Shown here: positions 1 to 64,000 of the stretch, piece after piece
Layout of the letters: each line of letters starts with the position of its first letter
How positions within the stretch are numbered: the first letter of the stretch is position 1
From: an uncultured delta proteobacterium
GTDB taxonomy: Bacteria; Desulfobacterota; Desulfomonilia; UBA1062
NCBI GenBank assembly: GCA_963798485.1
Contig: CAWCTR010000004.1
Coordinates: forward strand, 64,001-128,000
DNA length: 64,000 nt
Direction: 5' to 3'
The notes under the pieces: model-generated
What the model was told of the DNA's origin: nothing
Seen by the model: only the letters and a program-made list of their open reading frames with translations
Databases searched by the model: none
Made by a program: the position numbers and the translations under genes

Positions 1-3000
1 GAAACGCTCAATGATCCGGGAAAGAATATCACAATAGCAAACAGCAGCACCTTCGGGTCGATAAGTGCGCTTTCTTTAGGCTCGGCAAATGCAGGGGGCG
101 CTATCTCTCTGGCGCCCGGCTCATCGACTGTCGTCGAGGCGTTGTTTACCACAGGAAATATCACCCTGACCGTTGCAAATGGAGCTACTATCAGCCAGGA
201 TGGAACCAGCACCCTTTCTGCGGCAGGCCTCGAACTTCTTGGCGCCGGCACATTCGATCTCACTGCAGGCACGAACGCCATCACCACCCTGGCAGGCAGC
301 GCCGGGACAGTGAGCTTTGCCGATAACAGCGGTTTTGCCATCGGGACGGTGAACACGGTAGGGATGACGACGAGCGGGAACCTGACGTTGAGTACCACGG
401 GTACGGTGACGCAGGGCCAGGCGATCACGGCTTCCGGGCTTGAGCTTTTGGGTACGGGCGGGACATTCACCCTGACGAACACCGGGAATGCCATTACCAC
501 GCTGGCAGGCAACACCGGCACGGTGAGCTTCCTTGAGAACAGCGGTTTTGCCATCGGGACGGTGAACACGGTAGGGATGACGACGAGCGGGAACCTGACG
601 CTGAGTACCACGGGTACGGTGACGCAGGGCCAGGCGATCACGGCCTCCGGGCTTGAGCTTTTGGGTACGGGCGGGACATTCACCCTGACGGATACGGGCA
701 ACGCCATCACCACCCTGGCAGGCAACTCCGGGACAGTGAGCTTTGCCGATAACAGCGGTTTTGCCATCGGGACGGTGAACACGGTAGGGATGACGACGAG
801 CGGGAACCTGACGCTGAGTACCACGGGTACGGTGACGCAGGGCCAGGTGATTACGGCTTCCGGGCTTGAGCTTTTGGGTACGGGTGGGACATTCACCCTG
901 ACGAACACCGGCAACGCCATCACCACCCTGGCAGGCAACACCGGGACAGTGAGCGTTGCCGATAACAGCGGTTTTGCCATCGGGACGGTGAACACGGTAG
1001 GGATGACGACGAGCGGGAACCTGACGCTGAGCACCACGGGCACGGTGACGCAAAGCCAAGCCATTTCTGCCTCCGGGCTTGAGCTTTTGGGTGTGGGCGG
1101 GACATTCACCCTGACGGATACAAACAATGCCATCACCACGCTGGCAGGCAACACCGGCACGGTGAGATTCCTTGAGAACAGCGGTTTTGCCATCGGGACG
1201 GTGAACACGGTAGGGATGACGACAAGCGGGAACCTGACGTTGAGTACCACGGGTACGGTGACGCAGGGCCAGGCGATCACGGCTTCCGGGCTTGAGCTTT
1301 TGGGTACGGGCGGGACATTCACCCTGACGGATACGGGCAACGCCATCACCACCCTGGCAGGCAACTCCGGGACAGTGAGCTTTGCCGATAACAGCGGTTT
1401 TGCCATCGGGACGGTGAACACGGTAGGGATGACGACGAGCGGGAACCTGACGCTGAGTACCACGGGTACGGTGACGCAGGGCCAGGCGATCACGGCTTCC
1501 GGGCTTGAGCTTTTGGGTACGGGCGGGACATTCACCCTGACGGATACGGGCAACGCCATCACCACCCTGGCAGGCAACTCCGGGACAGTGAGCTTTGCCG
1601 ATAACAGCGGTTTTGCCATCGGGACGGTGAACACGGTAGGGATGACGACGAGCGGGAACCTGACGCTGAGTACCACGGGTACGGTGACGCAGGGCCAGGC
1701 GATCACGGCTTCCGGGCTTGAGCTTTTGGGTGTGGGCGGGACATTCACCCTGACGGATACAAACAATGCCATCACCACGCTGGCAGGCAACACCGGCACG
1801 GTGAGCTTCCTTGAGAACAGCGGTTTTGCCATCGGGACGGTGAACACGGTAGGGATGACGACGAGCGGGAACCTGACGTTGAGTACCACGGGTACGGTGA
1901 CGCAGGGCCAGGCGATCACGGCTTCCGGGCTTGAGCTTTTGGGTACGGGCGGGACATTCACCCTGACGAACACCGGCAATGCCATCACCACCCTGGCAGG
2001 TAACACGGGGACGGTGAGCTATCGAAATTCAGGTGCACTACAGATTGGGACTGTCAATACCGCAGGCTTCAGCACTACGGGCGACCTGTCTCTTACTGCA
2101 GGAGGGACCATATCCCAGGCAGTGGATGCCCCACTCATAATCGGCGGCAACCTCTCCCTGACCACCACCCATAATGCAGGGGACGTGACCATCAACAATA
2201 CGGGTGCTTCAGCCACTGTTATCGGAAATACCCTTGTAGGCGGCGATTACACGCTGACCGCCACTGGAGACGCCATCAGCCAGGCATCAGGCACCAGCGC
2301 CAAGGTCGCCGGGACATTCTCGCCGACAGGCTCTTCAGTCAGTATGGGAAACACCGGCAATATCTTCGGTGCATACTCCGGTACCAGCGGCAGCGGCACC
2401 GATCAGAGCATCATTCAGGCTGGGGTTATCCACCTCGATACCATGAATGTAACCGGAAATCTGACGGTCATCAGCGAGGCGAGCAGTGAAAGCTTTAATG
2501 GGTCCACGATCCACGGTGATGCCATTAACCTGAACAATGCATCGAACTCCATAGGCGGTTCAATCACTGTTACCACCGTGGCGCCCGCAATTACCACCGG
2601 TGCCGATCAACAGACAGGCATTGATCAAAAAGCGGGCACAACCCTTACAATAGCAGGTGAGGCCAACTTCACCGCTTCACCGAGTTCCGTGGCAGGCAGC
2701 GGTGTCATCGACCTGACGAACACCGGCAACTCTTTCGGCTCCCTCAAGGTCAACGGCACATCGATTGATGTCAAGACCACAGGTCCTGTAAGCATCGGCG
2801 AAGTTCAGGCCGGCACGCATTTTATTCTTGATGCAGGGGGTGCGGTCACACAGACAGGGGTTATCACCACACCGCTTTTGGGTATAACCTCTTCAGGGGC
2901 GGTGACCCTAAACGGAACGAACTATTGCGATACCATCGCGATAATCGCAAACGGGAACATTGCCTTTACCAATGCATCAGGTTTCGCAATCGGTACCGTG

Positions 3001-6000
3001 GGCGGCATCTCCGGGATAAATTCCAATGGCAACAACCTGACCCTGGTTACCGGCGGAAGCGGTGACATAACCCAGTCCGCAGCCCTTCAAAATGTGAACG
3101 CACTTTCAGTGAGCGCAGGCGGGGCTGTTGTACTGGACGGCAGTAATACCATTACATCCATAGGCGCAGTAACGGCGGGAAGCGGCATTAACATCATTGA
3201 CACAGCCGGCGGGCTCACTGCAACCGGCATTGTACAAGCCACCACGGGAGACATTACGATCCGTACCACGGGGGACCTCACCCTGAACAGCGGCTGCAGT
3301 ATCACGGCTACAGACGGTAATATCGTGCTTTCCGCTGAAGGCACCGGCGGACACTTCATCAACAATGCCGGTGCAGACGTGCTCACCGCCGGAACAGGGA
3401 GTCGCTGGCTGGTTTACATAGACAGCATGACAGGCAACACCTTTGGCAACCTTGACAGCGCAAACACCGCTGTCTGGAATGCCACCTACGGCACCTACGC
3501 ACCGGGCAGCGTTACCCAGACAGGTGACCGTTATCTGTTCAACTATCAGCCCACGGCCACCTTAACCGGCAATACACAGCACAAAACCTACGGCGACACA
3601 GTGGATTTGACGAATGCCTACAGTGTCAGCGGACTCGAACCGGGTGTTGCAAATGCCTATCTGGCCGATACGGCAGCAACGGCATACAGCGGAGTTCCCT
3701 CTCTTACGTCTGCCGGCGCCGCGGCTACGGCTAATGTAAGCGGTTCACCCTATGACATCGTTCTCAGTAATGCACCTACCGGCATAAACGGCTACGCCGT
3801 TGTCCTGGCAAACGGGTCACTGATCATCGACAAGCGGACGCTGACCGTCACGGCCACGGGGAACAACAAGGTATATAACGGGCTGACGGGAGCCACGGTG
3901 ACGCTGGGAGACAACCGGGTATCGGGAGACACGCTGAGTCTGAGCTATGGGACTGCTGACTTCGTGAACAAGAACGTGGGTACGGGCAAGACCGTGAACG
4001 TGAGCGGGATAACGGTGGGCGGAGCTGACGCCGGGAACTACACCTACAACACGACCACGAGCACCACGGCGGACATAACGGCAGCGACGCTGACCGTCAC
4101 GGCCACGGGGAACAACAAGGTATATAACGGGCTGACGGGAGCCACGGTAGTGTACGGAGACAACCGGATAGCGGGAGACACGCTGACGATCGGCGGGACG
4201 GCGGCATTCCTTGACAAGAACGTGGGCACGGGCAAGACCGTGAACGTGAGCGGGATAACGGTGGGCGGAGCTGACGCCGGGAACTACACCTACAACACGA
4301 CCACGAGCACCACGGCGGACATAACGGCAGCGACGCTGACCGTCACGGCCACGGGGAACAACAAGGTATATAACGGGCTGACGGGAGCCACGGTAGTGTA
4401 CGGAGACAACCGGATAGCGGGAGACACGCTGACGATCGGCGGGACGGCGGCATTCCTTGACAAGAACGTGGGCACGGGCAAGACCGTGAACGTGAGCGGG
4501 ATAACGGTGGGCGGAGCTGACGCCGGGAACTACACCTACAACACGACCACGAGCACCACGGCGGACATAACGGCAGCGACGCTGACCGTCACGGCCACGG
4601 GGAACAACAAGGTATATAACGGGCTGACGGGAGCCACGGTGACGCTGGGAGACAACCGGGTATCGGGAGACACGCTGAGTCTGAGCTATGGGACTGCTGA
4701 CTTCGTGAACAAGAACGTGGGTACGGGCAAGACCGTGAACGTGAGCGGGATAACGGTGGGCGGAGCTGACGCCGGGAACTACACCTACAACACGACCACG
4801 AGCACCACGGCGGACATAACGGCAGCGACGCTGACCGTCACGGCCGCGGGGAACAACAAGGTATATGACGGGCTGACGGGAGCCACGGTAGTGTACGGAG
4901 ACAACCGGATAGCGGGAGACACGCTGACGATCGGCGGGACGGCGGCATTCCTTGACAAGAACGTGGGCACGGGCAAGACCGTGAACGTGAGCGGGATAAC
5001 GGTGGGCGGAGCTGACGCCGGGAACTACACCTACAACACGACCACGAGCACCACGGCGGACATAACGGCAGCGACGCTGACCGTCACGGCCACGGGGAAC
5101 AACAAGGTATATAACGGGCTGACGGGAGCCACGGTGACGCTGGGAGACAACCGGGTATCGGGAGACACGCTGAGTCTGAGCTATGGGACTGCTGACTTCG
5201 TGAACAAGAACGTGGGTACGGGCAAGACCGTGAACGTGAGCGGGATAACGGTGGGCGGAGCTGACGCCGGGAACTACACCTACAACACGACCACGAGCAC
5301 CACGGCGGACATAACGGCAGCGACGCTGACCGTCACGGCCACGGGGAACAACAAGGTATATAACGGGCTGACGGGAGCCACGGTAGTGTACGGAGACAAC
5401 CGGATAGCGGGAGACACGCTGACGATCGGCGGGACGGCGGCATTCCTTGACAAGAACGTGGGCACGGGCAAGACCGTGAACGTGAGCGGGATAACGGTGG
5501 GCGGAGCTGACGCCGGGAACTACACCTACAACACGACCACGAGCACCACGGCGGACATAACGGCAGCGACGCTGACCGTCACGGCCGCGGGGAACAACAA
5601 GGTATATAACGGGCTGACGGGAGCCACGGTAGTGTACGGAGACAACCGGATAGCGGGAGACACGCTGACGATCGGCGGGACGGCGGCATTCCTTGACAAG
5701 AACGTGGGCACGGGCAAGACCGTGAACGTGAGCGGGATAACGGTGGGCGGAGCTGACGCCGGGAACTACACCTACAACACGACCACGAGCACCACGGCGG
5801 ACATAACGGCAGCGACGCTGACCGTCACGGCCACGGGGAACAACAAGGTATATAACGGGCTGACGGGAGCCACGGTGACGCTGGGAGACAACCGGGTATC
5901 GGGAGACACGCTGAGTCTGAGCTATGGGACTGCTGACTTTGTGAACAAGAACGTGGGTACGGGCAAGACCGTGAACGTGAGCGGGATAACGGTGGGCGGA

Positions 6001-9000
6001 GCTGACGCCGGGAACTACACCTACAACACGACCACGAGCACCACGGCGGACATAACGGCAGCGACGCTGACGATCACGGCCGCGGGGAACAACAAGGTAT
6101 ATGACGGGCTGACGGGAGCCACGGTAGTGTACGGAGACAACCGGATAGCGGGAGACACGCTGACGATCGGCGGGACGGCGGCATTCCTTGACAAGAACGT
6201 GGGTACGGGCAAGACCGTGAACGTGAGCGGGATAACGGTGGGCGGAGCTGACGCCGGGAACTACACCTACAACACGACCACGAGCACCACGGCGGACATA
6301 ACGGCAGCGACGCTGACCGTCACGGCCGCGGGGAACAACAAGGTATATGACGGGCTGACGGGAGCCACGGTAGTGTACGGAGACAACCGGATAGCGGGAG
6401 ACACGCTGACGATCGGCGGGACGGCGGCATTCCTTGACAAGAACGTGGGCACGGGCAAGACCGTGAACGTGAGCGGGATAACGGTGGGCGGAGCTGACGC
6501 CGGGAACTACACCTACAACACGACCACGAGCACCACGGCGGACATAACGGCAGCGACGCTGACCGTCACGGCCACGGGGAACAACAAGGTATATAACGGG
6601 CTGACGGGAGCCACGGTGACGCTGGGAGACAACCGGGTATCGGGAGACACGCTGAGTCTGAGCTATGGGACTGCTGACTTCGTGAACAAGAACGTGGGTA
6701 CGGGCAAGACCGTGAACGTGAGCGGGATAACGGTGGGCGGAGCTGATGCCGGGAACTACACCTACAACACGACCACGAGCACCACGGCGGACATAACGGC
6801 AGCGACACTGACGATCACGGCCGCGGGGAACAACAAGGTATATGACGGGCTGACGGGAGCCACGGTAGTGTACGGAGACAACCGGATAGCGGGAGACACG
6901 CTGACGATCGGCGGGACGGCGGCATTCCTTGACAAGAACGTGGGCACGGGCAAGACCGTGAACGTGAGCGGGATAACGGTGGGCGGAGCTGACGCCGGGA
7001 ACTACACCTACAACACGACCACGAGCACCACGGCGGACATAACGGCAGCGACGCTGACCGTCACGGCCGCGGGGAACAACAAGGTATATGACGGGCTGAC
7101 GGGAGCCACGGTAGTGTACGGAGACAACCGGATAGCGGGAGACACGCTGACGATCGGCGGGACGGCGGCATTCCTTGACAAGAACGTGGGTACGGGCAAG
7201 ACCGTGAACGTGAGCGGGATAACGGTGGGCGGAGCTGACGCCGGGAACTACACCTACAACACGACCACGAGCACCACGGCGGACATAACGGCAGCGACGC
7301 TGACCGTCACGGCCACGGGGAACAACAAGGTATATAACGGGCTGACGGGAGCCACGGTGACGCTGGGAGACAACCGGGTATCGGGAGACACGCTGAGTCT
7401 GAGCTATGGGACTGCTGACTTCGTGAACAAGAACGTGGGTATGGGCAAGACCGTGAACGTGAGCGGGATAACGGTGGGCGGAGCTGATGCCGGGAACTAC
7501 ACCTACAACACGACCACGAGCACCACGGCGGACATAACGGCAGCGACACTGACGATCACGGCCGCGGGGAACAACAAGGTATATGACGGGCTGACGGGAG
7601 CCACGGTAGTGTACGGAGACAACCGGATAGCGGGAGACACGCTGACGATCGGCGGGACGGCGGCATTCCTTGACAAGAACGTGGGTACGGGCAAGACCGT
7701 GAACGTGAGCGGGATAACGGTGGGCGGAGCTGACGCCGGGAACTACACCTACAACACGACCACGAGCACCACGGCGGACATAACGGCAGCGACGCTGACC
7801 GTCACGGCCGCGGGGAACAACAAGGTATATGACGGGCTGACGGGAGCCACGGTAGTGTACGGAGACAACCGGATAGCGGGAGACACGCTGACGATCGGCG
7901 GGACGGCGGCATTCCTTGACAAGAACGTGGGCACGGGCAAGACCGTGAACGTGAGCGGGATAACGGTGGGCGGAGCTGACGCCGGGAACTACACCTACAA
8001 CACGACCACGAGCACCACGGCGGACATAACGGCAGCGACGCTGACCGTCACGGCCACGGGGAACAACAAGGTATATAACGGGCTGACGGGAGCCACGGTG
8101 ACGCTGGGAGACAACCGGGTATCGGGAGACACGCTGAGTCTGAGCTATGGGACTGCTGACTTCGTGAACAAGAACGTGGGTACGGGCAAGACCGTGAACG
8201 TGAGCGGGATAACGGTGGGCGGAGCTGACGCCGGGAACTACACCTACAACACGACCACGAGCACCACGGCGGACATAACGGCAGCGACACTGACGATCAC
8301 GGCCGCGGGGAACAACAAGGTATATGACGGGCTGACGGGAGCCACGGTAGTGTACGGAGACAACCGGATAGCGGGAGACACGCTGACGATCGGCGGGACG
8401 GCGGCATTCCTTGACAAGAACGTGGGTACGGGCAAGACCGTGAACGTGAGCGGGATAACGGTGGGCGGAGCTGACGCCGGGAACTACACCTACAACACGA
8501 CCACGAGCACCACGGCGGACATAACGGCAGCGACGCTGACCGTCACGGCCGCGGGGAACAACAAGGTATATGACGGGCTGACGGGAGCCACGGTAGTGTA
8601 CGGAGACAACCGGATAGCGGGAGACACGCTGACGATCGGCGGGACGGCGGCATTCCTTGACAAGAACGTGGGCACGGGCAAGACCGTGAACGTGAGCGGG
8701 ATAACGGTGGGCGGAGCTGACGCCGGGAACTACACCTACAACACGACCACGAGCACCACGGCGGACATAACGGCAGCGACGCTGACCGTCACGGCCACGG
8801 GGAACAACAAGGTATATAACGGGCTGACGGGAGCCACGGTGACGCTGGGAGACAACCGGGTATCGGGAGACACGCTGAGTCTGAGCTATGGGACTGCTGA
8901 CTTCGTGAACAAGAACGTGGGTACGGGCAAGACCGTGAACGTGAGCGGGATAACGGTGGGCGGAGCTGACGCCGGGAACTACACCTACAACACGACCACG

Positions 9001-10599
9001 AGCACCACGGCGGACATAACGGCAGCGACGCTGACCGTCACGGCCGCGGGGAACAACAAGGTATATGACGGGCTGACGGGAGCCACGGTAGTGTACGGAG
9101 ACAACCGGATAGCGGGAGACACGCTGACGATCGGCGGGACGGCGGCATTCCTTGACAAGAACGTGGGTACGGGCAAGACCGTGAACGTGAGCGGGATAAC
9201 GGTGGGCGGAGCTGACGCCGGGAACTACACCTACAATACGACCACGAGCACCACTGCGAACATTACAACTGCGACAATCACGATTTCGAACGCCAGCGGA
9301 TTGGATAAGGTTTATGACGGGACAACTGCGCTTCCATCAGGATCCCCCGGTTTCTCTTACAGCGGGATCATAAGCGGAGACACCGTGGTGTTCAGCGCAT
9401 CAGGGGCAGCCTATGGCAGCAAGGATGTCGGCTCCTACACGCTCACTATTACCGGCATCTCCCTGGGCGGAGCAGACGCAGGCAACTACACCCTCTCTTC
9501 AACCAGTGCCACCAGTCATGGCTCGATCAGTGCTCGTCCCGTAACTGTCACTCCGACTGTGGGCCAGGGAAAGGTATATGGAAATGCCGACCCGGTATTA
9601 ACCTATACGACATCCAGTCTCGTCGCCGGCGATTCGATATCAATAAGCTTGACGAGGCAATCCGGTGAGAACGCAGGGAATTATGCAATAACGTTAGGTG
9701 CTGCCGGCAACAGCAATTATACTGTAACAGTTGGGAACGGAACGTTTACCATCACACCTGCCATACTGACCTATACCGCCAACTCCGCAAACCGAATCTA
9801 TGGGGCAGTAAACCCGACCCTGAGCGGAACGGTGACCGGGTTCAAAAGCGGAGACACCCTTGCATCGGCCACAACCGGTACACTTGTGTTTACCAGTGGC
9901 GCAACAGCAACAAGCAATGTCGGGAGCTACAGCATCAATGGCGGCGGGCTCACTGCCAACCATGGCAACTATACCTTTGTGCAGGCTAATGGTAATGCAC
10001 AGGCCCTCACTATTACCTCGGCACCATTGACGATCACGGCAGATAACAAGTCACGTGGTTATGGCCAAGAAAATCCTTCCCTTACTTACGCAGCCCAAGG
10101 CTTTGTATTGGGACAGGATGTCTCTGTGATCAACGGATTCACAATAACCACCACGGCAACAGAAACAACCAATCCAGGCAAATACCCGATTACCATGTCG
10201 GGGTCGTCTTCGAACTATGCGATCACGTTTGTGGACGGCACCTTGACAATAACATTGCCATCCATTGTAATCGGAGGTACAACCTATCAGGTCATTGCCC
10301 TTAATGGAACGCCCGTGCTTTCATCGAGTTACGCGGTCGTTGAAAATAATAACCATCTCTCCCTTGTTGATCTCAACGGAGGGCCGAATCAAGAATCCGT
10401 TGAACAGCAGGTCAGCAGGGATTTGGGGCAGGAGACCAGGCATGATACGAACATCATGGCGGGTGCTATCGTGATATCCTACGACAAGTCGGTGAAAGGC
10501 GTCATCGTATCTGGTATAATGGGGTATGAATCAAGCTATGATGTCCTGGGGACAACATCTTATGAAGAGCGTAAGCCAAAGATATTCGGGGGCCAGTAA
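1..10599 (+). CDS. Giant filamentous-haemagglutinin/TpsA-like adhesin with beta-helical repeats, YDG-type repeats and MBG-like domains (5' end outside window)
   Basis: Frame 1 is open from base 1 to the stop at 10599. T/G/N-rich, with NKVY(D/N)G...DAGNY (YDG-type) repeats and K(V/R)YG.ADP MBG-like units. A TpsB transporter gene lies immediately downstream. Confidence 0.9.
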   Translation, partial: ETLNDPGKNITIANSSTFGSISALSLGSANAGGAISLAPGSSTVVEALFTTGNITLTVANGATISQDGTSTLSAAGLELLGAGTFDLTAGTNAITTLAGSAGTVSFADNSGFAIGTVNTVGMTTSGNLTLSTTGTVTQGQAITASGLELLGTGGTFTLTNTGNAITTLAGNTGTVSFLENSGFAIGTVNTVGMTTSGNLTLSTTGTVTQGQAITASGLELLGTGGTFTLTDTGNAITTLAGNSGTVSFADNSGFAIGTVNTVGMTTSGNLTLSTTGTVTQGQVITASGLELLGTGGTFTLTNTGNAITTLAGNTGTVSVADNSGFAIGTVNTVGMTTSGNLTLSTTGTVTQSQAISASGLELLGVGGTFTLTDTNNAITTLAGNTGTVRFLENSGFAIGTVNTVGMTTSGNLTLSTTGTVTQGQAITASGLELLGTGGTFTLTDTGNAITTLAGNSGTVSFADNSGFAIGTVNTVGMTTSGNLTLSTTGTVTQGQAITASGLELLGTGGTFTLTDTGNAITTLAGNSGTVSFADNSGFAIGTVNTVGMTTSGNLTLSTTGTVTQGQAITASGLELLGVGGTFTLTDTNNAITTLAGNTGTVSFLENSGFAIGTVNTVGMTTSGNLTLSTTGTVTQGQAITASGLELLGTGGTFTLTNTGNAITTLAGNTGTVSYRNSGALQIGTVNTAGFSTTGDLSLTAGGTISQAVDAPLIIGGNLSLTTTHNAGDVTINNTGASATVIGNTLVGGDYTLTATGDAISQASGTSAKVAGTFSPTGSSVSMGNTGNIFGAYSGTSGSGTDQSIIQAGVIHLDTMNVTGNLTVISEASSESFNGSTIHGDAINLNNASNSIGGSITVTTVAPAITTGADQQTGIDQKAGTTLTIAGEANFTASPSSVAGSGVIDLTNTGNSFGSLKVNGTSIDVKTTGPVSIGEVQAGTHFILDAGGAVTQTGVITTPLLGITSSGAVTLNGTNYCDTIAIIANGNIAFTNASGFAIGTVGGISGINSNGNNLTLVTGGSGDITQSAALQNVNALSVSAGGAVVLDGSNTITSIGAVTAGSGINIIDTAGGLTATGIVQATTGDITIRTTGDLTLNSGCSITATDGNIVLSAEGTGGHFINNAGADVLTAGTGSRWLVYIDSMTGNTFGNLDSANTAVWNATYGTYAPGSVTQTGDRYLFNYQPTATLTGNTQHKTYGDTVDLTNAYSVSGLEPGVANAYLADTAATAYSGVPSLTSAGAAATANVSGSPYDIVLSNAPTGINGYAVVLANGSLIIDKRTLTVTATGNNKVYNGLTGATVTLGDNRVSGDTLSLSYGTADFVNKNVGTGKTVNVSGITVGGADAGNYTYNTTTSTTADITAATLTVTATGNNKVYNGLTGATVVYGDNRIAGDTLTIGGTAAFLDKNVGTGKTVNVSGITVGGADAGNYTYNTTTSTTADITAATLTVTATGNNKVYNGLTGATVVYGDNRIAGDTLTIGGTAAFLDKNVGTGKTVNVSGITVGGADAGNYTYNTTTSTTADITAATLTVTATGNNKVYNGLTGATVTLGDNRVSGDTLSLSYGTADFVNKNVGTGKTVNVSGITVGGADAGNYTYNTTTSTTADITAATLTVTAAGNNKVYDGLTGATVVYGDNRIAGDTLTIGGTAAFLDKNVGTGKTVNVSGITVGGADAGNYTYNTTTSTTADITAATLTVTATGNNKVYNGLTGATVTLGDNRVSGDTLSLSYGTADFVNKNVGTGKTVNVSGITVGGADAGNYTYNTTTSTTADITAATLTVTATGNNKVYNGLTGATVVYGDNRIAGDTLTIGGTAAFLDKNVGTGKTVNVSGITVGGADAGNYTYNTTTSTTADITAATLTVTAAGNNKVYNGLTGATVVYGDNRIAGDTLTIGGTAAFLDKNVGTGKTVNVSGITVGGADAGNYTYNTTTSTTADITAATLTVTATGNNKVYNGLTGATVTLGDNRVSGDTLSLSYGTADFVNKNVGTGKTVNVSGITVGGADAGNYTYNTTTSTTADITAATLTITAAGNNKVYDGLTGATVVYGDNRIAGDTLTIGGTAAFLDKNVGTGKTVNVSGITVGGADAGNYTYNTTTSTTADITAATLTVTAAGNNKVYDGLTGATVVYGDNRIAGDTLTIGGTAAFLDKNVGTGKTVNVSGITVGGADAGNYTYNTTTSTTADITAATLTVTATGNNKVYNGLTGATVTLGDNRVSGDTLSLSYGTADFVNKNVGTGKTVNVSGITVGGADAGNYTYNTTTSTTADITAATLTITAAGNNKVYDGLTGATVVYGDNRIAGDTLTIGGTAAFLDKNVGTGKTVNVSGITVGGADAGNYTYNTTTSTTADITAATLTVTAAGNNKVYDGLTGATVVYGDNRIAGDTLTIGGTAAFLDKNVGTGKTVNVSGITVGGADAGNYTYNTTTSTTADITAATLTVTATGNNKVYNGLTGATVTLGDNRVSGDTLSLSYGTADFVNKNVGMGKTVNVSGITVGGADAGNYTYNTTTSTTADITAATLTITAAGNNKVYDGLTGATVVYGDNRIAGDTLTIGGTAAFLDKNVGTGKTVNVSGITVGGADAGNYTYNTTTSTTADITAATLTVTAAGNNKVYDGLTGATVVYGDNRIAGDTLTIGGTAAFLDKNVGTGKTVNVSGITVGGADAGNYTYNTTTSTTADITAATLTVTATGNNKVYNGLTGATVTLGDNRVSGDTLSLSYGTADFVNKNVGTGKTVNVSGITVGGADAGNYTYNTTTSTTADITAATLTITAAGNNKVYDGLTGATVVYGDNRIAGDTLTIGGTAAFLDKNVGTGKTVNVSGITVGGADAGNYTYNTTTSTTADITAATLTVTAAGNNKVYDGLTGATVVYGDNRIAGDTLTIGGTAAFLDKNVGTGKTVNVSGITVGGADAGNYTYNTTTSTTADITAATLTVTATGNNKVYNGLTGATVTLGDNRVSGDTLSLSYGTADFVNKNVGTGKTVNVSGITVGGADAGNYTYNTTTSTTADITAATLTVTAAGNNKVYDGLTGATVVYGDNRIAGDTLTIGGTAAFLDKNVGTGKTVNVSGITVGGADAGNYTYNTTTSTTANITTATITISNASGLDKVYDGTTALPSGSPGFSYSGIISGDTVVFSASGAAYGSKDVGSYTLTITGISLGGADAGNYTLSSTSATSHGSISARPVTVTPTVGQGKVYGNADPVLTYTTSSLVAGDSISISLTRQSGENAGNYAITLGAAGNSNYTVTVGNGTFTITPAILTYTANSANRIYGAVNPTLSGTVTGFKSGDTLASATTGTLVFTSGATATSNVGSYSINGGGLTANHGNYTFVQANGNAQALTITSAPLTITADNKSRGYGQENPSLTYAAQGFVLGQDVSVINGFTITTTATETTNPGKYPITMSGSSSNYAITFVDGTLTITLPSIVIGGTTYQVIALNGTPVLSSSYAVVENNNHLSLVDLNGGPNQESVEQQVSRDLGQETRHDTNIMAGAIVISYDKSVKGVIVSGIMGYESSYDVLGTTSYEERKPKIFGGQ
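274..2019 (+). repeat. Intragenic tandem array: 8 near-identical 213-bp (71-aa) units plus a degenerate ninth
   Basis: GGTTTTGCCATCGGGACG recurs at 331, 544, 757 and onward to 1822 with a 213-bp period. Confidence 0.95.
3838..9277 (+). repeat. Intragenic tandem array of 22 YDG-type units: 8 type A (249 bp) and 14 type B (246 bp)
   Basis: A contains VTLGDNRVSGDTLSLSYGTADF; B contains VVYGDNRIAGDTLTIGGTAAF. Order is ABB AB ABB ABB ABB ABB ABB AB. Confidence 0.95.
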
Positions 10600-10608
10600 A
10601 CGGTACCT

Positions 10609-12378
10609 ATGTTATTTGAGGAGATACCTTCCATGATGAAACGTATCGGTAGAGCGTTGATGAGATATACGAACATTATCATGATCCCGGTGGTTGCCGG
10701 TATGTTTATTGCCGGTTCAACCTTTGCACAGGATCTGGAGCGTCTCACGCCAAAAGAGATGCCCAGCGGTGAAAAGAAGCCGGAAGCCTTGCCGCAAACC
10801 CCTGCCCCGGAAGTATCCCGCGACAAGGGAGAGGAAGTGCTTCTGAAGAATCTTCTTGGTCTCGTTTTCGTGAGCAGCCCTGATAAGGTAATTCCAAAAG
10901 GTCTTACCCAGCAAGGGATCGTGGTTGATGGTTATCACGAGCAAGAATTCTTTCAACAAATGAACATGTATCTTGGTAAGCCCCTTACCATGAACGGATT
11001 GAATGAAATCCTGAAAAAGGTCGTGTTGTACTTCAGGGCCACTGACCGTCCTGTCGTTGATGTATATGCCCCGGAACAGGATATATCCGGCGGAACCGTC
11101 CAGATCGTTGTGTTGGAAGGCAGATTGGGTAAGGTGAAGACCGAGGGCAACAGATGGTTCAGTGATCATTTGTTTACGGATAGGATACGGGTGAAGCCGG
11201 GAGAAGTGGTCTATGGAAAGAACCTCCTAGAGGATCTCGACTGGATCAACAACAATCCGTTCCGGCAGACTGATCTTGTTTTTACCCGAGGGAGCAAGCC
11301 GGGAGAAACCGACATCATCCTGAGGACACAGGACAGTTTTCCGGTTAGGGTCTTTACCGGCTATGAAGACAGCGGTACTGAACTTACCGGGAAAGAACGC
11401 CTGCTGGCGGGGTTCAACTGGGGGAATGTATTTGGCGCTGACCACCAATTGAACTATCAGTTTACCTGTAATTCGGATATCAATAAGTTTAGTGCCCACT
11501 CGGTGAGTTATCAGGCACCGCTGCCCTGGCGCCATACCTTGACCATATTCGGATCCTTTGATGAGAGCAAGCCGGATATCGAGGGTTTTAATTCGAAGGG
11601 GGAAAGCACCGAATTGTTAGGAAGATACAGCATACCTTTGCAAGCCATCGGGGGCTACACCCACAATACTCAGGTGTCCGTCGACTTCAAATCAACCGAC
11701 AACAGCCTGGATTTCTCGAACATACCCGTATTCGATAAAAAGACCCAGGTGTTTCAGTTCATCCTCGGGTACAACGGGATGCTCCCTGATGCAAGGGGAT
11801 CGACGTCGTTCACGGGCAACCTTTTTTACAGTCCCGGCAATCTCACATCTTACAATAAGGACGCCTACTTCAATGATCTCACCTCGGGGGCAAAGGCAAA
11901 ATATACCTATGTACAGATCAATGCAGAAAGACTGACGAAGCTGCCGGCCGATTTCACTTGGGACCTCAAGGCCAATGTCCAATTCGCATCAGGAATCCTC
12001 CTGGGAACTGAGAAAATGGGATTCGGGGGATATAACACGGTACGTGGATATGACGAGCGCGTGGTCAATGGTGACGGCGGTTATCTGTTGGTGAATGAGT
12101 TACGAACCCCGGTAATTCAACTGAACCGCATTGCCAATTCGCAACATCAGTTCGGTACCCTGCAGCTACTCGCATTTTATGACCTTGGGTATGCAACCAA
12201 TCACGACACAGAGGATAATACGGCGCTCTCCAGTGTAGGCCTCGGTCTCCGTTACGTTTTCAGCACCAATATTTCCGCGCGGTTTGATTATGGCTGGCAA
12301 CTCAAGGATCTAGGAGATCTAGGGAATGGCTATACGAATGGTTCCAGGGCGCATGTAGGAGTGGTTGCCGCTTTTTAG
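10609..12378 (+). CDS. ShlB/FhaC/HecB-family two-partner secretion transporter (TpsB)
   Basis: Signal peptide, POTRA-like region (PEQDISGGTVQIVVLEGRLG), GGYNTVRGY loop-6 motif and C-terminal Phe. Confidence 0.92.
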   Translation: MLFEEIPSMMKRIGRALMRYTNIIMIPVVAGMFIAGSTFAQDLERLTPKEMPSGEKKPEALPQTPAPEVSRDKGEEVLLKNLLGLVFVSSPDKVIPKGLTQQGIVVDGYHEQEFFQQMNMYLGKPLTMNGLNEILKKVVLYFRATDRPVVDVYAPEQDISGGTVQIVVLEGRLGKVKTEGNRWFSDHLFTDRIRVKPGEVVYGKNLLEDLDWINNNPFRQTDLVFTRGSKPGETDIILRTQDSFPVRVFTGYEDSGTELTGKERLLAGFNWGNVFGADHQLNYQFTCNSDINKFSAHSVSYQAPLPWRHTLTIFGSFDESKPDIEGFNSKGESTELLGRYSIPLQAIGGYTHNTQVSVDFKSTDNSLDFSNIPVFDKKTQVFQFILGYNGMLPDARGSTSFTGNLFYSPGNLTSYNKDAYFNDLTSGAKAKYTYVQINAERLTKLPADFTWDLKANVQFASGILLGTEKMGFGGYNTVRGYDERVVNGDGGYLLVNELRTPVIQLNRIANSQHQFGTLQLLAFYDLGYATNHDTEDNTALSSVGLGLRYVFSTNISARFDYGWQLKDLGDLGNGYTNGSRAHVGVVAAF

Positions 12379-12678
12379 AGATTGCCGGACGGATCATACG
12401 GACGAAAGTCGTCTCTTCTCCTTGCGGGTGTTTCATCCCGAATTGAAACAGCTCTTTCGTAAGGAACACTCATAACCATTGATGGGATATTCCAACTTCA
12501 AAGGGTTATGCAATTACCTCTAAAATAAATTACTTGACTCAGCAATTATTGTGCACTACGGATAGTTAACATCTGAAAAGAATATATCCGACTTGAGTTT
12601 TGACCTGCGAAGAACACCTTCTGTACGGCTCCCCCAAGTCAACATTTCATCGTCGATATCTTCAGATTTGAGGTATGC

Positions 12679-12870
12679 ATGGCTAACAGATCAACGAACA
12701 CCTTTAAAAAGAAGGAACGCGAAGAGGCAAAGAGGCGCAAGAGGATTGCCAAGGAGGCCAAGAAGGTCGAACGCAAAGACCTTAAGGAAAACAAGGACCC
12801 TCTGTTAAATGATGAAGATCCGGATCTCGCGGGCATCGTTCCTGGTCCGCAACCGCGGACAGAAGAATAA
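12679..12870 (+). CDS. Small basic conserved hypothetical protein (63 aa)
   Basis: RBS GAGGT upstream. K/R-rich helix followed by a DPDLAGIVPGPQP tail resembling a recurrent small bacterial protein family. Confidence 0.7.
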   Translation: MANRSTNTFKKKEREEAKRRKRIAKEAKKVERKDLKENKDPLLNDEDPDLAGIVPGPQPRTEE

Positions 12871-13151
12871 GGAGCATAGCCCTTAAGTCGTAGTTGTATT
12901 CCCTGCTTGGAAACCTGACCTTGCGGGGCATGTTTTCCTTGACCAATAACTGCCCCTTCTCCGAGGCAGAGAAGTTTTCAACGCTTATCCATAAACAACC
13001 AACGGAATCAATTTCATCTCAAAGGCTTGAAAAATCTTTGTGCACTCATATCTGTTTTGTTGACTAAAAATTATTTCAGGTATAAATTGAATTTTGATTC
13101 AGCTTTCACTTGTTCAGGTAAACAACAAACACAAAACATGAGGAGGGTATA

Positions 13152-15554
13152 ATGGTCAGGAGAATCAATAAGGCCGCGGTTATCGGGTCTGGAATCATGG
13201 GAGGCGGCATCGCTGCGCTCCTAGCCGCTGCAGGCGTGGACATGCTCCTGCTCGACATCGTTCCATTCGACCTGAAGGAAGAAGAGAAGAAGGATAAAAA
13301 GGCCAGAAACCGGATCGTCACCATGGGTCTGGAAGGCGCCATGAAGGCGAAGCCGCCGCTCTTCTACAACAAGGACCATGCAATGCGCATCACTACCGGC
13401 AACCTGGAAGACGATTTCGACAAGCTGGCCGGTTGCGACTGGATTATCGAGGTGGTCGTCGAGAGACTCGACATCAAGCAGCAGTTGTTCGCACGCATCG
13501 ACAAGGTCCGCAAGGCGGATGCCATCGTATCCTCCAACACCTCGGGTATCCCGCTCAAGGCCATGTCCGAGGGTCTCAGCAAGGGCTTCAAGGAGCACTT
13601 CCTGGGCACGCACTTCTTCAACCCGGTCCGGTACATGCACCTGTTGGAGATCATCCCCGGCGAGTCCACCAAGAAAGAGGTTCTGGAATTCGTGGCTGAG
13701 TTCGGCGCGAGCAGGCTTGGAAAAGGAATCGTCTGGGCGAAGGATACACCGAACTTCATCGGAAACCGCATCGGTATTCACGGTATCGGCGCAGCCCTGA
13801 ATACCATGCTTTCAGAGGGGCTCACCATCCCCGAAGCGGACGCCATCTTCGGCGCACCAATGGGCCGTCCCAAGACAGCTATCTTCGCCACCGGCGACCT
13901 GGTTGGTCTGGACACCATGACCCACGTCATGAAGAATACCTACGACCTCTGCCTCGAAGACGAGCAGAGGGAAGTATTCAAGCTTCCCGATTTCCTCCAG
14001 GCAATGCTCGACAAGAAGCTGCTCGGCAACAAGACAAAGGCCGGATTCTATAAGAAGGAAATCATCGATTGGAAGAGGATAAAGAAGGTCATCAACCCAA
14101 AGACCGGCGAGTACGAGACCTACGACAAGGTCAGCTTCCCCTGCATCGATGCGGCAAAAAAGGCCAAGACCCTTCCCGAAAAGCTCAAGGCAGTCCTCTA
14201 CGGTGATGACAAGGGTGCCAAGTTTGCCTGGAAGGTTCAGGCTTCCGCATTCGTTTATGCCGCCAACCGCATCCCTGAGATCTCCAACACGATCGTTGAG
14301 ATCGACAACGCCATGAAGTGGGGTTACAACTTCGAGATGGGTCCCTTTGAGACATGGGATGCCATCGGCGTGAAGGAATCCGTGGCAAAGATGGAAAAGG
14401 AAGGCTTCAAGGTCCCCGAGAACGTCAAGAAGATGCTCAAGAAAGGCGCTGCCTCCTTCTATAAGCTCGAAAAGGGCAAGAAGATGTTTTACGACTTCGC
14501 TGCCGAGGGCTACAAAGAAGTGAAGACGAGCCCCAAGGCCCTGGACCTCAACAACTTCAAGGCCGAGAAGAAGGTGGCCCTCACCTCGGGTTCCTGCTCG
14601 CTCATCGACATCGGTGACGGCGTGTTCTGCCTCGAGTTCCATTCCAAGATGAACGCCATCAACAAGGAGATGGTGGACTTCATGCAGAAGGCCGGCGAGT
14701 ATGTCGGGGTTAACGGCCTCGGCATGGTCATCGGCAACCAGGCAGGCGGCATGCCGGGCGCATTCTCCGCAGGCGGAGACCTGGCATTCATGCTGGGGCT
14801 TGCCAAGGCAGGGAAGTTCGACGAAATCGACTCCTTCATTAAAACCGTTCATGCCGGTATCATGGGTACCCGGTACAGCAAGTACCCCGTGGTTGCAGCA
14901 CCCTACGGGCTCACCCTGGGCGGTGGCTGTGAAATCTGCCTGTCATCCGACAGGATCGTGGCCCATTCCGACCTGTTCATGGGTCTGGTGGAGATCGGCG
15001 CAGGTCTTGTCCCCGGCGGCTGCGGCATGATCAACCTCTGGAGGAAGATCATCACTTCCAAGCCCGAAGATGCCAAGGTTACGGATTACGGCGGATTCTT
15101 CATCAACGCGTTCATGGCAGTGGCACAGGCAAAGGTTTCCAACTCGGCCGAGCAGGCCCGCACCAGGGGATTCATCGGCGCCGCAGACCGCATCGTCATG
15201 AACCGCGACAACCTCATCGGCGAGGCCAAGAAGGAAGTCCTCAAGATGGTGGATGACGGTTATGCACCGCCCATTAAGAAGAACATCCCGGTATTCGGAC
15301 GTGAGGCCCAAGGTATGATCTGGGCCGAGATGAACAACATGAAGGGCGGCGGATACATCACGCCTCACATGGAATTCATCGCCAAGAAGATCTGCGTATG
15401 TATGTCCGGCGGCGATGTCCCCACCGGTACGCTCGTGAGCGAAGAGCACCTCATGACACTCGAGCGCGAGGCCTTTGTTGATCTCTGGAAGACGGAAAAC
15501 ACCCAGAAGATGGCCGAGAACATCATGACCACAGGCAAGCCGTTGTTCCTGTAA
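13152..15554 (+). CDS. fadN: 3-hydroxyacyl-CoA dehydrogenase/enoyl-CoA hydratase fusion (FadN-type)
   Basis: GSGIMGGG Rossmann motif, SSNTSG, HFFNP, C-terminal crotonase domain (LGGGCE, GLVEIGAGLVPG) and a strong AGGAGG RBS. Confidence 0.92.
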   Translation: MVRRINKAAVIGSGIMGGGIAALLAAAGVDMLLLDIVPFDLKEEEKKDKKARNRIVTMGLEGAMKAKPPLFYNKDHAMRITTGNLEDDFDKLAGCDWIIEVVVERLDIKQQLFARIDKVRKADAIVSSNTSGIPLKAMSEGLSKGFKEHFLGTHFFNPVRYMHLLEIIPGESTKKEVLEFVAEFGASRLGKGIVWAKDTPNFIGNRIGIHGIGAALNTMLSEGLTIPEADAIFGAPMGRPKTAIFATGDLVGLDTMTHVMKNTYDLCLEDEQREVFKLPDFLQAMLDKKLLGNKTKAGFYKKEIIDWKRIKKVINPKTGEYETYDKVSFPCIDAAKKAKTLPEKLKAVLYGDDKGAKFAWKVQASAFVYAANRIPEISNTIVEIDNAMKWGYNFEMGPFETWDAIGVKESVAKMEKEGFKVPENVKKMLKKGAASFYKLEKGKKMFYDFAAEGYKEVKTSPKALDLNNFKAEKKVALTSGSCSLIDIGDGVFCLEFHSKMNAINKEMVDFMQKAGEYVGVNGLGMVIGNQAGGMPGAFSAGGDLAFMLGLAKAGKFDEIDSFIKTVHAGIMGTRYSKYPVVAAPYGLTLGGGCEICLSSDRIVAHSDLFMGLVEIGAGLVPGGCGMINLWRKIITSKPEDAKVTDYGGFFINAFMAVAQAKVSNSAEQARTRGFIGAADRIVMNRDNLIGEAKKEVLKMVDDGYAPPIKKNIPVFGREAQGMIWAEMNNMKGGGYITPHMEFIAKKICVCMSGGDVPTGTLVSEEHLMTLEREAFVDLWKTENTQKMAENIMTTGKPLFL

Positions 15555-15588
15555 TCGGAAAACACGAGAAAGAACTAGGAGGAAACCA

Positions 15589-16791
15589 ATGAGAGAAGCA
15601 TATATCGTTCAGGCAGTAAGGACTCCCGGGTGCAGAAGGGGCAGAGGCGCCTTAGCCTTAACTCGCCCTGAAGATCTCTTGAAGGCCGCACTCACCGGGC
15701 TCATGGAGAGGACCAAGGGTGTAGAGAAGAAGGATGTGGAAGATATATTGGTCGGTTGTGCATTCCCCGAGGCAGAGCAGGGGCTCAACATCGGGCGCAT
15801 CATCGCCCAGATGGCAGGGTTCCCGGATGATACCTGCGGCGCTACGGTCAACAGGTTCTGCGCCTCCGGTCTGGAAGCCATTTCACTCCAGGCCATGAGG
15901 ATCATGGGCGGCATGTGTGACGTGGCCATCGGCGCAGGGTTAGAGTCTATGTCCATAGTCCCCATGGGCGGCAACATGCCGCGGCCGCATCCCGAACTGG
16001 CAAAAACATACCCGGATGCCTACATATCAATGGGTATGACCGCAGAGAACGTGGCAACCCGTTACAAGATCACCCGTGAGATGCAGGACAAGTTTGCGTT
16101 CGGCTCACAGGCAAAGGCAGCCGAAGCCCAGAAGAACGGCAAGTTCAAGGAGATCGTGCCGGTAGAGGCAGTAAGGTTCAAGGAAAAGAATGGCATCACC
16201 ATGAAAGAGACCTTCATCCAGGACTTTGATGACGGTGTCAGAGCCACCACTATGGACGGTCTTGCAAAGCTTCGTCCGGCCTTCGCAGCCATGGGTTCGG
16301 TCACGGCCGGCAACTCCTCCCAGACCACCGACGGCGCTGCATGTTCCTTGGTCATGAGCGGCGAGGCGGTCAAGAAGTTTGGTGTGAAGCCCATTGCCAA
16401 GTTCAAGGCATATGTGGTCGCCGGCTGCCGCTCGGATGAAATGGGAGTCGGACCTGCCTATGCGATCCCCAAGCTTTTAAAGGTTGCAGGGCTTAAGGTG
16501 TCCGACATCGGACTGTTCGAGGTGAACGAGGCCTTTGCGTCCCAGGCCATCTACAGCCTCCAGCAGATCGGTCTCTACGATGAGAAGTACTATTCCCACG
16601 AGAGCGATCAGCGGATCGTCAATGTCAACGGCGGCGCCATCGCCCTTGGCCATCCCCTCGGATGCACCGGCGCCAAGCTGTGTTCCCAGCTCATGACCGA
16701 GATGCAGGCACGCGGCAAGAAGTACGGCATCGAGTCCATGTGCATCGGCGGCGGCATGGGTGCTGCGGCACTGTTCGAGCTCTGTGATTAG
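15589..16791 (+). CDS. Acetyl-CoA C-acyltransferase (thiolase)
   Basis: NRFCASG, NEAFA, GHPLG and MCIGGGMG thiolase motifs. Confidence 0.95.
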   Translation: MREAYIVQAVRTPGCRRGRGALALTRPEDLLKAALTGLMERTKGVEKKDVEDILVGCAFPEAEQGLNIGRIIAQMAGFPDDTCGATVNRFCASGLEAISLQAMRIMGGMCDVAIGAGLESMSIVPMGGNMPRPHPELAKTYPDAYISMGMTAENVATRYKITREMQDKFAFGSQAKAAEAQKNGKFKEIVPVEAVRFKEKNGITMKETFIQDFDDGVRATTMDGLAKLRPAFAAMGSVTAGNSSQTTDGAACSLVMSGEAVKKFGVKPIAKFKAYVVAGCRSDEMGVGPAYAIPKLLKVAGLKVSDIGLFEVNEAFASQAIYSLQQIGLYDEKYYSHESDQRIVNVNGGAIALGHPLGCTGAKLCSQLMTEMQARGKKYGIESMCIGGGMGAAALFELCD

Positions 16792-16810
16792 TTTCAGATC
16801 TCTATAAGAT

Positions 16811-16845
16811 AAAAGAGGCTGTCGGAAATGACAGCCTCTTTTTTT
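16811..16845. terminator. Intrinsic, probably bidirectional, terminator
   Basis: AAAAGAGGCTGTC-ggaaat-GACAGCCTCTTTTTTT between convergent genes. Confidence 0.88.
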
Positions 16846-16882
16846 ACCCTTTGAATAGGGCTGCCGGAGGGGAAAAAGGGAT

Positions 16883-17275
16883 TTACTTTTTCTTCAAATG
16901 AGCCGGTTTGATGGATTGTGCCACAAGGAAGCCATCTTTATTGGTGATGTATTGCACCCTCAACAGCTGTCCCTTTTCCAGTTTGTCTATGGATATCGCC
17001 TTCCAGTCCGGTCCGTAAATGGTTGTAGTGGTCCTTACCAGGAAGGTGTAATTTTTTCCATCTTCGCCTGAGACGGTAATTTCAGGTCGGACGCCCTTGG
17101 ATGGCTCTGAAAGGGTGATGGTTTCAACGTTGCCTCTTACCTCCAACGGGGCTACGATTTTCTTAGAAACAGGAGGATGGATTCCCTCTTTTGGTGCGCC
17201 CATGCGTGTATCCTGCCCGAAACACACCGAGGAGAGAATCCCAAGGGCACAGAGTATGATTGCTACCCTTATCAT
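16883..17275 (-). CDS. Secreted small beta-rich (OB-fold-like) hypothetical protein
   Basis: Signal peptide and a G.VETI...TFLV...TTI...I.KLEKGQLLRVQY pattern typical of DUF5666-like modules. Confidence 0.7.
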   Translation of the reverse strand: MIRVAIILCALGILSSVCFGQDTRMGAPKEGIHPPVSKKIVAPLEVRGNVETITLSEPSKGVRPEITVSGEDGKNYTFLVRTTTTIYGPDWKAISIDKLEKGQLLRVQYITNKDGFLVAQSIKPAHLKKK

Positions 17276-17315
17276 CCTCCCTATACCTCTTAGTTGTTAA
17301 GCGTTACTATTCAAC

Positions 17316-17669
17316 CTACTTGGTTTCTGCCGGCTTCTCTTCTGCCTTTTTAGCTGCCTTCTTTGCCTTTTCAACCTTCTCGACCTTATCTGCATTCATG
17401 GTTCCGGCGGCCAATGTAACCTTAACCACTTCGCCCTTTTTAAGGGTAGCCATGTCTTCTGCCTTCACGGTGATGGTTTTGCCCTTTACAACGATCGTGT
17501 TCGCTACGGTGTCAATCTTGGAGATCTTGCCAATGACAACATCAGCCTTTGCTACATCAGCCTTTACTGCTGCGGGCGCTGCTGCAGGCTTTGCTGCATC
17601 GGCTGCGAAGACCATCGTAGTGAAGCACACCAGTGCCAATACTGCGATCAAACTGATAACTTTCTTCAT
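17316..17669 (-). CDS. Secreted small A/K-rich protein with an OB-fold-like core
   Basis: Signal peptide ending in AxA, GKISKIDTVANTIVVKG...LKKGEVVKV core and RBS AGGAGG. Confidence 0.75.
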   Translation of the reverse strand: MKKVISLIAVLALVCFTTMVFAADAAKPAAAPAAVKADVAKADVVIGKISKIDTVANTIVVKGKTITVKAEDMATLKKGEVVKVTLAAGTMNADKVEKVEKAKKAAKKAEEKPAETK

Positions 17670-17758
17670 AATACATTCCTCCTGGGATTTTTTTATTGAT
17701 GCTGTGCTCTCTACGACAGGGATGATTAAACGATCATTAGAAGAAGATTAAAAGATTC

Positions 17759-19282
17759 TCATATTGTCTGCTGGAGACAGGGACCATCGGGGTGAAAATC
17801 CGGGGCTACCCCGCCCATGGGAAGCGATATAAGGAAGGTCGTCCCTTGTCTGGGTGTGCTCTCGACCGTTATGGATCCCCCATGGGCCTCAATAATCGAC
17901 AGGGCTATGCTCAGCCCGAGGCCGAATCCTGTAGAACTCCGTGACCGATCCACCTGATAGAACCTATCGAAGATATGCGGGAGATCCCGTTCAGGTATGC
18001 CGATGCCTGTATCGGTAATGGTAATAATTGCATAAGCGTTCTCTCGTATGACCTCAACCGAGATACGCCCTTTTTCCTGGGTATATTTTATGGCATTTTC
18101 GAGGATATTTATGAACGAGCGCATAATTTGATCTTTATCAATGAGTAGAATTATTCCTTCCTGACTTACGAAATCGATCTCGATGCCTTTTTGATGTGCG
18201 AGGATCTCCATGTCGTCAAGGATATCACGCATGATGGCTGATATGTCCGCACTATCCCTTGCGAGGCTCACCGAGCTGCTATCTAATCGTGCCAATGCCA
18301 GAAGATTTTCAAGGAGCTTTCCGATTTTCGCTGTCTCCTCAAGGCTGCTCTGCAGGATCGAACAATACTCCTGTGGAGAGCGTTGTCTCTTCAGCGCTAC
18401 CTCCAGTTCCCCCCGCATGATGGTTAAGGGGGTTCTCAGCTCGTGGGATACATCCTGGATAAACTGTTTCTGAGAAATGAATACTTGTTGTATCTTTTCG
18501 AGCATATCGTTGAAGGTCTCCGCAAGCTCCCTGATCTCGTCCTGGGTTTCAGGGGGTGATATGCGAAGACTTAAATTTTCCGCAGTTATTTGGCGGGCCG
18601 TGGCGATCATGTTTTTGAGAGGTTTTAAGGTTATACTGGCAAGGAATTCCCCTGCAAGCACGCTGGTAAGCACCACTGTTATAGGAAGCAGGAGAAAGAG
18701 GATAAACTTGAGGCCCTTGAGTGTTTCCCAGATGGAATTCAAAGGGCCTCCGACCTGGACAATATATGCCATCTTCCCCTCTTCAAAGACAGGGATCTCT
18801 AGAACGCGCAGATCGAGGGGCTTCTCTTCGCCTTGTGTTACTTGACGGTCTTCATATACAGTCTTATTGGTTGCAAGCCCATGGAGTGAGTTTTTTGATA
18901 TATTCAGGTGAGTCAAGGCGTTCTGCGAGAATGCAATGAGTTCACCATCTGGTTTATAGATCTGGACGATGATATTCATCAGGTCAGGATCGTTCGTGCG
19001 TTCTTCAACCCACCTTCGTGCAATCTTGAGGAAGTTCGCATTATTGATCTTGCTGAATACCGTTCTTCTCGCACCATGCTTGAGGGCATCCATCTTCTCG
19101 GTTTCCCAGTACGTGTTGATCGACCTGGCTATACCCTCTGCCTTGGTGAGCAACAGATCGTCCATTTGGTCTTTCAGCGTAGTGCTTACATTGAAATAGA
19201 GGGCCACAGCGAAAACCGAGAAAGTCACTGCGAGAATAAGCGTGTACCAGAAGAAGAATCTGAGCCTGATGGATTTAAACAT
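17759..19282 (-). CDS. Membrane sensor histidine kinase (HAMP-HisKA-HATPase)
   Basis: Two TM segments, SHELRTPLT H-box, NAIKYT, DTGIGI and GFGLGLSI. Confidence 0.93.
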   Translation of the reverse strand: MFKSIRLRFFFWYTLILAVTFSVFAVALYFNVSTTLKDQMDDLLLTKAEGIARSINTYWETEKMDALKHGARRTVFSKINNANFLKIARRWVEERTNDPDLMNIIVQIYKPDGELIAFSQNALTHLNISKNSLHGLATNKTVYEDRQVTQGEEKPLDLRVLEIPVFEEGKMAYIVQVGGPLNSIWETLKGLKFILFLLLPITVVLTSVLAGEFLASITLKPLKNMIATARQITAENLSLRISPPETQDEIRELAETFNDMLEKIQQVFISQKQFIQDVSHELRTPLTIMRGELEVALKRQRSPQEYCSILQSSLEETAKIGKLLENLLALARLDSSSVSLARDSADISAIMRDILDDMEILAHQKGIEIDFVSQEGIILLIDKDQIMRSFINILENAIKYTQEKGRISVEVIRENAYAIITITDTGIGIPERDLPHIFDRFYQVDRSRSSTGFGLGLSIALSIIEAHGGSITVESTPRQGTTFLISLPMGGVAPDFHPDGPCLQQTI

Positions 19283-19283
19283 A

Positions 19284-19952
19284 TCAGCTCTTCAGGACAT
19301 ACCCTCTGCCCCGTACCGTATGGATGAGTTTTGTTTCATGGCCACGATCGATCTTATTTCTCAAGTAACTGATATAGACATCTATCACGTTGGTAAAGGT
19401 GTCGAAGTTGATGTCCCAGACATGCTCGGCAATCATGGTGCGGGTCACAACGCTGCCAGTATTCCTCATAAGGTATTCCAGCAGGGCATATTCTTTGACG
19501 CTTAGTGGGATTTCGCACTCACCCCTGGATACGGTGTGGGTTATTGTATCCAGTACCAGGTCGTCCACCTGAAACCGGGTTTTCTGCTGCAGGGATTTCT
19601 TGCGGAGCAGCGACCTGATCCGTGCCAGAAGCTCTTCAAAGGCAAAGGGTTTTGTGAGATAATCATCCGCACCGGCATCGAGCCCCCTGACCTTGTCCTT
19701 TATTGCGTCCTTGGCGGTGAGCATGAGGATGGGTGTGTGATTATCCTCATACCTCAATTTTGTGCAGAGCGTAAAGCCGTCCATCTTTGGAAGCATAATA
19801 TCGAGCAGGATTACATCATACTCGTTTGTCGTTGCGAGAAAGGAACCCTGGTCTCCATCATGGGCAACATCAACGGCATAACCTTCTTCAGCAAGGCCAT
19901 TGCTGATGAAATCTGCAACCTTCTTTTCATCTTCGATGATAAGGATCCTCAT
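19284..19952 (-). CDS. OmpR-family response regulator (CusR-like)
   Basis: REC domain (LLDIMLP, GADDYLTKPF) and wHTH (IHTVRGRGY). Confidence 0.95.
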   Translation of the reverse strand: MRILIIEDEKKVADFISNGLAEEGYAVDVAHDGDQGSFLATTNEYDVILLDIMLPKMDGFTLCTKLRYEDNHTPILMLTAKDAIKDKVRGLDAGADDYLTKPFAFEELLARIRSLLRKKSLQQKTRFQVDDLVLDTITHTVSRGECEIPLSVKEYALLEYLMRNTGSVVTRTMIAEHVWDINFDTFTNVIDVYISYLRNKIDRGHETKLIHTVRGRGYVLKS

Positions 19953-20026
19953 AATGCCTTGGTTATCTCATTTGATATAGAGAATCAACGAGAATCCCTG
20001 AGAGGACCATGTTCTAAGGAGTGGAT

Positions 20027-20061
20027 AAACAAGGGCTGCCATTATCCGGCAGCCCTTGTTT
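20027..20061. terminator. Hairpin/terminator downstream of the dehydrogenase gene
   Basis: AAACAAGGGCTGCC-N7-GGCAGCCCTTGTTT, a perfect 14-bp stem. Confidence 0.75.
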
Positions 20062-20107
20062 AAATTGATTCAGGATACTATATGTTGGAATTCTTTTTAG
20101 TTGATAG

Positions 20108-21247
20108 CTATACCTTTATCGTTCCTTCTTTCATGGTCTTGGTGGGCCTGAAGGTCTCGATGCCGAACTTATCTGCCAGTTCATTGCACCTTGCCACGAG
20201 CTTGTCATATCCGATGCTCTGGGCCAGGGCAAAGGGCCCGAGTCCTCCTCCTCCGTTGGCAATGGCCAGGTCGATGTCCTTGGGGTCGTTCGTTACGCCT
20301 TCTTCAAGGCACTTGGTGGCCTCGTTCACCTGCAGGGCTACCATGTGGGTGAAGTCGTACTCCGTGGTGGGATTGCTGGTATCAATGGTTGGTCTTCCGG
20401 CTGACCAATCATAAAGACCTTTACCGGTTTTTTTACCCAGGTTCCCGGATGCTACCGCGTCAACAAGGGCCTTTCTCGGGGTGTAGTCCTTGGAAAGGGT
20501 CTCGGAGTAATACTTCTGGGTATGCAGTACGATGTCCAGACCCACATAATCAAACAATTCAAAGGGGGTCATGGGCATGAGGGCCTTGAATGCTGCATCG
20601 AACTGGGCAGGCTTTGGGCTTCCCTTGTCCAGGAGGATCTGAAGAAACAGAGCCGTGGGAGCGTTCACACGGTTGTAAATGAAACCCGGCGAGTCCTTTT
20701 TCACAATGACCGGGACCTTGTTCATCTTCTTGGCTACGTCATAGGTGGTTTTGATGGCATCCTCGGAGGACTGCTTGGCATAGATGACCTCCACGAGCTT
20801 CAACATGACCGCGGGGTTGAAAAAGTGCATGCCCACGACGTTGGCCGGCCTCTTTGTTGCCGAGGCAATCGCGGTGATGCTCATGGACGAGGTGTTGCTG
20901 GCCAGAATGGTCTTGGCCGGGGCAAAGGCATCGAGATCGGCGAAGATCTTCTTCTTGAGGGTCAGGTCCTCGAAGACGGCCTCAATCACCAGGTCAGCAT
21001 CCGCCACTGCCGCCTTGAGGTCAATAGTCGGCAGAAGGCGGGAAAGCATATCCTTGTTCTGGTCCTCGCTTATCTTGCCTTTGCTCGCGAACTTTGCAAG
21101 GCTGTCCTTGATGGTGCTCACGCCTCTGTCAACGAAGCGCTGCTCCACGTCGTGCATGGCAACGGTATAGCCTGCCATGAGTCCGACCTGTGCGATGCCG
21201 TTGCCCATGGCCCCGGCGCCGATGACTGCAATCTTTTTCACATCCAT
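20108..21247 (-). CDS. 3-hydroxyacyl(butyryl)-CoA dehydrogenase
   Basis: GAGAMGNG, ASNTSS and GMHFFNP motifs. Start placed at 21247 after AGGAGG. Confidence 0.92.
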   Translation of the reverse strand: MDVKKIAVIGAGAMGNGIAQVGLMAGYTVAMHDVEQRFVDRGVSTIKDSLAKFASKGKISEDQNKDMLSRLLPTIDLKAAVADADLVIEAVFEDLTLKKKIFADLDAFAPAKTILASNTSSMSITAIASATKRPANVVGMHFFNPAVMLKLVEVIYAKQSSEDAIKTTYDVAKKMNKVPVIVKKDSPGFIYNRVNAPTALFLQILLDKGSPKPAQFDAAFKALMPMTPFELFDYVGLDIVLHTQKYYSETLSKDYTPRKALVDAVASGNLGKKTGKGLYDWSAGRPTIDTSNPTTEYDFTHMVALQVNEATKCLEEGVTNDPKDIDLAIANGGGGLGPFALAQSIGYDKLVARCNELADKFGIETFRPTKTMKEGTIKV

Positions 21248-21269
21248 TGTTTCCTCCTGATAAACCTTT

Positions 21270-22040
21270 TCATTCACCCTTGAATTCGGGTTTTCTCTTC
21301 TGCATGAATGCGGTGAAGCCCTCTATGGCGTCCTTGGATGTTGCACAGATCTTGCTCCCGGCCGCCTCGACCTTGAGACCCTCTTCGATCCCCTTGGTTA
21401 TGAACGCGGTGGATGCCTGGATGATGGCGCGTACGGACAGCGGCGCCCTCTCGGAAAGGACAGTGGCAATCTCCATGACCTGAGGCATGAGCTGCTCCGG
21501 GGCGAAAAGTTTTTCCACCAGGCCGATGTCCAGGGCCTCCTTGGCGCTCAGGCGTTTTGCGCCCAGCATGAGGTCAAGGGCCTTGGTCCTTCCCAGGAGC
21601 CGGGTCATCCTCTGGGTCCCGCCCCAGCCCGGCGTGATGCCTAGGTTGATCTCGGGACAGCCCATGAAGGCCTTGGGGTTTTCCGCCATGTACCGGAAGT
21701 GGCAGGCCAGCGCCAGCTCGCACCCGCCGCCCAATGCGTGGCCGTTGATGGCTGCGATGGTGGGTTTCTCGAAGAGGTCGACCTTTGTCCATAAGGCGCG
21801 TCCTACTTCGCCGACATCAGGGTGGCTGATTGCATCAGCCACATCCATGCCGGCGCAGAAACATCGGTCTCCAAAACCGGTGATCACAAGAACCCGAGAC
21901 TCCTTGTCTGCCGCCACCTCGTCAAAGACCTTGTCCAGCTCACCCAGCATGACATAGCTCACCGAATTGGCCGGAGGGCGGTTCAGGGTGAGCACAGCCA
22001 CTTTGCCTTGTTTTTCCAAAATCAAGGTTTCATACCCCAT
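21270..22040 (-). CDS. Enoyl-CoA hydratase (crotonase family)
   Basis: LGGGCELALAC and PEINLGITPGWGGTQR, with both catalytic Glu present. Confidence 0.92.
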   Translation of the reverse strand: MGYETLILEKQGKVAVLTLNRPPANSVSYVMLGELDKVFDEVAADKESRVLVITGFGDRCFCAGMDVADAISHPDVGEVGRALWTKVDLFEKPTIAAINGHALGGGCELALACHFRYMAENPKAFMGCPEINLGITPGWGGTQRMTRLLGRTKALDLMLGAKRLSAKEALDIGLVEKLFAPEQLMPQVMEIATVLSERAPLSVRAIIQASTAFITKGIEEGLKVEAAGSKICATSKDAIEGFTAFMQKRKPEFKGE

Positions 22041-22254
22041 AAAGAATCCTCCTTATTAAATTAATGAAGACATAAACAGTACAGATGTTTGTAAAAGATA
22101 CTGGAGAGGGTGGCAGTTGTCAATAATTTAGAACGAGCGCTCGGTATTAAATTATCGTTCGCTGATTCGTTGGTATCCATTTAAAAAGAAATTCGTGGCG
22201 CAGCAGTGGCACAAGAACTGTTCAATAATCAGCTGCTCCACCCCTACAATGGGG

Positions 22255-25137
22255 CTATTTGATGGTGAGGCTGACCCTGGAATTGAAGGCCTTATCAATC
22301 TTTGCAGGTGAAAGGGCATCGGTTTTTACCAGGAAGATCCTTCCCGGGTCGATCTTCCCGTCCTCCACGAGATAATCGCGAACCTTCTGGGCCCTGGCCT
22401 CTGCAAGCCCTTTGAGATCATCATCCGTAACCTTGAGGTTTTCAAGGATGAGCTTCTTCCTTTCCTCATCGGGAAGGTTCTTTGCGAACCCTAAGACATT
22501 TTTCGGCTTGCCCTGGAAGTCAAAGGACTTATATGCCTTTTCAAGATAGAGGCTGTATTCTTTTTGCTCGATGGTGATATCATCCACTGAAGATGCCTGC
22601 CTGCCCTGCCTCAGGATGTCCTTAAGCTTCTGTTCCTTGAGCATGCGCTCGAACAGGTAATCGCTAAGCCCGGTCTTGTCGCTTGTGACATCCACGTATC
22701 CGCTGAGCTCCATAGTAAGGGCGGAACGGTCTGCAAGTATCCGGGTGACCTTATCGAGCTTTTGTTTGCCTGCCCCGTTGAGCGATGATCTCCCGGATTC
22801 GAAATCGATGAAGCTGAGCTCCGTTGATCCCGGGTAAAGCGCTTCCAGCAACGCAAAAGGTGATGTAGCGGCCTTTTCGAGGATATTGACAATGGTATGG
22901 ATGATGATCTTGCCCACATGGAAGTCAGGGTCATCGGTACGGCCGGTAATGGGCAGGTGCAGGTCGATCTTCCCGCTGTTGTCCCTGAGCAGGACAACGG
23001 CCAGCCTCACAGGAAGATTCGTTGCATCTTTGCTCGCTATAGCATTGCCGAAGGTAAGCTGGTCGATGATAACATCGTTTTGGGCCTGGAGCTGTTTCTT
23101 GTCGATGGAGTATTTCAACCCAAGGGAGAGCTTCCCCTTCTCAATGGCATACCCTATAAATTTGCCGGAATAAGGCGTGACCGGGCTCAGTTCGATGTTG
23201 TTCAAGCTGGCGGCAAGATCAACGAAGAGGTCCTTTTTCAGAGGGTTGATGGAACCGGTTATGGTAATGGGGGCCTGATTATCAAGCCTGGCCTTCAGGT
23301 TGACCGTGGCCTTTTTGAATTCATCTGATGACAGACCAGAGATGTCACCGGAGATATTGGTCAAGGATGATAAAAATTTCGGGGTAATGGACCGGTCGCT
23401 GAAGGTGAACCGGCCGTTTTTGAACGTGATCTTTCCAACCGCAATGCGTTCAAGGGCCTTCTTTTCCTTCGATGCCTCAGGTGAGGGCTTGGATGGTTTG
23501 TTGCCGAAGACGGCGGCAAAGTTGTTGCTGCCCTCCGGAGTTATAATGAGAGAGGAGGCGGGAGATACAAATCCAATCTCCCTAATGGTGAGGCGCCCGG
23601 GGTTCAGAGAAAAATCAATTCCGGTCAGAATCAGGCTTTTCCAGGAAATGAGGTCCTCTGCATGGGCCCTGTCTACTGAGGCGAAATCTGAGAACGCTGC
23701 ATCCCCGGCAAAATTGATATGTGGGGGTGTATTGGGTGCAAGAACCATCTTTATCTGTCCCTTGGAAGAGATTGTCCCCCGCCTGATGAGGATGGGCACC
23801 TTATCGATGATATAGGGTTGGATCCATGCAGGCTGGAATCCGTCGAGGCTGAACTTGATGTCTGCCGAAGCGGGATTCATGGTGAATGATGTGCCAAGCG
23901 TAAGTCGCCCTGTCTGATTAAGCGTGCATGCAATATCCACTGAGCCTGAGCCTTGTTTGTCAGTAGTGATTTTTTGTGCCGTGATAGAAAGGTCTCCGGT
24001 TGAGATCTTCACCGGCGAGCTCCCTGAAAGATCGGTATAAAACAACTTCCCGCCGGAGAGGTCGATATTATCAACGCTCAGCAGTAAAGGCTTTGATGGC
24101 GCCTCCTCTTTGGCGGGAAGCGAAGGTTGCTTGGACGTTGTCGTTTGAAGGATCTGCGCCAGGTTAATCCTGCCTTTTTTATCTCTGCTTATGTTCAACT
24201 CAGGCGAGGATATGGTGACCCTGGTTACATGGGCCTGTCTTTTCAGGAGCCGTGAAGGGGCCAGCGATGCGGTCATTTTCAGTACATGCAGGATCGGGCT
24301 CGTTTCGAGGTCTTTTACATCAAGATCCTTGCAGGTAAGGTCTCCCGAGACATCCAGTATGGGCTGTTGCTTGGCCCGGAACTGTTTGAAAGAGAACAGG
24401 GCATTAAGGTCCAGGGAACCCGAATTTATCTGTACCCCGAGCTTCACAGGGAGATAGGCCATATAATATGGCAGATTGATATCCTTCAGATTCAAGGCAA
24501 GGGAGGTTTCCAATGACTCGGAGAAGGGCTTTGTCTTGCCACTGAGCCTGAAAGGCGTTCCGTTTATGATTGCCTGAAAGCTCGGCTGAACAAAGACATT
24601 CGTGTAGTAGGGGATGTTGGACAGGAATGGAATGCTGACGTTGATGTCTTTAACGATATGGGTCTTGCGGAGAGGCCGATCATCCAGAGAGATCCGGCCG
24701 CCTGTGATCTGGATATTGGCTATGGAAAACTCCTGGGGTTTCTCCTTTTTTTTAGTGCCCTTCATGAGATCGGAGAAATTGTATGTCCCGTCTACGAACC
24801 GGATGACCTTGATAGAAGGGTTTTCCAGTTTTATCTCGCGGATGATGGGCGCCCTCTTGAAAAGGGATGCCCATTCGAGGTCGATGGTCAGCGAGGCTAA
24901 AGAGACGAATGAATCAGGGCGTTCCTGATCCTTAATGGACAGGCCCTGGACAATAACCACGAGGGTATAGGGGTTAATTTTTATTTTCTGAATGGTTACT
25001 TCCCGGTGTAGTGCCTGCCTGAGGTTTTTTGAGAGCACTGATGTGAGGACGGGGGGCAGGACGAAGAACCCCGTGATCGTAAAGACGATCCATAGGGAAA
25101 TAACCACGATGGAAATGGTGCGTATCTTCTTTCTCAT
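22255..25137 (-). CDS. DUF748/AsmA-like large membrane-anchored periplasmic protein with a C-terminal OmpA-like region
   Basis: N-terminal TM segment, repeated beta-rich units, LPVRLAVVLLRD..GKIDLHLPITG and LAEARAQKVRDYL. Confidence 0.8.
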   Translation of the reverse strand: MRKKIRTISIVVISLWIVFTITGFFVLPPVLTSVLSKNLRQALHREVTIQKIKINPYTLVVIVQGLSIKDQERPDSFVSLASLTIDLEWASLFKRAPIIREIKLENPSIKVIRFVDGTYNFSDLMKGTKKKEKPQEFSIANIQITGGRISLDDRPLRKTHIVKDINVSIPFLSNIPYYTNVFVQPSFQAIINGTPFRLSGKTKPFSESLETSLALNLKDINLPYYMAYLPVKLGVQINSGSLDLNALFSFKQFRAKQQPILDVSGDLTCKDLDVKDLETSPILHVLKMTASLAPSRLLKRQAHVTRVTISSPELNISRDKKGRINLAQILQTTTSKQPSLPAKEEAPSKPLLLSVDNIDLSGGKLFYTDLSGSSPVKISTGDLSITAQKITTDKQGSGSVDIACTLNQTGRLTLGTSFTMNPASADIKFSLDGFQPAWIQPYIIDKVPILIRRGTISSKGQIKMVLAPNTPPHINFAGDAAFSDFASVDRAHAEDLISWKSLILTGIDFSLNPGRLTIREIGFVSPASSLIITPEGSNNFAAVFGNKPSKPSPEASKEKKALERIAVGKITFKNGRFTFSDRSITPKFLSSLTNISGDISGLSSDEFKKATVNLKARLDNQAPITITGSINPLKKDLFVDLAASLNNIELSPVTPYSGKFIGYAIEKGKLSLGLKYSIDKKQLQAQNDVIIDQLTFGNAIASKDATNLPVRLAVVLLRDNSGKIDLHLPITGRTDDPDFHVGKIIIHTIVNILEKAATSPFALLEALYPGSTELSFIDFESGRSSLNGAGKQKLDKVTRILADRSALTMELSGYVDVTSDKTGLSDYLFERMLKEQKLKDILRQGRQASSVDDITIEQKEYSLYLEKAYKSFDFQGKPKNVLGFAKNLPDEERKKLILENLKVTDDDLKGLAEARAQKVRDYLVEDGKIDPGRIFLVKTDALSPAKIDKAFNSRVSLTIK

Positions 25138-25276
25138 CTTAATTATATTTATATGCACTCGGAAAGTCAACTTTACCGGTATCGTAAGAAAAGATCAAGG
25201 GAGCGACGTGGGGAACATTGAAAAGAGAAACCGTCGACCTTATCAAAAGTAGTGGAAAGAAAAAGGGAGGAGAACA

Positions 25277-26371
25277 ATGTTCGATTCTTGTTTGGATATT
25301 ACCAAGTTCATGGAAACAGCAACCTACAGGCGCACACCCGAGTTCATTACCCCGAACAGGATTGTCCATGAAGACAAGGCCGTCATTCTCAGGCGGTTTG
25401 ATGAGGGACGGACCGGTGCCCCGCTGCTCATAGTGCCGCCCCAGGCGGGCCACCATTCGAGCATATCCGATTATGCACAGGAGCAAAGCCTGGTCCAGAC
25501 ATGTCTGAGGGAAACGACGCTGCCGGTGTATGTCATTGAATGGAAACCGAGCACCCCAACCAGGCAGCATGAGACCATCAGCGATCTTGTATTGCAGCTG
25601 AGGCTGTGCGTGCATGATGCAGGAGAACCGGTGATCCTCGTGGGGCTCTGCCAGGGCGGGTGGCTCTGCGCCATCTATGCGGCCCTTTACCCTAAGGATG
25701 TCAAGGCACTTATGCTGGCAGCCGCGCCTATTGATTTCACAGCGGGTGGAGGCAAGCTCCAGGATGTGGTCCAGGGCATGCCCATCGATTTCTACCAGTG
25801 GCTCGTTACCATGGGCCTTGGAAACATGCTCGGCGACATGATGCTCATGGGGTGGAAGATCATGAACCCTTATGAGCGGTTCGTAAGCGACTTCATCAAC
25901 CTCTGGGTCAATGTTAGGGATGAAAAATATTTGGAGAGGTCCAAACAGTTTCAGACCTGGTATGAGTATACCCAGAACATATCGGGCAGGTGGTATCTGC
26001 AGGCCGTGGACAAGCTCTTCAAAAAGAATCTCCTCATCCAGGGGAAGTTAAGGATTTTGGGAAAGTATGTGGATCTGCGCACCATCGCGTGCCCCATCGC
26101 CATGCTCGCAGGAGAAAAGGACGATATTACCCTGGTGCCGCAGCTCTTCAATATGAGCTCATATGTGGCAACCCCGCCTGAGGATGTCTTCCAGACAATA
26201 GTGGAGGATGCAGGGCACATCTCCGTATTTATGGGTCGAAAGGCCCTGAAGGACCACTGGCCGCCGGCGCTGAGGTTCACCCTTGAAAAGGCGGGGCTTG
26301 GTGCCGCACTCACCTATGGGGCAAGGCGAAACCAGAATATTGGACCTTCCCGGCAGATGGGCTCTACGTAA
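25277..26371 (+). CDS. Alpha/beta-hydrolase, intracellular PHA depolymerase (PhaZ)-like
   Basis: IVPPQAGH, Cys lipase box GLCQGG, GEKDDIT and AGHISVF. Adjacent to phaR. Confidence 0.7.
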   Translation: MFDSCLDITKFMETATYRRTPEFITPNRIVHEDKAVILRRFDEGRTGAPLLIVPPQAGHHSSISDYAQEQSLVQTCLRETTLPVYVIEWKPSTPTRQHETISDLVLQLRLCVHDAGEPVILVGLCQGGWLCAIYAALYPKDVKALMLAAAPIDFTAGGGKLQDVVQGMPIDFYQWLVTMGLGNMLGDMMLMGWKIMNPYERFVSDFINLWVNVRDEKYLERSKQFQTWYEYTQNISGRWYLQAVDKLFKKNLLIQGKLRILGKYVDLRTIACPIAMLAGEKDDITLVPQLFNMSSYVATPPEDVFQTIVEDAGHISVFMGRKALKDHWPPALRFTLEKAGLGAALTYGARRNQNIGPSRQMGST

Positions 26372-26415
26372 AAGAAACCTCTACAAAGAGCATAATGAAG
26401 AGGGTGGATGAAACA

Positions 26416-26892
26416 TTATCTGCCCTTTTTCTTTTTGTTGGTTTTTTCTTGAGTGTGCGGACCTGGTTGAGGAGAGAATCCCGGGAAAGGAGCTATTCCA
26501 TTCATGGCGTTGCGTGCCATCTCCGAGTAATTCATGCCCATATTCAGCCACTTGCCGAACTGCTCGTCAAAGGCCTGCTTGTACTGAAGATAGGAATTTA
26601 TGGAGTCCTGCAGGTGTTTGTCAAAGAATTCGTGGAGAATACTACCGCCATAGCGGATGGCGAGGTGCAGCAGCGGCGGAGGCAACAGGGCATTCCTGTT
26701 CTTCGCCTCCTCCAGGATAATCTGTGTGAGGATGAATGCGGTAACGTCCTCGCTGGTCTTGGCATCAAGGACCTGCACGTCTTTGCCGCCCCTGATAATG
26801 TCCGCCACCTGGTTCAGCGTGACATAAGAGCTGTTTTCCGGGTTGTAAAGCCGCCTGCTCGCATATTTCTTCAGGATAACGGTCTCGCTCAT
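26416..26892 (-). CDS. phaR: PHA synthesis regulator PhaR
   Basis: ILKKYASRRLYN..NSSYVTL...DAKTSEDVT...LTQIILEE, the hallmark PhaR DNA-binding domain. Confidence 0.88.
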   Translation of the reverse strand: MSETVILKKYASRRLYNPENSSYVTLNQVADIIRGGKDVQVLDAKTSEDVTAFILTQIILEEAKNRNALLPPPLLHLAIRYGGSILHEFFDKHLQDSINSYLQYKQAFDEQFGKWLNMGMNYSEMARNAMNGIAPFPGFSPQPGPHTQEKTNKKKKGR

Positions 26893-27064
26893 AGCCCACC
26901 CATTCACTATTCTTCCACCAATACATTACCCTACTTATTGTCACAGCGCAACAAAAACCCCGCCGGGGCTCCGCCGGAATCGAGCTTACCACGATCATTA
27001 ATAGTCATATTAAATAGATAAGCTAAACATATCTCGACGACGAAACAACCAGTCAGAAATAATA

Positions 27065-27117
27065 ATTGCTGCAATGCAACAATCGCCCCTTGACAATCCA
27101 TTCTTTGCCACTATTAT
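27065..27117 (+). promoter_or_regulatory. PhaR/PhbF-type box and sigma70-like promoter upstream of the phasin-like genes
   Basis: TGCTGCAATGCAA (27067-27079) fits TG-N-TGC-N3-GCAA. TTGACA at 27090 is followed after 16 nt by TATTAT. Confidence 0.65.
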
Positions 27118-27164
27118 AGGCTTGATTCCCAAGATAACGCTCATAATAGAGTAAGGAGGCAACA

Positions 27165-27422
27165 ATGGAAAACAAGGAACTCGTAAAACAGATGGTTGAT
27201 TTGCACAAGACATCCTTCGACAACAGCTTCAACATGCTCATTACCCTGCAGGACCAGATGGAAAAGATGGTTAATTCTTTTGTGGAACAAGCGCCATGGC
27301 TTCCAGCAGAGGGAAAGAAGGCAGTGACCAACCTGGTTAGCACCTATAAAAAGGGACGCGAAGACTTCAAGAAGGTCGTTGATGACGGTTATAAAAAGGT
27401 TGAGGAATACATAGCCAAATAG
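27165..27422 (+). CDS. Phasin-like amphipathic helical protein, paralogue 1
   Basis: 85 aa, KQM...K..FDNSFN....LQ.Q.EK...YKKGR.DFKK pattern, in PHA-locus context. Confidence 0.7.
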   Translation: MENKELVKQMVDLHKTSFDNSFNMLITLQDQMEKMVNSFVEQAPWLPAEGKKAVTNLVSTYKKGREDFKKVVDDGYKKVEEYIAK

Positions 27423-27454
27423 GCTAAAAAATTTAAATTAGGGAGGCGATAACA

Positions 27455-27727
27455 ATGGATTATCAAAAAGACATGGCAAAGCAGGTGATTGCGTTTTACA
27501 AGACGACCTTTGACAACAGCTTCAACACAATGATCATGCTTCAGGAACAGGCGGAAAAGTTCATTAAGACCTTTGTCTCACAGGCCCCTGGGATGAACGA
27601 CGAGGGGAGGAAGGTGCTGGACCAGTGGATGGGCGTGTATAAGAAGGGCCGCGATGATTACAAGAAGGCCATGGATGAGGGATATGCCAAGGTAGAAGAG
27701 TTCTTCGATAAATTCTCAAAGAGCTGA
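27455..27727 (+). CDS. Phasin-like protein, paralogue 2
   Basis: Same motif pattern as paralogue 1, with RBS GGAGG. Confidence 0.7.
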   Translation: MDYQKDMAKQVIAFYKTTFDNSFNTMIMLQEQAEKFIKTFVSQAPGMNDEGRKVLDQWMGVYKKGRDDYKKAMDEGYAKVEEFFDKFSKS

Positions 27728-27784
27728 TGAAAGGACCTGCCCTGCAGGTTAAAAAAAGAGAAAGCAAGGGAAAGGGGAACCGCC

Positions 27785-28075
27785 ATGGACGAGAAAATTA
27801 TTGTCAAACAGATGCTCGATTTTCATAAAAGCACATTCCAGAACAGTTACAATGCAATGGTAATGCTCCAGGACCAGACCGAAAAGATGCTCAGCACCTT
27901 TTTGAGCCAGGCAAACTGGATACCGCAGGACTTCAAGAAGGTTATGGGAGAGTGGACCACCACCTACAAGAAGGGCCGAGATGAATTCAAGAAATCAATC
28001 GATGAGAACTTCAAGCGCGTGGATGACTATTTCTCAGTTTCAGACAAGCCTCAGACCAAGACAAAGCAGCAATAG
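27785..28075 (+). CDS. Phasin-like protein, paralogue 3
   Basis: Same motif pattern as paralogues 1 and 2. Confidence 0.7.
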   Translation: MDEKIIVKQMLDFHKSTFQNSYNAMVMLQDQTEKMLSTFLSQANWIPQDFKKVMGEWTTTYKKGRDEFKKSIDENFKRVDDYFSVSDKPQTKTKQQ

Positions 28076-28109
28076 GTTTGCTTGCAGCGAAGACTTTTGC
28101 GGGGGGACT

Positions 28110-29702
28110 ATGGATGACATCAATGAAGCAACCGATCGGGGCTTTGAGTATTATGGGTCTGTTTTCAAAGGGATTGAAAGGCTCATGGGCCTGAGTCTCG
28201 CCTTAGGCGAGGCCTCCCAGGAAAAGCTCAAGGCCAACGGTATATACTTCAATGGCGTGTTCAAGTACCTCAATGAGTTCATGACCCCCTTCTGGATCGC
28301 ATTGAACTCTTTTAATGCCACCGAGCGCGAGAAGCTTGTCCGCCACACCCCCCAGGACAGCTTGCGCGATTACCTCGAGCTCCTCCAGTTCAATATCCAA
28401 GTGGCACAAAGAGGCTATGACAGCTCGATGAAGGCCATGACCGATTTCCATATGAACGAGCTCTCCAGGGCATTCAATTCATGGCTCAACACCATATTCG
28501 ACCGGGACGGGGAGGACATCCAGTCCTTTGTGGAACGACAGGCCAACCTCCTGCAAAAGGTGATCTACGAATATCCCAAGGCCATTGATGATATCGAACC
28601 GGAGTATGGGTTCCACTTCGACACGGATGGTTATAAGAAGATAGCCGAGACAGAGCGCTTTACCGTCTATCAGGTTCTTCCGCAAAAGGGCATAAAGATC
28701 AAGTCGCTTTCAAAGCCGATCCTCATTATCCCGCCTTACGTACTCGGCGCCAACATACTTGGCTTTCTCCCAGGCGAGGGCAAGAGCTATGTCCATGCCT
28801 ACGCCAACCAGGGGATACCCACGTATGTGCGCGTGCTCAAAGATATCGAGACCACGCCTGCCGTCCAGATCATGACCGGTGAAGACGATGCGTTGGACAC
28901 CAGGTATTTCTGCGAGATCCTTCATAAGAAGCACAAGCTGCCTGTAACGCTCAACGGCTTCTGCCAGGGCGGGTTTGTAGCAGTGCTGGACATCGTATCG
29001 GGCGAGCTCGACGGCCTTGTGGATGCGCTTATCACCTGCGTGGCGCCCATGGACGGAACCAGGAGCAAGGCATTAATCGAATATCTTGCTCACCTGCCCG
29101 GCCGCTTCCGCGATCTCGGTTATGCCGTCAAAGACCTGCCGAACGGCAACTCCGTGGTGGACGGCAAGGTAATGAGCTGGGTGTACAAGCTCAAGAGCAT
29201 GGACAGAGAGGCCCCCATTTATACCCTCTACCGCGACCTCATGATGTTCGACGATCCGCTGGGCAAGGATGTGAAGATAACGAAGACCGCTGCGGCGCTG
29301 AACCACTGGCTCATTTACGACCGCAAAGACATTCCGGTGGCCATCACGAAAATGAGCTTCGATTCCTATACCGTTCCGGTGGCCGAAGACGGTACCTTGC
29401 CGGTGAAGCTCTTTGGCCGGAAGCTCAATTTTAAGAGGATCACGGAAAAAGGCATCAAATTCCTCATCTGCTATGCGGAAAATGATGACCTTGTGGACAA
29501 GGAGTCAGCACGGGCACCGCTTGATTATGTGGATGCGGAGGTGACCGTGTTCCCTAAGGGCCATGGCGCTATTGCAACGACCTGGTCCGCGACCGAGACG
29601 GAATATGCCATCCATAAACGCTATGCAAACGGCTCGCGAGGGCCGGTGCGATTCCAGCTTGACCTCGATGAAGAGATCAGAAAGGGGAAATCCCATGGAT
29701 AA
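28110..29702 (+). CDS. Atypical PHA synthase (PhaC)-like alpha/beta-hydrolase
   Basis: ILIIPPYV, NGFCQGG (Cys nucleophile), AENDDLV (Asp) and KGHGA (His). Start placed at 28110 after GGGGGA. Confidence 0.65.
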   Translation: MDDINEATDRGFEYYGSVFKGIERLMGLSLALGEASQEKLKANGIYFNGVFKYLNEFMTPFWIALNSFNATEREKLVRHTPQDSLRDYLELLQFNIQVAQRGYDSSMKAMTDFHMNELSRAFNSWLNTIFDRDGEDIQSFVERQANLLQKVIYEYPKAIDDIEPEYGFHFDTDGYKKIAETERFTVYQVLPQKGIKIKSLSKPILIIPPYVLGANILGFLPGEGKSYVHAYANQGIPTYVRVLKDIETTPAVQIMTGEDDALDTRYFCEILHKKHKLPVTLNGFCQGGFVAVLDIVSGELDGLVDALITCVAPMDGTRSKALIEYLAHLPGRFRDLGYAVKDLPNGNSVVDGKVMSWVYKLKSMDREAPIYTLYRDLMMFDDPLGKDVKITKTAAALNHWLIYDRKDIPVAITKMSFDSYTVPVAEDGTLPVKLFGRKLNFKRITEKGIKFLICYAENDDLVDKESARAPLDYVDAEVTVFPKGHGAIATTWSATETEYAIHKRYANGSRGPVRFQLDLDEEIRKGKSHG

Positions 29703-30297
29703 GCAGTTTTTAGAGTTCTGGGGTAATATGATGCTCTCCTCAGCCAAGGGCCAGCAGCAGTTTGAAGACATCATGAAGTGGTTCTCGGGCAATTTCACGG
29801 AGTTCAAAGACATCACTTCGACCTTCTGCAAGATGTATGGGCTCGACCCGGAGGCCCAAAATGCACCCGGAAACCTTAATATATGGCAGAAGGCCTTTGA
29901 CGAGTTTCAGAGATCCTTTGGCGAACTTGCCATCATGATGGACTTGGTGCCCAGAAAGGAATACATCGCCCTGTCCCGGGAGAACCAGGACCTGAAGAGA
30001 CGCCTTGCCGAGCTGGAAGAAGGTATGGCCCACCAGAGGGCGCTCCTGGCGGAAAAGACCATTGTTTCAAGCGAGGGGCTCAAGGGTTTCCAGGAGCTCA
30101 TCAGCGAGCAGGCAAAACATTATCAGGATTTCATGAAAAATATAGGCAATATCTTCGAGGAGAAACCCTACTCGCCAGAGGCCCGGCCCGCGCCCGCAGC
30201 TGACAAGCCCAAGCCTGCATCCGCAGGGCCGAAAAAGACTAAGACGAAGGCCGAGGTTGCAACAAATACAACTACGAAAGCTACTAAGAAAAAGTGA
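29695..30297 (+). CDS. PhaE-like coiled-coil protein with a basic P/A/K-rich tail
   Basis: Overlaps the upstream stop (ATGGATAA). MDLVPRKEY...ENQDLKRRLAELEE coiled coil and a histone-like C-terminus. Confidence 0.55.
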   Translation: MDKQFLEFWGNMMLSSAKGQQQFEDIMKWFSGNFTEFKDITSTFCKMYGLDPEAQNAPGNLNIWQKAFDEFQRSFGELAIMMDLVPRKEYIALSRENQDLKRRLAELEEGMAHQRALLAEKTIVSSEGLKGFQELISEQAKHYQDFMKNIGNIFEEKPYSPEARPAPAADKPKPASAGPKKTKTKAEVATNTTTKATKKK

Positions 30298-30502
30298 CCC
30301 TTGAATTTCTTTTGCAACTTCTATTACATATTGACATTCATCCAATACGGATTATCATTATTTATTGTATTATTAGTACGTTTCTCTCTGTCGGGATTCT
30401 TTACCTACAATGTGTTTTATCATGTATTCCCGGTTAACCATGAGAGGCTCAAATCTATCCCATGGTTTCGGTGAGGACACCACATGAGAGGGAGGAAGGA
30501 CG

Positions 30503-30811
30503 ATGAAAAACCGCAGGAGAGATAGACGGGTACATTTCCCGGCCAAAATAGATGCAACCATTACCTACAGCGATGCATTGAAGAAGGTTGCAGGCGGCCT
30601 CATCGGAGACATAAGTACGAACGGCATGTTCATGTTGACAGAAGCTGTCCTTGACAAGGATGCCTATGTGACCATGCGGCTTAACAGCGAAAACTATATT
30701 GGGAAATCTGTCTATATCCAGGGACTTGTTGTCCGCACCGATGACCGCGGAATGGCCATCAGGTTTACCCATGCCGACGATGACGATATTACCACACTTT
30801 TGAGTTATTAA
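30503..30811 (+). CDS. Stand-alone PilZ-domain protein
   Basis: RRRDRR (RxxxR) and DISTNG (DxSxxG) c-di-GMP-binding motifs. Confidence 0.85.
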   Translation: MKNRRRDRRVHFPAKIDATITYSDALKKVAGGLIGDISTNGMFMLTEAVLDKDAYVTMRLNSENYIGKSVYIQGLVVRTDDRGMAIRFTHADDDDITTLLSY

Positions 30812-32054
30812 TCTGTACACATTGAGATTTAATCAAACCATTTTGATTGAATGGTTGGGAATAGCGGTGAATGTTGTAAGCCCCATACTTTGATATTGTA
30901 AAGGAAGGGGCAGGATTTTCGGATGCAATCATGATCTTGCCGACCCCGTTTTGATAGTGGATGACCGTTTTGAAACTTTTAGAAATATCCATGAGATGTG
31001 TAATGATCTTCTTTGCCGGGGTGCCTCTGACGAGCCTGGGTTGGAACCCGACCTCCTGATTGTTTACATTCAGCGGGTACAGGATTACCTGTACCGGGAC
31101 ATTGCCCTTGAACCTTGTAACCGGAGCAAAGCTGAACGTCGCATTATCACTGATGGCGCCGAAGGCATAGTTACCAAGACTGTAAAAGACAGGCCTGCCC
31201 TTGAATATCTCTATGGGCTGCGGTACATGGGGGTGATGGCCCAGCACGATATCCGCCCCTGCATTTATCGCATGATGGGCAAAATCGATTTGATACTTCT
31301 TGGGCTCGCTCTTCAGTTCCTCACCCCAGTGGAAGCTCACTATGAGGATATCCACCCTTGATCTGGCATCCCTGATATCCTGTCCCACTTGCGCCCAGTC
31401 AGGGTGTGCGGTGCCCGGCTTATGGGGGGTTGCCCAGAACTCCTCGGGAAAGGTCAGCGAATATGCCAGGAGGCCATACCGCACCCCGTGCCTTTTTATG
31501 ACAGCGAGGCTGCCGGCTGATGCCAGGTCAGCCCCTGCCCCGGTAAAGACGAGCCTGTTTTTCCGGCACTGCCTGATGGTATCCCTTAGGCCCTTCTCGC
31601 CATAATCCATGATATGGTTATTCGCCAGTGACAGGAGGTTAAAGCCTGCCTTCCTGATGGCGCCGAGCGATTCCGGATCACCCCTGAAGGTGTACTCCTT
31701 GTCTGTGTAGCGGACCCCCTCCATGGTAATGGGATATTCGAGGTTTGCAAATGCAATATCAGCAGAAGCGATAAGCCTCTCAAGGTTTTCATCCTGGAAA
31801 GGATAATCATATCCCTTTGCCTGAAGAAGAGGTTTTGCGCTGCCGGTAAGCATGATATCGCCGACTGCGAGCACACAGTGTACTTGCAGCGCACTCTCAT
31901 CACCCGTCTTGCTGTGAACATCACCGAATAAGGCACTGGGATACCAGGAAAGCATTGTCAGTATAATGCAGATGGGCAGTATGGGGAGTGTTGCCCGTGA
32001 TATTTTACAGGGCAGGAAAAGACGGGTGTTCCTTCTGTCAACCCCTTGATACAC
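30789..32054 (-). CDS. CapA-family metallophosphoesterase-fold protein
   Basis: AVGDIM, ANLE, LANNHIMDYG, HWGEE, GHHPHV and YSLGN motifs. Confidence 0.9.
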   Translation of the reverse strand: MYQGVDRRNTRLFLPCKISRATLPILPICIILTMLSWYPSALFGDVHSKTGDESALQVHCVLAVGDIMLTGSAKPLLQAKGYDYPFQDENLERLIASADIAFANLEYPITMEGVRYTDKEYTFRGDPESLGAIRKAGFNLLSLANNHIMDYGEKGLRDTIRQCRKNRLVFTGAGADLASAGSLAVIKRHGVRYGLLAYSLTFPEEFWATPHKPGTAHPDWAQVGQDIRDARSRVDILIVSFHWGEELKSEPKKYQIDFAHHAINAGADIVLGHHPHVPQPIEIFKGRPVFYSLGNYAFGAISDNATFSFAPVTRFKGNVPVQVILYPLNVNNQEVGFQPRLVRGTPAKKIITHLMDISKSFKTVIHYQNGVGKIMIASENPAPSFTISKYGAYNIHRYSQPFNQNGLIKSQCVQINNSKVW

Positions 32055-33420
32055 GTCGTTGTTTGCCTGCGCTCTTCTTTGAAGGGAATTTTTGTGAGCA
32101 GATATCGAGGTTCTCCGGGTTTATATATGTCCCCCGGTGAGTAATGCGGAAATCGAGGTGAGGACCTGTTGCAAGCCCTGTCATGCCCACATATCCTATT
32201 GTCTCACCCTTGCGCACCCTTTTTCCAAGCATGAGGTTCTGGGAATAATGGGAGAGATGCCCGTACTGCGAGATGTACCCATTGGAATGCATGATGCGGA
32301 TGGTCTTGCCGAAGCCCCCATCCCACCCAACATAATTCACCCGTCCTGGTCCTATGGAATGTACCGGGGTCCCGGTTGGGGCAGAGTAATCAATGCCGAG
32401 ATGGGGTTGGGCCAAATTGGTAAAGGGATCTACCCTGGAGTAACTGAACCCGGATGATATCCGCCGATAGGTGAGTGGCACCCTAAGGAAGGTGGCCTCA
32501 TCGGCTTTTGCCATGCGGGCTTTACGTGTCTTCTTGGATCGAGCGTTTCTATGGAGTATAGGCCCATTCTTCTTGTCAGGGGCATGGAATTTTGTTGATG
32601 ACAGGTCTTGATTCCCGGCATCTGCAGGATTGTCCACTGCCGTTGTTGTTAAGGAATCTTTGTCCAATGGCGGCAGTTCAGGGGATAGCACCAGACCGCT
32701 TGCCAACAACTCGTAAGGGCTCTGGGTGGTTGTGCGTACACTATCAGGCAGGCCGCAGTTATAGGATGAGAATGTTTTTATGGTGTTTCCGGTCGTTACT
32801 GAGGCAACGGGTTTTATTTGAGGGAGAGATGACTTGGCAGAGGCCTGACGGTTCTTTAACGGTTGATTCGGTCTTACGCCAGGTTGGTTTTTTTGAGTGA
32901 AGAGAGTATTTGGTCTTGCCTGAACGAGTCTTATAACCTTGCCGTTATACAGGACAACCTTTTTTCTGCTGGACGGCGTATAGTTAATCTCCTGAAGGCC
33001 CGTGCCATCCTGGCTGAAATAGAACTCAAGCTCGCCGCCCGGCCGCATCTTGGTGAGCTTATATACACGGAAAGCCTTTTTCGAGATGTACAGGGCGTCT
33101 TTCCTTGATACACCGGCCTTCACCAGGATGTCACAGAATACATCGCCTTTCTGTATGACATATACGTTCATGGGTTTTGTCGATGGGGCAGGGGGGATTT
33201 TATGGGCAAGCTGTTCCTTCACCAGTCCCGCCCCGGTTGGTGAAGAAGTCATGCCGGTGCTGGCGTACAGGACAGAAGGCAGGAAGATTTGCCCCAGGAG
33301 ACCTGCTATGCATACAAACAAGATATTCCGCACGCAGAATATTTTCATGTCTTTTATCATGGGATGGAACCTCCCCGCAGAATTCCCTGATAGATCTATC
33401 AGGCTCAATAACATTAACAA
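32038..33420 (-). CDS. M23-family peptidoglycan endopeptidase with an N-terminal LysM/OapA-like domain (start uncertain)
   Basis: HLGIDYSAPTGTP, YGHLS and ATGPHLDF motifs, with N-terminal YVIQKGD. Confidence 0.88.
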   Translation of the reverse strand: MLMLLSLIDLSGNSAGRFHPMIKDMKIFCVRNILFVCIAGLLGQIFLPSVLYASTGMTSSPTGAGLVKEQLAHKIPPAPSTKPMNVYVIQKGDVFCDILVKAGVSRKDALYISKKAFRVYKLTKMRPGGELEFYFSQDGTGLQEINYTPSSRKKVVLYNGKVIRLVQARPNTLFTQKNQPGVRPNQPLKNRQASAKSSLPQIKPVASVTTGNTIKTFSSYNCGLPDSVRTTTQSPYELLASGLVLSPELPPLDKDSLTTTAVDNPADAGNQDLSSTKFHAPDKKNGPILHRNARSKKTRKARMAKADEATFLRVPLTYRRISSGFSYSRVDPFTNLAQPHLGIDYSAPTGTPVHSIGPGRVNYVGWDGGFGKTIRIMHSNGYISQYGHLSHYSQNLMLGKRVRKGETIGYVGMTGLATGPHLDFRITHRGTYINPENLDICSQKFPSKKSAGKQRRVSRG

Positions 33421-33517
33421 CGGCTATACTATGGAGGAAAGAGAAATGCAAGTTCAGTTAATAATTTAATGATATCAATATGATATTCAGGAAATATGCA
33501 TTCTCGTATTTTATAGT

Positions 33518-33793
33518 TTAACGCATGTCGCTGCCGCCGGGTGGCAACTCGGTGGCAGGCTTGGTGAAGTCGCCTTTGCGCTTATCCCTGTCCCGCTTCC
33601 TCTCCTGGCAGAGGAAAAGCAGTGCGGCGGCATTGGCCTTTACATGGGCAAACAGGCTTTCCGGCCCTGTGTATTTTTCATAGTGCTCCAGATTATATTC
33701 AAGATCCTTGATGGCCTTGGCCAGGGCCTCCTCATGCATACTGTGCTTTTTCTGTACCATGATCTTTTTGGCTTGGGCTTCAAATTCATCCAT
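33518..33793 (-). CDS. Hypothetical protein (91 aa)
   Basis: AGGAGG RBS, helical composition, co-oriented with neighbours. Confidence 0.55.
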   Translation of the reverse strand: MDEFEAQAKKIMVQKKHSMHEEALAKAIKDLEYNLEHYEKYTGPESLFAHVKANAAALLFLCQERKRDRDKRKGDFTKPATELPPGGSDMR

Positions 33794-33841
33794 GGCAATC
33801 CTCCTTTGGGTTTAATGAGATGCCGGCAAGCAATGGCCCGG

Positions 33842-34165
33842 TCAATTCTTAGGCACAGTGTTCTTATCGGCCTTCTCGATCTTATCGTTTTTTTCCACCT
33901 TGTCAACCTTCTCGTCAACCGACCACTTGTATTCGGATACCTCGACCTTCTTCTTGGTTTCCACCCGCTTCACCGGCACCGGTTTGAGGGTTATTTCATA
34001 GAGCTTGCCCTCGCCCGTGTAATTATCCAATGCATCTTTTAAGGACTGATAGATCTCGATCTTCTGGCTGCCGAACATGGTGTCCTTTATAATTGCATAT
34101 TCTTTTGCAGATGCCGCACTTGTGATGATAAGAACGGCCACGCAGAGCATGAATAATTTTCTCAT
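33842..34165 (-). CDS. Secreted hypothetical protein
   Basis: Signal peptide (…SAASA) and GGGGG RBS. Confidence 0.65.
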   Translation of the reverse strand: MRKLFMLCVAVLIITSAASAKEYAIIKDTMFGSQKIEIYQSLKDALDNYTGEGKLYEITLKPVPVKRVETKKKVEVSEYKWSVDEKVDKVEKNDKIEKADKNTVPKN

Positions 34166-34284
34166 AGCCTATCCCCCCTTCATCATCTAAGTGTTTTTTG
34201 TCCGGTATTTTCACAGATATGTCAATCGGAACATAGACGATAGGGTTACAGGCATCGGGCATTAAGTCAAAGAAATGGTTGCAG

Positions 34285-35439
34285 TCACCTCCGGCCTAAA
34301 GCCTTCTCAGCCAGAGTCTCTTTATATTTTTCGAAACACATCCGCTCAATGGAAGAGAGCCTTTCAAAGGCCTTTTGGAAAGAGATTGCAGAGCTTGTAA
34401 AGACCCCGTGACCGTGGACAATGGCTGCATGGCCCGCTTGCATGGCCTGAGGCAATGTGTGCACAAGCCCACGACTTCCTGCGCCGACCTCGCCGGCCAC
34501 CACGGGCACATCGCCGACGGTTCTCGTTTGCCCGAACTGCAATGGCTCGCCCGCCATGGACATGATCACCGAGAATCGAGGATGGCCGTGCAGGATAGCC
34601 GTATCACCGGTGAGTTCATATATCTTCACATGGGCTGAGAGTTCGGATGACGAAGTGAGCTCGCATGTGGAGGAACCATCCAGAGGCACACAGTCTATGC
34701 GGCCCGGCAGCTCATCCAGGGAGGATCCTGTCTGGGAGATGTAGATGAGGGAGTCTTTCCTGAAGGATATGTTGCCGAAAAAGGAATCCACCAGTCGTGC
34801 AGCCACGGTTGCCTTGCCTGCGTCGTCCATGGCCTTAATGATGCCGGCCTCGTCAATGGGCCTTTTTCCGGAGAGGGGGTTCGAGAAGGCAGGTGTGTCG
34901 AACGGTAAGAGGAAGCCGCCGCAGGCATCGATCTGCCGTGCTGATGGTTTTGCAATATCGCCAAGGCCTTGCAAACCCAAGAGGATGTCGGCAAAGAATT
35001 TGACAAAGCAGGCGAAGCATATGGAGCTCATAACAATGAAGGCCTGCTCAAGTGATACGGTGCCGGTAGTAATGATACCGAGGTCCTTGACAATGCATCC
35101 CTTTCGGGAATTCAGGGCGCAGGCGACGAGGCCCGGATCAAACGAGTCGACCACCGGTATATCGTGAATAAAGGTAAGGCTCTCGGTGTCCTTAGGGGAG
35201 ATGAGGCCAGGGTTTGCAAGGACCAGTTCGCTGATGATCGCCCACCTGAGTGGATCGGGCCTGGCGATGAGCAGGCTGTTGATAGCGAGGTCATCGAACA
35301 GGGCGCTGACCTTATCAGGTATCCTATCGTTGTTGGAGTAGATCTCATCGTCCAGGCCGTAAAGCTGCGCATCAGCCGGGGCGGTTATGAGGCCGTGGTC
35401 CAGCAGTTTCTTAAGATATTTGTTCACCTGGTCCTGCAT
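34285..35439 (-). CDS. Class II aldolase/adducin-family protein with an extra N-terminal aldolase-like domain
   Basis: GNISFR, SSELSAH, ILHGHP and HGHGVFT zinc-site motifs in the C-terminal half. Overlaps the aor 3' end. Confidence 0.8.
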   Translation of the reverse strand: MQDQVNKYLKKLLDHGLITAPADAQLYGLDDEIYSNNDRIPDKVSALFDDLAINSLLIARPDPLRWAIISELVLANPGLISPKDTESLTFIHDIPVVDSFDPGLVACALNSRKGCIVKDLGIITTGTVSLEQAFIVMSSICFACFVKFFADILLGLQGLGDIAKPSARQIDACGGFLLPFDTPAFSNPLSGKRPIDEAGIIKAMDDAGKATVAARLVDSFFGNISFRKDSLIYISQTGSSLDELPGRIDCVPLDGSSTCELTSSSELSAHVKIYELTGDTAILHGHPRFSVIMSMAGEPLQFGQTRTVGDVPVVAGEVGAGSRGLVHTLPQAMQAGHAAIVHGHGVFTSSAISFQKAFERLSSIERMCFEKYKETLAEKALGRR

Positions 35440-37181
35440 ACACCCAGGTCCTTCATGCGCGTCTCGGTGAGAGTGCCGTCTTCGTTGCATCCGCGAATCC
35501 GGTAGTATCTGGAAAGGGCCTCATCAAAGGCCGCCCTGTTAATGGGTAGGATGTCAATGCCCGGGCCGTTCGTACCGGGCTCTTTATAGAAACGCTCCGG
35601 GAGCATGTCGTCCTTGCGGGTGAACCCTCTAATGGTGTTGATATGACGTTCAAGGGTATAGATATTGTCCCCGATCTTAAGCAGGTCCTGGGTGTCGTAT
35701 TGAAGCCCGGTTACCGCAGCGAATCCCTTTGCATATTCTTCAAGCGTGGCGCCCAGGTATGCAAACTTGCAGGTGCCTATGGAATCGATGACGGCATTGA
35801 GGTCCTCTGCTAGTTTGATGATCCTTGCCTTGCCGGAAAAGGAGAAGCGGTCTGTGGCAACAGGCTTGCCAAGGATCTCATGGGCGATGGGGTAGGCCCT
35901 GAGGTGGCATCCGCCACGACTTGAGGTGCCATAGGCCAGCGCCATGCCATAGGCCCCCCTCGGGTCATAGGCGGGCAGTTCCAGTCTTTTGACGCTCATG
36001 GATTTGTCAGGTGCACCGAGCTCGAGGGCAAGGGCTGCAGACCCCATCATCAAAAGTCCTGAATCCTTTTGGGCGCCCAGGATGTCGCGCACCTTTCTCA
36101 CAAGGACCTTTCCGGTATAACGCTCACCTCTTATCTCGGCCAGGCATGCTATGGTGGAGGCCGCGGTTATGGTGTCCATGCCGGTCTCGTTGCAGATATG
36201 GTTTGCCTCGATGATGGACCCGAGGTCGTCATTTTCGTTGAGTGCGCCAAAGTGCGACAACGTCTCGTACTCGGGTATCTCCCTCATAGACTTCTGCTTG
36301 CAGGCAATGGGGCAGCCGTGGCAGGCATAGTGTTTCGGCTGTTCCTTTGAGCGTATGGTAGGGCCGCTGAAGGATTTGTACCCTTCAAAGAAGGTCCTGC
36401 GGAAATTGGCTGTAGGCATCATATAACGGGATGCTATGAGGTCTACCAGGGCGCTTGTGCCGTAGGCGCTGATCCCCGACCTTCCCATGATGAAAGGCGT
36501 TGCATCGAAGAGCCGTATGATGTCTTTGCGGGCAATCTCTTCTGCCTGGGGGTCATGGACCTCGGCATGTGCGCTGCCGCTGCCGCATACCGTAATGGCC
36601 CTGAGGTTTTTTGATGCCATCACAAGGCCCAGACCTCCCCTTCCTGAGGCAAAACAGGAGTCCACCATGATGGAGGCATACCGGCAGCCCTTGAATGCGG
36701 CCTCTCCCACGGCTGCAGTAGAACCCTTGCGTGAGTCCAATTTTTTGAACACGGCGGACAACGGTGTTTCGGCTGCCAAAGAGACTTCTTCAAAGCTAAC
36801 TGTCTCATCTTGGACACATACAACGAGCTGCTTATCACCCCTGCCGGTTATATGGATGAGGTCAATGCCCGCTTTCTTCATCTGCAAGGCCAGAGAGCCG
36901 CCTACGGAGCAGCTGAACACCGTGTTGGTAAGGGGCGAGAAGGCCGAGATCATCATGCGGCTCGCAGAAGGGATGCGTGAGGCTGTGAGTGCGCCGATGG
37001 CAAAAATAAGCGGGGCATGGGCATCACATGCCTTTAGTGATGGCGTATTATGAAGAAAATAGGCGCCTATGCCCCTCCCGCCGAGGTATATCCCGGCCAA
37101 GGCAGGGTCGAGCCTTTCCCTGCGGGAGCGCCTTGCGGCCATGTCGATAAAGAGGCAGACAAGTGAAAATTCCTTATGCAT
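35424..37181 (-). CDS. aor: Aldehyde:ferredoxin oxidoreductase (tungsten AOR family)
   Basis: YLGGRG, GRGGLGLVMASKNL, CHGCPIAC, PEYET, YDPRG and RGGCHL motifs. Confidence 0.92.
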   Translation of the reverse strand: MHKEFSLVCLFIDMAARRSRRERLDPALAGIYLGGRGIGAYFLHNTPSLKACDAHAPLIFAIGALTASRIPSASRMMISAFSPLTNTVFSCSVGGSLALQMKKAGIDLIHITGRGDKQLVVCVQDETVSFEEVSLAAETPLSAVFKKLDSRKGSTAAVGEAAFKGCRYASIMVDSCFASGRGGLGLVMASKNLRAITVCGSGSAHAEVHDPQAEEIARKDIIRLFDATPFIMGRSGISAYGTSALVDLIASRYMMPTANFRRTFFEGYKSFSGPTIRSKEQPKHYACHGCPIACKQKSMREIPEYETLSHFGALNENDDLGSIIEANHICNETGMDTITAASTIACLAEIRGERYTGKVLVRKVRDILGAQKDSGLLMMGSAALALELGAPDKSMSVKRLELPAYDPRGAYGMALAYGTSSRGGCHLRAYPIAHEILGKPVATDRFSFSGKARIIKLAEDLNAVIDSIGTCKFAYLGATLEEYAKGFAAVTGLQYDTQDLLKIGDNIYTLERHINTIRGFTRKDDMLPERFYKEPGTNGPGIDILPINRAAFDEALSRYYRIRGCNEDGTLTETRMKDLGVCRTR

Positions 37182-37328
37182 GGGCGCCTAGTGTAATGTA
37201 ATCTTCCCTCAAGCTCAACGGGAATGAGCCAGATTATGGCTTTTCATAGAGAATGCCGTCCTAAGTTGCCAGGGCCTGTTAAGTGTGATAATGCTTGTAA
37301 GCTACTAGTAATAAGGAGGACGAAAACT

Positions 37329-37523
37329 ATGATTAGCACATCGCATCTTCTCATCCTGCTGGTTATCGTACTTGTTATCTTTGGCGCCGGCAAGCTGCCC
37401 GAGGTGGGAAGCGCCCTGGGAAAGGGTATCAAGAATTTCAAATCCGCTATGGATGAAACCCCCGGGAGCAAGGAGGCGAAAGGCGATATCGAGGACAAGA
37501 ATAAAGGGCAGAAGGCAGACTGA
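37329..37523 (+). CDS. tatA: Twin-arginine translocase subunit TatA/E
   Basis: [31 protein letters not shown], with AAGGAGG RBS. Confidence 0.93.
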
Positions 37524-37587
37524 CAGTGAAGGCCCATCTGTAATAGCCAAGATCCGACCATACATCAAACTCTTATAAGGGGTTCGT

Positions 37588-37945
37588 ATGGAGATAAGCA
37601 AACGATGGTGTGTTGTAGTGCTTATGGCACTTTTAGCCCTGTGTTTCTCATCAAACCTCCTTGCGGTTGATATCGGCGTGGCCTGGGAGGGAAAGTCCGG
37701 GATGGCGAACAATGTCATAAAGGGCTTTGCCGAAGGGATCAAGGGAGCGGGCATCAATAATGAAAAAGATTCTGCCTTCGATGAAGTCGGTGATGCTCCT
37801 CATGGAAAAAGGACACCCTTCCGCCCCCATAGAAGAGGAAGAAACAAAAGCGGCCTGCATTGCATTCAAAATATCCTACCATGGCAAAATGTGTTCATCT
37901 GTGGATGAGATCCTGACTGCCGTGAAGGAAAATAAAGACTCTGAA
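37588..37945 (+). pseudogene. Frameshifted, internally deleted ABC-type substrate-binding protein remnant
   Basis: Signal peptide plus IGVAWEGKSGMANNVIKGFAEGIK in one frame continues as IMKKILPSMKSVMLLMEKGHPSA in another frame near 37745. Confidence 0.55.
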
Positions 37946-38167
37946 CGGGAACACATACAAGAAGCTCGGCCTTCAGATACCGCCCAATGTTCTGGGTGCA
38001 GCAAAGATCATTCAGTAAAAATTTTACCCTCTCTCCTCTTCCGGGGAGAGAGGGTCTTTCTGTATCATATTGAATATACAAGCTCCATGTTTATCTAATA
38101 CATATTCTTAAAAGGCTTCGGCCCCACCAGTTTATTTCCAACTAGCCGTTATTTCACATAGAACGAT

Positions 38168-38298
38168 ATAGGGACAGCGCCTATTTTATATTGATAAAAT
38201 AGTGTCCATTTGGTAAGCTTTACGTATGACGCGAATTACAAGGGTTGTAGCCCCCATGGGACCGAAAAAGGAGGAGGTTAAATAGGCGCTGTCCTTAT
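38168..38298 (+). mobile_element. Miniature element: internally deleted REP-associated tyrosine transposase (RAYT/Y1) flanked by inverted repeats
   Basis: Perfect 15-bp inverted repeats GGACAGCGCCTATTT (38172) and AAATAGGCGCTGTCC (38280). Internal mini-ORF 38226-38285 reads MTRITRVVAPMGPKKEEVK. Confidence 0.6.
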
Positions 38299-38356
38299 TA
38301 TTCCCACAATGTGAGAACAATTTTCAAATAAAATAATATTATGGAAGGAGAAGTAT

Positions 38357-38923
38357 ATGGGCAAAAGGATGAAGATGGCAATTGTTTTGCTGGCGGCATT
38401 AATGGTGATCCCGTGCGGGTTGTTCGCAGCAGGTTCCTACGAGGGGCTGACGGCGCGGGTGGGCATAGGCCATTTGACCGACAGCGATATTGGCGATTAT
38501 GCAAAGATGCCTCTTGATATTTTTGTGGACTATGATATTCCCCTACCGACTGTCCATGAGGTGACCATACGCCCGAATATCGGCCTGATCTATATAAAAG
38601 GCAAAGATGAGGCGGATGGGATGACTATCAAGGAGATCCCTGTCATGGTCGACGCAGTGTACCATATCAGCCAGCCGGGCATGCAGGTGAGGCCGTATTT
38701 TGGAGCAGGCCTCGGGTTTATCCATGGAACGCTGAGCGGTACCGAAGATAATGATGGGAGTGAAACAAGATTTGCCTTTGGTTTTTTGGGTGGGGTGGAG
38801 TTCCCCCTGAGCCCGACCGGCAGCTTTGTAGCGCAGCTGGATTACATCTTGTGCCATTCTGATAAGTTGGATGTAGACATGGATATGTTCAATCTCTCTG
38901 TGGGGTATAAGTTCCGCTTCTAA
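38357..38923 (+). CDS. Outer-membrane beta-barrel protein (OmpW/OmpA-like 8-stranded)
   Basis: Signal peptide, RPYFGAGLG and terminal VGYKFRF. Confidence 0.88.
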   Translation: MGKRMKMAIVLLAALMVIPCGLFAAGSYEGLTARVGIGHLTDSDIGDYAKMPLDIFVDYDIPLPTVHEVTIRPNIGLIYIKGKDEADGMTIKEIPVMVDAVYHISQPGMQVRPYFGAGLGFIHGTLSGTEDNDGSETRFAFGFLGGVEFPLSPTGSFVAQLDYILCHSDKLDVDMDMFNLSVGYKFRF

Positions 38924-38971
38924 ACACAGCGGGTAACAAGAAGCAAACATTTAAGAGAAATTCATCTTGCC

Positions 38972-39038
38972 TGTCACCCCCGCGGAAGCGGTGTCTGGGA
39001 AAGTTTATAACACCGGGCCCCGCTTCCGCGAGGCATAC
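38972..39038. repeat. Degenerate REP-like palindrome pair
   Basis: GTCACCCCCGCGGAAGCGG...CCGCTTCCGCG, the same family as the 53050-53165 element. Confidence 0.6.
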
Positions 39039-39188
39039 ATCACGTAACTTCCAGGAGAGAAATTAGGGGTTCACATTATTACCTTGCAAGGATGAAAGAG
39101 AGAAACGTTCCCTTTTCTTCCCAAAAGATTATCCGGTTTTTCATGTTGCCCATTGATTCATCCATGAAGCTGTGGTGAGATCACCTCT

Positions 39189-39674
39189 ATGAATCTCGAT
39201 GAAACCGACAAGGCAATCCTTGCCCTGGCCGGAGGGGATGTAGAGGTATGCATGCGGCCCTTTGACGCGTGGGCGGATAAGCTCAGCATCCCGGTTGGAG
39301 AATTGATATCGCGGCTCCAGGCCCTCAAGCAAGAAGGTGTGATCAGGGAGATCAAGGCGGTCCTCAGGCATACGCAGGCAGGCTTTACTGCCAATGCCAT
39401 GGTGGCATGGTCCGTTCCCGAGGCCCATGTAGATGAGATCGGGCAGAGAATCGCCTCTTCTCCTGCGGTGAGTCACTGCTATGAGCGGGGCGGCTTCGAC
39501 CGCTTCAATATCTTTTCCATGATCCATGCGCGAACGGATGATGAGATCTTGGAAAGGGTGAATGCCATATCCCAGGCGACCGGCATCAATGATTACCGGA
39601 TATTCCGGAGCATCAAAGAGCTGAAAAAGACCTCCATGAGGTATTTTTGCCAGGAGGGTTCTTGTGACGAATGA
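39189..39674 (+). CDS. ahbB: Siroheme decarboxylase beta subunit (AhbB/NirH-like, Lrp/AsnC fold)
   Basis: RPF, LRHTQAGFTANAMVAW, VSHCYER, FSMIHAR and ELKKTSM motifs. Coupled to hemL. Confidence 0.85.
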   Translation: MNLDETDKAILALAGGDVEVCMRPFDAWADKLSIPVGELISRLQALKQEGVIREIKAVLRHTQAGFTANAMVAWSVPEAHVDEIGQRIASSPAVSHCYERGGFDRFNIFSMIHARTDDEILERVNAISQATGINDYRIFRSIKELKKTSMRYFCQEGSCDE

Positions 39675-40938
39675 GGGTCTGTTCGCAGCTTCACAAAAGG
39701 TCATACCGGGTGGCGTAAATTCACCGGTGAGGGCATTCCTGAAGGTGGGAGGCATTCCCCGATTCATAGAAAGGGGTGATGGTGCCTTCATTACGGATGC
39801 CCAAGGAAAACGATATATCGATTTCGTCCTCTCCTGGGGGCCGCTTATCCTGGGTCACTGCCGCCCCTCTGTCGTAGAAGCTATCAGGCGCCAGGCAGGC
39901 CTCGGCATGAGTTATGGGGCCCCCACAAGGCTGGAGACGAAGATGGCCGAGCTGGTATGCTCCGCCTTTGACAGTATCGAGAAGGTCCGGTTTGTCAGCT
40001 CCGGCACCGAGGCCGCAATGAGCGCCATAAGGCTCGCGCGGGCAGCTACCCGCAGGCAGCTCATCGTCAAGTTCGAGGGGTGCTACCACGGCCATGCAGA
40101 CAGCCTCCTGGTGAAGGCGGGATCAGGTTTGCTGACCCTGGGTGTCCCCGACTCCGCGGGTGTGCCCGACGCGGTCGCGTCCGCAACGGCAGTGCTGCCT
40201 TACAATGACACACCGGCCCTTGAGGAGTTCATGAAAAACCGCTGCGCAGAGGTGGCTGCGGTCATCGTGGAGCCTGTGGCAGGGAACATGGGCATGGTGC
40301 TGCCCAGGAAGGGTTTCCTGGAGTCGATCAGAAGGTTGACCAGCCTTTGCGGAGCACTCCTTATCTTTGATGAGGTGATCACGGGCTTCAGGTTCTGTTT
40401 CGGCGGCTATCAGAACATTGCAGGCATAATGCCTGACCTTACCTGCCTGGGCAAGATCATCGGCGGCGGCCTGCCTGCTGCTGCCTTTGGTGGTAAGGCC
40501 GACATCATGGACCTGCTGGCCCCCCTGGGCCCGGTTTACCAGGCAGGGACGCTCTCGGGAAATCCCCTGGCAATGGCCGCAGGCCTCGCGACATTGGAGA
40601 CACTCAAAGGGCTCGCCCCCTATGAGATGCTCGGACAGGCCATGGCTGCATTCACCTCAGGGCTTGAGGATCAGGCAAAGAAGGCGGGCATCCCGCTGAC
40701 CATCAACGCTTTAGGCCCCATGGCCGGGATGTTTTTCCATGAAGGGCCGGTGGAGACCTTTGAAGATGTCATGGCATCCGATGCAGCAAGGTATGCGAAG
40801 TTTTTCCATGCCATGCTGGATGAGGGTGTTTACCTGGCGCCGTCTCCCTATGAGTCGCTCTTTGTGAGCACGAGCCACACCGTCGAGGTGATTGATCAGG
40901 CCTTGACGGCCGCAGCGATTGCGTTTGCCGGTCTCTAA
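39664..40938 (+). CDS. hemL: Glutamate-1-semialdehyde 2,1-aminomutase
   Basis: IPGGVNSPVRAF, SSGTEA, FDEVITGFR, LGKIIGGGLP and YQAGTLSGNP motifs. Confidence 0.97.
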   Translation: MTNEGLFAASQKVIPGGVNSPVRAFLKVGGIPRFIERGDGAFITDAQGKRYIDFVLSWGPLILGHCRPSVVEAIRRQAGLGMSYGAPTRLETKMAELVCSAFDSIEKVRFVSSGTEAAMSAIRLARAATRRQLIVKFEGCYHGHADSLLVKAGSGLLTLGVPDSAGVPDAVASATAVLPYNDTPALEEFMKNRCAEVAAVIVEPVAGNMGMVLPRKGFLESIRRLTSLCGALLIFDEVITGFRFCFGGYQNIAGIMPDLTCLGKIIGGGLPAAAFGGKADIMDLLAPLGPVYQAGTLSGNPLAMAAGLATLETLKGLAPYEMLGQAMAAFTSGLEDQAKKAGIPLTINALGPMAGMFFHEGPVETFEDVMASDAARYAKFFHAMLDEGVYLAPSPYESLFVSTSHTVEVIDQALTAAAIAFAGL

Positions 40939-40964
40939 CCCTTAAGGAAGGGGAAGAACTAAGA

Positions 40965-43142
40965 TCAGTTCTCTTTCAATATTCCATTGATCTTCACTGA
41001 TAGCTCACCCATGGTAAAGGGTTTCTGGATAAAGCCCTTGCATCCTTTCTCCATGATCTCCTTCGCATGGTCGTCCAGGCTGTAGCCGCTCGATAGCATG
41101 ACATTCACGTCTTTGTTGATCTTGCAGAGCTCTTTGAAGGTCTCTTTCCCGCTGATATCGGGCATGATGATATCCAAAACCACGAGATCGACCTTGTTAC
41201 TGTTCTGCCTGTACATCTCGATCCCGGCTCTTCCGCCCTGTGCCGACATTACTGTGTACCCGAGAGTGGAGAGCATCTGAGATCCTACATCAAGGATCAT
41301 CTCCTCGTCATCGATCAGCAGAATTCTCCCTCTCCCCTTACGCACCTCTTCGACAACAGCGGCCTTTTCTTCTTCCACCAGGACCTTGTCCGAGGCAGGG
41401 AGATATACCATAAATGCACTGCCGGAGGCGGGCTCGCTCTCTACATAAATAAACCCTCCGTGGTGCTTCACGATGCCATAGACCGAGGCAAGCCCCAGGC
41501 CTGTCCCCCGGCCGAGCTCCCTGGTGGTGAAGAAAGGCTCAAAGATCCTGGCCTTGGTGGGTTCATCCATGCCAATGCCCGTGTCAGCCACGGTCGCCTT
41601 GACGTACCTTCCGGGTTTGAGCTCATAAGGCCTCACCTCAACCTCACCCAGTTCCACGTTTTCGACAGAGATTGAGAGATCGCCTCCGCCAGGCATGGCC
41701 TGCAAGGCATTCACAAACAGGTTCAGAAATACCTGCTCCATCTGACTGTGATCCACCTCCACGCTCCAGAGTCCCTCCTGTATCGTATGGCGGATCCGGA
41801 TTTCTTTCCTGGTCCGGCCGAACATCTCTGAGCTTTTTCTGATGAACTCCCCGAGGTTCGTGGTCTTGACCTCGTATTTACCTCCCCGTGCAAACCCAAG
41901 TAGCTGCTTCGTGAGGTCGGAGGCACGCTTGACGTATTCCTCTGCATGTTTCAGCCTGGTGTGCGAGGGATCGTTTTCATCGATCTTCATGAGGACCAGC
42001 GACACATTCCCCAGGATCCCCATGAGGAGGTTGTTGAAGTCATGCGCGACACCGCCTGCCATAGTCCCTATGGCCTCCATTTTCTGTGACCTCATGAGCC
42101 GCTCCTCAAGGTCCTTCTTCTCGGTGATGTCTATGAGGAATCCTCTCAGGCCTGCAGGTTTACCGTCACGGATTATGCGAGTCGTATGCGCCATGGCCGG
42201 GAAAGGCGTACCGTCCTTTCTCCTGGCCGTGTACTCGGTAAGGCCGGCCTTCTCACCAGAGAATATGGTCTGCATATTGTGCTTCAAGGCAGCATGATCT
42301 TCAGGGGCAATAACGTCAAAGACCCGGAGGCCTTCACCAAGATCATCCGGTACGTAGCCGAACTGATCGAATGCGCTGCGATTCACGAAGGTTATCCTGC
42401 CTTCAAGGTCTGCCTCGAAAACCGTCTCGGGCAAAAGCTCGGCAAGATCCCTGAACCGTTCTTCACTCTGCCTGATGAGTGCATTGGCATTATTGAGCTC
42501 ATTGTTTGTCTTGCTCAGCTTTTTTCTCAGCTCATTGATATAGCTGCCGATAAAAGAGAACCAAATGAGAACGATAAAGAGGGTAATAAGATAAAATATC
42601 TCCAGTCTGAGGTTGACGCTTTTCGGGTGATTGATGAGGAGGAGCATGATTACTAAGCCATATCCCATCGGCGCGAACAGAGAGAGAAAAAAGAACTGGC
42701 GAAAGTTCAGTCTGAAGGTGCCAAAGGTGAAAACTACCATGTAAAGTAAAAGCATGATCCCCCGGCCCTCATCCAAGGAGTATGCCCAGACCATGTTGTA
42801 TACCGTTGCGAGAATGATTTGAATCAGGGTGAGGCTCGGATCCTTGAAGCGTAGATTTAATCCAGTACGGAGCAGGAAGAAAATAATCAGGTTAGTCGTA
42901 ACGATAATTGCAAAAATCCAGAAAATCGGTATCAGATACCTTACGAACAACCCATTGTAATAGCAATACAGTGCGATGAGCATCCATACAATATACGTGG
43001 CAAAGGCCATGAGGAATCTCTTTATCCTCAAGGCCTGTTTAGGGTCATCTCCGGGTATTATGCACATCATCTGTGATTCACCTGCACAGCCTGTAATGTA
43101 TTGTATATAAGTTCGGAATCTTTCGCTAAAAGATAAAGACAT
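40965..43142 (-). CDS. Hybrid sensor kinase (multi-TM, PAS, HisKA, HATPase, REC)
   Basis: [24 protein letters not shown] and a C-terminal REC domain. Start placed at 43142 after AGGAGG. Confidence 0.92.
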
Positions 43143-43271
43143 TAATTGACCTCCTGCCGGATTTGAGAGAAAGGATCCGGTACACCTTACGCTGCCTCCC
43201 CCCGATTTATACTTTTTCGAAGACGATGGGATCAACGGTCCATCCAGCTCATACTGAGGGCAATTTCATCC

Positions 43272-43300
43272 TTGACAGCTTACTTACTAGTTAGTAAATA
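43272..43300 (+). promoter_or_regulatory. sigma70 promoter overlapped by a palindromic TetR-type operator
   Basis: TTGACA-17-TAAATA. TTACTTACTAGTTAGTAA (43280-43297) is a 16/18 palindrome in the spacer. Confidence 0.6.
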
Positions 43301-43316
43301 TAAATAAGAGACGAAT

Positions 43317-43892
43317 ATGCGTAAACCACAAAGCGAGACGGGAAAAAAGATAATCGATCTTGGAGAAAAGCTGCTCCTCCGTCAGGGTTTTAACGGCTTC
43401 AGTTATGCCGACATCGCGGCCCCTTTAGGGGTAAAGAATGCTGCCATCCATTACCATTTCCCCAGCAAGTGCGATCTTGGCCTTGCCGTTATCCAACGGG
43501 CCAGGAGCCGTTTTAAAAGATGGTGCACCGGGGAGGGAACGGCCAGGATGAGCGACTGGGAAAAGCTCAACGGCTTTTTCCAGATTTACCACCATTACCT
43601 CGCCAAGAGCGATTCGGTCTGTCTGAGCGGTGCCCTGGAAACGGATTTCACAACCCTGCCGCCGCCGATGCAGGAAGAGGCCCGGGGATTGGTGTTGGAT
43701 CTCCTTACATGGATGGATCAGTTCTTAAGCGGTGCGCGGGACAGGGGAACATTTTCATTTCCGGGGACTCCTCGCGATCAGGCGATTGTAGTGCTTGCAG
43801 TCATGCAGGGCAGTTTGCAGATGATACGGGCAATGGACCCGTCAATATTTGAGGCTGCGGTGGGCCAGGTACGCCGCTTGCTTGAACCGTAG
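43317..43892 (+). CDS. TetR/AcrR-family transcriptional regulator
   Basis: QGFNGFSYADIAAPLGVKNAAIHYHFPSK HTH motif. Confidence 0.93.
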   Translation: MRKPQSETGKKIIDLGEKLLLRQGFNGFSYADIAAPLGVKNAAIHYHFPSKCDLGLAVIQRARSRFKRWCTGEGTARMSDWEKLNGFFQIYHHYLAKSDSVCLSGALETDFTTLPPPMQEEARGLVLDLLTWMDQFLSGARDRGTFSFPGTPRDQAIVVLAVMQGSLQMIRAMDPSIFEAAVGQVRRLLEP

Positions 43893-43992
43893 AGTCCGGG
43901 ATAAGGGGCCTGTGATTCTTTTTTGATCGTACGGGAAAGCCGCCGGCCGGTTTCATCTGAAATAGTGTGAATACGAAATTCAGGAGGGTTAC

Positions 43993-45174
43993 ATGGATAA
44001 CACGATACCAAGATCAAAAAACAACGATTATTCAAAGGATATCATTGGAGAACGCCATCAGTTTCTCAAGGAAAAGACCGGCATAGAACTGAAACATGTG
44101 GATAAGTATTCCTTTGACCCTGCCGTACTCCCGGGGAATATCGAGCATTTTATCGGGGTAGCCCAGGTGCCCATAGGAATTACCGGCCCTTTGCTCGTAA
44201 ACGGAGAATATGCCCAGGGTGAATTCTATGTCCCCCTGGCGACGAGTGAAGGAACCCTTGTCGCAAGCTACAACAGGGGAATGAAGATCATAAAACTGTG
44301 CGGCGGTGTAACTACGACGATCCAGGAAGAAGCGATGCAGCGCGGCCCTGTATTCATATTCGAAAATGCCCGTCAGGCCCGTGATTTCGGTATCTGGCTG
44401 AAAGAAAATTTCGAAGAGATCAAGAAACAGGCCGAGAGTACGACCAGAACCGGAAAGCTTATCACCATTGAGCAGTATCATGCCGGCCGGTTTGTATACA
44501 CCCGGTTCGATTATACCACCGGTGATGCCGCAGGCCAGAATATGACGGGGAAGGCCACCTTTATCGCGTGCGAGTGGATCAGGAGAACCAACCCCCAGGT
44601 AAAGAGATACATGATAGACGGCAATTTCTCTACGGATAAGAAGCATTCAACCATAAATCTCCTCAGGACCAGGGGCAAGAGGGTTACAGCCGAGATCACG
44701 GTCCCTGAGAAGATCGTCAGGGAGCAGATGAACCAGTCACCGGCAAGGCTGCAGTTTTACCACGGTGTCGGGATGCTCGGATCATATATGTCCGGCGCCA
44801 TAAACAATGGAAGCCACTCCGCCAACGGGATCACCGCCCTGTTCATCGCAACGGGGCAGGATGTGGCAAACGTCGCGGAGGGGTCGGCTGCAATAACCTA
44901 CAGCGAGAGGACAAAGGAGGGTGACTACTACTTTTCAGTCGTTATCCCCGCAATGATTGTTGCAACCCATGGAGGGGGTACAGGCCTTGCGACCCAGAAA
45001 GAATGCCTCGATCTGATGGGCTGCTCCGGGAAAGGCAAGGTAAAGAAGTTCGCCGAGATTGTCGCTGCCACAGTCCTTGCAGGGGAGCTTTCATTGATGA
45101 GTGCGATGAGAGTGAATAAGGACGGCACGAGTGACTGGATATCAAGTCATGATAAATTGGGGAGGAACAGGTAA
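43993..45174 (+). CDS. Class I HMG-CoA reductase-like enzyme
   Basis: EHFIG, PLATSEGTLVAS, DAAGQNM, NFSTDKK, GQDVANV and C-terminal His (SHDKLGR). Confidence 0.85.
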   Translation: MDNTIPRSKNNDYSKDIIGERHQFLKEKTGIELKHVDKYSFDPAVLPGNIEHFIGVAQVPIGITGPLLVNGEYAQGEFYVPLATSEGTLVASYNRGMKIIKLCGGVTTTIQEEAMQRGPVFIFENARQARDFGIWLKENFEEIKKQAESTTRTGKLITIEQYHAGRFVYTRFDYTTGDAAGQNMTGKATFIACEWIRRTNPQVKRYMIDGNFSTDKKHSTINLLRTRGKRVTAEITVPEKIVREQMNQSPARLQFYHGVGMLGSYMSGAINNGSHSANGITALFIATGQDVANVAEGSAAITYSERTKEGDYYFSVVIPAMIVATHGGGTGLATQKECLDLMGCSGKGKVKKFAEIVAATVLAGELSLMSAMRVNKDGTSDWISSHDKLGRNR

Positions 45175-45229
45175 GTTTCATCTCAGGTGTTTATTTCTCT
45201 CTCAAGATCATGAATATGGAGGTTTCAAT

Positions 45230-47122
45230 ATGGCAAACAATAGTGACCAAAAGAAGGGATATGTAATCCCCGAGGAAGAATTCAAGAGGCAGATGGAGTA
45301 TATCAATACCATTGATCCGTACCCTCCGCATATTTTCTACCAGAAATTCCTTGAAGTGATCCACAAGGCTAAAACAGAAGGAGGAATAAACTGGGGTACC
45401 ATATACGAAAAAACGGCTGAAGAATTCCCCAACAGAATAGCGGTCAAATGGGATAATTCCGATACGACGCCGACTTCCATGCAGGAGGTCATCCCCCATA
45501 TCAAGTATAAGGAATTCAATGAGGCGGTAAACCGTTATGCAAACTACTTTCTAGAAACCGGTGTTCAGAAGGGAGATGTCATATGCATCCTGCTGGCCAA
45601 CAGGGTGGAGTCGCTGGAACTGCATGTCGCTGCCGCCAAGATCGGGGCAGTCTCATCAATGATGAATACGGGATGGCGTGGCAGAACCCTCGCCTACGCC
45701 TTGAACCTGATTCCCGGCAAGGCGGTCATCGTGGGGGAAGAGTGTATCGATTTGTACCAGGACGCACGCCCTGAAATGAAGAAAACCGAGGGGCAACAGA
45801 TCTATTACCTGGAAGATGCAGGCGGATCACCCATGCCGGACGGGTTTATCAATATCAAGGAAGCTCTAAAGGATATCTCTGCACAGAATCCCCCCACAAC
45901 AGGCGCGATAGGCATCTACGACCCTTGCCACCTCGTGTTCACTTCCGGCACCACGGGCGGCATGCCCAAGGCTGCATTCACGACCCATAAGACCATGGTG
46001 GAAAATGCGAATGCATTCCAAATGATCCTGGATATGCAGAAGAATGACACCATCTATGTCCCTCTCCCCTTCTTTCATAATACCTTCCTCGTTTCAGCCT
46101 GGCCTCCTGCAGCACTGAGCGGAGGGGCCATCGCCATCCGCAGGAAATTCAGTGCAAGTCATTTCTGGAATGACACACGAAAATTCAGGGCGACGAAATT
46201 CTGTTATGTCGGAGAATTGTGCCGCTATCTGATGAACCGGCCGGAAAGGCCCGATGACGCTGCAAACCCTGTTGAAGGGATGTTCGGCAATGGCCTCCGC
46301 CCTGAGATCTGGAAGGCGTTCAAGAAGCGCTTCGATATACCTGCCGTCAATGAATTCTATGGCGCAGCGGAGCTGCCGAGCGGGTTTGTAAATCAGTACA
46401 ACTTCGACTGTACGATCGGCCGCAGCGTAAAAAACAATGCTGTCGTAAAGTATGACATACATAAAAGCGAACCGGTCCGGAATAAGGACGGCTTCATGGA
46501 GAAAGCCGATTACGGCCATACCGGTCTGGTCTTATTTGAAATTTCAGTATCGGAACCACTGATGGGATACACCAACAAAGAGGATACGGAGAAGAAGATA
46601 TTCCATGACGTGTTCAAGAAAGGTGATACCTGGTTCAATACCGGCGACTTAATGCGGAATATCGGATACGGGCATCGGCAGTTCGTCGACAGGCTGGGTG
46701 ACACCTTTCGCTGGCACGGTGAAAACGTTTCGACCACCGAAGTGGAAGCCGTGCTCGATTCATTCAATCAGATATACATCTCGACCGTATACGGTGTCAG
46801 AATACCGAATACCGACGGAAGTGCGGGGATGGCGGCCATCGTACCCTTAGACACAAGTCTCGAGGATTTTGATTTCTCATCTCTGGCAGACCACCTGAAA
46901 AAGGAGCTGGCGGATTTCGCTGTTCCTAAATTCATAAGGATCAAAAACGAATTGGACCAGACCCCGACCATGAAATTCAAAAAGGACAAGTTGAAGAAAG
47001 ATGGGTATGATATAGAAAAATTCAGCGACCCTGTTTATGTCCTGTTGCCCGATGAATCGGGATATGTGCCGTTGACTGTGGATGTGAAGAACAAGATCGA
47101 CAGGGGAGAGTACAGGTTCTGA
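45230..47122 (+). CDS. Long-chain acyl-CoA synthetase, FATP/FadD6-like
   Basis: FTSGTTGGMPK, YVGELCRYL, GNGLRP and DRLGDTFRWHGENVSTTEVE motifs. Confidence 0.92.
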   Translation: MANNSDQKKGYVIPEEEFKRQMEYINTIDPYPPHIFYQKFLEVIHKAKTEGGINWGTIYEKTAEEFPNRIAVKWDNSDTTPTSMQEVIPHIKYKEFNEAVNRYANYFLETGVQKGDVICILLANRVESLELHVAAAKIGAVSSMMNTGWRGRTLAYALNLIPGKAVIVGEECIDLYQDARPEMKKTEGQQIYYLEDAGGSPMPDGFINIKEALKDISAQNPPTTGAIGIYDPCHLVFTSGTTGGMPKAAFTTHKTMVENANAFQMILDMQKNDTIYVPLPFFHNTFLVSAWPPAALSGGAIAIRRKFSASHFWNDTRKFRATKFCYVGELCRYLMNRPERPDDAANPVEGMFGNGLRPEIWKAFKKRFDIPAVNEFYGAAELPSGFVNQYNFDCTIGRSVKNNAVVKYDIHKSEPVRNKDGFMEKADYGHTGLVLFEISVSEPLMGYTNKEDTEKKIFHDVFKKGDTWFNTGDLMRNIGYGHRQFVDRLGDTFRWHGENVSTTEVEAVLDSFNQIYISTVYGVRIPNTDGSAGMAAIVPLDTSLEDFDFSSLADHLKKELADFAVPKFIRIKNELDQTPTMKFKKDKLKKDGYDIEKFSDPVYVLLPDESGYVPLTVDVKNKIDRGEYRF

Positions 47123-47126
47123 CATT

Positions 47127-47163
47127 TTTGCGAGCTTCCCATGGGAATCCTTAAGCTCGCAAA
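47127..47163. terminator. Hairpin between convergent operons
   Basis: TTTGCGAGCTT...AAGCTCGCAAA, an 11-bp stem. Confidence 0.6.
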
Positions 47164-47316
47164 GCCTGTCGAATACCATGTGTTCCTCTATGTTCTATTC
47201 CTGCCCATGATTCGGATGCCTCTGCAGGATAGAACAGAGGGATTTCGATCTCCTCATCTGCTCCCTGGTAATCCGTTCCTCCTCTTATACATGGAGGGAG
47301 ATGTATTGTGATGACA

Positions 47317-48528
47317 TCAATCCACTCGAATAACCACGGCATCCCCCTGGGCAAGACCCCCGCAGATGCCGCAGACGCCGTAGCCGCCGCCCCTTCTCTT
47401 TAATTCATACATCATGGTCATCAATATGCGGCCGCCGCTTGCCCCCACCGGGTGGCCGATAGCGATGGCCCCGCCGTTGGGATTAGTCCGCTCCAGGAGC
47501 AAGCGCCACTTCTTCTCGTCCCTACCGGCCAGGATCTTTGTTGAGACAAGGGTAACAGCCGCAAAGGCCTCGTTGATCTCAATGACCTTCATATCATCGA
47601 TCGTGAGAGATGACCGCTTCAGGGCCTTTTTGATGACAAAGCCCGGCAGCTCCGCCATCCTCCTGGGTTCGCTTGCCCCGCTCGCTACGGACATGATGGT
47701 GGCCAGTGGTTTTATCCCCAAAGCCTCAGCCTTGGACCGCCGCATGATAATCACCGTCGTCGCCCCGGCGTCCAGGCCCGGGGCATTGCCCGCTGTCACC
47801 GTGGGGCTGCCGTAGATGGTCTTCAGTTTGGATAAAGCCTCCATCGTGGTATCCGGCCTGGGTAATTCATCTTTCTTGAATATGAAGGGCGTCCCTTTTT
47901 TCTGGGGGATCTCAATAGACACCAGTTCATCATTGAACCGGTCGTCCTTGTCCGCCTGGGCCCATTTTTTGTGCGACCCTACCGCCCAGGCATCCTGCTC
48001 TTCCCTGGATATGCCGTACTCGATGGCGATCTCCCCGGCATCCTTGCCCAGCGGGGTATATTCGCGGTAGGTGATGGGATTCAGATAATCCTGTACAAGA
48101 AGCGGCTTCATACCGGAGCCCCAGCGGTGGTTATTTATGAGAAGAGGCGTATTGCTCATGTTCTCGGCGCCCACGGCCATGCAGGTGTCCGCCTCATTCA
48201 GCAGGATTGCCCTGCGGCCCAGTTGGACCGCGCAGAGAGACGAGCAGCAGGCCCGGTCTATGGTCAGGGAGACTAAAGTATCGGGCAGACCTGCACGCAG
48301 AAGGGCCTGCCTTGCATTCACGTTGTCATAGAGCGCAGCCTCGGCCTGGTCGCACATGCCGTAGTACAGCTCGTCCAGGTCCTCGCCTTTCAGCCCGGAG
48401 CGTTTCAGGCTTTCTTTGATCACGATGACCCCGAGGTCAGTGCTGTGCATCTCCTTGAGCACCCCGCCGAACTTGGAAAAGGGTGTCCGTACCCCGCTTA
48501 CGATAACCACATCATCTTTGTTTTTCAT
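47317..48528 (-). CDS. Thiolase
   Basis: DRACCSS, NEAFA, GHPVG and ICGGLAQG motifs. Confidence 0.92.
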   Translation of the reverse strand: MKNKDDVVIVSGVRTPFSKFGGVLKEMHSTDLGVIVIKESLKRSGLKGEDLDELYYGMCDQAEAALYDNVNARQALLRAGLPDTLVSLTIDRACCSSLCAVQLGRRAILLNEADTCMAVGAENMSNTPLLINNHRWGSGMKPLLVQDYLNPITYREYTPLGKDAGEIAIEYGISREEQDAWAVGSHKKWAQADKDDRFNDELVSIEIPQKKGTPFIFKKDELPRPDTTMEALSKLKTIYGSPTVTAGNAPGLDAGATTVIIMRRSKAEALGIKPLATIMSVASGASEPRRMAELPGFVIKKALKRSSLTIDDMKVIEINEAFAAVTLVSTKILAGRDEKKWRLLLERTNPNGGAIAIGHPVGASGGRILMTMMYELKRRGGGYGVCGICGGLAQGDAVVIRVD

Positions 48529-48541
48529 ACAGCGCTCCTTT

Positions 48542-50008
48542 CTATCGTATCTGGTCGCCTTTGGCTATTCCGCACAGTTCTTTGGCAATCTTCTGCTTGC
48601 CCTTCATGTTCACGAGCCTTGCGATCATGATCCGCTGTGCCTGGGGTGAGCCCGCACCATGCATGGACTCGGTGAGGTAACCTACGGCAGCGGTACCCAT
48701 GGTGATGTTTTCGATAAGCCTCAATATCCTCATCCGGTATTCTGTGGGGACATCCGCCTTTGTCCGGTAGTATTTCTTCACCCACTTACCCACCACCGGC
48801 GAGTTAAGGTCGGCCTCCGACGGGCAGGTGACCACTACGCCGCCTGCAATATCCTGGGCAAGCCTGGCGATCTCATAGGGGAAGCGCGTCACGTTCTGCT
48901 TGTGCACATTGGCCAGGAGCACATCCACCAGGTATGTCCCGCTCGCCTCCTTGTGACCCTCTGATGCGCAGGCGATGCACCCGCAGAAGAGCGTCTCGTT
49001 CAAGTGGTTCATCTCGATGATCTTGTCTTTCACATGGGAGGCCTTCTCTGCACCGTTGTACTCGGCAACGGTCTGGGCAGCGCCGATAAGCACATCGCCC
49101 ACCCCCACCTTGCATGCGTAGCTCTGGCGGTGGTAGGCGGAGAAGCTCTCCACCAACTGGGTGGTGAAGTCATACTCCTTGTACATGAACACGCGTTCCC
49201 AGGGCACGAACACGTCCTCGAAGACGACCAGGGCCTCGTGGCCTCCGTAGAACATGTTGCCCCTATCCATGGTCATGCCTTCGAGTTTCCTGGTGTCGCA
49301 GGACTGCCGGCCCATGATGTAGGTGATGCCTGCTGTATCACTGGGGACTGCAAAGGCCACTGCATAATCCTTGTCCTCTTCCCGCATGGTGATGGTCGGC
49401 ATCACGATGATCTCATGGGAGTTGACCGCGCCGGTCTGGTGGGCCTTCGACCCCCTGACCACGATGCCGTCTTTACGCTCTTCTACCACATGGAGGAACA
49501 TGTCAGGGTCGAACTGTTTGTGGGGGGGCTGGGAACGGTCGCCCTTGGTATCGGTCATGGCGCCGTCGCAGACCAGGTCGTTTTCTTGAACGTATTCGAG
49601 AAATTTGAGGAAGCGCTTGTTGTACTGCGTCTTATATTTCTGATCGATGGCATAGGTAACAATAGACAGGGCATTCATGGCATCCATTCCCACGCAACGC
49701 TGGAAACAGCAGGCGGTCAGAGACCCCAGAAGCCTTCCCATCTTGCTCTTCTTCACCAAATCATCCACGCTCTGGTGGATATGGGTGAAGCGGTTGATCT
49801 TCTTGCCCGTAAGGTGTGATTTGACGGTCATGATATCTTCATATTCCGGCCTGTGGGCAAATTCGTAGGTGGCTGCCACCGCATTCATGGAGGGCCTTAT
49901 GATAGGGTCATCCACCACGTTCTCCACCTTCTTGCCGAACATGTACACGTTCAGCTTCAGCTTCCTCAAACTCTCTTCGTACTCTTTTGCATTCATGAGC
50001 TTAGTCAT
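48542..50008 (-). CDS. abfD: 4-hydroxybutyryl-CoA dehydratase/vinylacetyl-CoA isomerase (AbfD; HpaB superfamily)
   Basis: CFQRCVGMD and HRQSY.C Fe-S ligands, GAMTDTKGDRS, KAHQTG and ESMHGAGSPQAQ. Confidence 0.88.
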   Translation of the reverse strand: MTKLMNAKEYEESLRKLKLNVYMFGKKVENVVDDPIIRPSMNAVAATYEFAHRPEYEDIMTVKSHLTGKKINRFTHIHQSVDDLVKKSKMGRLLGSLTACCFQRCVGMDAMNALSIVTYAIDQKYKTQYNKRFLKFLEYVQENDLVCDGAMTDTKGDRSQPPHKQFDPDMFLHVVEERKDGIVVRGSKAHQTGAVNSHEIIVMPTITMREEDKDYAVAFAVPSDTAGITYIMGRQSCDTRKLEGMTMDRGNMFYGGHEALVVFEDVFVPWERVFMYKEYDFTTQLVESFSAYHRQSYACKVGVGDVLIGAAQTVAEYNGAEKASHVKDKIIEMNHLNETLFCGCIACASEGHKEASGTYLVDVLLANVHKQNVTRFPYEIARLAQDIAGGVVVTCPSEADLNSPVVGKWVKKYYRTKADVPTEYRMRILRLIENITMGTAAVGYLTESMHGAGSPQAQRIMIARLVNMKGKQKIAKELCGIAKGDQIR

Positions 50009-50088
50009 ATGTTCCTCCAACACCTTCATTCCATTCCGAGTCAGAACGAGGTATCTTCCTGCCTATAGTTTTCCTTTTTCATCGATAT

Positions 50089-50955
50089 TCATGGGGAAAC
50101 TTCTCCTGCATGTATCATCCAATGGGATAGGAAATCCTCTCCTGCCTTCCTTCCAAGCCTGTAATCAGCTTCTATGGATCCATCACCCATGGATAGACGC
50201 CCGGAGCGAAGAGGTCCGGGGGGCTTTATCTCACAGATCGATGCATCAGGGGGAGGGTACCGGATGAACCGGACGGCATCCCGGTATACACGGTTGAGGC
50301 GATGGATTCTGGCGCGGAGCGCTGGGTAGCCCCGCAGAAAGAAGAAGGCCAGGAACGAGTCCAGGAAGCATCCTTTGGAGGCGTTTGCCGGACGGGTGCG
50401 GATAACGACTATCTTCCGTGCACCACGGAGATATGCCTCCCGAGCGGGCAAAGGCTCTGCCACACCGCCGTCGGCGACCCGCCTGCCCTGAACCTCAATG
50501 AAGTCACGATAGAGCACCGGCAGGGCACTCGATGCCTTCAGGTAGTGTGAGAGGGTGTCTTCATCAGGATGCACAAATACCGGCTTCCCTGTCAGGGCAT
50601 CGGTCACACCTATGAGGTATTCATGGGCCGGGTTAGAGGTGGCGGACTTTGTATCGAGGGGTTCATGCTCGGCTGCATATTCCCAGAGCCAGTCCAGATC
50701 CATCAGGTGCCCGCCGCTCAAGAACCGTCTGAAACTTAAGAATTCCCCCATATTCATGGGGCCTGTGATGATCCGATAGTATCTCTGATATTGCCCGGAC
50801 AGGTAAGAAGCGAGCGTGATCGCCCCTGAAGAAACTCCTATGAGAAGATCGAAGGGATTGAAGCCCTCCTGGAGGAATGCATCGAGCACACCGGCGGCAA
50901 AGATGCCGCGCATGCCTCCGCCTTCCACGACCAGGGCTTTCTTGCCATCCGGCAT
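50089..50955 (-). CDS. Patatin-like phospholipase/esterase
   Basis: GGGMRG, GVSSG (GxSxG) and DGG motifs. Confidence 0.9.
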   Translation of the reverse strand: MPDGKKALVVEGGGMRGIFAAGVLDAFLQEGFNPFDLLIGVSSGAITLASYLSGQYQRYYRIITGPMNMGEFLSFRRFLSGGHLMDLDWLWEYAAEHEPLDTKSATSNPAHEYLIGVTDALTGKPVFVHPDEDTLSHYLKASSALPVLYRDFIEVQGRRVADGGVAEPLPAREAYLRGARKIVVIRTRPANASKGCFLDSFLAFFFLRGYPALRARIHRLNRVYRDAVRFIRYPPPDASICEIKPPGPLRSGRLSMGDGSIEADYRLGRKAGEDFLSHWMIHAGEVSP

Positions 50956-51041
50956 TATAATCCCCTTTTGGGTACCATGTAATTCATGCGTCTCTAGCCC
51001 TCACAGAGCGCCTGGAGTATGTCCCCGTATTTCTCATGACA

Positions 51042-51137
51042 TTATGAATGGTTGGCTCTTTTCTTATTCAGAAATGTTACATAGTACTGGGCCGTCTCCT
51101 GTGGTCTCTCCAGCATGGGCATGTGACCGCAGTCCAT
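51042..51137 (-). pseudogene. C-terminal remnant of an alpha/beta-hydrolase
   Basis: Translates as MDCGHMPMLERPQETAQYYVTFL..., the catalytic-His GHxPxxExP terminal motif. Confidence 0.55.
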
Positions 51138-51154
51138 TGAATGGCTCGGGCCTC

Positions 51155-51949
51155 CTATCGGTCCTTGAATTTTGGTTCGCGCTTTTCCATGAATGCGGCT
51201 GCGCCTTCCTTCTTGTCTTCACTGGCGTAGCATGTGCCGAAGAGCTCGCGCTCGAGCCTCATGCCCATGTAAAGGTCCATGGACATGCCTTCGAGCACTG
51301 CACGCAGAGCGGCCTGAACTGATACACGGCTCTTGGAGGCGATTGCACCTGCCAGCTTCATGGCCTCATCCACCACAGCCCCCTTGGCAACGGCCCGGTT
51401 CACCAGGCCATATGCCTCGGCCTGTCTGCCGTTAAGGAAATTGCCGGACAGGATGAGCTCCAGTGCCCTGGCGGGGCCGATGAGACGCGGGGTCCTCTGG
51501 GTGCCCCCGTAGCCCGGGATGATGCCGAGCTTGATCTCAGGGAGACCCAAGGTGGCGCTTTCATCTGCCAGCCTGATGTGGCAGGCTAGCGCCATCTCCA
51601 TGCCGCCACCCAGGCAGAAGCCGTTGATGGCGGCAATAATGGGCTTGTCCGCATTCATGAACAGGTGCGAGAGTTCCTGGCCCCTGATGAGTGAATCCGC
51701 CCCTTCCTGGGCAGTGGTGAAGTCGTTAAGCTCGCTGATGTCCGCCCCTGCGATGAAGGCCTTTCCTGCCCCGGTGAACACGAGCGCCCGCACATCCTTG
51801 TCTGAGAGCACCTTTAACAAGGTATCCCTGATCTCACCAAGAACAGCCCAGCTGAGCGCGTTCATGGGCGGGTTGTTGATCTCCATCAGCGCTACGCCTT
51901 TATCGCGCACGGTATATGCGCACCGTGTTCCTTCATTGACTGTCTTCAT
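51155..51949 (-). CDS. Enoyl-CoA hydratase
   Basis: AFIAGADI, LGGGMEMALAC and LPEIKLGIIPGYGGTQR motifs. Confidence 0.93.
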   Translation of the reverse strand: MKTVNEGTRCAYTVRDKGVALMEINNPPMNALSWAVLGEIRDTLLKVLSDKDVRALVFTGAGKAFIAGADISELNDFTTAQEGADSLIRGQELSHLFMNADKPIIAAINGFCLGGGMEMALACHIRLADESATLGLPEIKLGIIPGYGGTQRTPRLIGPARALELILSGNFLNGRQAEAYGLVNRAVAKGAVVDEAMKLAGAIASKSRVSVQAALRAVLEGMSMDLYMGMRLERELFGTCYASEDKKEGAAAFMEKREPKFKDR

Positions 51950-51967
51950 GGATATACCTCCATATTA

Positions 51968-52759
51968 TTATATTTTCCTGCCCGGCAGGCTCATCGAAGC
52001 GGTAATCCCGCCGTCTACCGGAAAAACCTGTCCCGTGATGTAGCTTGCCTCGTCGCTTGAAAGGAAGAGTATGGCCCAGGCAACCTCTTTCGGCACCGCG
52101 GCGCGTCTGAGCTCGGAATACTTGCCCACCTGCCCCTCCTTGCCCGCACTCCTGGCGTAATCGAAAAAGGGCTGGGTCATGCCGGTCTCGATAAGGCCCG
52201 GGCACACGGCGTTGATGCGTACATTGCAGTCGCCCACCTCGCATGCCGAGGTCTGTGTGAAGTTGATCAGCGCCGCCTTGGATGCGCTGTAGGAATTGCC
52301 GCCCGCCCCTGAGCGGATGCCTGCCACCGAGGCGATATTGATGATTGAGCCCTTACGCCTTCCTTTCATGTGAGCTATGATATGCTTTGTGGCAAAGACA
52401 GCGCCCATGACGTTGACTGCGAATACCCTGTGCCAGTCTTCCGCGGTCTGGTTCTCCAGGGGGTCGAGGCTGCCCGGTATTCCTGCGTTATTCACCAGGA
52501 TATCGATAGAGCCGAACTTTTCTATGGCAAGGCCGATCAGGTCTTTGACTTCTTCCTCCGACGATACCTCGGTCTTTCTGATGGTTACCGGCCCACCTTC
52601 GGCAGCGATCTCATCACGCACCCGGATAAGCCGCTCTTCGTTCATATCCGCAAGAACCAGGCGTGCGCCTTCGTGGGCAAAGAGCAGGGCCGTGGCCCTG
52701 CCTATGCCGCTCGACGCGCCGGTTATGATCGCCGTTTTATTGCTGAGACGTCCTTCCAT
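51968..52759 (-). CDS. Short-chain dehydrogenase/reductase
   Basis: TGASSGIG, NNAG and YSASK motifs. Start placed at 52759. Confidence 0.93.
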   Translation of the reverse strand: MEGRLSNKTAIITGASSGIGRATALLFAHEGARLVLADMNEERLIRVRDEIAAEGGPVTIRKTEVSSEEEVKDLIGLAIEKFGSIDILVNNAGIPGSLDPLENQTAEDWHRVFAVNVMGAVFATKHIIAHMKGRRKGSIINIASVAGIRSGAGGNSYSASKAALINFTQTSACEVGDCNVRINAVCPGLIETGMTQPFFDYARSAGKEGQVGKYSELRRAAVPKEVAWAILFLSSDEASYITGQVFPVDGGITASMSLPGRKI

Positions 52760-52835
52760 ATGTTTCTCCCATAATATATACTCGCCTCCCGTCACGAAGA
52801 CCGGCCTTGTATTCCTCTACGGTTCGGATCGACAT
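52737..52835 (-). pseudogene. N-terminal remnant of a second HpaB/AbfD-family gene
   Basis: RBS AAGGAAG followed by MSIRTVEEYKAGLRDGRRVYIMGE, which then runs into the SDR start region and stops after 32 codons. Confidence 0.65.
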
Positions 52836-52920
52836 AGTGTTTCTTCCTTTGCCCTTTGTTTACGGAAAAGGTGCTGACCAAAGGGGCTGTCTTGGAAAAA
52901 GCCCATCTATTAATCAATTA

Positions 52921-52959
52921 ATAGTTTATATATTAACAATTAAACATCAAACTTGTCAA
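52921..52959 (-). promoter_or_regulatory. Candidate MarR operator and promoter of the catabolic operon
   Basis: ATAGTTTATATATTAACAAT is a 16/20 palindrome. A minus-strand TTGACA lies at 52953-52958. Confidence 0.5.
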
Positions 52960-53049
52960 CCACAATCCATTCAGTCCTGACACATTCACAATATGCCTGA
53001 TCATCTTGCGTTGTTTTCACCATAGAGATTCATTTGAAATACAATCTGC

Positions 53050-53165
53050 CCAATTGCAAAACTCGAAAAAAGCCGTCACCCCCGCGAAGGCAGGGGTCCA
53101 GAGATCCATGAAAAGACTGGATTCCCGCTTCCGCGGGAATGACGTTTCGGGAGTTTTGCAATTGG
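53050..53165. repeat. REP/BIME-like composite palindrome
   Basis: Outer 15-bp inverted repeat CCAATTGCAAAACTC/GAGTTTTGCAATTGG encloses GTCACCCCCGCGAAGGCAGGGGTCCAG...CTGGATTCCCGCTTCCGCGGGAATGAC. Confidence 0.85.
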
Positions 53166-53201
53166 CTCCTTCTTGATATTTTTAGAGAGAAAGGGGGGGA
53201 T

Positions 53202-53636
53202 CTAGACGGTCTTTTCAATGACATCCAGGATCTGGATGAGCTTTTTGATTTCTTTGCTTCCGACCAGTCCCTCGATCTTCTTGTTCAGCGTTTGGGCAAC
53301 AGGCAGCAACTTGATGGCCAGCTCACGCCCCTTGGGGGTGAGGTGGATCTTCATGGCCCTCCGATCTTCCTTGTCGACAAAACGTTCCACAAGGTCCTCA
53401 CGGATAAGACGATCCACAAACCCGGTGATAGCCGGACTGTCCACCTGTACCCGGTCTGCAATGTCTTTTACGGAAGTGCCGTCATTGTCCAGAAGGTCGA
53501 AGAGGATGAATGTCTGGCCCACGGTCAAACCGTATTTGGCATATTCTCTGTTGACATAGCGCCATATCCTGCGGGTCACGGCGCCGATGCGGAAACAATA
53601 GAATCCGTCAAGGATGTTCATCTTTTTCACGGTCAC
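53202..53636 (-). CDS. MarR-family transcriptional regulator
   Basis: DSPAITGFVDRL...DLVER..D.EDRR.MKIHLT.KG pattern. Confidence 0.93.
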   Translation of the reverse strand: MTVKKMNILDGFYCFRIGAVTRRIWRYVNREYAKYGLTVGQTFILFDLLDNDGTSVKDIADRVQVDSPAITGFVDRLIREDLVERFVDKEDRRAMKIHLTPKGRELAIKLLPVAQTLNKKIEGLVGSKEIKKLIQILDVIEKTV

Positions 53637-53785
53637 TCTTCAATCGTGCAAGTGTCATTTAACTCTATGAAGCGGCTCTGAGTCGTATTTTTTGACGGAG
53701 CATTCATCGAATTAAAGCGATAGGAAATTACCTTCACCCGCACGTGCTGTCAATAGAAATATCTTGACATCCTAAAAATTCCCCC

Positions 53786-53836
53786 TTGCACTGCCTGGCA
53801 TTCAGGTATATATTGTCAGCTGGCCATACCACCAGC
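53786..53836 (+). promoter_or_regulatory. Promoter and FadR/GntR-type operator of the GRE operon
   Basis: TTGCAC-17-TATATT. TGGCCATACCA (53821-53831) resembles TGGT-N3-ACCA. Confidence 0.5.
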
Positions 53837-53855
53837 CATATATAATGGAGACCCC

Positions 53856-54596
53856 ATGAAAGATATCCTGAAGCCGCTTCATTCTGACAGCCTGGTAGAG
53901 GTGTTCATCTCGCGCTTCGAAGACCTCATCCTTACCGGCAAGATCGCCATAGGCCAGAGGCTGCCTTCAGAGCGTGAGCTGGCCCTGCAGCTGGGTGTCA
54001 GCAGGCCCGTGGTGCACGAGGGGCTTGTGGATCTGGCTGCCAAGGGCCTGGTCACCATGAAGCCTCGGGTAGGGACTTTTGTGAACGACTACCGGAAAGA
54101 GGGGTCGCTCAGCATCCTGAACTCCATCATCAACTACCAGCAGGGCTCGCTTGACGAGGACCTTCTGGAAAGCCTGCTGGCCACGAGACTCCTGGTGGAG
54201 ACAGAGAACACCCGGCTCGCCGCTGCCAAGCGCACCGAAGAACACCTAAGGGAGTTTCGCGTGATCCTTGAGGCGGAAGAGGCAACAGGGCCGAAAGATG
54301 TGAAAAATATCACCGCGCTTGACTTCCGCTTCCACCATACCATCGGAATGGCATCGGGCAATGTCATTTATCCGCTGCTCATCAACTCGTTCAAACCCGT
54401 GTACATGAATTTCACCGGCATATTTTTTTCAGAACCCGCCAATGTATTGGATACGATTCGGTTCCACCGCAAGCTCGTGGATGCCATCACGGAGAAGAAC
54501 GCTCCTCGGGCGGTAAATATTATGATCGAGACACTCCACCACGGCGAAATGCATTTGCGCACTATCCTCAACCAGCCCAAAAGGAGAAGGCCATGA
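53856..54596 (+). CDS. GntR/FadR-family regulator (wHTH + FCD)
   Basis: RLPSERELALQLGVSRPVVHEGL and DFRFHHTI. Stop overlaps the next ATG. Confidence 0.93.
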   Translation: MKDILKPLHSDSLVEVFISRFEDLILTGKIAIGQRLPSERELALQLGVSRPVVHEGLVDLAAKGLVTMKPRVGTFVNDYRKEGSLSILNSIINYQQGSLDEDLLESLLATRLLVETENTRLAAAKRTEEHLREFRVILEAEEATGPKDVKNITALDFRFHHTIGMASGNVIYPLLINSFKPVYMNFTGIFFSEPANVLDTIRFHRKLVDAITEKNAPRAVNIMIETLHHGEMHLRTILNQPKRRRP

Positions 54597-57109
54597 GTAC
54601 GTCGTCAGCACTCAAAGGCGTTGCTAAGATCAAGGAACCGAAAAACCTGTCTAACCGAATAACCTGGCTGCGGGATTATTACTATAAAGGCGTGGATCGC
54701 GCATGGAACAACGAGTTCACTGCCTGGACCACAGGAACGCCCTGGGATGTGCAGTTCGACGAGATGACCTTCTATATCGTGCCCGAGACCTACCCCTTTA
54801 TGCAGACCTTCCGCTCCTCAATGCAGCAGGCGGCAAGGCCGGTGAAATTGCATCCCGACTTCTGGAAGTGGAGCCTGGTCGAGCGTAAGGCCTGGTTCGT
54901 CAGGGAAGTGATGGTGAACTATGTGCCCCGGGAGATCTTGCCCGGCGACCTCATTGCCGGGGGCCGCTTCAACCTCCAGACGTCCAAGTGCTGGACAAAA
55001 CAGGAGGCAAGGCTTCGCGACAAGCTCATCTACGGCAAAAAGGGCGCGCGAGCATCCATGAAGTGGTTCCACGACCACGGCTATGGCAACTCGGGCGCCA
55101 CGAGCGGCCACCTCATCCCGGGCTATGAACGGGCCTTGAAGATCGGATGGAGGGGCATATACGAAGACCTTGAAGATCGCTACAATACCCTGCCCGGCAA
55201 GGATAGGGAGGGCAAGAAGGGCGCCCAGCTCAGGGCCATGATGACGGCCGCCACCACGGCGCGCGACCTGGCAGCCAAATATGCCGCGCTGTGCGAGGGT
55301 ATGGCCCTCGAAGAGAAGGAGCCAGTGAGGCAAGGCGAGCTGCAGCGCATGGCAGCAATCCTCAAGCGCGTTCCCTGGGAGCCCGCGGTCACCTTTTGGG
55401 AGGCCGTACAGGCCCTGTGGATCACACATATGCTCGTCATGAGCGATGAGAACTATCCCGGCCCAGGTGTTTCCTTCGGCCGCATCGACCAGTATCTGCT
55501 GCCCTACTGGCAGCGTTCCCTTGCAGGCGGCATGGAGAGGGAAATGGGCAAGGAGATCATGAAATGCCTCTGGGTGCACGCCAATACGGTGTACGACGCC
55601 ATGATCCGCGTGGGTGACAATGGTATCACCGCGGGCTACGGACAGCTCATCACGCTCGCAGGTGTTGGTGAAAACGGCAAGGATATGACCAATGACCTGA
55701 CTTACGCCATGCTGGAGGTCATCGACGAGATGACCCCCATGCTGGAGCCCAAGCCCAACGTGCGCCTTCATCGGGGGACGCCGGAGATGCTGCTGGACAA
55801 GGTGGTGGACATGATCGCGGTAAGTCAGGGCGCGCCCTTCCTGCTCAACTTCGACGAGCGGTCGATCGCAGGGATGCTGCGCGAGGCAAAGAAGGCCGGG
55901 GTGGAACACCTCATCAACGAGACCAACGTGCACGACTATGCACCCGTGGGCTGCCTGGAGAACACCATGCAGGGCAATGACCGCTCGGGCACGGTGGACA
56001 ACAACCTGAACCTCTTAAAGGCCGTGGAACTGGCGCTGAACGACGGGAAAGACTTCTTTGATTTTACTGACCCCATAACGGCCAAGAGGGAGAAGGTGAA
56101 ACAGGCAGGCCCGAAGACCGGCGATGCCGCAGCATTTGCCGACTGGGATGCGTTCTGGAAGGCCTATGCCGAACAGACGCAGTTCATTGTGCAAAAGTGT
56201 GTGGGGCTCTACGAACTCTCCGAATCCATCCGGGCCCGGTTCTGCCCCACGCCGTACCTCTCCTGCCTGGTGAAAGGGTGTGCGGAAAAGGGGCTCGACA
56301 TCACCCAAGGGGGTGCAGAGCTGGGCTTCACAACCCTTGAGGCCGTGACCTTTGCCACCACGGTGGACTCGCTGCTGGCCATCAAAAACCTGGTGTTCGA
56401 CAAAAAGGAATGCACCATGGCAGAGATGATCGCAGCACTCAAGGCCAACTGGGATGGCTTTGAGAAGCTACAGGCCAAGGCCAGGTTCAAGGCCCCGAAA
56501 TACGGACGCGACGACGATGAGGCCGATGCCATGGCTGTAAAGGTAATGGGGCTGTGGTGCGAGGAGACCTGGAAGTACAAAACCATCTCGACAAACCGCC
56601 GGTTCCGTCCGGGCATGCTGAGCTGGAACTACTGGGTTGGCGACGGCTTCATCCTGCCGGCAAGCCCGGACGGCAGGCCCAAGGGGAGGTTCCTTTCAAA
56701 TGCCATCTGCCCGGTGAGCGGGGCGGACATCAACGGCCCCACCGCCAATGTGAACTCCGTGGGCAAGGCCATGGGAGGCAAAGACCTGCAAGGCCCGGGG
56801 GACTATAGGGGATATTACAACTATCTGCCCAACGGTGCGAGCCACACCATCACCATCAACCCCTCGCTGCTGAAGAACCCGGAGCACCGCTCAAAGTTCA
56901 AGTCCTTTTTGAGGGGATACGTGGAAAAGGGGGGCAGTGCGCTGCAGATCAATATCCTTGACGCGGATATGCTTAAACACGCCCAGAAGAGGCCCGAAGA
57001 CTACCGTTCGCTCCTGGTAAGGATAACAGGGTACAACGCGTACTTCACGAGCATCGGAAGAGAGCTGCAGGATGAGGTCATCGCCCGCCTCAGCCATGAG
57101 TCACTGTAA
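54593..57109 (+). CDS. Glycyl radical enzyme 1, uncharacterised subtype
   Basis: SFGRIDQYL, Cys loop VGCLE (Cys codon 55952) and Gly loop RITGYNAYF (Gly codon 57029). Confidence 0.92.
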   Translation: MSTSSALKGVAKIKEPKNLSNRITWLRDYYYKGVDRAWNNEFTAWTTGTPWDVQFDEMTFYIVPETYPFMQTFRSSMQQAARPVKLHPDFWKWSLVERKAWFVREVMVNYVPREILPGDLIAGGRFNLQTSKCWTKQEARLRDKLIYGKKGARASMKWFHDHGYGNSGATSGHLIPGYERALKIGWRGIYEDLEDRYNTLPGKDREGKKGAQLRAMMTAATTARDLAAKYAALCEGMALEEKEPVRQGELQRMAAILKRVPWEPAVTFWEAVQALWITHMLVMSDENYPGPGVSFGRIDQYLLPYWQRSLAGGMEREMGKEIMKCLWVHANTVYDAMIRVGDNGITAGYGQLITLAGVGENGKDMTNDLTYAMLEVIDEMTPMLEPKPNVRLHRGTPEMLLDKVVDMIAVSQGAPFLLNFDERSIAGMLREAKKAGVEHLINETNVHDYAPVGCLENTMQGNDRSGTVDNNLNLLKAVELALNDGKDFFDFTDPITAKREKVKQAGPKTGDAAAFADWDAFWKAYAEQTQFIVQKCVGLYELSESIRARFCPTPYLSCLVKGCAEKGLDITQGGAELGFTTLEAVTFATTVDSLLAIKNLVFDKKECTMAEMIAALKANWDGFEKLQAKARFKAPKYGRDDDEADAMAVKVMGLWCEETWKYKTISTNRRFRPGMLSWNYWVGDGFILPASPDGRPKGRFLSNAICPVSGADINGPTANVNSVGKAMGGKDLQGPGDYRGYYNYLPNGASHTITINPSLLKNPEHRSKFKSFLRGYVEKGGSALQINILDADMLKHAQKRPEDYRSLLVRITGYNAYFTSIGRELQDEVIARLSHESL

Positions 57110-57118
57110 AGGAAAGGC

Positions 57119-58123
57119 ATGACAAGCGCACAAAACAAACACCAGGGAACAATCCTGCGCATCCAGCGCATGTCCACCGAGGACGGGCCGGGCATCAGGA
57201 GCACGGTCTTCTTCAAGGGATGCCCGCTCTCATGCATATGGTGCCATAACCCGGAGGGCATCTCACGCGAGCCCCAGGTGCATTGGGTGAAGTCCAGGTG
57301 CATCGGCTGCAGAGGCTGCATAGAAGCCTGCCCAAAAGGGGCCCTTGCCATGGGGGACAGCGGCATAACCATTGACCGGTCGCGGTGCGACTCGTGCTCC
57401 GAGTGTGTTCAGGCCTGCCCATCCACGGCCATGGAGGCCTACGGCGAGGTCTTTTCCGCCCACGATCTGGTGCGTGAGGTCATCAAGGACAAGGTGTATT
57501 TCCAGAAGTCAGGCGGCGGGGTGACGCTGTCGGGAGGCGAACCCACCATGCAGCCGGTCTTTACCGGAGAGCTGCTTTCATCTTTCAAACAAAAAAGTGT
57601 CTATACCGCCCTTGACACCTGCGGGCAGTGTTCGTGGGAAACCCTTGAGGCCCTGCTTCCGCAGGTGGACCTGGTGCTGTACGACCTCAAAGAGCTCGAT
57701 CCGGGAAACCATAAGCGATTCACCGGCATCACCAACAAGAGGATACTGCAGAACCTCATAATGCTGGGGCGCCTTATGAAGGATCGCGGTATGCCAGGGG
57801 ATCTCTGGATACGCACACCCTTGATTCCGGGCTGCACGGCAACACCGGAAAATATCAAGGGCATCGGCGCCTTCATCAGGAAGCACTTACATTCGGTGGT
57901 AAGCAGGTGGGATCTGTGCACCTTCAATAACCTGTGCATCCACAAGTATGATGGGTTGGGGATGGACTGGCGCTTCAAAAGCTCTGTGCTCCTTGATGAG
58001 GACCAGGCACATCACTTGCTTACCCTTGCCGGGTCCTCGGGAGTCGATGCAGGGATTGTCCACCTGAGCGGGCCCATGAGAACAATCTATCCGGATATGA
58101 GTGCAGTTGGAGGAAAAATATGA
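57119..58123 (+). CDS. Glycyl-radical activating enzyme (radical SAM) with a 2x[4Fe-4S] ferredoxin insert
   Basis: DGPGIRSTVFFKGCPLSCIWCHNPE, CIGCRGCIEAC/CDSCSECVQAC and GVTLSGGEP. Confidence 0.95.
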   Translation: MTSAQNKHQGTILRIQRMSTEDGPGIRSTVFFKGCPLSCIWCHNPEGISREPQVHWVKSRCIGCRGCIEACPKGALAMGDSGITIDRSRCDSCSECVQACPSTAMEAYGEVFSAHDLVREVIKDKVYFQKSGGGVTLSGGEPTMQPVFTGELLSSFKQKSVYTALDTCGQCSWETLEALLPQVDLVLYDLKELDPGNHKRFTGITNKRILQNLIMLGRLMKDRGMPGDLWIRTPLIPGCTATPENIKGIGAFIRKHLHSVVSRWDLCTFNNLCIHKYDGLGMDWRFKSSVLLDEDQAHHLLTLAGSSGVDAGIVHLSGPMRTIYPDMSAVGGKI

Positions 58124-58968
58124 AGAAGACCTATACGAGTTTTGATGCCCTCGATATGAAGCAGTTCGAGCCCGAGGCAAAGGTGGGCCTCATCGCCACA
58201 ATAAACCACGAAGGCCTGCCGCACGTCACCCTCATCACGGCCCTGCAGGCAAAGACGCCCGAGAAGCTCATCTGGGGCCAGTTCTCCGAAGGCATGAGCA
58301 AGGAGCACGTGAAGACCAATCCGAAGACAGGCTTTGCCATCATGACCATGGACAAGAGCCTGTGGCGCGGCAAGGCGCTCTACACCCACAGGGCCGCCAG
58401 CGGTGAAGACTACGAGATGTTCAACTTGAAGCCTATGTTCCGCTACAATGCCTACTTCGGCATTCACACCGTGCACTACATGGACCTCTTTGAGACCTAC
58501 GGAAAGGAATCCCTGCCCCTTGCCCGGATCGCCCTGGGCTCTGTCCTGGCCCTGGCGGGACGATCCGCCGCGAGGCAAGGGCATGAAGAACGCATCTTAA
58601 AGCCCTGGGCAGAGGGCCTGTTCAAGAGGCTCGACACCATCAAGTTCATCTCTTACGTAGGGGGTGACGGGTTCCCGGTGATCATCCCGCTCATCGGCTG
58701 CCAGGCAGCAGACAGCACCAGGCTCGCCTTTTCGCCGTCGGCCTACGGCGAGGAGCTCAAGGCGATAAGGCCGGGTGCAACCGTTGCCGTGTTCGGCCTT
58801 ACCATGGATATGGAAGACGTGCTGGTCAGGGGCACCTTCAGCGGGTTTGAGAGGCACCGGGGCATTACGCTCGGGTGTGTGGACATCACCTGGGTTTACA
58901 ACTCCATGCCGCCGAAACCCGGCCAGATCTACCCGGACTCAGAGCTTAAGCCTGTAGTGAATTTCTGA
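58120..58968 (+). CDS. Tandem pyridoxamine 5'-phosphate oxidase-like (FMN split-barrel) protein
   Basis: Two related halves (LIATINHEGLPHVT...HVKTNPK and FISYVGGDGFPVII...AIRPGATVAV). ATGA overlap with the activase gene. Confidence 0.72.
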   Translation: MKKTYTSFDALDMKQFEPEAKVGLIATINHEGLPHVTLITALQAKTPEKLIWGQFSEGMSKEHVKTNPKTGFAIMTMDKSLWRGKALYTHRAASGEDYEMFNLKPMFRYNAYFGIHTVHYMDLFETYGKESLPLARIALGSVLALAGRSAARQGHEERILKPWAEGLFKRLDTIKFISYVGGDGFPVIIPLIGCQAADSTRLAFSPSAYGEELKAIRPGATVAVFGLTMDMEDVLVRGTFSGFERHRGITLGCVDITWVYNSMPPKPGQIYPDSELKPVVNF

Positions 58969-58982
58969 TTGGAGGAACACGC

Positions 58983-61361
58983 ATGAAATCCCAAACAGCA
59001 CAACCCAGACCCGACGGCAGGTTAACCCCGCCCGAGCGCTTTACACGCATCAAGGATGCCCTGCTCTCTCAGAGAGTGCATCTCTGTACCGAGCGGGCCC
59101 TGCTCATCACGGAGTTTTTCAAGAAGCACGACAATAAGAAAGAGCCCATGGTGATCCGCAAGGCCAAGGCGCTGCGCTACCTGCTCCAGAAGAAGTCGGT
59201 GAAGATCTTCGATGATGAGCTCATCGTCGGCAATGTGGGCGGCTTTCGGAAATCGGTTATCATGCAGCCTGAGCTCTCCGGGGTCGTCATGAGCGAGGAG
59301 CTACTCTGGATGGGCTCCCGCAAGACAAACCCCTATCCCATTTCCTGGGCGGAGCGCCTGAAGCTCGTCTTTAAGGTCATCCCGTACTGGTACTTCAGAA
59401 ATATGAACGCACGGGCATTCAAGTGGTACAGCCCGAAGCTTATCCGTTTCGTATTGGCGCAGCTTACCGCCACCAACTACCTCATCAATGAGTCCGGCGG
59501 CATAGGCCACTTCCTGCCCGATTACGGTAACATGATAAGGCTCGGCATCAAAGGCTACATGGAAACCCTTGATGAGTCGAAGTTCGACCTCCATGCAGCA
59601 GCGCTCATCGCCTGCGAGGGCCTGGCAGACTATGCAAAAAGGCTCTCTGCAGAGGCATCCAGGCTCGCATCCAAAGAGGAATCGCCCACGAGAAGGCAAG
59701 AGCTCTTTGAGATTGCGCGCGTCTGCGACAAGGTGCCCCTGGAGCCTGCCAAGACCCTGCACGAAGCCCTGCAGGCCCTGTGGCTCACCCACATGGCCGT
59801 ATGCCTTGAAGGGATCAACTCCGCCGTCTCTTTTGGGAGGATAGACCAGTACCTTTACCCGTACTACAAGGCCGATATCGCCTCCGGCAGGCTCGATGCG
59901 GAGAAGGCCCGGGAGCTCCTTCTTTGCTTCTCTGCCAAGACCACCGAGCATATGTTCCTCCTTTCCAGCAGGGTCAGCGAGTATCACGGCGGATACCTGG
60001 TGGCCCAGGCCGCTACGGTAGGAGGCATGGACAGCCAGGGCAATGATGCGGTGAACGACCTCACATACCTGTTCCTCGATGTCATGGAACTGGCGGGTCT
60101 TCGCGACCCGAACTACATGGCAAGGATCCATGCATCTTCTCCCGAGGAATATGTGCGCCGGGCCGTGGAGGTGGCATGCAAGGGTAGCAATGTGCCGGGC
60201 CTGTTCAATGATGAGGCCACCATAGCATCGCTCACCTCCCACGGTTACGCCCTCGAAGATGCCCGCGACTATGGGGTCGTGGGCTGCGTGGAACCGACCA
60301 TCCCGTCAAAGAGCTTCTGCTCCACTGATGCCGCACTCTTCAACCTGCCCTTGTGCCTGGTCCTGGCCCTGAACAAGGGCATGCGGCCGGGCACCTGGTT
60401 CAGGGTGGGTGCTCCGACACCCGATCCGGCCACGTTCAAAACCATGGAGAACCTCATCGAAGCCTTCAAGGCCCAGGTGGAATTCATGGTGAGCCGACTG
60501 ATCAAGGACATCCGGATAATCGAGCGGGCCAATCGCGATTTTCACCCCACCCCGTTTTCCTCCATGTTGGTTACAGGCTGCCTGGAGAGCGGCCGCGACG
60601 TGACGTCAGGCGGCGCACAGTTCAACTCCAGCGGTATCCAGGGCGTGGGCGTGGCGGACGTAGCTGATTCCCTTGCCGCCATCTTTGAGGTGGTGTTCAC
60701 ACGCAAGTCTTACACCCTCTCAGAGGTGATCAAGGCCATGGGGGAAAGCTTTAAGGACAAGGGGAAACTCAGCGCAGCGCTGCTCTCGGCCCCGAAGTTC
60801 GGAAACGACAACGGCATGCCTGAGCGATACGCCGATCTTGTCGTGCATATCTTCCATGATGCCTTGATGAGGTATCGCAACACACGGGGAGGCCCCTATA
60901 TATCGGGGTTCTACTCCTCGACAACCCATGTGGGCTTCGGCAGGAGGACATCTGCCCTGCCGAGCGGCAGAAAGGCGGGAGAGCCTTTTGCGGCAAGCAT
61001 GGGGTGCTGCAACGGGCGCGACAGGAACGGCCCCACAGCCCTGCTCAACTCGGTGGCTGCGATTGATTCAAGGCTGTCGCCCAACGGCTATGCCCTGAAC
61101 ATGCGCTTCGATGTATCCTCATTGAAAGGTGAAAAGGCCCTGGACACCATGACCGCCCTTACCAAGGGCTTCTTTGCCCAGGGCGGTATGGAGGTGCAGC
61201 TCAATGTGCTCGATCCGTCGGTCCTGGCCGATGCCCGGTCGCACCCCGGCAAGTACCCCGGCATCGTGGTGAGGGTTGCCGGGTACTGCGCCTACTTCGA
61301 TGAGCTTCCGGACACCGTGAAGGACGAGATAATCAGCAGGACCAGGATGGAACTGGGGTAG
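58983..61361 (+). CDS. Glycyl radical enzyme 2, uncharacterised subtype
   Basis: ERALLITE, IFDDELIVG, SFGRIDQYL, Cys loop VGCVE (Cys codon 60285) and Gly loop RVAGYCAYF (Gly codon 61281). Confidence 0.92.
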   Translation: MKSQTAQPRPDGRLTPPERFTRIKDALLSQRVHLCTERALLITEFFKKHDNKKEPMVIRKAKALRYLLQKKSVKIFDDELIVGNVGGFRKSVIMQPELSGVVMSEELLWMGSRKTNPYPISWAERLKLVFKVIPYWYFRNMNARAFKWYSPKLIRFVLAQLTATNYLINESGGIGHFLPDYGNMIRLGIKGYMETLDESKFDLHAAALIACEGLADYAKRLSAEASRLASKEESPTRRQELFEIARVCDKVPLEPAKTLHEALQALWLTHMAVCLEGINSAVSFGRIDQYLYPYYKADIASGRLDAEKARELLLCFSAKTTEHMFLLSSRVSEYHGGYLVAQAATVGGMDSQGNDAVNDLTYLFLDVMELAGLRDPNYMARIHASSPEEYVRRAVEVACKGSNVPGLFNDEATIASLTSHGYALEDARDYGVVGCVEPTIPSKSFCSTDAALFNLPLCLVLALNKGMRPGTWFRVGAPTPDPATFKTMENLIEAFKAQVEFMVSRLIKDIRIIERANRDFHPTPFSSMLVTGCLESGRDVTSGGAQFNSSGIQGVGVADVADSLAAIFEVVFTRKSYTLSEVIKAMGESFKDKGKLSAALLSAPKFGNDNGMPERYADLVVHIFHDALMRYRNTRGGPYISGFYSSTTHVGFGRRTSALPSGRKAGEPFAASMGCCNGRDRNGPTALLNSVAAIDSRLSPNGYALNMRFDVSSLKGEKALDTMTALTKGFFAQGGMEVQLNVLDPSVLADARSHPGKYPGIVVRVAGYCAYFDELPDTVKDEIISRTRMELG

Positions 61362-61483
61362 AAGACGAGTGGATGTACGAATATGCGTGAAAGGGTATTA
61401 TTGTAGGGTCATTTCGATCATCGCACAGCGGGAGTTGCTACGCTGGTATCCATGCAAGAAACTATGCTTAAGCTATGAGAGAT

Positions 61484-61603
61484 AGGTCCCCCTCCTTCGT
61501 AAGGAGGGGACAGGGGAGATTTGTTCAAAACATGTATGGATCGGTCACGACCGTTCCCTGTAAGAAAATCCCTCCTGTCCTCCCTTTACAAAAGGGAGGG
61601 ACC
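61484..61603. repeat. Second REP-like family: inverted pair of hairpins
   Basis: GGTCCCCCTCCTTCGTAAGGAGGGGACAGGGGAGATTT ... AAATCCCTCCTGTCCTCCCTTTACAAAAGGGAGGGACC. Confidence 0.75.
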
Positions 61604-61725
61604 TTTCTGCACGTTTCCCAGCATCTAAACTGATACGTTATATCCTACTGATGGTACTGTCATGAAATCAGGTTTTTTCGGATGCGCCCAAGGCTAGGTG
61701 GCAGTATACTTTCGCCGTGACTGCT

Positions 61726-62742
61726 TCACCCGAGATACTCGCGATACACCGATGAGAATCTCCTGAGTTCTTTATAATCCATAACCGTGGACATGGGGAG
61801 GTTTGTCTCCTCCACCCCGGCCTCCCTTGCCGAGGCAACAGGGTTGAGGCCGCCTAACAGGATGATGCCCATCTTATTGATGTCCACACTCACCTGACAG
61901 ACGCTCTCGCCCATCTTACCCATGGAGATCACCGGCTGCATGTCGACGCCTTTTAACAGTTCGATGACCTCTTCCACCCCGTCCCTGCACACCCCGGCAA
62001 CCTCGCTGAAGTTAGCCAGGATCTTTCCCTCACCCCTTCTCAGAACCTCCCGAACGGCCGTCATCCGTGCGCTGATGAAGGCCTCCGATGGATCCAGGGA
62101 GGTTCCGGAGTAGTGGATGAGGTCCGCAAAACGCATGGGTTTATGTTCACTTATCTGGAGGATGCCGCCGAATTTTGACTCCAGAGGGATGCCGCGTTTT
62201 AGCAGCATACCGGAAAACACGATGCTGCACACCGTAGCAAAACCGATGCACCCTGGCGGCACATGCACGTCGCCTAAAAAGGCCCCTTCGGGCGCCACGG
62301 CCACCAGGTCGCTTACACAGTAACCCTTTTCAAAGGCCGACTTCATCCCCTTGAGTGCATCCTTGAAACTTTCCCGGGGAAAGAACGAGACATTACTGGG
62401 GATAAGGCCCTTGCCTGCGGTTGCATCGAAGGTGGTCTTGTAGGCAAGGATCTCCATACGGGAGATGCAGTAGCCGACCTTGTCCTGGACCCTGGCGTTG
62501 CGGAGCTCCTCTATGCCTTTTTCCGTGATGAGCCTGCCGTCCCTCCTCCCGATAAACCGTGTAAGCTCGCGCTGGTCCATGAATTGAAGGTGATAGCGGA
62601 CGGCGCGCTCGCTCAGGTTGATCCCGTATTCCTTCATCCTCCTGGCGATGATGCGCGCGCCGAGCGGTTGCCCTGCATGGTTGAGGATTCTCAGGATCAG
62701 GATGCTCTTCCGTTCCATCTCATCATATGCAAACATGTTCAT
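61726..62742 (-). CDS. nrpR: NrpR-family transcriptional repressor (wHTH + single NRD/DUF128 domain)
   Basis: LSERAVRYHL, GFATVCSI, YSGTSLDPSEAFI and GGLNPVA motifs. Confidence 0.85.
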   Translation of the reverse strand: MNMFAYDEMERKSILILRILNHAGQPLGARIIARRMKEYGINLSERAVRYHLQFMDQRELTRFIGRRDGRLITEKGIEELRNARVQDKVGYCISRMEILAYKTTFDATAGKGLIPSNVSFFPRESFKDALKGMKSAFEKGYCVSDLVAVAPEGAFLGDVHVPPGCIGFATVCSIVFSGMLLKRGIPLESKFGGILQISEHKPMRFADLIHYSGTSLDPSEAFISARMTAVREVLRRGEGKILANFSEVAGVCRDGVEEVIELLKGVDMQPVISMGKMGESVCQVSVDINKMGIILLGGLNPVASAREAGVEETNLPMSTVMDYKELRRFSSVYREYLG

Positions 62743-62862
62743 CTCCTAAAGAAATATCGGTAGGGTATTGCCGATAATGGTTACACGCCGGAGAAAAAGC
62801 TGTCAACGTTTGCATGACAATTCACATTATTTCGGATACAACAAACCCATAGAGGGAAAGGC

Positions 62863-63525
62863 ATGGGCCGGATCAGAGACAATGTGTCGAGGCTGCTCTC
62901 GGAGATACCACCAGGCATCACGGTGGTGGCAGCCGCCAAGTCGAGAAACGCTGCGGAGATCCTTGAGGCTATTGTTGCGGGCATCACCGTCGTGGGCGAG
63001 AATTATATGCAGGAATCCCGTACAATGATCGAGGCCATCGGAGCGAAGGCCTCATGGCACTTCATAGGCCACATCCAGAAAAACAAGGTCAAATTCATCG
63101 TGCCGCTTTTCGACATGATTGAGACAGTGGACTCCATGGAGCTTGCATCCATGATAGACCGGCATGCCGCCAGGTATGGCAAGATCATGCCCGTGCTCGT
63201 CGAGGTGAACATCGCCCATGAGGCACAAAAGCACGGGGCCATGCCCGAGGATGTCCCCGATCTTATCAGGCAATTGAGCGGCCTGAAAAATATCCTAGTA
63301 AGCGGGCTCATGACCATGGGGCCCTTTGTGGAAGACACTGAGGAACTCAGGCCTTACTTCAGGCAGACCAAGGTCCTTTTCGAGGAAATCAAGGCATTGA
63401 ATATTGCGAAGGTGAGGATGGACTATCTCTCCATGGGCATGAGCGATTCCTTTTCTATAGCCATCCAGGAAGGGGCCACAATGGTCCGCATCGGCACCAG
63501 GATCTTCGGAGAAAGGCCGCACTGA
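62863..63525 (+). CDS. yggS: YggS/PLPBP pyridoxal phosphate homeostasis protein
   Basis: GENYMQE, WHFIGHIQKNK, LSMGMSD and MVRIGTRIFG motifs. Confidence 0.95.
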   Translation: MGRIRDNVSRLLSEIPPGITVVAAAKSRNAAEILEAIVAGITVVGENYMQESRTMIEAIGAKASWHFIGHIQKNKVKFIVPLFDMIETVDSMELASMIDRHAARYGKIMPVLVEVNIAHEAQKHGAMPEDVPDLIRQLSGLKNILVSGLMTMGPFVEDTEELRPYFRQTKVLFEEIKALNIAKVRMDYLSMGMSDSFSIAIQEGATMVRIGTRIFGERPH

Positions 63526-63535
63526 ACTTATCCTG

Positions 63536-64000
63536 TCAACAAATCTTCACCGGCATCCCGACCCTTGCCCCGATGATCTTGGCCGCATTTACCCGGTTTG
63601 CCGCTATCTCGATGGTGGAGGCACTGCCGCAGATGAGGCCCAGAGATCCGGCAGGGATGTCTGCAAAGGTCTTTGCGCAAATTGTAATGACCTGCCCGTT
63701 CAATTCGAGCGAAATATCCGGCTTGGCACTCTCACAGAAGATGTTGGTGATCACGTTCCCGAAGGTGTCTATGTGCACGACCATGGGGTCCTTTACCTCA
63801 AGGGATACCGGTTCAAGAGCAGGTATGCCCAGTTCATGTATGTCATCTCCCGCCAGTATCCTTGCCACCAGCAGTGCAAAGATATCCCTGCCGTGGAAGG
63901 TTGACGATACGGCCCCCTGGGGCCTCCAGGTGATCTCCATGACCGTCTCGGCCGGGAACAGGAACGAGAATACCCCGTTATCAGGCCCGACAAAGACATG
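63536..64000 (-). CDS. SAM hydrolase/halogenase (DUF62) family protein, 5' end outside window
   Basis: FVGPDNG, STFHGRDIFA and HIDTFGNVITNI motifs. Frame is open to the window edge. Confidence 0.88.
   Translation of the reverse strand, partial: HVFVGPDNGVFSFLFPAETVMEITWRPQGAVSSTFHGRDIFALLVARILAGDDIHELGIPALEPVSLEVKDPMVVHIDTFGNVITNIFCESAKPDISLELNGQVITICAKTFADIPAGSLGLICGSASTIEIAANRVNAAKIIGARVGMPVKIC

Follow-up and report, generated by a model that had tools for sequence, protein, structure and literature searches.

Among anaerobic reactions, some of the most difficult are catalysed by glycyl radical enzymes (GREs). Whole clades of these enzymes are still unassigned (2026 GRE review), and several described systems resemble parts of the locus reported here. 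(i) Glycerol dehydratase (GD) and 1,2-propanediol dehydratase (PD) (1r8w, 5i2a/5i2g) are B12-independent, C-O-cleaving 1,2-eliminases, with a ferredoxin-insert activase and without a split-barrel partner; the catalytic set given in the review is CXE, Glu435 and His164, with the Glu of CXE as general base. (ii) Benzylsuccinate synthase (BSS; beta, gamma), (1-methylalkyl)succinate synthase (beta, gamma, delta) and 4-hydroxyphenylacetate decarboxylase (gamma) combine a catalytic GRE with a small accessory protein encoded beside it; the accessory subunits described so far are either HiPIP-like, with [4Fe-4S], or rubredoxin-like, and a hairpin of the BSS beta subunit blocks the substrate channel (2026 GRE review). 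(iii) PFL2 of Archaeoglobus fulgidus (2f3o) has a debated function (same review), and no split-barrel partner is reported for it. In the literature searched, including that review, we found no published GRE system with a split-barrel, PNPOx or flavoprotein accessory partner like the one described below, which agrees with the original prediction that such a partner is new to GREs. The accessible part of a limonene paper mentions an unexplained PNPOx-like protein, LssP, encoded in a fumarate-adding GRE operon, and that of a Desulfatiglans paper mentions a PNPOx gene adjoining UbiD carboxylases; the benzene 'Magic cluster', as far as its accessible description goes, is unrelated.

The window analysed here, 64,000 bp of DNA from an uncultured delta proteobacterium, holds five tightly coupled ORFs, all found on the + strand where they had been predicted: a GntR/FCD regulator (53856..54596, 246 aa), the catalytic enzyme GRE1 (54593..57109, 838 aa), a radical SAM activase of GREs whose ferredoxin insert has two clusters (57119..58123, 334 aa), ORF4, a tandem PNPOx-like split barrel and predicted GRE1 accessory subunit (58120..58968, 282 aa), and a second enzyme of a diol-dehydratase-like family, GRE2 (58983..61361, 792 aa). 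ATGA overlaps, read directly from the sequence, join the regulator stop to the GRE1 start (54593) and the activase stop to the ORF4 start (58120), each with a purine-rich ribosome-binding site just ahead; the coordinates leave gaps of 9 nt between GRE1 and activase and 14 nt between ORF4 and GRE2. With junctions this tight, a gene for a small Fe-S subunit cannot fit, and Pfam searches of the operon bore out the predicted absence of microcompartment, aldehyde/alcohol dehydrogenase and small Fe-S subunit genes, with no HiPIP-like or rubredoxin-like gene beside the catalytic ones. A promoter and terminator scan of positions 53000-62000 gave matches as frequent in shuffled sequence, so that the operon ends are not clearly marked. 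We consider it rather probable that the stretch is one operon, made up of GRE2 and a conserved, widespread but uncharacterised cassette around an oxygen-sensitive GRE.

The two GREs are as divergent as had been claimed, at 31% identity in an alignment that begins at residues 166/169; GRE2 has no counterpart of the GRE1 N-terminal sequence. Both match PF02901 and PF01228 above threshold, and both carry a Gly loop of the form R-[VI]-x-G-[YFW] and the catalytic Cys loop, with the motifs originally read from the DNA: GCLE (C454, E456) and RITGY (G813) in GRE1, GCVE (C435, E437) and RVAGY (G767) in GRE2. The key residues of GRE1 are H173 (55109-55111), C454 (55952-55954), E456 (55958-55960) and G813 (57029-57031), and neither its Cys loop nor its Gly loop varies across 20 orthologues and three sister proteins. 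Those of GRE2 are H176, C435, E437, D449 and G767 (61281-61283). Like GD and PD, both have the Gly loop, a CXE loop (C454-L-E456; C435-V-E437) and a His aligned to GD His164. By its Cys-x-Glu loop and His, GRE1 would be an enzyme of the eliminase/isomerase type.

Neither GRE reaches any NCBIfam equivalog cut-off. The scores of GRE1 are 341 bits for HypD (cut-off 1100), 318 for CutC (1050) and 368/353 for HpfG/HpsG (1000), of which 368 is its best; those of GRE2 for the same models are 487, 480 and 467/461, and it comes in under the TIGR01774 cut-off as well (623 bits vs 678). Nor does the structure-based identity of GRE1 to a solved GRE exceed 29%, and the system is, as was first supposed, undescribed. 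Pyruvate/ketobutyrate formate-lyase is ruled out by the Cys loops, G-C-[LV]-E in both enzymes, which have one Cys and no adjacent Cys-Cys pair; the formate-lyase model TIGR01255 gives 89 bits for GRE1 and 142 for GRE2, against 994. For 4-hydroxyphenylacetate and indoleacetate decarboxylase, both GREs fall far under the model cut-offs.

The AF2 model of GRE1 (pLDDT 79.6) has the same ten-stranded barrel fold as GD and PD, matching 1r8w with Z 31.0 (rmsd 3.2, 706 aligned, 25% identity) and 5i2g with Z 30.7. Structure-based identity to these enzymes is only 25-26%, however, and the N-terminal 165 residues of GRE1 are unrecognisable by sequence; they are family-specific, and Pfam aligns from residue 170 only. 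A further difference is that the cassette has no microcompartment or aldehyde-processing gene. The best solved sequence match for both enzymes is PFL2 (303 bits for GRE1, 503 for GRE2), which has the CXE loop and the Asp at +14 in common but is only 29% identical to GRE1 by structure. GRE2 lies nearly as close to glycerol dehydratase (1r8w, 483 bits): GD His164, Cys433, Glu435 and Asp447 align to identical residues, so it too keeps the Asp 14 residues after the Cys. The pocket segments differ from those of GD: at the site that we take to be GD Tyr339, GRE1 has a two-residue deletion and GRE2 an Ala. The multisubunit GREs differ in that GRE1 carries the CXE loop of eliminases, and the succinate synthases match it less well (4pkc 181 bits, 9o8u 173) than eliminases do (271-283).

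The original prediction took the five-gene order as the unit, and this proved to be a minority form. Of 501 pattern matches, 489 encode an ORF4 relative, in species-level genomes and from one subfamily alone of the two that make up the GRE1 clade. We took 80 loci around ORF4 relatives, 68 of which have at least 3.8 kb of upstream DNA. GRE1 lies upstream of ORF4 on the same strand in all 68, and the activase lies between them in 65; GRE2 directly follows ORF4 in 15 of the 62 loci with room for it. The conserved unit is GRE1-activase-ORF4, not the pair of GRE1 and GRE2. We found a GRE1-like gene (E<=1e-100) in 41 of 301 genomes of the phylum and an ORF4-like gene in 40, all within the 41; in the single exception (G091) the GRE lies close to the end of a contig, and no ORF4-like gene without its GRE was found in the 301. 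Nineteen of these genomes hold orthologues (GRE at least 68% identical, ORF4 48-100%). The other 22 hold a sister subfamily, about 50% identical in the GRE (45-53%) and 26% in the ORF4-like protein (23-34%), whose genes also run GRE-activase-ORF4. Since genomes that are related do not count as independent cases, these numbers overstate the support. The PNPOx-like helper of the original prediction is nonetheless real, and evolutionarily bound to GRE1.

PNPOx-like split-barrel proteins such as 2htd and its kin are homodimers of a single barrel. ORF4 joins two diverged barrels in one chain. Its AF2 model (pLDDT 79.8) matches 2htd first (Z 12.0, rmsd 3.9, 119 aligned; also by Foldseek), followed by many FMN, F420 and haem binders; the N-terminal half accounts for these matches, which run from Z 12.0 to 9.6 and include general stress protein 26, HupZ, Rv2074 and the D. 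vulgaris FMN-binding protein. By sequence ORF4 gives 18.5 bits to PNPOx_N, under the Pfam threshold of 28.1, while ORF4-like proteins of the sister subfamily pass it (40.8, 34.5 and 28.6 bits) and many orthologues have a precomputed PF01243 match. A Pfam search with the C-terminal half alone gave no match for the window protein and E-values of 0.044 and 0.11 for two sister proteins. Comparison of the two halves by hhalign shows them to be homologous (97.8%, E 6.8e-13, 81 columns), and the term tandem split barrel is therefore correct. No solved sequence relative of ORF4 was found, the sole match being a chance one to myoglobin (E 0.97). Searches for longer proteins in which ORF4 is fused to a GRE or an activase found none, which is weak evidence. 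ORF4 may bind flavin, a reading against which its sub-threshold PNPOx_N score counts.

A complex model of GRE1(1-718) with ORF4 gave ipSAE values of 0.85, 0.84 and 0.76 (median 0.84), while the best of three controls gave 0.00. Partner pLDDT is at least 87, and the runs share at least 75% of contacts. Of 157 solved complexes, 116 attained the same mark, as did 2 of 215 mismatched pairs. Because no relative of ORF4 by sequence has been solved, the model is unlikely to have passed by reproducing a known complex. In the model ORF4 contributes loop 105-116 and tail 261-282, both of low confidence in the monomer model yet nearly invariant; the conserved FRYNAY loop starts at 58438 and the WVYNSMPP..G tail at 58891. 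Such a docking loop and tail would be an addition to the known PNPOx-like barrels. The GRE1 side is formed by residues 29-129 and loops 336-347 and 679-686, with pLDDT below 50 in the GRE1 monomer model. The ORF4 interface exceeds the rest of the protein in identity, both among orthologues (91% vs 74%) and to sister proteins (0.33 vs 0.19). The corresponding values for GRE1 are 0.80 vs 0.77 and, to the sister subfamily, 0.29 vs 0.47. GRE1 interface residues are thus not better conserved among orthologues, and are less so towards the sister subfamily. The model omitted the glycyl radical domain (719-838), so that the ORF4 tail could partly fill the space of that domain.

Because the complex model places ORF4 on the family-specific N-terminal region of GRE1, ORF4 is probably a new type of GRE accessory subunit seated there, and we infer that the two proteins bind physically. 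ORF4 would dock through its FRYNAY loop and C-terminal PP..G tail onto the GRE1 N-terminal helices and two loops at the barrel mouth, where it would most likely gate or complete the active site, possibly with flavin. Modelled contacts with loops at the barrel mouth recall the BSS beta subunit; a 282-aa duplicated PNPOx-like barrel without Cys clusters is otherwise quite different from the accessory subunits of multisubunit GREs. ORF4 could instead be a free-standing flavoenzyme that makes the GRE1 substrate or converts its product (e.g. aldehyde, imine or enol redox). The PNPOx/FMN/F420-binding split barrel, the fold of its N-terminal domain (Z 12.0 to 10), has many oxidoreductases among its members, and a pathway partner would show the same strict co-occurrence; but the GRE1-ORF4 model is strong and reproducible (0.84 vs 0.00), conservation in ORF4 is highest in a loop and a tail, both disordered in the monomer and buried in the predicted interface, and in the 80 loci the cassette is not accompanied by a gene for an electron donor or acceptor. 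We think such a free enzyme fairly unlikely. Highly improbable in our judgement is a third role, in which ORF4 would stand in for flavodoxin as redox partner to the activase alone, reducing the [4Fe-4S] cluster of that enzyme. The overlap of the ORF4 start with the activase stop fits this role, as does the existence of flavin reductases among split-barrel proteins, and activases need a one-electron donor, as a section heading of the 2026 GRE review shows. However, ORF4 still stands directly behind GRE1 where the activase is missing (L064, L073, L075, G297), and its predicted interface is with GRE1.

A single activase with a ferredoxin insert had been read in the operon, and it scores 314 bits to TIGR02494 (cut-off 174). 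Its CX3CX2C motif begins at residue 35, and the ferredoxin insert shows CX2CX2C twice, at 61 and 90. It would install the glycyl radical on G813 of GRE1. The genome encodes three GREs but only two activases over the cut-off, this one and another beside GRE3. GRE2 orthologues (58-76% identity) occur in 13 other genomes, or 14 with the window's own. The cassette is present in 13 of these 14, vs 41 of 301 genomes overall; in the exception, G239, it was not found. At GRE2 loci away from the cassette no activase lies within ~6 kb in 8 of 8, and in the five GRE2 genomes checked no activase over the cut-off lies on the same contig. GRE2 without an activase of its own, in genomes that nearly always hold the cassette, therefore probably borrows the cassette activase. 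Its family would normally reside elsewhere without an activase and, in this lineage, have been placed behind the cassette, in whose pathway it may act.

Cross-activation is reported only between GREs with near-identical Gly loops (2026 GRE review), and sharing between loops as dissimilar as RITGYNA (GRE1) and RVAGYCA (GRE2) is without precedent. The second activase in the genome, beside GRE3, likewise counts against sharing, and so does the GRE2 orthologue of G239. GRE2 might then be a chance neighbour of the cassette, switched on by another activase such as the GRE3-adjacent one; the divergent Gly loop, the second activase and the fact that GRE2 orthologues mostly lie elsewhere, among unrelated genes, all fit this. 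Co-occurrence in 13 of 14 genomes against the background of 41 in 301, the tight intra-operon spacing and the two different architectures that join GRE2 to the cassette (after ORF4, as in this window, G115 and the 15 loci above, or before the sister GRE in G054) nevertheless make chance quite improbable. The same facts, namely one operon with 14 nt between ORF4 and GRE2, the 13 of 14 genomes and two independent gene orders, could be taken to favour the originally proposed heteromer of GRE1 and GRE2, or two obligatory sequential radical steps on one substrate. This we judge very improbable, since GRE2 is beside ORF4 in only 15 of 62 loci and present in only 13 of the 41 cassette genomes of the sample, so that GRE1 works without GRE2 in most hosts, and since GRE2 lacks the GRE1 N-terminal sequence. 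An obligate heteromer is thus unlikely, the adjacent arrangement being uncommon, whereas a shared activase or common pathway remains plausible from the co-occurrence and the two arrangements, and dependence of GRE2 on the cassette activase is the reading we prefer.

Elsewhere, GRE2 orthologues are found near TetR and acyl-CoA dehydrogenase genes (one family) or near TetR, an AbfD-like gene and an SDR (one genome), too thin a basis for naming a substrate. The cassette itself had been placed in an acyl-CoA catabolic setting. That context was rejected: the upstream acyl-CoA genes are not kept beside the cassette in related loci, with ECH-like matches in only 3 of 80 loci at 24-29% identity. When the 886 ORFs of these loci were clustered, the conserved genes recovered were only GRE1, the activase, ORF4, the GntR gene, GRE2 and syntenic NrpR/YggS genes, with no conserved pathway genes beside the cassette; greedy ORF picking produced some antisense artefacts in this clustering (clusters 10 and 15). 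The regulator joins an N-terminal GntR winged helix to a C-terminal all-helical FCD domain (GntR family, FadR/FCD subfamily), scoring 62.9 bits to GntR (PF00392), 63.9 to FCD (PF07729) and 67.4 to FadR_C (PF07840), and reaches no NCBIfam equivalog cut-off or named regulator. Related loci with room for such a gene number 62, and in 32 of them a homologue of the regulator precedes GRE1. The regulator may sense the substrate or product, probably a small carboxylate, and so control the operon.

To our knowledge, ribonucleotide reductase is the only known GRE that catalyses a net redox reaction. A bolder reading, which we hold to be decidedly unlikely, is that GRE1 with ORF4 would be the first PFL-like GRE with a flavin-carrying subunit at the active-site mouth, the flavin exchanging electrons with the substrate radical for a net redox reaction, while the GRE2 family would depend on the cassette and be activated in trans, so that bacteria of anoxic peat and sediment would run a radical pathway of two enzymes. 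As a subunit, if it is one, ORF4 extends the range of architectures in the GRE superfamily and may bring in flavin chemistry, within a clade one of whose two subfamilies alone spans 489 species-level genomes. GRE2 makes it possible to test whether a single activase can serve two GREs as unlike as these, and sharing, if real, would contradict the present understanding of activases as specific to Gly loops that are nearly identical. The pieces of the cassette are small and well defined, and are suited to direct biochemistry.

Sequencing-run records matched the stretch or its parts in 20 runs of 14 studies. No RNA run was among the 20 listed, and just one of them contained at least half of the sampled words. 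According to these records, the runs with the stretch or parts of it include sediment, peat and wetland metagenomes.

Five co-directional genes on the plus strand form the operon: a GntR regulator with an FCD/FadR_C domain (53856-54596); GRE1, a glycyl radical enzyme (GRE) of 838 aa (54593-57109); a radical SAM activating enzyme with a ferredoxin insert, here called the activase (57119-58123); ORF4, a 282-aa tandem split-barrel protein (58120-58968); and GRE2, a second GRE of 792 aa (58983-61361). The regulator and both GREs were assigned by Pfam and NCBIfam, each GRE with PFL-like and Gly_radical domains, and ORF4 by fold match and profile comparison of its halves. Two of the junctions, read directly from the sequence, are ATGA overlaps, each preceded by a purine-rich ribosome-binding site, and at the remaining two 9 and 14 nt separate the genes; this is the organization of the original prediction, which was also right about the activase and the divergence of the two GREs. 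The activase scores 314 bits for TIGR02494 against a cut-off of 174, and carries CX3CX2C at residue 35 and two copies of a ferredoxin-type CX2CX2C. The GREs share 31% identity, in an alignment that begins only at residues 166/169, and have the catalytic Cys and Gly motifs: GCLE (C454, E456) and RITGY (G813) in GRE1, GCVE (C435, E437) and RVAGY (G767) in GRE2. Just 5' of the GntR gene is a 180-aa ORF (53139-53681) without a match in Pfam or NCBIfam and without conservation in related loci. Directly after the operon, on the minus strand, comes a nitrogen regulator of the NrpR type, an archaeal-style repressor (61726-62742), adjoining a YggS gene.

By curated score neither GRE falls in a characterized family, as had been proposed: both miss the curated equivalog cut-offs for HypD, CutC, HpsG/HpfG, indoleacetate/hydroxyphenylacetate decarboxylase and PFL, and both miss the cut-off of 678 for the broad TIGR01774 subfamily (412 bits for GRE1, 623 for GRE2). 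The types dismissed earlier stay dismissed for both enzymes, PFL because there is no Cys-Cys pair, and the fumarate-adding and 4-hydroxyphenylacetate decarboxylase types because small Fe-S subunits are absent and scores are low. In alignments, GRE1 and GRE2 both have a CXE motif and a His at the position of glycerol dehydratase (GD) His164, the catalytic residues of C-O-cleaving eliminases according to a 2026 review of the GRE superfamily; because these are kept, both are, from their sequences, eliminase/isomerase-type GREs. An Asp 14 residues after the Cys is common to GRE2, GD and 2f3o, and in GRE1 the Asp comes one position later. A GRE1 model superposes from residue 16 onward about equally well on solved eliminases and isomerases: GD 1r8w (Z 31.0, rmsd 3.2, 706 aligned, 25% identity), propanediol dehydratase 5i2g (Z 30.7), 2f3o (Z 30.7, 29% identity), and CutC, HypD, PflD and YbiW (Z about 30). 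The modeled N-terminus is thus canonical in fold and, with a Pfam alignment starting at residue 170, unrecognizable in sequence. The FCD-type regulator was likened to NanR, FadR, LldR, PdhR and GlcC, all with scores far under cut-offs, and its likeness to small-carboxylate sensors gives a weak hint to the GRE substrate.

ORF4 has no Pfam match at default settings, and at a loose setting scores 18.5 bits against PNPOx_N. Its AF2 model (pLDDT 79.8) matches PNPOx-like split barrels that bind FMN, F420 or haem, with which Foldseek concurs; the best fold match is 2htd (VIA-align Z 12.0, rmsd 3.9, 119 aligned). Profile comparison of the two halves found them homologous (97.8% probability, E 6.8e-13, 81 columns), and because the fold matches such barrels and the halves match each other, the suggested tandem split barrel is upheld. 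The family is large and highly conserved: 3579 members were found at E<=0.001, and the 120 best are 67-95% identical. No ORF4 fusions were found among longer proteins, a caveat to the subunit reading below.

One genome per species was scanned with two ORF4 motifs, yielding 501 matches, 489 of which encode an ORF4 relative, and 80 loci were fetched. In every locus with at least 3.8 kb upstream (68/68), ORF4 is preceded on its own strand by a GRE1 orthologue of 68-95% identity; the activase lies between the two genes in 65 of these, and ORF4 is directly behind GRE1 in the other three. A GntR gene precedes this cassette (GRE1, activase and ORF4) in 32 of the 62 loci with room, and GRE2 is behind ORF4 in only 15 of the 62 with at least 2.6 kb downstream, and also in two shorter loci. 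In the test of five-gene order that was originally proposed, GRE1 and the activase are thus conserved, and the order with GRE2 is a minority form. Clustering of the 886 ORFs of the 80 loci gave no further conserved neighbour except NrpR and YggS, syntenic in the window's close relatives, and no transporter, dehydrogenase or microcompartment genes among the conserved neighbours. The acyl-CoA catabolic setting once assigned to the operon was also lost in this clustering: the thiolase, AbfD-like, patatin, enoyl-CoA hydratase and SDR genes upstream in the window are not conserved beside cassettes, and were rejected as parts of the unit. They belong to a dense lipid/acyl-CoA region (43993-52795) that encodes an HMG-CoA reductase, an AMP-binding ligase, a thiolase, a patatin-like lipase, an enoyl-CoA hydratase, an SDR and an AbfD/HpaB-fold protein, the last probably of the 4-hydroxybutyryl-CoA dehydratase type.

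Some peculiar loci can be noted: (i) in L059 (4472-8001) an insertion of ~3.5 kb separates the activase from ORF4, a rare cassette break; (ii) another such break is L065 (1-2085), with neither activase nor GRE1 within 2 kb upstream of ORF4; (iii) L025 (13538-16673) and L035 (10233-13545) have, a few kb from the cassette, an additional GRE together with an activase, at 31-40% identity to those of the window, and cassette lineages of this type are GRE-rich.

Co-occurrence was evaluated in 301 genomes drawn evenly from the phylum (GRE1-like at E<=1e-100, ORF4-like at E<=1e-5); 41 have a GRE1-like gene and 40 an ORF4-like gene, all 40 among those 41, counts that are not independent as the genomes are related. 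The sole GRE1-like genome lacking an ORF4-like gene (G091) is 93% complete, with its GRE close to a contig end. Two classes were distinguished, orthologues in 19 genomes (GRE at least 68% identical, ORF4 48-100%) and a more distant sister subfamily in 22 (GRE of about 800 aa and 45-53% identical, ORF4-like protein 23-34%). GRE-activase-ORF4 order is retained in the three annotated of six fetched sister loci, where the ORF4-like proteins score above the Pfam PNPOx_N threshold. Invariant in both subfamilies are the GRE Cys loop YAPVGCLENT.xG.DRSGTVD and Gly loop LLVR[IV]TGYNAYF, and likewise the ORF4 motifs RYN[AS]Y and PP..G. Because gene order, GRE loops and ORF4 motifs are common to both, the GRE-ORF4 pairing is, on this comparative evidence, older than the split between the subfamilies.

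The best-conserved parts of ORF4, loop 100-120 and C-terminal tail 258-272, are low-confidence in the monomer model, a combination suggesting that they become ordered when bound to a partner. We modeled ORF4 with GRE1 cut to residues 1-718, without the glycyl radical domain (the uncut pair has 1120 residues). Runs gave ipSAE of 0.85, 0.84 and 0.76 (median 0.84) against 0.00 for the best of three controls, with partner pLDDT of at least 87 and at least 75% of contacts common to runs. In benchmark sets, 116 of the 157 solved complexes and 2 of the 215 mismatched pairs attain the mark used for such models. The predicted interface takes in exactly the conserved ORF4 loop (105-116) and tail (261-282), along with residues 18-20, 55-58, 161-164 and 228-234. 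On the GRE1 side the contacts fall within residues 29-129 of the family-specific N-terminus, mostly helix 64-80, and in three loops, 336-347, 494-497 and 679-686. For the GRE1 monomer model (pLDDT 79.6), segments 337-348 and 678-699 fall under pLDDT 50, which fits loops that order only in complex with ORF4. Interface residues of ORF4 are better conserved than its remainder (0.91 vs 0.74), those of GRE1 are not (0.80 vs 0.77), and the latter diverge more toward the sister subfamily (0.29 vs 0.47 for the remainder), which fits co-divergence of the interface and also plain surface drift. Binding of ORF4 to GRE1 is thus supported by a single prediction on a truncated GRE1 chain.

GRE1 loops 336-347 and 679-686 align with pocket-lining segments of GD, whose pocket residues there we take to be Tyr339 and Tyr640. 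Because two interface loops match such segments, ORF4 may cap or complete the mouth of the GRE1 active site. A parallel at the active-site access is the beta subunit of benzylsuccinate synthase, whose hairpin obstructs that enzyme's channel according to the 2026 review. In the sections of that review consulted, the only GRE accessory subunits on record are HiPIP-like and rubredoxin-like, flavin appears only for an unrelated monooxygenase, and whole GRE clades are without assignment. This cassette was not described in the non-subscription full-text literature searched, and the partner is, as first thought, foreign to characterized GRE systems within these sources. ORF4 is probably a new kind of GRE accessory subunit. 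The limonenylsuccinate synthase operon, encoding a fumarate-adding GRE, includes LssP, an expressed PNPOx-like protein whose role its report (PMC12583861) leaves unexplained; LssP and ORF4 are likened here by description, and LssP may be another split-barrel protein traveling with a GRE. Of the overall interpretation, the uncharacterized GRE system with a split-barrel helper is retained, and the paired GREs as its core are not: judging from the loci compared, the novelty is a GRE clade invariably accompanied by a duplicated split-barrel protein rather than two GREs.

Orthologues of GRE2, at 58-76% identity (a second class begins at 45%), occur in 13 of the 301 genomes, and with the window's own in 14. 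The cassette, in orthologue or sister form, is present in 13 of these 14 (the exception is G239), compared to 41/301 overall, and GRE2 adjoins it in only 3 of the 13, after ORF4 in the window and G115 and before the sister GRE in G054. In the latter (L099, G054:C6:31000-45000, 3398-10049, minus strand), an orthologue 59% identical to GRE2 lies directly before the sister GRE, activase and ORF4-like gene. No activase homologue was found within about 6 kb of GRE2 in any of eight loci away from the cassette, nor, by the activase family model, any over cut-off on the GRE2 contig in the five genomes examined. Neighbours of GRE2 in such loci vary, one family having a TetR gene and two acyl-CoA dehydrogenases and others unrelated genes; in one genome (L093) they are TetR, AbfD-like and SDR genes, the latter two types occurring also upstream in the window.

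The second novelty, as far as gene content tells, is thus an activase-less GRE family tied to the cassette. On the simplest reading the GRE2 family depends on an activase from another locus, most likely that of the cassette, and this lineage would have made the dependence permanent by bringing GRE2 into the cassette operon. Sharing of the cassette activase is weakened by the difference between the Gly loops, RITGYNA in GRE1 and RVAGYCA in GRE2, since published cross-activation, in the 2026 review, involves GREs with near-identical loops. The window's genome encodes three GREs and two activases that pass the cut-off, the second adjoining GRE3 on another contig. As the GRE3 Gly loop (RISGYNA) shows, this second activase is just as open a candidate for serving GRE2; extended to RISGYNAYF, that loop is nearer to the loop of GRE1 than that of GRE2 is. 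The GRE3 cluster (L098, G000:C2:10000-28000, 6346-14378) consists of TetR, GRE3, activase, SDR, enoyl-CoA hydratase and ADP-forming CoA ligase genes, with a START-domain protein encoded upstream, and GRE3 (998 aa) has ~200 additional N-terminal residues without Pfam match.

The opposite end of the window (1-12378) has an open frame longer than 3500 aa that extends beyond the window start and, scanned from base 4000, contains 22 YDG domains along with MBG domains; this frame is followed by an outer-membrane transporter of the ShlB/FhaC type (10609-12378). Together these resemble a two-partner secretion system whose exoprotein is giant, which accounts for the unusual AT skew between 4 and 8 kb.
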